From contig NZ_JPOJ01000001.1 in assembly GCF_000733855.1 (NCBI RefSeq), positions 4,054,128 to 4,078,127 on the forward strand: a stretch of DNA of 24,000 bases, written 5' to 3'. The notes beneath the pieces are model-generated. The model was not told where the DNA came from and ran no database searches. It saw nothing but the letters and a program-made list of their open reading frames with translations. Shown here in pieces: positions 1 through 24,000 of the stretch; the first letter of the stretch is position 1; each line of letters starts with the position of its first letter. The translations under genes and the position numbers were made by a program. The DNA comes from Methylomicrobium agile. Lineage in GTDB: Bacteria; Pseudomonadota; Gammaproteobacteria; Methylococcales; Methylomonadaceae.

Positions 1-3000
1 AGTCGAATTGGGCGGCGCCGTGGTCGCGGTCCAGGGCTTCGATCTGCCAGGTTCCCTGGGCCTGCAGCAGGCCGACGTCGGTGGGCTGGTGGTTGATCAG
101 GATCTGGAACAGGGGGTTTTGTCCCAGCCGCCGCTCGGGCTGCAGGGCGTCGACCAGGTGTTCGAACGGCAGGTCGGGATGGGCCTGGGCTTGCAGCAGG
201 GTCTGTTGGGTCTGCTGCAGCAGGCGGTCGAAGCGCGTGGGCGCGCTGATTTCGGTCCGCAGCACCACGGTGTTGACGAAGTAGCCGATCAGGGCTTGCG
301 TTTCCGGGCGCTGGCGGTTGGCCAGCGGCAGGCCGATGCGGAGGTCGGTCTGGCCGCTGTAGCGGTAGAGCAGGACGTTGAAGGCGGCCAGCAGCACCTG
401 GAACGGGGTGACGCCGTGCCGGTGCGCCCCGGTTAAGACGGCTTGACTGACCGCCTCCGGCAGCACGAAGGGAACGCGGCCGCCGCGCTGGCTGGGTTCG
501 GCCGGGCGCGGCCGGTCGTACGGCAGTTCGATGACGGGGGGCTCGCCGCCCAGCCAGTCGGTCCAGTAGGCGAGTTGCCGCTCGGCTTCGCCGGCCGCCA
601 GCCAGTGGCGCTGCCAGGCGGCGAAGTCGGCGTGGCGGATCGGCAGGGCTGGCAGTTGCGGTTCGCGGCCGGCCTGGAGGGCGCCGTAGAGTTCGCCGAA
701 TTCGGCCAACAGCCGGTTCAGCGACCAGCCGTCGGCGATCAGGTGGTGCAGGGTCAGGTTCAGTTCGTGGCACGATTGGCCGTCCCGGTCCGGCAAGCGC
801 GCCAGCAGTACCCGCCACAAGGGGCCGCGTTCCAGATCGAACGGTACGCGGGCCTCGGCCTCGGCCAGTTGCCCGGCCTGCGCCGGCGCGGCCTGCGCCG
901 CCAACTCACTCAAGTCATGGAAGGCCAAGGCCACTTCGCACGACGACGGAATCCATTGCCGCGGCTGGCCGTCGACCGCGTAAAACAGCGTGCGCAGCGC
1001 GTCGTGGCGCAGCGCCAGCGCATGAAAGGCCTGCGTCAGCGCCTCGCGGTCCAGGTCGCCGACCAGCCGCACGCCGCCGGCGATGTGGTAGGCCGTGCTC
1101 GCCGGGTTTAGTTGCGATAGAAACCACAGGCTTTCCTGGCCGTAGGATAACAATAGATCGTCGCTTTGATCGATCCGGGCAATCGGCGTCTCAGTATGTT
1201 CTTGATTGGAAAGTAATGCCTGAACAGCAGCGGCAAATTCGCGTAAGCCCGGTTTTTCGAAAAACAAGCGCGGTTCGATTATTACACCCAACCGTTCGCG
1301 CAGGCGGGCGATGACTTGCATCACGGTAATCGATTGGCCGCCCAACGCAAAAAAGCTTTTCTGCGGCGCCACGGCGTCAATGTTCAACGCTTCGCCCCAG
1401 ATCGCGGCGATTTGCCGTTCGAATTCACCGAGGTCGCCCACGGCAACGGCCGCCGATGCGCTACGACCGGCCTGCTGTATCGCATAGGCATCCAAGGTGC
1501 CGTCCAGCCAACCCTGGCGGCAGGCGCTACGCTGCAGTTTACCGCTGCTGGTTTTGGGCAATGCCCCCGGATTCAGCAGCAGAATCAGCGCTGCCGGTTC
1601 CTGGCAGCTCAGCGCCACGGTTTCGTTGATCGCTTCGAACAGATTTTCCGCCGGCACCAGTTTTTGTGTGCCGCGGCCGATCTCGGCGGCAATGCCGATG
1701 CCTTCGCGACCGTCGACGTTGACCGCGAACGCCGCAACTCTGCCCTTGCGCAACAGTTCGATCTGTTCTTCCAACGACTGTTCGATGTCTTGCGGATACA
1801 GATTTTGGCCGCGAATCAGAATCATGTCCTTGCAGCGACCGGTCACGAACAAGCGGCCGCGGTCGAGAAAACCCAAATCGCCGGTGCGCAGCCAGGTTTT
1901 GCCGTCTTCGACGACGAAGGTTTCCGAAGTGGCCTCGGGATTTTGCCAATAGCCGTGAGTAACGCTGGGGCCGCTGAAACGGATCTCGCCGATTTGACCA
2001 TCGGCGCAAGGTTTACCGCTGAGCGGATCGACAATGACCAGCCGATGTTCTTCCTGCACCAGCCCGCAATCGACCAGCACGCTGCCGCTGTCGGCCAGTT
2101 GCATGCGATGTGCTGCCAACGCATCGGCGGCGCAGGTCACGGCTTTCGCACCTTCGCCGGGCAAGCCGCCGCTGACCAGCAGCGATGCTTCGGCCAGGCC
2201 GTAACAAGGATAGACAGCGCCGGCCGGCAAACCGGCAACGGCGAATTTTTCGGCAAAGGTGGTCAGGGTATCGAAGCGAATCGGCTCGGCACCGCAGAAT
2301 GCCAGGCGCCAGCTAGCCAGGTTGAGGCCGGCTAATTGTGCCTCGCTGATGCGTTCGTTGCACAGGCGGAATGCAAAATCCGGCCCGCCGCTGATGGTGC
2401 CGCCGAAACGCGACACTGCTTCCAGCCAGCGCACCGGCCGTTCCAGAAAATGGCGCGGCGACATCAACGCCAACGGAATGCCGCTGTATAAAGGCTGCAT
2501 CAGGCTGCCGACCAGGCCCATGTCGTGGAACAGCGGCAGCCAGCTCACGAATACATCGCTGTCACCGATCGCAAAGGCGCGTTTGATCGCGCGCTGGTTG
2601 GCCAGCAGATTGTCGTGGCCGACCATCACGCCTTTGGGATGGGCGGTGGACCCGGAAGTGTATTGCAGAAAGGCGATCGCATCTTTGGCGATGTTCGGCA
2701 TGCGCCAGGCGGCCGCCAATCCGGCATCTACCGTATCGACAGTGATCACCAATTGCCGTTCGGCGCTGGCTATCGACTCCAGCGATTGATTCAGCGCGGC
2801 CAGCAACGGGCTGGCCGTCAATATAGCCGCGGGTTTCGCATCGGCGAGTATCGACGCCACGCGTTTGAGATGGTGCGGCGCTTGCGATTCCGGCGGATAA
2901 GCCGGCACCGCGATGACTCCGGCATACAGGCAGCCGAAAAAAGCGCTGACATAGTCGATGCCGGTATGCAGCACGATCAAGGCCCGCTCGCCGGGGGCAA

Positions 3001-3181
3001 CGGTTTGCTGCAAAAGCGCCGCTATCGCGCGGGCCCGGCCGTCCAGATCGGCAAAACTGTAACTGCCGGCGCCGTCCACGGCATCGGCGATGCAGTGCAG
3101 GGCCGTCCGCTCCGGATGCCGTTCGGCCCGTTGCAGCAGCAAGTCGACAAAATGGTTGGCATGAGCGGGATTGAAAGCCAT
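1..3181 (-). CDS. Non-ribosomal peptide synthetase, N-terminal part: fatty-acyl-AMP ligase (FAAL) - carrier (T) - condensation (C); ORF runs off the window at position 1
   Basis: Absent from the supplied ORF track because it is open at the window edge; translated by hand from the reverse strand. Starts ATG at comp(3181-3179): MAFNPAHANHFVDLLLQRAERHPERTALH... Adenylate-forming cores LQYTSGSTAHPKGV, FAAL-type SWLPLFHDMGL, TGDLGF, PKTSSGKLQR. Carrier motif FFALGGQSI (Ser codon comp 1331-1333). C-domain motifs LSYGQESLWFL and HHLIADG (comp 728-748). The long plus-strand ORFs at 8-3214 are antisense shadows. Confidence 0.9.
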   Translation of the reverse strand, partial: MAFNPAHANHFVDLLLQRAERHPERTALHCIADAVDGAGSYSFADLDGRARAIAALLQQTVAPGERALIVLHTGIDYVSAFFGCLYAGVIAVPAYPPESQAPHHLKRVASILADAKPAAILTASPLLAALNQSLESIASAERQLVITVDTVDAGLAAAWRMPNIAKDAIAFLQYTSGSTAHPKGVMVGHDNLLANQRAIKRAFAIGDSDVFVSWLPLFHDMGLVGSLMQPLYSGIPLALMSPRHFLERPVRWLEAVSRFGGTISGGPDFAFRLCNERISEAQLAGLNLASWRLAFCGAEPIRFDTLTTFAEKFAVAGLPAGAVYPCYGLAEASLLVSGGLPGEGAKAVTCAADALAAHRMQLADSGSVLVDCGLVQEEHRLVIVDPLSGKPCADGQIGEIRFSGPSVTHGYWQNPEATSETFVVEDGKTWLRTGDLGFLDRGRLFVTGRCKDMILIRGQNLYPQDIEQSLEEQIELLRKGRVAAFAVNVDGREGIGIAAEIGRGTQKLVPAENLFEAINETVALSCQEPAALILLLNPGALPKTSSGKLQRSACRQGWLDGTLDAYAIQQAGRSASAAVAVGDLGEFERQIAAIWGEALNIDAVAPQKSFFALGGQSITVMQVIARLRERLGVIIEPRLFFEKPGLREFAAAVQALLSNQEHTETPIARIDQSDDLLLSYGQESLWFLSQLNPASTAYHIAGGVRLVGDLDREALTQAFHALALRHDALRTLFYAVDGQPRQWIPSSCEVALAFHDLSELAAQAAPAQAGQLAEAEARVPFDLERGPLWRVLLARLPDRDGQSCHELNLTLHHLIADGWSLNRLLAEFGELYGALQAGREPQLPALPIRHADFAAWQRHWLAAGEAERQLAYWTDWLGGEPPVIELPYDRPRPAEPSQRGGRVPFVLPEAVSQAVLTGAHRHGVTPFQVLLAAFNVLLYRYSGQTDLRIGLPLANRQRPETQALIGYFVNTVVLRTEISAPTRFDRLLQQTQQTLLQAQAHPDLPFEHLVDALQPERRLGQNPLFQILINHQPTDVGLLQAQGTWQIEALDRDHGAAQFD

Positions 3182-3189
3182 CGGAATAT

Positions 3190-4176
3190 TTATGCGGAAA
3201 GAGTTTGCGAATAGGGTTCGGCCATCGCCACAACAACCTTGCGCGGACCGCTGAACGGCGAACGGGCGTGGGCGGCCAACATGTTGTCCAACATCATGAT
3301 GTCGCCGGTTTGCCACGGAAAACTAATAGTCAATTCGTCGAGCACGCCGCGAATTTCATTCAGAATGCCGTCCTCGATCGGGCTGCCGTCGCCGTAGTAG
3401 ACGTTGCGCGGCAAATCCTCCGGCTCGACCACGTCCAGCAAGGCTTCGCGCACGTCCGGCTCCAGATTGGAAACGTGAAACAGATGCGCCTGATTGAACC
3501 AGACCCAGTCGCCGGTCACCGGATGCCGCGCGGTCGCCTGGCAGATTTGCCGAGTACGCAGTTCGCCGTCTTCCTTCCATTCGCAGTCAATATCGTGGGC
3601 GCGGCAATAGCGTTCGACGACGGACGGATCTTCCGTGTTGAATACTTGCGCCCACGGCACGTCCAGGCCGTTGCCGAAGTTGCGCACGTACATCAGGCCC
3701 TGCGCTTCGAAGCGGCGGCGGATCGCCGGATCGATGCGGCGGTAGATTTCCCGGCTGCCGGCGATCGGCGTTTCGCCGCCGCGCTCGGCCACCAAGGCGC
3801 TATAAAACCAGATTTTCATCGGCCATTCGCGGGTATAAGCCTGTTCGTTATGCAACGGAATGGACTGGTGCGGCGGGTATTCGGTCGAGGTGTAAACGCC
3901 CTCTTCCACCCGGGTGCGCGGCGTCGAGCCGAACTCGTAACTCAGCAGCGGATGGCCGAAACCCGCGGCGAAGGTTTTGAATTCGGCAGGACCGGCCACC
4001 GCAAAACCGCGAAACAACAGGCCGCCGCAGCGCAACAAATGACGTTCGGTCAATGCGCGTAATTCGGCGGCTACTTCCGACAGGGCGACACCGGGCGCGG
4101 CCGGCTTGACCAACAGCGGCAAAGCGCCGCCGGCGGTCAGGTTTTCAGTCATCAACATTCGGCTATCGGCATTCAT
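3190..4176 (-). CDS. TauD/TfdA-family Fe(II)/2-oxoglutarate dioxygenase, SyrP-like amino-acid beta-hydroxylase
   Basis: 328-aa ORF whose stop lies 8 nt upstream of the NRPS start. H-x-E iron-triad segment SIPLHNEQAY, distal His in MLAAHARSPF, overall resemblance to SyrP-type hydroxylases that accompany NRPSs. No clear SD; the start could be one of the Met codons 6-8 residues downstream. Confidence 0.8.
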   Translation of the reverse strand: MNADSRMLMTENLTAGGALPLLVKPAAPGVALSEVAAELRALTERHLLRCGGLLFRGFAVAGPAEFKTFAAGFGHPLLSYEFGSTPRTRVEEGVYTSTEYPPHQSIPLHNEQAYTREWPMKIWFYSALVAERGGETPIAGSREIYRRIDPAIRRRFEAQGLMYVRNFGNGLDVPWAQVFNTEDPSVVERYCRAHDIDCEWKEDGELRTRQICQATARHPVTGDWVWFNQAHLFHVSNLEPDVREALLDVVEPEDLPRNVYYGDGSPIEDGILNEIRGVLDELTISFPWQTGDIMMLDNMLAAHARSPFSGPRKVVVAMAEPYSQTLSA

Positions 4177-4218
4177 GGGCTGAGGTTCGTTGTCTGTTTA
4201 AAAACCGAAATTTCTGGG

Positions 4219-4292
4219 GTTTGCCCTGAAGAAAAACCTTGATCCACGAAGAGACGTTGAGAGACGAGTATCAAGGTTTCCCCAGGGCAAAC
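4219..4292. repeat. Intercistronic compound palindrome (two nested 10-bp inverted repeats)
   Basis: GTTTGCCCTG (4219-4228) pairs with CAGGGCAAAC (4283-4292). AAACCTTGAT (4234-4243) pairs with ATCAAGGTTT (4270-4279). The loop carries a tandem GAGACG. Located in the 157-nt gap between the thioesterase stop and the hydroxylase start. Confidence 0.7.
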
Positions 4293-4333
4293 TCCGGAAA
4301 ATCCGCTGGGATGGTCTTGTTTGGATCGGCGGC

Positions 4334-5023
4334 CTACGCACGTGCCAGGTAGCGGCATAGGGTTGCCAATACCGGTTCCTCGACGCTTTGGATGAAAAAG
4401 TGGTCGCCGTCGAAATAATCCAGCGTGAAGTCGCCCGTCGTTTCAAGCCGCCATGCTTCCAGCGTGGCCGGCGTGGTTTCGTCGGCGACTCCGGCCAGCA
4501 CATGCACCGGCAGTGCCAGCGGCGGACGCTCGTTGCGCCGATAGCGGCCGCACAGGCGAAAATCGGCGCGCAACACCGGCAGCGTCAACGCCATCAATTC
4601 ATCGCTGCCGAATACCGCGGCGTCGGTACCGTTCAAACGCCGCATTTCCGATTTCAACTCGTCGTCGCTTTCAAGCCGTTCGAAACGCCGGTTGTCGCGC
4701 CGGCTCGGCGCGTGGGTGCCGGAAACGATCAACGCGCCGGGCATCGCCAAACCGCGCTCGCGCACGGCGTGGGCGATTTCGAAAGCGACCAGCGCGCCGA
4801 AACTATGACCGAACAAGGCATAAGGCCGGCAGATATCGCCGGCGATCTCACCGACCAGGGTTCCGATCAGAGCATCCCAATCCTCGGCCAACGGTTCAAG
4901 CAAACGCGCGCCGCGCCCCGGCAATTCGACCGGCTTGATGTCCAGCCAGTACGGGGCCTGGCGCCGCCAGCGCTGGTAAACCATCGCACTGGCCCCGGCA
5001 TAGGGAAAACAGAGCAAGCGCAC
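4334..5023 (-). CDS. Type II (editing) thioesterase
   Basis: 229-aa ORF with a GTG start and a GAGGA SD overlapping the end of the MbtH gene. Nucleophile elbow GHSFG, N-terminal FPYAGAS and C-terminal GDHFF, all typical of stand-alone NRPS/PKS thioesterases. Confidence 0.88.
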   Translation of the reverse strand: MRLLCFPYAGASAMVYQRWRRQAPYWLDIKPVELPGRGARLLEPLAEDWDALIGTLVGEIAGDICRPYALFGHSFGALVAFEIAHAVRERGLAMPGALIVSGTHAPSRRDNRRFERLESDDELKSEMRRLNGTDAAVFGSDELMALTLPVLRADFRLCGRYRRNERPPLALPVHVLAGVADETTPATLEAWRLETTGDFTLDYFDGDHFFIQSVEEPVLATLCRYLARA

Positions 5024-5032
5024 GCCTTTCCT

Positions 5033-5245
5033 CTACTGGGCCTGATCTTCCATGAATTTGCGCAGGCTGAGCGGTCGCATGTCGGTCCACACCTCTTCGA
5101 TGTAGGCCAAACAGTCCTTCTTCACACCCGACTTGCCGACCGTGCGCCAGCCGCCCGGCACGGCTTTGTAATCCGGCCAGATCGAATATTGCTCTTCGTC
5201 GTTGACGACTACTTGAAAAATCGCATCTTCGCTATCGATACTCAT
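5033..5245 (-). CDS. mbtH: MbtH-like protein
   Basis: Only the last 70 codons of the 218-aa track ORF: [37 protein letters not shown]... This carries the MbtH signature (NxExQYSxWP ... PxGW). AGGA SD about 7 nt upstream of the ATG at comp 5245. Confidence 0.9.
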
Positions 5246-5426
5246 CAGTTTTCCTAAATACAAAATTGATCGAAAAAGGCTTTCCGCGATAGCATCATCA
5301 TCGCGGCCCGCTTGTGCGGAAAATCGAATTCCTTGCCAAACTTTCCCCCACCAAAAGTACGTGACGGCAGGGTAACCCTGATTCGGCATCCATACATACT
5401 CCGAATTCTGGATACCTCGCCTGCCG

Positions 5427-6530
5427 TTACCCAATCCGCCAGTAGCGGGACTGTGCTTCGACCGCCGCATCCAATTCGAAGGCGTGGCGAGGGCTAAGCA
5501 TGGATTTCGCTCCTCCTGGTCCGCTATGGCCGCTTGGCGCGGACCCAATGGCTTCAGGTATTTCTCTTTCCGTGGCCCCGCCGAGGAGCGCATCGGCTGT
5601 GCTGCAGACCGATTCGGTGATTCCTTGACGGTTGTAGCCTCCCTCCAAGAAGAACCCGATACGCGCCGCATGCGGTCCTCCGAGCGCACCGATCAGAAGT
5701 CTCGTCAACTCCCCGTAGTCCTCCGATCGCAGACACATCCCCCCAAGTGGATCGCGCTCGTGCGCGTCGTAGCCAGCGCTCACGAAGGTGATGGTCGGCG
5801 CGTACTGATCGGCAATGGGGAGCACGAGACGTTGAAACGCCTCGCGGTATGCCGATCTTCCGGCGCCAACCGAGAGAGGGATATTGACGGTGAAACCGCG
5901 ACCCTCGCCGGCACCCGTTTCATTGGGGAGGCCTGTCTCCGGATACTGCGGGCGCCCTTGATGGATCGATATGAAGAGCACACGTGGGTCGCTCTCGAAG
6001 ATCTGCTGCGTGCCGTTGCCGTGGTGAACGTCCCAATCGACCACCAGTACCCGGCTGGCTCCCCGTGCGAGGGCGTGATGCGCGGCGATGGCAACGTTAT
6101 TCAGGATGCAAAAGCCCATCGCCTGATCAGTGCAGGCGTGGTGCCCCGGAGGGCGCCAGAGTCCCACGGCCTGATCGCAGGCGTCGTCCAGCAAGGCGTC
6201 CGTGATCGCGAGCCCAGCCCCGCTCGCCGCGAGCGCTACGTCGAGCGAGCCCGGCGTGTAGTACGTATCCGGGTCGAGCCAACCGCTCGACGTACGCGTC
6301 GCGAGCAGCATTTCGATGTACGCGGGGGAATGTGCCCGCGCGATTTCCTCAAGCGTCGCGCGCCGCGCGGGAAGCTGCCTAGCGACGGCTGCGGCCCTGG
6401 AACGCTGAAAACCCTCCACCGCGGCCGCGAGCCGGTACGGAATCTCATCGTGCTCGCGAGGGGGATGATGAACCCCGGCGTCGCCCCCCGTCGCGAACGC
6501 GATGCGCGGCTCTGTCGTCGTCATGCTCAC
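5427..6530 (-). CDS. Histone-deacetylase / acetoin-utilisation (AcuC) / acetylpolyamine amidohydrolase family protein
   Basis: Deacetylase-fold motifs [39 protein letters not shown]. The track start is GTG at 6530; ATG at comp 6524 has a GAGG SD and is the likelier start. The upstream gene stops 2 nt away. Confidence 0.85.
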
Positions 6531-6532
6531 CC

Positions 6533-7342
6533 TCAGTCCCGTTTACCGGGCGGAGAGGGGACGAAACCGCACGGGACAGGCTTCAGCTGCAACTCCACCT
6601 GAAAGCTTTCGCCATCGATGTCGACGATGCACCCGGACCTCCCGGGCACGGTGCAGACGCGCAAGCGATCGATCAGATCGCGGGTGCGCAGGCGCTCGTC
6701 CGGATCGAGACGGAGAAGTTCCGACATCTCGTTGAGCTTGTGCCGCGTGCCGGGGTGACGTTGGGGGTGGCTGCGATAGGTACCGTCGACAATGCTCGGC
6801 CAAGTGGCTCGAAAGAGCTGAATCGCCGCGTCCTCGTGCTTGCGGTAGAGGGTATCGCCCGTGTCCTCGGGCGTCACTTCGACGAGGGCCTGAGCATACA
6901 GATCGCCCGCGTCGGCGGCCGAGTTCATGCGATGCACGCTGACTCCGGCCGGCGTTCCGTCGAGCACCGACCAGACGTAGTAAAAGAAGCCCTTGTTGTA
7001 CGGCAGGTAACCGGGATGAACGTTGATCGTGTCGATCTTAGGGAGGCTCAAGAAGCGCTCGTCGAGCACGTAGTCGAAGTAAAAACACGAGACGTAGTCG
7101 GGCTCGAGCGGCCGAATGATCTCGTCGAAGTGCTCGCGGGCGCGTTGGAATTCGAAGGCCGGTACGCCCGCGGCTTCGCACGCCGCAAGAATCTCGTCAC
7201 CAAAGAGCGCGGTCGCTCGCGGGTGCACCACGGCACCGCACACTTTGGTTTCCGGATCATTCAACAGGAACTTCAGACACTCGTAGCCGACACGGTTGTC
7301 CAGACACATCAATATGCTGCGGGACGGATTCAATTGTTTCAT
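6533..7342 (-). CDS. Formyltransferase family protein, probable N-hydroxy-amino-acid formyltransferase (role assigned by context)
   Basis: 269-aa ORF. Formyl_trans_N-type motif INVHPGYLPYNKG (catalytic His) followed by HRMNSAADAGD. First gene downstream of the Fur box at 7481. Sits in a hydroxamate-type siderophore context. Confidence 0.8.
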   Translation of the reverse strand: MKQLNPSRSILMCLDNRVGYECLKFLLNDPETKVCGAVVHPRATALFGDEILAACEAAGVPAFEFQRAREHFDEIIRPLEPDYVSCFYFDYVLDERFLSLPKIDTINVHPGYLPYNKGFFYYVWSVLDGTPAGVSVHRMNSAADAGDLYAQALVEVTPEDTGDTLYRKHEDAAIQLFRATWPSIVDGTYRSHPQRHPGTRHKLNEMSELLRLDPDERLRTRDLIDRLRVCTVPGRSGCIVDIDGESFQVELQLKPVPCGFVPSPPGKRD

Positions 7343-7480
7343 CGTTGGGTATCCCGGGTAGATACATAGCCCTCGAGCGCGACGCGGGTGATGTGGCTTC
7401 CGTTCGGAAGCGTCTGATTTAATACAATTAGGTTCATGCTACGGCAAACTCCAAAACAATCTAAAAATATTATAAATAGT

Positions 7481-7499
7481 AATAAGAATCATTCTTATT
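7481..7499. promoter_or_regulatory. Fur box (perfect 9-1-9 palindrome) for the minus-strand biosynthesis operon
   Basis: AATAAGAAT-C-ATTCTTATT in an AT-rich stretch about 140 nt upstream of the 7342 start. Matches 12/19 in direct alignment to GATAATGATAATCATTATC and has the same dyad architecture. A minus-strand TATAAT lies at comp 7474-7469. Two related sites occur at 14311 and 14639. Confidence 0.7.
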
Positions 7500-7617
7500 T
7501 TATATTTTATAGAAAACGATGCTCTTTGGCAAAAAATATTATCGGCCCGCTTTGGTTAAGCTCAAGGGCCCGGTTTCAAGCGAGCCGGTAAAAATCCTTA
7601 ATGCGCAAATCCCAAGC

Positions 7618-8616
7618 TCACCGTTGCACCGTCGGCTTCAGATATTTACCGATTATCCTGGCTATTTCCGCGCACGTCCCGTCGCTATCGCCATGATGCG
7701 CCATGTAAATTTCGGCGCCGTCAAACAAGGACATGAACAGCGGCGTGTCGTCGACTTCCTGCACCAGAACCAGCGGCTGGCTATCGGCTATGATCCGTTT
7801 CCATTCCTTGCGAACCATTTCCCAATAGGCGCCGGTCTTAGAGCATTTTCATGCCGCGTGTAGGAAGGCCCTCACCTTCTGAAGGGTACCCTGCCGTTAA
7901 GTCCAGCCAGTCCCGTAGGGTACGCGCTCGACTGCAGGGATGCAGGAGTTAGGGCAACGCATGGAGCAGTTGCCGAGTGCGTACCTTTCGACATTAGATG
8001 GTACGCACAGCGTACCCTACGGGTGCAGTCGTCTGGTAGTCCCCGATCGGGACAGGCTCTGCCGGAATGACGTGTTTTCCTTACGAAGGCCATATACCCC
8101 AAGTGAAAATGCTCTAGTCCAGTAATCATCACCGGCGCTAAAATCAAAACGCTTGATGCGTTCATAGCGGTTCAGCCCCTGTTCTTTTGCCAGATAACGG
8201 CGGGAGAAATTCTCCTGCCCGTCCCGGACAAGATGGACTTTGCGATTTTCTTCCTCTTGCACCCAGCCCGTCGGCAAGACGGTGTGGCTGTTATAGCCTT
8301 CCATTTGATATTGCCAATCCTGGCGCCAGTGTTTCAGCGCCATCGGTTGTGCCGGTTTGCCGTCGTCTTCCTTAAACATCATGACCATGATGTGCTGCAA
8401 GCTGATGAAATCGCCCCGGTCTTCCACCATGCGCTTACGGTTGGCAAGCGTCGGCAAGCCAAGATGGGGAGTCTGTTGGAGATCATAATGATCTGTTCCT
8501 CCCTCATCACGGAAGCGCCGGTCAAGTTGCGCCAGAATCCCGAGGAATGTAAGGCAGGGCGCCGGATCGTGCCATCGGCGACCCCTGCCTGCTTGACCTA
8601 ATCTCTTTCTCCGAAG
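7618..8616 (-). pseudogene. Hypothetical gene disrupted by a MITE insertion, possibly also lacking its 5' end
   Basis: Two same-frame ORFs (comp 8457-8017 and comp 7818-7618) flank the inserted repeat. Removing 7841-8116 joins ...FSAGDDYWT to KTGAYWEMVRKEWKR... with no frame change. The frame is open upstream to 8616, but the only start-like codon is TTG at 8457. No family recognised. Confidence 0.55.
7839..8116. mobile_element. Non-autonomous MITE-like element (about 274 bp plus TA duplication)
   Basis: 13-bp terminal inverted repeats TAGAGCATTTTCA (7839-7851) and TGAAAATGCTCTA (8104-8116); the outermost TA fits a TA target-site duplication. No transposase-sized ORF. Internal 14-bp inverted repeat CCCGTAGGGTACGC (7912-7925) / GCGTACCCTACGGG (8010-8023) and hairpin GGCAAC..GTTGCC (7953-7974). 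A degenerate second copy lies at 14491-14584. Confidence 0.75.
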
Positions 8617-8669
8617 CTAATGCCGGTCTTTCGCGCGTGCTCCGACATTATCCCGGTCCCAATCCCGGA

Positions 8670-9116
8670 TTATTTCGCTAAAGTTTCCTTGAATTTTTTC
8701 AACAATCCCTTGGCAGGCTTAGCGTCGGCCTCGGTCTCGGCAATGCTGAAATATTTGTCAAGCGTCGACGACAAATCGGCGGGATTGCCTACCAGCATGA
8801 CGGCGCCCATCCGCGCACCCCAGTGAGGCGGGCATTTGAAAACATACAAGCCTTCTTTCTTGACTTCATAGTTATAGTCCGCGCCCATTTGGGAATGCAT
8901 CGGTTCCGCGCCTTCCGGCCACAGGTTGGCCACCGGATCGACAAAATGCCCGGTCATTTCCTTAAAAGCGATGATGTCGCCCACCTGCGCTTTAATCACG
9001 CTGGGCGCAAAGCTGATCCCCTGCCCTTTGACCACGATCGTTTCGGCCCGGCAGGCAAACGCCGCCATCATCAATACGTTGGCGGCCAAGAATAATATTT
9101 TATTTTTCGACATCAT
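8670..9116 (-). CDS. Pseudoazurin-type blue copper protein (cupredoxin), secreted
   Basis: 148 aa with a signal peptide MMSKNKILFLAANVLMMAAFACRA. Type-1 copper ligands in pseudoazurin spacing: His in MTGHFV, then KCPPHWGARM (C-x2-H-x4-M), followed by VMLVGNPADL as in known pseudoazurins. GAGGAAGAGG SD. Confidence 0.88.
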   Translation of the reverse strand: MMSKNKILFLAANVLMMAAFACRAETIVVKGQGISFAPSVIKAQVGDIIAFKEMTGHFVDPVANLWPEGAEPMHSQMGADYNYEVKKEGLYVFKCPPHWGARMGAVMLVGNPADLSSTLDKYFSIAETEADAKPAKGLLKKFKETLAK

Positions 9117-9249
9117 TTTTCCTCTTCCTCAATATTTAAAATTACAGCATCCCTGAAATTAACCGGCCGGCACGGCGCGAACGCCTTGCCGGCCCCAATG
9201 CTTGGCGAACCGAAAGGCCGCCAAATATTAGCCGGCATCCTTGCCAGCT

Positions 9250-9270
9250 AAAACCGGGAAACCGGTTTTT
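9250..9270 (-). terminator. Weak bidirectional hairpin downstream of the N-hydroxylase gene
   Basis: AAAACCGG-GAAA-CCGGTTTTT. On the minus strand this reads AAAACCGG UUUC CCGGUUUU, about 70 nt after the stop at 9341. Only 4 GC pairs. A stronger GC hairpin (GGCCGGCA..TGCCGGCC, 9165-9194) follows, with no clean U tract. Confidence 0.3.
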
Positions 9271-9340
9271 CTAGTACGCGCTCGGCCCACACCGGGCGCG
9301 CCCTAAAGAACTGGCGCAGAAATTCGGCCCGGCCGATGCT

Positions 9341-10684
9341 TCAAACTCGCCCCACTCGCAATAAGGTAGCCGTATCCTGGTTTTCCGATCCGGTCTGAGT
9401 CTTGGCCGGGTAATCTTCACCCCATTGCAGCGGCGATGGGCAGGGGTCGACATCGTAAATCGCCTCCTCCATCAGGCTATTGATGATGATCGCCGAGCGC
9501 CAGGCGGCCAGGCTAAGCTGGGCATCGGCCACGCCGTGGCTGTTCCGGCCCGCGTTCTGCATATAGATGCGGTGCTCGGCGGGACCGTCCCAAGGCACGC
9601 GGTAATCCTCGGTCAAACGGGGAAGACCGTCAGCGTCCAGATCGAGCCGGCCGCGCAGCGGCATCAAGCATTCGGGAAGCTGGTAACGGTAACCGGTCGC
9701 CAGGATGATTTTGTCGACAACCACGCTTTCGTCGGTATGGTTGAAACCGTTGCGCATGTACAAATGGAACGCATTTTTACCGCCGCTCATCAGATGCACC
9801 TCGCGATTCGGCAGGATCGCGTAAGGCGTGGTGTCGCAGTCGAGAAAATCGCTGTCGTAAAGATACTGCGACAAGGCTTGCAAGGTGGCCGGCGAAACTC
9901 CGTCGCCGGTCAATTTATGGGAACTGACGATCGGCGGTTTTCTGGCTTCCGGCAAGCGGTGGAAATTGCGCACATAATGGGGCGTAAAGTATTCGTTGAT
10001 AAAGGCGGTTTCATCGAGCGGATCCAGATTCTGCCGTCTGCTGAGCCAGACGATTTTTTCGGCCCGGCCCCGGTTTCCGGCCATTAAATCCAGAAAGATT
10101 TCCGCTCCGCTCTGGCCTCCGCCGATGATCGCGACGCGCTTCCCGGCCACCGAAAACTCCGACCCGACATAATGGTGGCTATGCAGGCAGTTATCGCCGA
10201 CGTAACGCTCGACCCAGGCGGGAATATTCAGTTTCATCCCAGTGGCGACAACCAGGTGACGGCTATGCACATTAGCCACCCCCTCGCCCCGCAAATCGAA
10301 ACCGTGCGTATCGAATGCCACCGAATCGACCGCCGTGCCGAAACTGAGGCTCGGCAACTGTTCTGCGGCCCAACGCAGATAGTCGGCAAACTCGATCCGC
10401 CGCACTCGTGGATATTCGGCATTGATAAAACGGTAAAAGCGGCCTTTTTTTACCAAATAGGACAAAAAACCATAGGAGTTGCTCGGATCGATCGGAGTCA
10501 CCAGGTCCTTCAAATAGGAAGTCTGCATCTGCGTACCGGGCAGCATCATCCCAGGATGCCAATTGAAGCTGTTCCGACGCTCGAAGAAACGCGCCCGGCA
10601 GTGCGGCACCTTCGACAGCAACGCGGCCAGGCTGAGATTAAAAGGCCCGATGCCGATGCCGGCCAGGTCAAGACGATCGTTCAT
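9341..10684 (-). CDS. Flavin-dependent lysine/ornithine/diamine N-hydroxylase (IucD/PvdA/SidA family)
   Basis: 447 aa. FAD motif GIGIGPFNLSLAALL (closer to the IucD/AlcA style than to PvdA), NADPH motif VAIIGGGQSGAEIF, and ILATGY near the C-terminus. AGGA SD 7 nt upstream. Confidence 0.88.
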   Translation of the reverse strand: MNDRLDLAGIGIGPFNLSLAALLSKVPHCRARFFERRNSFNWHPGMMLPGTQMQTSYLKDLVTPIDPSNSYGFLSYLVKKGRFYRFINAEYPRVRRIEFADYLRWAAEQLPSLSFGTAVDSVAFDTHGFDLRGEGVANVHSRHLVVATGMKLNIPAWVERYVGDNCLHSHHYVGSEFSVAGKRVAIIGGGQSGAEIFLDLMAGNRGRAEKIVWLSRRQNLDPLDETAFINEYFTPHYVRNFHRLPEARKPPIVSSHKLTGDGVSPATLQALSQYLYDSDFLDCDTTPYAILPNREVHLMSGGKNAFHLYMRNGFNHTDESVVVDKIILATGYRYQLPECLMPLRGRLDLDADGLPRLTEDYRVPWDGPAEHRIYMQNAGRNSHGVADAQLSLAAWRSAIIINSLMEEAIYDVDPCPSPLQWGEDYPAKTQTGSENQDTATLLRVGRV

Positions 10685-10723
10685 GACTGTTTCCTGTGAT
10701 TAAATTAATAAAAGATGGCGCGC

Positions 10724-13144
10724 TCATTCGGGTAGCCAATGTTGATGCGCCACCGCGTCGCGTTCGATGGTGTCACGCCCGGTCGTCAACGGCAGATAAC
10801 CGCCTTCCGCCCACGCCGAAGTCATGTCGCGGTAGTGGGGCGACCAAGGCCGGCCGGATTGGCCGGTACCCAGGATAAAGACCGAGTTGTCCGGCTCGGC
10901 CAGATCGTAAATCGCTCGAAATGCCGGCCCGGACTCTCCCAGGTAACGGCCCGTTTGCTCGTCGTAACGGTAGCCGCTGACGTTGACGGTATCCATGCCG
11001 CCGGCGCTTTCGGCTTCGACATTGAAGAACCGCCCCAATCCGGGCAGCCTGCCGAGCGGCTGATTGGCAAACACGCTGACATGCGCCCTGCCCCAGCGCC
11101 ATTGCGCCGGCTCGTCGCCGTAATGCCGGCGCAGTTCGGCGACGGCGTCCTGTAAAGCCTGGCGGATTTCGCCAGCGCAAGGCGTCGGCGCCGCAGCACC
11201 GCTTCGGCACCAGCGCCCGGCGCTGCCGTCGCGGTTATTGAGCACGCGGGCGAGAAACGCCGGGTTGTAATCGCCGACCAGCTCGTAAAATTGGCCCAAT
11301 TTGTCTTGCAGCAGAATGCCGTTCAAATGGCGCAGCCAAGCGGCGAATATCAAAGGCTGCGCGGCATCCGCCGCCATCCGGTAGTCCCAATCGCGCATAC
11401 TGCGCAATACTTGCCGGCTCGATTCATCCTCAACATCCACGTTCAACAGTAACGGCATCAGTTCGGCGGCGACCGGGTTAAACACATCGTTCTGCAAGGC
11501 CGCAAATGAGCGGACATCGTGACGCGCCCGTCGATCGAGCAAGTCCGAAATGCGCTCGGCCCGATACGGCAACGCCCAGCCCGAGGTAATGAAATGAGGA
11601 TAATCCTCGGGGGTGATTTTTTGGTTGGCGGTGACGATTTTGCCGCCGCTGCCGCCGCTTTGTTGCGGCAGTTGCTCGAAGGGAATCATCCCCTGCCAGT
11701 CGTATTGAGCCAGCCAGCCCGGCGCAGGCAACGCGCCGCGGAGTTCATTGCCTTGGGCACGCAGAGGCACTCTGCCGGCGGCGATAAAACCGATGCGTCC
11801 TTCGGCATCCGCATAGACGATGTTCTGCTGCGGGGAGTGAAAATCGCGCGCCGCCGCTTTCAGTTGCTCCGCGTTTTGCGCGCGGCCGGCGTTCAGCATG
11901 AAACGGACGGTCATGTCGTCGGCGCGCAAGCCGACCCAGCTCAGCGCCAGCGCCGTGCCCGGCGGCGTCGCCAGCCGGGCGTCGGCGTCGGCTGTGGAAA
12001 TGAGCGGTCCGTGCCGGCTGGCCCGGACAGTCAAGCGTTCATCCGGCGCACCCTTGACGCGCAAGGTTTCGGTAAATTCGGTAAACGCCGCCTCGCCGGC
12101 CGGCGTCCGATAATGCGCAGGATTGCCGGGCACCAGGCGCTCGACGAATACATCCTGGCTATCGGGGTTGGTATTGGTAAACGCCCAGGCGACTTGTTCG
12201 TTACGGCCCAATAAAATGCCGGGCACGCCGGGTAAACCGGCACCGATCACGTTCAAACCCGGCGCATGCAAATGGGCAAAGTACCAGGTCGACGGCGCGG
12301 TCAACGGCAGATGCGGATCGTTGGCCAGCAGCGGTTTACCGCTGACGCTGCGGCTGCCGTCAACCGCCCAGTTATTGGAACCGACGCTTTTGTCGGCTTC
12401 GTCCCGATGCTGCGCCAGCAAGCGGTCTGCCTGCGCAGCGACCGGCGCATACCATTTCGAAACATCAGGCAAGGTTTGCGGCGCATCGCCGGGATACGGC
12501 GGAAACAGGTCGGCCAATTGCACAGCCGGCAACCGACTTTGCAGGCGCAGATTGAGCAGTTCCTCCCACCAGTTGCCGGACAGGCGCCAGGCCATGATTT
12601 TCAACCAGGTCAGAGAATCCACCGGCCGCCAGGGCTCCGGCCGCGGCGCGCCGGCCAGGTAAAATTCGACCGGCAACCAGCGGCTCTGCGCGATGCCGGC
12701 GTTGACGCCTTTGGCGTAGGCCTGCAAGCTGGCTTGAGTGGCGGGATCGAGCCGCGCCCAGTTGGCCTCGGCGGCGCGGCGCAATCCCAAGGTGCGCATG
12801 AAACGGTCCTGCTCCAGGGCATCGGCGCCGAACAGTTCCGCCAGCCGGCCGGATCCGGCGCGACGGCTCAACTCCATTTGCCATAATCTTTCCCGAGCAT
12901 GCAGATAACCTAAAGCGAAATAGGCATCGTCGGCGCTTTGCGCATACACGTGCGGCACATCAAAGCGGTCCCGGTAAACCTCGACGGGTTGAATCAGCCC
13001 GGCCAACTCAAGCGTTTCATCGCGCGCACCGCTCGACTTCAGCCATAGACCCGATAGAATGGCGAGCATGCCGGCCAGCCACCAGAAGATCGGCCGATTT
13101 TTAATCGAACTGACGGGCTTGCCGAGCGATTCAACTGATTTCAT
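10724..13144 (-). CDS. pvdQ: Penicillin-acylase-family Ntn hydrolase, PvdQ-like siderophore/acyl-HSL acylase
   Basis: 806 aa with an N-terminal signal/anchor (IFWWLAGMLAILSGLWL). Autoprocessing nucleophile motif GSNNWAVDG followed by PLLANDPHL. Size and order match PvdQ/QuiP-type acylases. The symbol is by context only (FAAL-initiated NRPS plus PvdE-type exporter). Confidence 0.8.
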   Translation of the reverse strand: MKSVESLGKPVSSIKNRPIFWWLAGMLAILSGLWLKSSGARDETLELAGLIQPVEVYRDRFDVPHVYAQSADDAYFALGYLHARERLWQMELSRRAGSGRLAELFGADALEQDRFMRTLGLRRAAEANWARLDPATQASLQAYAKGVNAGIAQSRWLPVEFYLAGAPRPEPWRPVDSLTWLKIMAWRLSGNWWEELLNLRLQSRLPAVQLADLFPPYPGDAPQTLPDVSKWYAPVAAQADRLLAQHRDEADKSVGSNNWAVDGSRSVSGKPLLANDPHLPLTAPSTWYFAHLHAPGLNVIGAGLPGVPGILLGRNEQVAWAFTNTNPDSQDVFVERLVPGNPAHYRTPAGEAAFTEFTETLRVKGAPDERLTVRASRHGPLISTADADARLATPPGTALALSWVGLRADDMTVRFMLNAGRAQNAEQLKAAARDFHSPQQNIVYADAEGRIGFIAAGRVPLRAQGNELRGALPAPGWLAQYDWQGMIPFEQLPQQSGGSGGKIVTANQKITPEDYPHFITSGWALPYRAERISDLLDRRARHDVRSFAALQNDVFNPVAAELMPLLLNVDVEDESSRQVLRSMRDWDYRMAADAAQPLIFAAWLRHLNGILLQDKLGQFYELVGDYNPAFLARVLNNRDGSAGRWCRSGAAAPTPCAGEIRQALQDAVAELRRHYGDEPAQWRWGRAHVSVFANQPLGRLPGLGRFFNVEAESAGGMDTVNVSGYRYDEQTGRYLGESGPAFRAIYDLAEPDNSVFILGTGQSGRPWSPHYRDMTSAWAEGGYLPLTTGRDTIERDAVAHQHWLPE

Positions 13145-13226
13145 TGGGATGGAATATTGGGTGACAGCATCCGGTTGAACGGGCGCGGCAAACCCGGGCT
13201 TGCCACGCGCCGCGGATTGCGGATGT

Positions 13227-14225
13227 TTATTTTTTAGCCGTAATTTCCAGACTCCAGCCGCCTTTGATTTCGCCGTCGAACCAGTAGAAATCGTCGACGA
13301 CGACCAAGCGCCATTGTCCGGTCGGCGACATGCCGTTCAGACTGCTCAAAGTCGGGCCATTCAGCACTTTTTTGTGGGTGGTGGGATCATCGGCGACCAC
13401 GGTTCTCAAAACGGTGCCTGGCGTCAATGACACCGAATTGGTCGCCGTGTTGAATGCGGTCGTGGTGTCTAAAATCTCAGTAGAGAAATTAGGAAAATGA
13501 TCGCTATCAGGATTATTGTCGTAATCGGTCGGCTTAAAAGTTCTCAAAGACGTGTCAGTCCAGACGCCGACCCATTCGTTGTATATGATGTTATACAGGG
13601 GATTCGGGGTTCCATCACGATTCGTTTCTCTACCGCTCAAACGACCGTTATCCAATACCGAACGCGGCAGCGGCAATGTGGCGGAGTCGTCGAACTTCCA
13701 GTTCAAACCCGCTGCCGTGACACCCAAGACCCCGCCGTCCTCCGTCGCGCCGGCCGCGCTGACGTTGGAGGCCAGCATGACCCAGCGGCCATCGGGAGCC
13801 ACCAGCAGCATGTCCACATCATTCAGATAAGCGTGATGAATGTCTTTAATCACGACATTGATATCGGTGATCTTAGCGCCTTTCGGAAAAGCCGATTCCG
13901 GGACTTCGATAATCGACGCATAAGGCGTCGCAGGGGTCACCTGCACTGCCGGCGCATCATCGGCACTGTACTTATCCAGTAACGCCGCACATTCCGGTTC
14001 GTCGGGATCGGCGCATTCGTCATTGATCTTAATTGGCGTCGGATTGCTGAAAGTTCTCGAGCCCTTTTTCAATTTGGACATGTTGCCCCATTCGAACTCT
14101 TGCTCTTTTTTTATTACTTTGCCAGCCACGGCCAAATCCGTTTGCGCCAGCGACAGCGCCGCAATAACGGCTACCAAGGATTTAACCAAAGTAAAACCAG
14201 GGTGTTTTGAAGTTTTCTTATTCAT
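13227..14225 (-). CDS. Secreted protein with proprotein-convertase P-domain-like module, function unknown
   Basis: 332 aa with signal peptide LVKSLVAVIAALSLAQTDLAVA. P-domain-like strands ITDINVVIKDIHHAYLNDVDMLLVAPDGRWVML ... and C-terminal PTGQWRLVVVDDFYWFDGEIKGGWSLEI. No protease catalytic domain. First gene after the Fur box at 14311. Confidence 0.6.
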   Translation of the reverse strand: MNKKTSKHPGFTLVKSLVAVIAALSLAQTDLAVAGKVIKKEQEFEWGNMSKLKKGSRTFSNPTPIKINDECADPDEPECAALLDKYSADDAPAVQVTPATPYASIIEVPESAFPKGAKITDINVVIKDIHHAYLNDVDMLLVAPDGRWVMLASNVSAAGATEDGGVLGVTAAGLNWKFDDSATLPLPRSVLDNGRLSGRETNRDGTPNPLYNIIYNEWVGVWTDTSLRTFKPTDYDNNPDSDHFPNFSTEILDTTTAFNTATNSVSLTPGTVLRTVVADDPTTHKKVLNGPTLSSLNGMSPTGQWRLVVVDDFYWFDGEIKGGWSLEITAKK

Positions 14226-14310
14226 TGAATTACCTTATTCAGATTGATGGCTCATAGATAGTCCTATTCAGAGGGCGTCTGGCCCAAAAGCGATAACTAA
14301 CGCAATTCTA

Positions 14311-14329
14311 AATGAGAACGATTCTTATT
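14311..14329. promoter_or_regulatory. Fur box overlapping a candidate minus-strand promoter
   Basis: AATGAGAACGATTCTTATT matches the 7481 box at 16/19. Candidate promoter on the minus strand: -35 TTGACA (comp 14355-14350), 17-nt spacer, -10 CAAAAT (comp 14332-14327), about 100 nt upstream of the 14225 start. Confidence 0.6.
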
Positions 14330-14490
14330 TTGCTGTTAATCCTGATTTTTGTCAACCTTTTCTACTTTTTTATTTACAGATGTTTAGGTGAACTCCAAAA
14401 GTCTGTTCAATAAAAACCGTCTTTTCTTTGCCCAAGCGTTTCATAACCGCGAAAACTCGATTCGTCGGACGATCTCATCTCTCTTTTTCC

Positions 14491-14584
14491 GAAAGCGTTT
14501 TCATTATGAAGGACATGAATGCGGAGAGTGCCGGAATGGCGTGTTTGCCTGAAAGAGCCGTGTATCCGAAACGAAAATGCTCTA
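14491..14584. repeat. Degenerate, internally deleted relative of the 7839-8116 MITE
   Basis: CGAAAATGCTCTA (14572-14584) matches the right TIR at 12/13. TGCCGGAATGGCGTGTTT (14529-14546) matches 8060-8077 at 17/18. GAAAGCGTTTTCA (14491-14503) matches the left TIR at 10/13. Confidence 0.6.
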
Positions 14585-14638
14585 ACAACAAGAGCATCTA
14601 TCCACAGAAAAATAATAAATTTGTTGCAAATAGATATT

Positions 14639-14657
14639 GAGAATGATTATCATTTGT
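14639..14657. promoter_or_regulatory. Fur box upstream of the plus-strand export operon
   Basis: GAGAATGATTATCATTTGT matches GATAATGATAATCATTATC at 14/19. It lies 25 nt upstream of the ATG at 14682, in an AT-rich region with TTGCAA (14624-14629) and TATAAA (14657-14662) promoter-like hexamers nearby. Confidence 0.65.
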
Positions 14658-14681
14658 ATAAACGAATAACCGGAGCTCACC

Positions 14682-14924
14682 ATGAAATTCTTTCCCTCTT
14701 TGTTTAGCACGCCGGCAACCGTAAGACTGGAAATCGAACCGAACTTTCTAGCCTCTTTGTTAGCGAGTGGACATATCCACGTCGCCGACTTCCGCTGCCT
14801 GGATCTGAATTCGAAGCAGATCGTCTGGAAGATGTTGCTGTCGCTTGCCAAATCGAAGCTGGCCACGGCGAGGCATGGCTCGAAAGCCGTCAGTACGCTA
14901 TCCGAATCGACTTATCCATCCTAA
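14682..14924 (+). CDS. Small hypothetical protein (80 aa), Fur-box proximal
   Basis: GGAG SD 6 nt upstream of the ATG. Codon usage looks like the neighbouring genes. No family recognised (MKFFPSLFSTPATVRLEIEPNFLASLLASGHIHVADFRCLDL...). Confidence 0.45.
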   Translation: MKFFPSLFSTPATVRLEIEPNFLASLLASGHIHVADFRCLDLNSKQIVWKMLLSLAKSKLATARHGSKAVSTLSESTYPS

Positions 14925-14943
14925 CTGTCCGGAGAATTTGACC

Positions 14944-15159
14944 ATGTCTAACAAGCCCTGCAGCCATGAAGACCTCGCCAGCAACGCCGCCGGAAAAATA
15001 TTGATGTGCCATGAGTGCGGTGTCGTCCACCTGCTCTTGCCCAATCTGTCGTTGCGCCTGAACCTCGAACAATTCGCCGAATTCTCGGCATTGGCCGCAG
15101 AAGCGGCCAGAAAAATAGGCAAGCCAACGATCCTTCCGGCCGCCAACACCCGACATTGA
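14944..15159 (+). CDS. Small hypothetical protein (71 aa) with C-x-H ... C-x-x-C cluster
   Basis: Internal ATG of the 14845-15159 track ORF, with a GGAGAA SD 7 nt upstream, 19 nt after the previous stop. MSNKPCSHEDLASNAAGKILMCHECGVVHLL... has three Cys and several His that could form a small metal site. No family recognised. Confidence 0.5.
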   Translation: MSNKPCSHEDLASNAAGKILMCHECGVVHLLLPNLSLRLNLEQFAEFSALAAEAARKIGKPTILPAANTRH

Positions 15160-15181
15160 CTATCGCGCACAAAATCGTCCC

Positions 15182-16843
15182 ATGACCTTGCTCCGCTTAC
15201 TGTTCAACCGCTTCCGCTGGGCGCTACTATCGGTGCTCGCTCTGAGTATCGCCAGTGCCGGGTTATCGGTAGGGGTGATCGCTTTCACCAACGAGCGCAT
15301 GCTGCATCCGCAGAACGAATTGAGCTCTACCCTGATGCTGTTCGGCGGGTTGCTGGCGGCCGTATTCGTAATCGGCACCGCCTCGCAGATTTGCATGACC
15401 ACGCTCGGCCACCGCCTGGTTTACCAATTGCGCCGTACGCTGGTGAAACGCATCCTCGATACCGATCTGGAGCGGCTGGAACGGCTCGGCCCGCCGCGCC
15501 TGCTGGCCAGTCTGAACAGCGATACCAGCCACCTGACTTCCGCATTCATCAGTCTGCCGTCGGCGGTTTACGGGCTGGTCCTGAACCTGGGCGGCTTCGC
15601 CTATCTCGCCTGGCTGTCGCAGCCGCTGTTCGCCGCCACCGCCGGCTGGATGCTGCTGACCGTGATGGTCGGCTGGCTGCTGATGCGGCAAACCCACGCC
15701 CGCATCGATGCCGCCCGCGCTATCGAGGATTCACTCTACGAGGACTACCAGGCCGCCTTGCTGGGCCGCAAGGAATTGGCGCTGAACCGCCAACGCGCGG
15801 AACGGTTCTATCGGGACGAATTCGAACCGCATGCCGCCGCCAGCCGCGACCGCGAGACCGCCGCCGATATCTTCAACGGCTTTAACGAAAATTGGGCCAA
15901 CATGATGATTCTGGGGTCGATCGGCCTGGTGTTTTTCCTGGCGCACGGCGCCGGCTGGGCAGACCACGCGGTAGCGACGACCTACTCGCTGACGATCCTG
16001 TTTCTGCGCACGTCGCTGACCGGGCTGATTGCCGCGATTCCCAGCCTGATCGGCGGCAGCGTGGCGCTGGATAAGCTCAACAGCCTGCAATTGCCGGAAT
16101 ACCGCCCCGACTTTTCCGACCTGCCCCGAAATTTGACGTCGAACTGGCAAGCCCTGACTTTCCAGGGCGTGCGCTACCGCTATCCGGAAACAGAAGGCAG
16201 CAACCGTTTCGAGGTCGGCCCGCTCGACTTGACGCTGAAGGCAGGCGAAATCGTGTTCCTGATCGGCGGCAACGGCAGCGGCAAAACCACCTTTACCCGC
16301 CTGTTGACCGGCTTGTACCCTGCCCAGGCCGGAACCATTCTGTGGAACGGCTCCGCCTTGACCGAGCCGGATCGTCCGGCCTATCGCCGGCTGTTTTCCA
16401 CGGTGTTTTCCGACTTCCATTTGTTTCACCGCCTGCTCGGGCCGGACGGAAGCGATCCCGCCCCGGAAGAGATCGCTTATTGGCTGGAACGCCTGGAGCT
16501 GACTCACAAGGTCAAGGTCGGAGACGGCCGGCTGCAGGATAGCCGCCTGTCGCAAGGCCAGCGCAAGCGCCTGGCGCTATTGGCAGCGATCCTGGAAGAC
16601 CGGCCGGTCATGGTGCTGGACGAATGGGCCGCCGACCAGGATCCCGGCTATCGCCGCCGCTTTTACACCGAGTTGCTGCCGCTACTGAAAGCGCAGGGCA
16701 AAACCGTGCTCGCCGTCACTCACGACGAGCACTATTTCGATGTCGCCGATCGGGTCGTAAAAATGGACGAAGGGCGTTTACTGGAAATCGACTCACATCG
16801 CTTGCGAACTGAATCCACCTGCGTCTCGCAACTTGTTCAGTGA
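15182..16843 (+). CDS. pvdE: Cyclic-peptide/siderophore-type ABC exporter (fused TMD-NBD), PvdE-like
   Basis: 553 aa with an N-terminal six-helix-type hydrophobic half. Walker A GGNGSGKTT, signature LSQGQRKRLA, Walker B VMVLDEWAADQD, H-loop AVTHD. Length and layout match the PvdE/SyrD/YojI family. The symbol is by context. Confidence 0.8.
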   Translation: MTLLRLLFNRFRWALLSVLALSIASAGLSVGVIAFTNERMLHPQNELSSTLMLFGGLLAAVFVIGTASQICMTTLGHRLVYQLRRTLVKRILDTDLERLERLGPPRLLASLNSDTSHLTSAFISLPSAVYGLVLNLGGFAYLAWLSQPLFAATAGWMLLTVMVGWLLMRQTHARIDAARAIEDSLYEDYQAALLGRKELALNRQRAERFYRDEFEPHAAASRDRETAADIFNGFNENWANMMILGSIGLVFFLAHGAGWADHAVATTYSLTILFLRTSLTGLIAAIPSLIGGSVALDKLNSLQLPEYRPDFSDLPRNLTSNWQALTFQGVRYRYPETEGSNRFEVGPLDLTLKAGEIVFLIGGNGSGKTTFTRLLTGLYPAQAGTILWNGSALTEPDRPAYRRLFSTVFSDFHLFHRLLGPDGSDPAPEEIAYWLERLELTHKVKVGDGRLQDSRLSQGQRKRLALLAAILEDRPVMVLDEWAADQDPGYRRRFYTELLPLLKAQGKTVLAVTHDEHYFDVADRVVKMDEGRLLEIDSHRLRTESTCVSQLVQ

Positions 16844-16926
16844 TTTGATGGCTTTAAAAAAAAGCCGGACCGGCTCGTTCAGCAAGGACGGCCGAAGCCA
16901 TGACTTTCCAGGGTGCAGGATCGACG

Positions 16927-18261
16927 ATGAATCGAAAACAAAAGATTTCAAGTTGGAACAATAAGATATTGATCGCTATCATGTGGATCGCTTATCTTCC
17001 TGCCGGCACTGAAGGAACGGTACTGGCTTCCCCTACCGAGCCCGGCGAAAGCGAACCCAAAGCAAAGGAAACTTCGGAACAACCGGAATCTTTTGAAAGT
17101 GAAAGCGCCTTGACAGGTGATTGGGGCGGTGTGCGATCGACTTTACTCGAAAACGGGATCAACATCGGCATTGCCAATACCGGCGACTTATTGGCCAACT
17201 CTCGAGGCGTAAGCGCCGATGTCCGCTATGCGAACCTGCTGGAGGCATCGCTTACGGCGGACATGGACAAGTTAGCGGGTTTGACCGGCGGTTCCCTGTA
17301 TATCATGGCGATCGGCACCCACGGAAGAGACCCGGGCGAGGCGACCGGCAGCATCGCCGCTCCGAGCAACCTGGCGGCCAACGATACCTTCAAACTCTTC
17401 GAAGCCTGGTACGAACAAACGTTCTTTAACGACCGGATCGGCATTCTGGCGGGACTCTACGCCGTCGATTCCGAGTTCGATGCGAAGGGAACCGCCGATG
17501 TTTTTCTCAACGGGGCGTTCGGCACGGGCCTGGACCTGTCCGAAACCGGGCTGAATGGTCCGTCGATCTTTCCGGTAACTTCGCTCGGCGTCAGAGTCCG
17601 CGCCAATATTACCGAGGAAATCACCCTGCGGGCGACGGTTCTGGACGGCGCTCCGGGCGATCCCGACCATCCCCGCGGCACACGGATCGGATTAAAGAAA
17701 GGAGACGGTCTGCTGATCATGAGCGAACTCGATTATCAGCCTCATGCATTCGACTTCCTGCGCTTCGGCGTGGGCTCGTGGTTGTATACTGCCGATTTCG
17801 ACGACCTGGCCGATACCCGGCCGAACGGCGATCCTGTGCGCCGAGAGGGCTCTTACGGGATCTATGGCTTTGTCGAAGGCGTGATCTTTAATGAACCGGA
17901 TACGGTCGATCAGGGACTCAGCGGTTTCTTACGCATCGGCAGCGCCGACGAAGACGTTAACCAGATCGGAACTTTCTATGGCGCAGGCTTAGTCTATACC
18001 GGCCTGTTCCCAAGCCGGGACGATGACGTGCTCGGACTGGGCGTAACGGTGGGAATCAACGGCGACAAGTACGAGCGTGCGCTGAAAAGCGCCGGCGGCT
18101 CCGTCAAGGATGCCGAAATAGCCCTGGAACTGACCTATCGGGCGCAGATAACGCCATGGCTCAGCCTTCAGCCGGTTCTCCAGTATTACATTAATCCGGG
18201 TACCGATCCCGCATTAAACGACAACATCGTAGGCGGGTTTCGGTATGGCGTCACTTTCTGA
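16927..18261 (+). CDS. OprB-family (carbohydrate-selective type) outer-membrane porin
   Basis: Family-typical start of the barrel LTGDWGGVRSTLLENGINIG and a C-terminal aromatic end GGFRYGVTF. Signal-like ILIAIMWIAYLPAG. The track start is 16900; ATG at 16927 has a GCAGGA SD 6 nt upstream. Confidence 0.8.
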   Translation: MNRKQKISSWNNKILIAIMWIAYLPAGTEGTVLASPTEPGESEPKAKETSEQPESFESESALTGDWGGVRSTLLENGINIGIANTGDLLANSRGVSADVRYANLLEASLTADMDKLAGLTGGSLYIMAIGTHGRDPGEATGSIAAPSNLAANDTFKLFEAWYEQTFFNDRIGILAGLYAVDSEFDAKGTADVFLNGAFGTGLDLSETGLNGPSIFPVTSLGVRVRANITEEITLRATVLDGAPGDPDHPRGTRIGLKKGDGLLIMSELDYQPHAFDFLRFGVGSWLYTADFDDLADTRPNGDPVRREGSYGIYGFVEGVIFNEPDTVDQGLSGFLRIGSADEDVNQIGTFYGAGLVYTGLFPSRDDDVLGLGVTVGINGDKYERALKSAGGSVKDAEIALELTYRAQITPWLSLQPVLQYYINPGTDPALNDNIVGGFRYGVTF

Positions 18262-18271
18262 GGAAGTCTGG

Positions 18272-18853
18272 GTGCCCTGTATGATAAACATAACTTCGAC
18301 AAGATTCCGGCCGTATTGGGCCTTGACAGCGTTAATGCTGATCGCCGGCTGCACGAGGACGATGATGGAGGAGGAATCGGCACATTCTTCTTCCGGCACA
18401 GCGGAGAATCATCCGAACCTTTGGAGATGCCCGCCAACGCGTGAAACGCCCCAGGCGCCCCAGTCCTATTACCTGAAACCAAACCCTTTGGCACGGACGC
18501 CCGGCAATATCGAAAAAGGAAAGCGGCTGTATGAAAGTGACGCCGCGCCTGTCTCGTGCGCGAACTGCCACGGGCTGTACGGCGACGGCCAGGGGCCGAT
18601 CGGCAAACATTTGCAGCCGCCGCCGACGGACTTCACCTGCAAAGCCCTCATGGAGTCTTTGCCCGACGGCCAGTTATTCTGGATCGTTGAAAATGGCTCG
18701 GGGCTTTATGAATTGACCCCCGGCCACAGCCGGGAAACGCTCAAACGGCCCGGGCGACGGCCGCGCTACACCGCCATGCGCGGCCACAAGAATGAGTTGA
18801 CCGAGGAGCAAATCTGGCAGTTGGTATTGTATATCAGGACATTCTCGAAATAA
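18272..18853 (+). CDS. Monohaem c-type cytochrome, predicted lipoprotein
   Basis: Single haem site CANCHG, distal Met region RYTAMRGH, class I C-terminal helix EEQIWQLVLYIRTF. Lipobox LMLIAGC. Start uncertain: the track gives 18245 (overlapping the porin); GTG at 18272 is 5 nt after AGGAAG; ATG at 18281 is also possible. Confidence 0.8.
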   Translation: MPCMINITSTRFRPYWALTALMLIAGCTRTMMEEESAHSSSGTAENHPNLWRCPPTRETPQAPQSYYLKPNPLARTPGNIEKGKRLYESDAAPVSCANCHGLYGDGQGPIGKHLQPPPTDFTCKALMESLPDGQLFWIVENGSGLYELTPGHSRETLKRPGRRPRYTAMRGHKNELTEEQIWQLVLYIRTFSK

Positions 18854-19044
18854 TCGCCGCCCGAATGAAGGATTGGATTTTCCAGAAACGGTTCTGTCAA
18901 ATGTGCGTACCCGCGAAGGTTCGGGCAGCGAGCGGCCGCGCCGACTTTTTCGACCGTCGGTTCGATAGCGAACGCATGCGCAAGATTATTCTTGCGGCGA
19001 GACAGTAATGAAGGATACAGGCAAATCTTTAGCAAAACCTTGGG

Positions 19045-19073
19045 TTGCCAATGCCTATCGGCGGGCATATACT
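19045..19073 (+). promoter_or_regulatory. Candidate sigma-70 promoter for the six-gene operon
   Basis: TTGCCA (19045-19050), 17-nt spacer, TATACT (19068-19073). This would give a leader of roughly 190 nt before the ATG at 19273. Sequence-only prediction. An alternative is TTCGAT (18961-18966), 17 nt, GATTAT (18984-18989). Confidence 0.35.
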
Positions 19074-19272
19074 CAAGCCGTCACCCCCGAACAAGGTTAC
19101 CCATGCCGCAAGACAACAGATGTTGGCGATTTAAATCGTACGGGCACCGATGCCTCACTTTCGAAAACACAAGCAGGATGCCGTAGTTTAAGCCGCCTGC
19201 CGGAGTTCGTAAAACACTTATACCGCTGGCAAGCCGCCGCCAGCCAACCGATTTTTTCCAGGAAGCGAATTT

Positions 19273-19614
19273 ATGCCTACCTTTGAACAACTGCGCGGCT
19301 ATCTCGACCGGGTCAATATCGCCCACCATATCCGGGGCCGTATCCGACTGCGCCTTCAGGCTTATCCCAAGGAACTGCCGCTACCCGATCCGGACGATAC
19401 CGGACAATTCCAAGCCCTGATCGAACAAACGCCCGGCGTGCGCTCGGTACGCATCAATCCGTTGGCGCGTTCCTGCCTGATCGAATACGACCCCCGGGTA
19501 ATCCCCGACCAAGCCTGGAAAGATTTCATTGCCGGCGATTCATCGGCCGCTGCGCTGATCCTGGAACACATCCTGCGCGACACTTATCAGGAGATCATTC
19601 ATGCCCAATTATGA
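19273..19614 (+). CDS. Small HMA-like (ferredoxin-fold) protein without CxxC; first gene of the fez-like operon
   Basis: 113 aa with an AGGAAG SD 7 nt upstream. RGRIRLRL...TPGVRSVRINPLARSCLIEYDP parallels the N-terminal domain of the ATPase (RGRVRFRY...IKGVLTVKVNPAICALVIEYEA). No CxxC site. The stop overlaps the next start by 14 nt. Confidence 0.7.
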   Translation: MPTFEQLRGYLDRVNIAHHIRGRIRLRLQAYPKELPLPDPDDTGQFQALIEQTPGVRSVRINPLARSCLIEYDPRVIPDQAWKDFIAGDSSAAALILEHILRDTYQEIIHAQL

Positions 19615-20296
19615 CGAAGCGATCCTGCGTTCCCGCAGGCTAAACCCCAACGCACCGTTTCCGCTGCTGCATCAGGCGGTACGTATCGCGCTGTACGACG
19701 AGTATGCGGCGCGCGCATTCTATGGCCGGGTGGTCGAAGCCTTCGGCCCGCGGCCGCCGTTCGCCAACATCGTGCGCGCCGAACAACGCCATGTTGAGGC
19801 GCTCTCCCGGCAATGCGAACGTTTAGGCATTCCCCGCCCGTTGGATCCGTTTCCGCAGGAAACCGAAATCGAACCGACCTGGCGGGCCAACTGCGAGCGC
19901 GCCGTGGTCGGTGAAATCGCCAATATTCGACTTTATCACGATTTGTTGCCGCATGTCGGCGATCCGCACGTCATCAGCGTCATGCAAAGCTTGCAGGCCG
20001 CTTCGCTGAACGACCATCTGCCGGCTTTTCAAGAAGCCGTCGCCGATGCCCTGGCACAGGAACACTACCATGCCGCTCAAGGCATTCCGCCGCAACAGGC
20101 CTACGAACATCACGGCCCGTTGGCCGATCTCCTGGAAAAACTCCTCGTCCAGCTTAGTCCGCACGCGGGCTCCTTCGGCTTGTTCAGCCCGCTGCTTCGC
20201 CGTACGACCCCCGCCATGCTGGCCGGTATCACCCTGGGCGGCGCCGGCGTTTATTTGTACCGCAACCGCTTAAGTCGTAGAAACCAGGAGAATTGA
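19601..20296 (+). CDS. Membrane-anchored ferritin-like protein (DUF2202-type four-helix bundle plus C-terminal TM helix)
   Basis: 231 aa with an AGGAG SD. Motifs ALYDEYAARAFY, FANIVRAEQRHVEAL (ExxH), VVGEIANIRLYHDLL, ASLNDHLPAFQ match my recollection of the DUF2202 ferritin-like family. C-terminal hydrophobic helix PAMLAGITLGGAGVYLY is followed by the basic tail RNRLSRRNQEN. Confidence 0.75.
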   Translation: MPNYDEAILRSRRLNPNAPFPLLHQAVRIALYDEYAARAFYGRVVEAFGPRPPFANIVRAEQRHVEALSRQCERLGIPRPLDPFPQETEIEPTWRANCERAVVGEIANIRLYHDLLPHVGDPHVISVMQSLQAASLNDHLPAFQEAVADALAQEHYHAAQGIPPQQAYEHHGPLADLLEKLLVQLSPHAGSFGLFSPLLRRTTPAMLAGITLGGAGVYLYRNRLSRRNQEN

Positions 20297-20297
20297 T

Positions 20298-20582
20298 ATG
20301 TTCCATTTAATCCGTTTTGCAGCCGGCGTAGTCACAGGGATTGTCGCCATTAAACTGATTCAAAGTAAATCGACTCAGGACACGCTCAAAAAAGCCGGCA
20401 AATCCACCCAGGCAACTTTGGAAAAAGCTCAGGACAAACTGCGCGACGCAACCGTCAACAGTCTTGAAGCCATCGAAAGCGCATCGGTCAAAGCCCGCGC
20501 CAAATTAACCAGCGAAGAAAAAGCGGCGACGAAAAAGATTTCCTCGCGCAAACACGAAAAAATCGAACCCGACCAGGAGTAA
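20298..20582 (+). CDS. Small single-pass membrane protein (N-terminal TM helix, charged helical tail; YtxH-like layout)
   Basis: 94 aa with an AGGAG SD; the start is 1 nt after the previous stop. LIRFAAGVVTGIVAIKLI has small-xxx-small spacing and is followed by a Lys/Glu/Ala/Thr-rich tail. Confidence 0.65.
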   Translation: MFHLIRFAAGVVTGIVAIKLIQSKSTQDTLKKAGKSTQATLEKAQDKLRDATVNSLEAIESASVKARAKLTSEEKAATKKISSRKHEKIEPDQE

Positions 20583-20587
20583 ACTTC

Positions 20588-20914
20588 ATGAAACACCTCT
20601 ACTATCCCTACGCCCCCGGCACAGTCGGAGCACGCGGCGACGGCAGTTTTACCAGGGGCTTTGTCGCCTCGGCCTGCATTTCCGCATTCCAGGATGTTGC
20701 CCATCCGGATTTTAAAGCCGATTACTTGCGGGTACTGCGCCACGGCCTGCAAGGCGGCACGGCGCTGGCGGCCGGTTCGCATGCGGCCCGATCACTGCAC
20801 CAGGGCGATTACACCAGTGCCCTGCTGTCCGTCGCCGTCGGCGCGGCCGGCGTGTTGTTGCTGGAGAACCTGCTGACCGATAAAGTGGAAACCAAGGAGG
20901 CCGGCGATGAGTAA
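20588..20914 (+). CDS. Small protein with C-terminal TM helix, unknown function
   Basis: 108 aa with an AGGAG SD and a 5-nt gap to the previous gene. C-terminal hydrophobic helix ALLSVAVGAAGVLLLENLL and an acidic end. The stop overlaps the next start by 8 nt. Confidence 0.6.
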   Translation: MKHLYYPYAPGTVGARGDGSFTRGFVASACISAFQDVAHPDFKADYLRVLRHGLQGGTALAAGSHAARSLHQGDYTSALLSVAVGAAGVLLLENLLTDKVETKEAGDE

Positions 20915-21476
20915 AAAACACCACAAAACACGAAACCGCGAAGGCTTCGATTACGGCTACGGCCAGCCTTGGCCAAGCGAAGGATTCGGCCCGGCCCAAG
21001 CGCCCTGGGGCGCCTACCCCCCGGGCTATGGCCAAGCGCACTCTGTTTACGGGCCGCAGCCCGGTTACGCGCCCGACATGGGCATGCCGCCGGAAGCACA
21101 CGGCCACGGTTACAACCACCACGATGACGCAGCCGCTTACGGTCCCGGTTACGGATCGACTTATGGGTATGGCGGCGGCTTTCGGCATTCCGGGAACGGC
21201 TACGGTTCCGACAATTATGCCCCGGGCGGTTTCAATCGCGATTTTTTGCGTGAGACGTCATCCCTGTTTTCGTCACAGCACACCGACCAGTTTCTGTTGG
21301 GCCTGCTATTAGGTGCCGGTGCGGCCTGGGTGTTGAGTGACGAGGAAATCCGCGGCAAACTGATCAAATCGGTGATGAAGGCCTATGCCGGCGTAGCCGG
21401 CGGTTTCGAAGAACTGAAGGAGCAAATGGCCGACATTCGCGCCGAAGTCGCCGCCGAACGCCACGGGGACGAGTAA
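20907..21476 (+). CDS. Gly/Tyr/Pro/His-rich low-complexity protein with TM helix and amphipathic C-terminus
   Basis: 189 aa with an AGGAGG SD. Residues 13-110 contain 25 Gly and 13 Tyr (GYG/YGP repeats, plus His/Asp/Pro). They are followed by FLLGLLLGAGAAWVL and a YtxH-like helical tail. TAATG overlap with the ATPase start. Confidence 0.65.
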   Translation: MSKKHHKTRNREGFDYGYGQPWPSEGFGPAQAPWGAYPPGYGQAHSVYGPQPGYAPDMGMPPEAHGHGYNHHDDAAAYGPGYGSTYGYGGGFRHSGNGYGSDNYAPGGFNRDFLRETSSLFSSQHTDQFLLGLLLGAGAAWVLSDEEIRGKLIKSVMKAYAGVAGGFEELKEQMADIRAEVAAERHGDE

Positions 21477-23626
21477 TGACCGCGACCTGGTTCGCCAAGC
21501 TTGAGACCGTGCATCGCAACCGCGGCCGGGTGCGTTTTCGCTATCGCTGCCGCAAAACCACGTCATTCGAACCGCGCCAAATCAGCCGCGCGGTCGAAGC
21601 GATCAAGGGCGTACTAACGGTCAAGGTCAATCCGGCCATTTGTGCGCTGGTCATCGAATACGAAGCCGGCATGACTGACGCCGATACGCTGGCCGCCGCC
21701 CTTCTCGCCTTGCCGCCGCCGGCCCATCCTTTGCCAAACGGTAAGGTGCTGGCCAGCGATGCGGCCCGCCTGGGCGCGGTGGCGATGAGCGGCGCGACCT
21801 TACTGGCCAGCCGCAATCTCCAGCCGGCTTTGCAAATGCCGGTCGCCTTCGGCACGGCGGTGCCGCTGCTCGGCGAAGCCATCGACGATTTTCTGGAAAA
21901 AGGCATTACCTCGCATGTGCTCGAAGCCCTGGCCGTCGCCATTTCAATCGGCCGCCACGATTATCTGGCCGCCAACACCACGTCGTTTTTATTGGCCTTG
22001 GGCGAATACCTGGAGCACTCCATCGCCCGGCGTTCGGACGATTTATTGAAACACCTGCTGGAACCCGGCAGCAGGGAAGTCTGGGTCGAACGCGACGGTG
22101 TCGAAACCCTGGTTGCAGCACAAGACGTCATCGTCGGCGACACCGTGATCGCCGCCACGGGCACGGTGATTCCGGTCGACGGCACGGTGCTGGGCGGCGA
22201 AGCACTGGTCAACGAAGCCACCATGACTGGCGAAAGCGTCCCGGTGGTACGGCGGCGGGGCAATAAAGCGCTGTCCGGCACCTTGGTCGAGGAAGGCCGC
22301 ATCCGGATTTATGCCGAACAGGTCGGCCGCCAGGCCGCCGCTTCGCGTATCGCCGACTTGGTCGAACAATCCTTGACCGTCAAAAGCGAAACCCAATTGG
22401 AAGCCTCGCGCCTGGCCGACAAAACCGTACCGCTGGTCCTGGCGCTGGCGGCAGCAACCTGGCTGATTTCACGCGACAGTGAACGGGTCGCCGCGGTCTT
22501 GCAGGCCGATTATTCCTGCGCATTGAAACTGGCTACCCCCGTGGCGTTCAAATCGGCGATGTACCGGGCCGGCCAAAGCAATATCCTGGTCAAAGGCGCC
22601 AATGCCCTGGAACGTTTGGCCAAAGCCGACACTTTCGTGTTCGACAAGACCGGCACCCTGACCAGCGGAACCTTGCAGGTCACCGATTCGATCACCTTCA
22701 ACCGGGACTACACGCCGGAAGATCTGATCAATCTGGCCGCTTCGGTCGAGGAGCATTATTTCCATCCGCTGGCGCAGGCCGTCGTCGAAGCGGCGCACAG
22801 CCTGGACCGCCACCAGCATTTCCACCATCAGGAGGTGGAGTTCGTCGTCGCCCACGGCGTCGCCAGCGTGATCGACGGCCAACGCATCGTGGTCGGCTCA
22901 CGGCATTTCATCGAAGACGACGAAGGCATTGCCATCGATGAATATCGCGAAGTGCTCGATAAAATCCATGCCGAGGGAAAAACCCTGCTGTATATCGGTT
23001 TCGGCGGCAAATTACTCGGCGTCCTGGTCCTGACCGACACCATCCGCCCCAACAGCGCCGCCATGATAGCGCGTTTGCGCACCTTGGGCGTCAAGCGCAT
23101 TCTGATGCTGACCGGCGACCATCACGACCGCGCGCGCCTGCTGGCGGAAGAATTGGGCCTGGACGAATTCCGCGCCGGTCTACTGCCGCACGAAAAAGCA
23201 CAGATTCTGGAAGAGCTGGCCGGACAAGGCGCCCGCCTCGCCTTTATCGGCGACGGCGTCAACGATGCGCCGGCCCTGAGCGGCTCCCTCGTCGGCATTG
23301 CGATGCATCGTGGCGCCGACATCGCCCGCCTAGCCGCCGACATTACCTTGCTGGAAGACGACATCGCCCGCGTCGCCGATGCCCGCGCCTTGGCCCTGGC
23401 GACAGCCAGGCTGATCGACAGCAATTTCAAGCTGACGGCGGGCCTCAATACCGGCATTTTATCGGCGGCCGCCATCGGCTGGCTGAATCCGATCAAGGCC
23501 TCGATGCTGCACAACGGCAGCACCATCGCCATCTTGCTGCGCGCGCTGCTGGGCGGCGGCATGCCGTCCAAAACCCAAACCCGCGCCGGCCGCCCACCGC
23601 CCAAACTCAAACGTTCAACCAGATAA
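21476..23626 (+). CDS. fezB: P1B-type ATPase with SCA transmembrane metal site (P1B-6 subgroup, FezB-like)
   Basis: 716 aa. P-type cores TGES (aa 251-254), DKTGT (22643-22657), MLTGDH, GDGVNDAP. TM4 reads DYSCALK (SCA at 22514-22522) instead of CPC/SPC/CPH. A late TM segment has LHNGST. The N-terminal HMA-like domain lacks CxxC. The ATPase call is firm; the fezB symbol is tentative and rests on the SCA motif plus operon content. Confidence 0.85.
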   Translation: MTATWFAKLETVHRNRGRVRFRYRCRKTTSFEPRQISRAVEAIKGVLTVKVNPAICALVIEYEAGMTDADTLAAALLALPPPAHPLPNGKVLASDAARLGAVAMSGATLLASRNLQPALQMPVAFGTAVPLLGEAIDDFLEKGITSHVLEALAVAISIGRHDYLAANTTSFLLALGEYLEHSIARRSDDLLKHLLEPGSREVWVERDGVETLVAAQDVIVGDTVIAATGTVIPVDGTVLGGEALVNEATMTGESVPVVRRRGNKALSGTLVEEGRIRIYAEQVGRQAAASRIADLVEQSLTVKSETQLEASRLADKTVPLVLALAAATWLISRDSERVAAVLQADYSCALKLATPVAFKSAMYRAGQSNILVKGANALERLAKADTFVFDKTGTLTSGTLQVTDSITFNRDYTPEDLINLAASVEEHYFHPLAQAVVEAAHSLDRHQHFHHQEVEFVVAHGVASVIDGQRIVVGSRHFIEDDEGIAIDEYREVLDKIHAEGKTLLYIGFGGKLLGVLVLTDTIRPNSAAMIARLRTLGVKRILMLTGDHHDRARLLAEELGLDEFRAGLLPHEKAQILEELAGQGARLAFIGDGVNDAPALSGSLVGIAMHRGADIARLAADITLLEDDIARVADARALALATARLIDSNFKLTAGLNTGILSAAAIGWLNPIKASMLHNGSTIAILLRALLGGGMPSKTQTRAGRPPPKLKRSTR

Positions 23627-23642
23627 CTCCTCAGGAAACCCC

Positions 23643-23870
23643 ATGACATTGAAAGATCTCTCCATTGGCGACCGCGCCAAAGTGCTCGGCTTCAACGAAA
23701 CCGGCAAGGCCTACCGGCGCAAACTCCTGTCCATGGGCCTGACGCCCGGTACCGAGATCAGCCTGATCCGGGTCGCGCCAATGGGCGATCCGGTCGAAAT
23801 TCTGATCCGCGGTTATTCGCTTTCGCTACGCAAAGGCGAAGCCGATGCATTGACCATCGACAAACTCTGA
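23643..23870 (+). CDS. feoA: Ferrous iron transport protein A
   Basis: 75 aa with the FeoA SH3-like pattern [12 protein letters not shown]...[30 protein letters not shown]; the start is 16 nt after the ATPase stop; ATGA overlap with feoB. Confidence 0.9.
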
Positions 23871-24000
23871 TGAAGACGCGTTACACCATCGCTCTCGTCG
23901 GCAACCCCAATTGCGGTAAAACCACCGTGTTCAACGCCCTGACCGGGGCACGGCAACGGGTCGGCAATTGGCCCGGCGTGACCGTCGAAAAAAAAAGCGG
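23870..24000 (+). CDS. feoB: Ferrous iron transporter FeoB, N-terminal G domain (partial, continues past the window end)
   Basis: Hand translation [44 protein letters not shown] shows the G1 P-loop GNPNCGKT and the FeoB-typical [10 protein letters not shown]. Not in the ORF track because it is open at the window edge. Confidence 0.9.

Follow-up and report, generated by a model that had tools for sequence, protein, structure and literature searches.

In Methylomicrobium agile, six tightly joined plus-strand open reading frames (ORFs) at positions 19273-23626 of the 24,000-nt stretch of DNA analysed here (the window) are read as a fez (ferrosome) gene cluster of the proteobacterial Shewanella putrefaciens/Rhodopseudomonas palustris type, a reading to which a probability of about 0.78 is attached. 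The last of the six encodes a 716-aa P1B ATPase and is directly followed by feoA and feoB. The gene layout described in the first-pass annotation was reproduced, i.e. ORFs of 113, 231, 94, 108, 189 and 716 aa connected by a 14-nt overlap, a 1-nt gap, a 5-nt gap, an 8-nt overlap and a 1-nt (TAATG) overlap, with feoA (23643..23870, plus strand; 75 aa; Pfam FeoA, 1.1e-22) starting after a 16-nt gap downstream of the fezB stop. A strong Shine-Dalgarno sequence had been ascribed to every ORF; this holds for five of them, and for feoA, with AGGAG, AGGAA or AAGGAGG located 6-9 nt upstream, but the ATPase gene has GGGGA only. The 5' end of feoB (23870..24000, plus strand) shares 1 nt with the feoA stop, and the gene continues beyond the window end; the full FeoB of 775 aa is seen in the M. 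album BG8 locus (L081, 99.5% identical). All six ORFs have same-order homologues in other genomes, and thus the pattern is not due to chance. Similarly, the Methylococcales loci L081 and L084-L089 have feoA after fezB, and 19 of the 80 closest species loci, which were retrieved by the pattern DYSC or TPVAFK, show a plus-strand FeoA match downstream of fezB.

The interpretation is not new, as the fez cluster of M. agile has already been tabulated gene by gene. The paper defining ferrosomes carries CC94DRAFT_3663-3669 of M. agile ATCC 35068 in its supplementary tables and flags this host as 'Aerobe' (Grant and Komeili, 2020). The products of CC94DRAFT_3663-3668 agree with the six window ORFs in length and in motif strings and were assigned, in that order, to Fez groups 3-1, 5, 2-5, 4-2, 2-1 and 1-1, while CC94DRAFT_3669 is tabulated as the FeoA neighbour and CC94_3668 is the counterpart of the window ATPase in the published FezB table (Grant and Komeili, 2020). 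The window ATPase shows 0 mismatches to M. agile WP_031431794.1, ORF2 is exactly M. agile WP_031431791.1, and the locus DNA of M. agile is 99.5% identical to that of M. album BG8.

FezB (21476..23626, plus strand; 716 aa) is a P-type ATPase of the P1B-6 type whose N-terminal domain is HMA_2-like (R-rich); the Pfam families matched are E1-E2_ATPase, Hydrolase and HMA_2. Its motifs include TGE at 251, DYSCA at 345-349 in TM4, DKTGT at 390, TGD at 546, GDGVNDAP at 592 and HNGST at 679-683 in TM6, and an R-rich stretch (RxRxR motif) occupies residues 14-26. FezB/P1B-6 proteins are defined by D[Y/F]SCA, HNxxT and an N-terminal R-rich motif (Grant and Komeili, 2020). The ATPase carries all three, which agrees with its initial assignment to P1B-6 from the SCA motif; this clade placement was made from the published table and from motifs rather than from a tree including validated FezB sequences. 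In alignments with solved pumps, Y346-S347-C348 falls opposite C-P-C of CopA and S-P-C of sCoaT, which places the 'SCA' motif one residue off the CPC register. The AF2 model predicts eight helical membrane segments, versus six reported for P1B-6.

That the locus is a copper, zinc, cadmium or cobalt resistance operon, misread owing to the variant TM4 motif, is scarcely credible. FezB does pass the cut-off of the cadmium-family model TIGR01512 of NCBIfam (344 vs 313.5 bits), and it scores 463 bits against TIGR01525. However, the grouping with Cu/Zn/Co pumps that had been named in advance as contrary to a ferrosome locus was not found, the CopA and ZntA equivalog models staying far below their cut-offs (291 vs 1316, 258 vs 1005 and 227 vs 1240 bits). 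Neither CxxC nor [CS]PC was present when the FezB sequence was scanned, so that TM4 has no CPC or SPC, and the N-terminal domain also has no His-rich stretch. No close relative was found among solved structures, the best match being CopA of A. fulgidus at 257 bits, whereas proteins from 80 species, those of the pattern-retrieved loci, share 58-89% identity with FezB. Further, the named neighbours are all iron genes or sites (feoAB, Fur boxes, a siderophore pathway, a TonB-dependent receptor, PepSY and EncFtn).

ORF1 (19273..19614, plus strand) encodes a soluble HMA_2-like 'R-rich' protein of 113 aa (Pfam HMA_2, 7e-07) that is FezD-like and belongs to group 3-1, its motif NIAHHIRGRIRLRLQ being identical to that of CC94DRAFT_3663. 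It is paralogous to the N-terminal domain of FezB (E 2e-7). Residues H18, G22, R23, R25, N62, A65, S67, Y72, D73 and W82 are invariant in 70 sequences, and C68 is kept in 69 of them; the earlier description as a cysteine-less HMA-like protein is thus correct as to the HMA-like domain but not as to the cysteine.

ORF2 (19601..20296, plus strand; 231 aa; published group 5) is assigned to the ferritin-like DUF2202 family by a weak Pfam match (16.7 bits, under the cut-off of 22) together with its predicted fold. The AF2 model has pLDDT above 90 for approximately residues 11-150 and lower values beyond, with a low-confidence helix at 204-227, and its best Foldseek matches in the PDB are MJ0754, Rv2844, Dps-like proteins, bacterioferritins and ferritins. 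As modelled, ORF2 is a protein of ferritin-like fold. The proposal that it acts inside the vesicle as an oxidase or nucleator is doubtful, since no signal peptide was found in ORF2 and the di-iron site is incomplete, with five of six canonical ligands, two of which differ among orthologues. Because of the missing signal peptide, ORF2 is most likely an iron-binding accessory on the cytoplasmic face and not a nucleator in the lumen.

The three remaining ORFs encode small membrane proteins. ORF3 (20298..20582, plus strand; 94 aa) is FezE-like and has an N-terminal TM, predicted at residues 3-21, with GxxxG (GVVTG) and a charged helical tail; its profile matches (DUF6110, YtxH and ZapG-like) are weak, but its motif RFAAGVVTGIVAIK is identical to that of CC94DRAFT_3665, and it shares published group 2-5 with RPA2336 and Sputcn32_3196. 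ORF4 (20588..20914, plus strand; 108 aa), listed as CC94DRAFT_3666, is FezF-like and shares group 4-2 with RPA2335 and Sputcn32_3195. No Pfam family matched it; a TM is predicted at 78-96, and the conserved segments are F21-x-R-G-F-V and LQGG-x-A-x-AAG. Its description as a single-pass protein is not clearly right, as FezF proteins are a two-TM family in the literature. ORF5 (20907..21476, plus strand; 189 aa) is FezG/FezA-like, with a variable G/Y/P/H-rich N-terminal region, then a conserved hydrophobic helix bearing GxxxG and, after it, an amphipathic C-terminal helix. Its motif QFLLGLLLGAGAAW is identical to that of CC94DRAFT_3667, and it shares group 2-1 with RPA2334 and Sputcn32_3194. The first-pass annotation called this protein extremely Gly/Tyr-rich; overall it contains 17.5% Gly and 7.4% Tyr, and the rich part is limited to approximately residues 11-120. 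This part is not conserved in length (orthologues have 103-200 aa), and conservation is confined to the C-terminal ~70 residues.

Lack of co-conservation between the accessory genes and the ATPase had likewise been named in advance as a ground for rejection. Homologues of ORF5 occur in 78 of the 80 species loci, each time directly upstream of the ATPase, those of ORF1 in 69 (after matches inside fezB itself were dropped), and those of ORF4, ORF3 and ORF2 in 56, 54 and 44, respectively, all collinear and on the same strand. The accessory families also match the order of the published S. putrefaciens and R. palustris operons. The presence of a FezB as defined and the agreement of accessory families and gene order with validated operons support the proposed fez-type organelle locus as a gene cluster. 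A FezC-like gene, seemingly missing from the cluster, lies ~3.1 kb downstream, beyond the window. In BG8 its product contains an HMA_2 domain and two His-bearing TM helices; the gene is encoded on the opposite strand, and four further loci of Methylococcales likewise have it downstream. FezC is a heme-b cytochrome.

Two further gene neighbours lie upstream of fez. An OprB-family porin (16900..18261, plus strand; Pfam OprB, 2.6e-61) and a c-type cytochrome (18245..18853, plus strand; Pfam Cytochrom_C, 2.2e-09) form a pair that is also present upstream of fez in L081 and L084-L086; in L009 the pair is found downstream of fezB, ahead of feoA. These genes are conserved upstream neighbours in Methylococcales and putative members of the system. 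Peroxidase genes occur near the fez cluster in two relatives.

The same genes might instead serve efflux and detoxification of Fe(II) or another divalent metal at the envelope, with FezB discharging into the periplasm, the small proteins acting as accessory subunits and no organelle being formed. All characterized P1B ATPases export metal out of the cytoplasm, and the TM6 motif HNGST is nearest to HEGST of the Co/Fe-type P1B-4 pump sCoaT. The 'Aerobe' flag of the host, the lack of ferrosomes in S. putrefaciens under aerobic growth (Grant and Komeili, 2020) and the peroxidase genes of the two relatives point the same way. However, the accessory families are those of operons on which ferrosome formation depends, one of these operons being sufficient for it. 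Moreover, the Fe(II) importer genes feoAB come directly after the pump gene and seem to share its transcription unit, so that efflux would create a futile cycle. In addition, no MerR/ArsR metal-sensing regulator was found among the window ORFs scanned, as had been noted earlier. Efflux at the envelope is therefore improbable, and the ferrosome cluster remains the preferred reading.

Regulation of the cluster was considered from upstream sequences. A candidate sigma-70 promoter, TTGCCA-17-TATACT (19045..19073, plus strand), lies in the 419-nt gap upstream of ORF1; it is the sole promoter-like site in 18700-24000, and it is weak evidence, shuffled sequence yielding 1.6. Conservation of a ATATACTC block upstream of ORF1 is limited to the three closest relatives. 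The 419-nt gap contains no Fur box, the best match reaching 11/19, and no FNR box even when 2 mismatches are allowed. The best Fur-box-like sites of the window are two overlapping ones at 14633..14657 (16/19 and 15/19 of the consensus), which head a same-strand string of small ORFs, ABC, OprB, cytochrome c, fez and feoAB. Equivalent boxes (15-16/19) head the same string in L084, L085 and L087, and the string is conserved in Methylococcales. Distal iron control of fez through these boxes is possible, and their place at the head of the long string suggests that fez expression is probably iron-responsive.

Most FezB hosts are strict or facultative anaerobes (Grant and Komeili, 2020), and the C. 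difficile ferrosome mineral is an oxygen-sensitive ferrous phosphate that therefore fits an obligate aerobe poorly. A genuine fez locus might thus be active only in hypoxic or anoxic cells and silent in standard aerobic culture, as an adaptation of a nominal aerobe to oxic-anoxic interfaces. Ferrosomes have so far been seen under anaerobic conditions, linkage to the Fe(II) importer feoAB suits low-oxygen settings with Fe(II) on hand, and aerobic methanotrophs are reported to survive hypoxia in lake sediments. However, FNR-type boxes are missing upstream not only in the window but also in the Azotobacter and Methylobacter loci, although such a box lies within 400 nt in 11 of 69 related loci (~0.8 expected by the author's estimate), mostly those of facultative anaerobes and phototrophs. 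Further, C. difficile FezA/FezB form ferrosome foci in E. coli in AB medium, under an oxygen regime that the accessible part of that report does not state. The FNR-type anaerobic switch of facultative anaerobes does not appear to be used here, and restriction to low oxygen is a doubtful, if tenable, form of the ferrosome reading.

If the system works as in D. magneticus, S. putrefaciens, R. palustris and C. difficile, FeoAB would admit Fe(II) to the cytoplasm, and FezB would use ATP to pump it into a small vesicle of inner-membrane origin, whose membrane the GxxxG proteins would shape or stabilize. Iron in the lumen would build up as an amorphous iron-phosphate mineral, and the FezC-like b-type cytochrome may tune the redox state of iron across the vesicle membrane. 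For ORF1, docking on FezB or handing iron to it is a possible role, given a fold paralogous to that of the FezB N-terminal domain, the invariant His18 and the near-invariant Cys68; the ferritin-like ORF2 would bind iron on the cytoplasmic face. A literature search found no experimental demonstration of ferrosomes in any methanotroph.

Among known systems, the S. putrefaciens CN-32 operon sputcn32_3193-3198 encodes FezB, FezG, FezF, FezE, FezD and FezC. This operon and that of R. palustris are required for ferrosomes, and the Shewanella operon is sufficient in E. coli. M. agile shares with S. putrefaciens the order 3-1 (FezD-like), 2-5, 4-2, 2-1 and FezB (1-1), an identical TM4 heptad (DYSCALK) and a location amid iron-uptake genes. 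In contrast to S. putrefaciens, M. agile has its FezC-like (3-2) gene outside the operon, after feoAB, a DUF2202 ferritin-like gene inserted after the first gene, HNGST rather than HNGTT in TM6, QFLLGLLLGAGAAW rather than QFLLGALLGATAAY as the group 2-1 motif, and a long G/Y-rich N-terminal extension of ORF5 (189 vs 112 aa). M. agile is also an obligate aerobe, and its ferrosome system is predicted from genes. The six-gene operon of R. palustris CGA009 (RPA2333-2338) has the same families, collinear for 3-1, 2-5, 4-2, 2-1 and FezB; the ORF1 motif NIAHHIRGRIRLRLQ is close to EIAHHLPGRIRLKLK of RPA2337, and that of ORF5 to QFLLGLLIGGLAAY of RPA2334. However, R. palustris keeps the FezC-like RPA2338 in the operon and has no DUF2202 gene. 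According to a 2026 preprint, mutation of the FNR-type regulator AadR derepresses R. palustris fez, and one upstream region serves both fez and a promoter with an FNR site; M. agile fez, in contrast, has no FNR-like box upstream.

Outside Methylococcales, the closest overall architecture (O1, DUF2202, O3, O4, O5, FezB) is that of Aromatoleum, Thauera and Azotobacter, whose clusters hold seven families including DUF2202, with FezB identity of 64-73%. As in M. agile, many of them have feoA after fezB, and the FezC-like gene of Azotobacter and Thauera is downstream on the opposite strand, whereas that of Aromatoleum is directly upstream of O1. In Azotobacter chroococcum and A. beijerinckii, unlike in M. 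agile, a Fur box matching at 16/19 positions precedes O1 by ~356 nt, and the OprB-cytochrome c pair is missing from all 80 loci except L009. The clusters of the strict anaerobes D. magneticus (fezABC) and C. difficile (fezAB) are far smaller, with 2-3 genes, yet they likewise combine a P1B-6 FezB with at least one GxxxG small membrane protein. FezA belongs to GxxxG subgroup 2-4 rather than to 2-5 (ORF3) or 2-1 (ORF5); D. magneticus also has an R-rich protein, FezC, and its FezB carries DFSCAIK and HNLAT. FezA and FezB of C. difficile suffice for ferrosomes in E. coli. Finally, P1B-4 pumps (sCoaT, PDB 7qbz, and PfeT-type Fe/Co exporters) have the same P1B core as FezB, both classes are linked to Fe(II)/Co(II), and HEGST in TM6 of sCoaT aligns with HNGST of M. 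agile FezB. However, the similarity amounts to only 227 bits, the N-terminal domains differ, the conserved proline of TM4 is lost in FezB (S-P-C vs Y-S-C), and P1B-4 pumps have no conserved fez-type accessory genes.

The six + strand open reading frames described in the first-pass annotation were recovered, with each junction as it had been given. ORF1 (19273-19614, 113 aa) overlaps ORF2 (19601-20296, 231 aa) by 14 nt, gaps of 1 nt and 5 nt precede ORF3 (20298-20582, 94 aa) and ORF4 (20588-20914, 108 aa), and ORF5 (20907-21476, 189 aa) overlaps ORF4 by 8 nt and the ATPase gene, fezB (21476-23626, 716 aa), by 1 nt (TAATG). The feoA start likewise lies 16 nt past the ATPase stop, and the last base of the feoA stop is also the first base of feoB, which continues beyond the window end. 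The strong Shine-Dalgarno sequence claimed for every ORF is present (AGGAG-type) for five ORFs and for feoA; the claim fails for the ATPase gene, which has a weaker GGGGA. No + strand terminator-like site was found in the gap 5' of ORF1 or between the ATPase gene and feoA. A 92-aa ORF (19008-19286, +) that extends 14 nt into ORF1 and has a gene call in the M. album BG8 locus was considered as a seventh gene. It was rejected because its conservation is low (38% identity in Methylicorpusculum versus 87% for FezB there, its neighbours being much better kept) and because most of the stretch with its 5' part, just past the start codon, is absent from a further Methylococcales locus (L085), where no gene is called. 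On this pattern of conservation it is probably not a gene.

Pfam and NCBIfam place the ATPase among the P1B heavy-metal ATPases, with matches to Pfam E1-E2_ATPase and Hydrolase, and its catalytic motifs lie at residues 251 (TGE), 390 (DKTGT), 546 (TGD) and 592 (GDGVNDAP; generic pattern GDGxNDxP). The SCA motif previously noticed in TM4 is indeed part of a DYSCA string (345-349) that fits the signature D[Y/F]SCA; no substitution of D345 or C348 occurs among 46 homologues, and Y346, S347 and A349 are almost as constant. Similarly, HNGST (679-683) in TM6 fits the signature HNxxT, with H679, N680 and T683 invariant in the 46 homologues. An R-rich stretch, HRNRGRVRFRYRCR, matching the RxR/RxRxR motif, occupies residues 13-26, and the N-terminal domain (residues 6-77) has the beta-beta-alpha-beta-beta-alpha HMA_2 fold according to Pfam and the AF2 model. 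No CxxC occurs in the ATPase, and neither a CxxC nor a His-rich metal-binding domain was found. Grant and Komeili defined FezB/P1B-6 by D[Y/F]SCA and HNxxT, most members also having an R-rich N-terminus; since all three features are present, the ATPase falls within the published definition.

The same residues bear on the alternative that the genes form a Cu/Zn/Co resistance operon. The ATPase has no [CS]P[CHS] motif, thus neither the TM4 CPC of P1B-1 and P1B-2 nor the SPC of P1B-4, the aligned residues being Y-S-C. In alignments to solved pumps, Y346-S347-C348 stands opposite C-P-C of CopA and S-P-C of sCoaT, and HNGST opposite HEGST of sCoaT; therefore, the otherwise conserved TM4 proline is replaced by Ser in FezB. 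Scores far below the cut-offs of the CopA/ZntA equivalog models (291 versus 1316, 258 versus 1005 and 227 versus 1240 bits) also set the protein apart from Cu/Zn efflux pumps, in agreement with the earlier assignment. The TM4 and TM6 motifs, the alignments and the curated model scores effectively exclude a resistance operon of this kind. There is no solved P1B-6 structure, and the best PDB match to the ATPase is A. fulgidus CopA (257 bits). In the AF2 model (mean pLDDT 73), the membrane region comprises eight helical segments (88-114, 117-142, 146-159, 163-195, 305-332, 335-367, 631-666 and 672-692), and a crude hydropathy scan gives no definite count; six transmembrane helices, an unusual topology, have been reported for the FezB/P1B-6 subgroup.

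The window ATPase is residue-for-residue identical to M. agile WP_031431794.1 and shows 3 differences from that of M. album BG8, the window and the BG8 chromosome sharing 99.5% DNA identity over 12.5 kb. In the published FezB table, the M. agile protein and the validated FezB proteins share one clade colour code (Grant and Komeili). With Magnetospirillum fulvum FezB as the query of a homologue search, R. palustris did not appear by name among the matches listed; of two 698-aa candidates examined, one was from Rhodoblastus sphagnicola and the other from a relative.

The accessory proteins point in the same direction as the ATPase. ORF1 is a soluble HMA_2-like protein (Pfam) that carries HHIRGRIRLRL, is placed in published group 3-1 and is paralogous to the N-terminal domain of FezB (E 2e-7). 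Across 70 sequences, H18, G22, R23, R25, N62, A65, S67, Y72, D73 and W82 are invariant. The first-pass annotation had called ORF1 cysteine-less; it has a single Cys, C68, which is kept in 69 of the 70 sequences in the context N-x-L-A-R-S-C-x-V-E-Y-D and is missing from the paralogous FezB domain. Judging from conservation, the His/Cys/Asp set (C68 with invariant His18 and Asp73) could form a previously unrecognised metal or redox site.

ORF2, identical to M. agile WP_031431791.1, has the ferritin-like architecture that had been proposed, a four-helix bundle (22-48, 54-75, 94-118 and 122-159) modelled by AF2 with pLDDT >90 over approximately residues 11-150. Its top Foldseek matches in the PDB are MJ0754, Rv2844, the Dps-like PA4880, bacterioferritins and ferritins (reported probability 0.99-1.00), and a C-terminal helix (204-227) with a GxxxG motif is modelled at low confidence. 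Against Pfam DUF2202 (PF09968), it scores 16.7 bits, below the gathering threshold of 22, and matches only over residues 33-80; some close homologues have a precomputed PF09968 match, and so ORF2 is regarded as a divergent DUF2202 relative. The E/ExxH/E/ExxH di-iron set is incomplete, with five of six canonical ligands present (E34, E61-x-x-H64, E105 and H139) and the second ExxH lacking its Glu (L136, N137). Of 45 sequences, 25 have His and 17 have Arg at position 64, and only 22 retain E61. No signal peptide was found in ORF2. That ORF2 acts as a ferroxidase or nucleator within the vesicle is therefore doubtful, because the ligands are incomplete, those at positions 61 and 64 vary, and a signal peptide is absent.

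The remaining three proteins are small. ORF3 has an N-terminal predicted TM helix (3-21) with GVVTG followed by a charged tail, while ORF4 combines one strong predicted TM helix with conserved Gly/Ala-rich segments. ORF5 consists of a variable G/Y/P/H-rich N-terminal region, a conserved GLLLGAGAAW helix (GLLLG) and an amphipathic C-terminus. A small hydrophobic GxxxG partner of the FezA type beside fezB is thus represented by both ORF3 and ORF5, which the published tables place in GxxxG groups 2-5 and 2-1, respectively.

Conservation of gene order was assessed in one genome per GTDB species, which gave 498 loci with a relative; the window proteins were searched by tblastn against the best 80 of these (58-89% FezB identity), ORF1 counts excluding matches inside fezB itself. 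Homologues of ORF5 were found in 78 of these best 80 of 498 loci, of ORF1 in 69, of ORF4 in 56, of ORF3 in 54 and of ORF2 in 44, all collinear, on the same strand and directly 5' of fezB. This collinearity shows that the accessory genes are co-conserved with the ATPase gene, as the first reading required. Hosts include Methylobacter, Methylomonas, Azotobacter/Azomonas, Thauera/Aromatoleum, Ectothiorhodospira, Rubrivivax, Magnetospirillum and Aeromonas. One metagenomic relative (L089, 4328-6642), whose FezB is 80% identical, has apparently lost all five upstream accessory genes: ahead of its fezB-feoAB there are just a 57-aa ORF and unrelated genes of the glycosyltransferase and asparagine synthase types. 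Gene content, motifs, folds, synteny and the presence of the published families in the same order together support the reading of this region as a fez-type locus. The other role that could be proposed for the operon, efflux across the envelope, fits poorly, as both the accessory families and the direct linkage to the importer genes feoAB speak against it.

A mechanism for the fez-type locus can be proposed by analogy, based on published necessity and sufficiency experiments. The fez operons are needed for ferrosomes in three species, the Shewanella operon suffices in E. coli, and C. difficile FezA and FezB alone gave ferrosomes in E. coli. By this analogy, FeoAB would import Fe(II), which FezB would pump into a vesicle derived from the inner membrane, the GxxxG proteins would shape the membrane and FezC would handle redox chemistry. 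ORF1 would interact with FezB, and ORF2 might bind iron at the cytoplasmic face.

The FezC component lies past the window end, where gene content was taken from the BG8 locus (L081). A FezC-like gene is found there at 15292-15735 (- strand), approximately 3.1 kb past the fezB stop, convergent to fez-feoAB and beyond feoAB and a 222-aa ORF with no Pfam match. Its product has an R-rich IVSSLPGRIRVRDNR, matches HMA_2 at 2.1e-10 and contains a pair of hydrophobic (TM) helices with His residues; published work identifies FezC itself as a heme-b cytochrome (PMC10979944). The statement that the window lacks FezC was accordingly rejected as a statement on the genome, and given this gene downstream of feoAB, the M. 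agile/album system probably comprises seven fez genes. The BG8 layout is repeated in L084-L087, and Methylobacter, Azotobacter and Thauera carry their FezC-like gene downstream, on the other strand, whereas in Aromatoleum the gene is directly 5' of the ORF1 homologue. The window end cuts through the fez system. Also outside the window, L081 16015-16302 (+) holds a 95-aa EncFtn-like (encapsulated-ferritin-type) gene beside PepSY_TM and TonB-dependent receptor genes; such a gene is also present in L086, and no encapsulin shell gene was seen among the called neighbours of the L081 gene.

The 419 nt 5' of ORF1 (18854-19272) contain one weak sigma-70-like site. No Fur box stood out there (best 11/19, the background level), no FNR/ANR box was found 5' of ORF1 in the window with up to 2 mismatches, and a structured RNA or riboswitch in this leader was rejected, as Rfam at gathering thresholds gave no match anywhere in the window. 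Conserved leader blocks occur in the three closest relatives only, being absent from L087, L088 and L001, and are thus not evidence of function. The strongest Fur-box-like sites in the window (16/19 and 15/19; 14633-14657) lie in an AT-rich gap with a GC content of 0.44 and head a string of genes on one strand: two small ORFs (14682-15159, +; 80 and 71 aa, the second with a weak DUF6686 match), an ABC transporter, an OprB porin (16900-18261, +), a c-type cytochrome (18245-18853, +), fez and feoAB. In three other Methylococcales loci (L084, L085 and L087), the equivalent string begins with boxes of 15-16/19 and the small-ORF pair, the small ORFs being directly 5' of fez in L087. Judged from this arrangement, iron control of fez by read-through transcription from the 14633-14657 boxes is plausible. 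The porin and cytochrome c genes, which overlap by 17 nt, precede fez in M. agile/album, Methylicorpusculum and two metagenomic relatives, and in a betaproteobacterial MAG (L009) their homologues are downstream of fezB, ahead of feoA. They may provide the outer-membrane/periplasmic part of the same iron route.

Towards the start of the window, an NRPS fragment with adenylation, thiolation and condensation domains (2-3322, -, running past the window start) is followed by TauD-like, thioesterase, deacetylase-like, formyltransferase, ornithine/lysine N-monooxygenase and PvdQ-like acylase genes (3190-13144). Together (2-13144), these genes resemble a siderophore pathway of the hydroxamate/pyoverdine type. 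The first kb, where the condensation domain is encoded, has 70% GC against approximately 58% elsewhere in the window, and the siderophore region also holds a plastocyanin/azurin-family ORF (8017-8457, -; 148 aa) and a DUF6607-like ORF (8670-9116, -; 146 aa).

FNR-type boxes (TTGAT-N4-ATCAA, at most 1 mismatch) were found within 400 nt 5' of the ORF1 orthologue in 11 of 69 related loci (L009, L018, L019, L023-L027, L056, L064 and L080), 120-300 nt 5' of the first fez gene. This is approximately 14 times the number expected by chance, which we estimate at about 0.8 in 69 loci. The Methylobacter and Azotobacter loci yielded none. The boxes agree with the derepression of fez in an R. palustris mutant of aadR, an FNR-family regulator, where the fez upstream region is shared with an FNR-site promoter (2026 preprint). 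The ferrosome is a recently recognised lipid-bounded iron-storage organelle, and all experiments so far have used anaerobes or anaerobically grown cells; the C. difficile mineral is an oxygen-sensitive ferrous phosphate that oxidises in air. It is quite possible that the function of the window operon is restricted to hypoxia. A different proposal, possible if on balance rather unlikely, is that fez in Methylococcales, and similarly in Azotobacter, has been rewired for oxygen by loss of the FNR-type switch, removal of the heme-b FezC gene from the operon, gain of a membrane-tethered ferritin-like protein and placement in a Fur-headed string leading to feoAB. If this rewiring were true, obligate aerobes would form ferrosomes that tolerate oxygen and possibly hold a ferric rather than ferrous mineral. 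A dedicated Fe(II) route, leading from the outer membrane into the organelle, would feed them directly, and ferrosomes would extend beyond anaerobic physiology.

Methanotrophs have a high demand for iron and copper and are genetically tractable, and for these reasons M. album BG8 or M. agile would be practical for the question of ferrosomes in oxygen. Both would also suit study of the roles of the DUF2202, FezD-like and FezF-like proteins. What gives the locus its interest is that a complete fez set, in linkage with genes for Fe(II) uptake and siderophores, is kept intact in obligately aerobic methanotrophs. The literature search found no ferrosome report for any methanotroph. The novelty of the locus itself is low, because the founding paper had already tabulated the cluster of this same strain, M. 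agile ATCC 35068, with the host flagged "Aerobe" (Grant and Komeili, bioRxiv 10.1101/2020.01.10.902569, supplementary tables).

In those tables, ORF1 corresponds to CC94DRAFT_3663 (113 aa; group 3-1, NIAHHIRGRIRLRLQ), ORF2 to CC94DRAFT_3664 (231 aa; group 5), ORF3 to CC94DRAFT_3665 (94 aa; group 2-5, RFAAGVVTGIVAIK), ORF4 to CC94DRAFT_3666 (108 aa; group 4-2) and ORF5 to CC94DRAFT_3667 (189 aa; group 2-1, QFLLGLLLGAGAAW). The ATPase is CC94DRAFT_3668 (716 aa; FezB, with DYSCALK, HNGST and HRNRGRVRFRYR, the R-rich string at residues 13-26 recurring in this entry), and feoA is the FeoA neighbour CC94DRAFT_3669, listed with no length. All tabulated lengths and motif strings agree with the window ORFs. 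In the validated operons of S. putrefaciens (sputcn32_3193-3198) and R. palustris (RPA2333-2338), groups 1-1, 2-1, 4-2, 2-5, 3-1 and 3-2 are present, and the families and their order are as in the window. The window differs from both in having a group 5 (DUF2202) gene inserted and in having no 3-2 (FezC-like) gene inside its operon.
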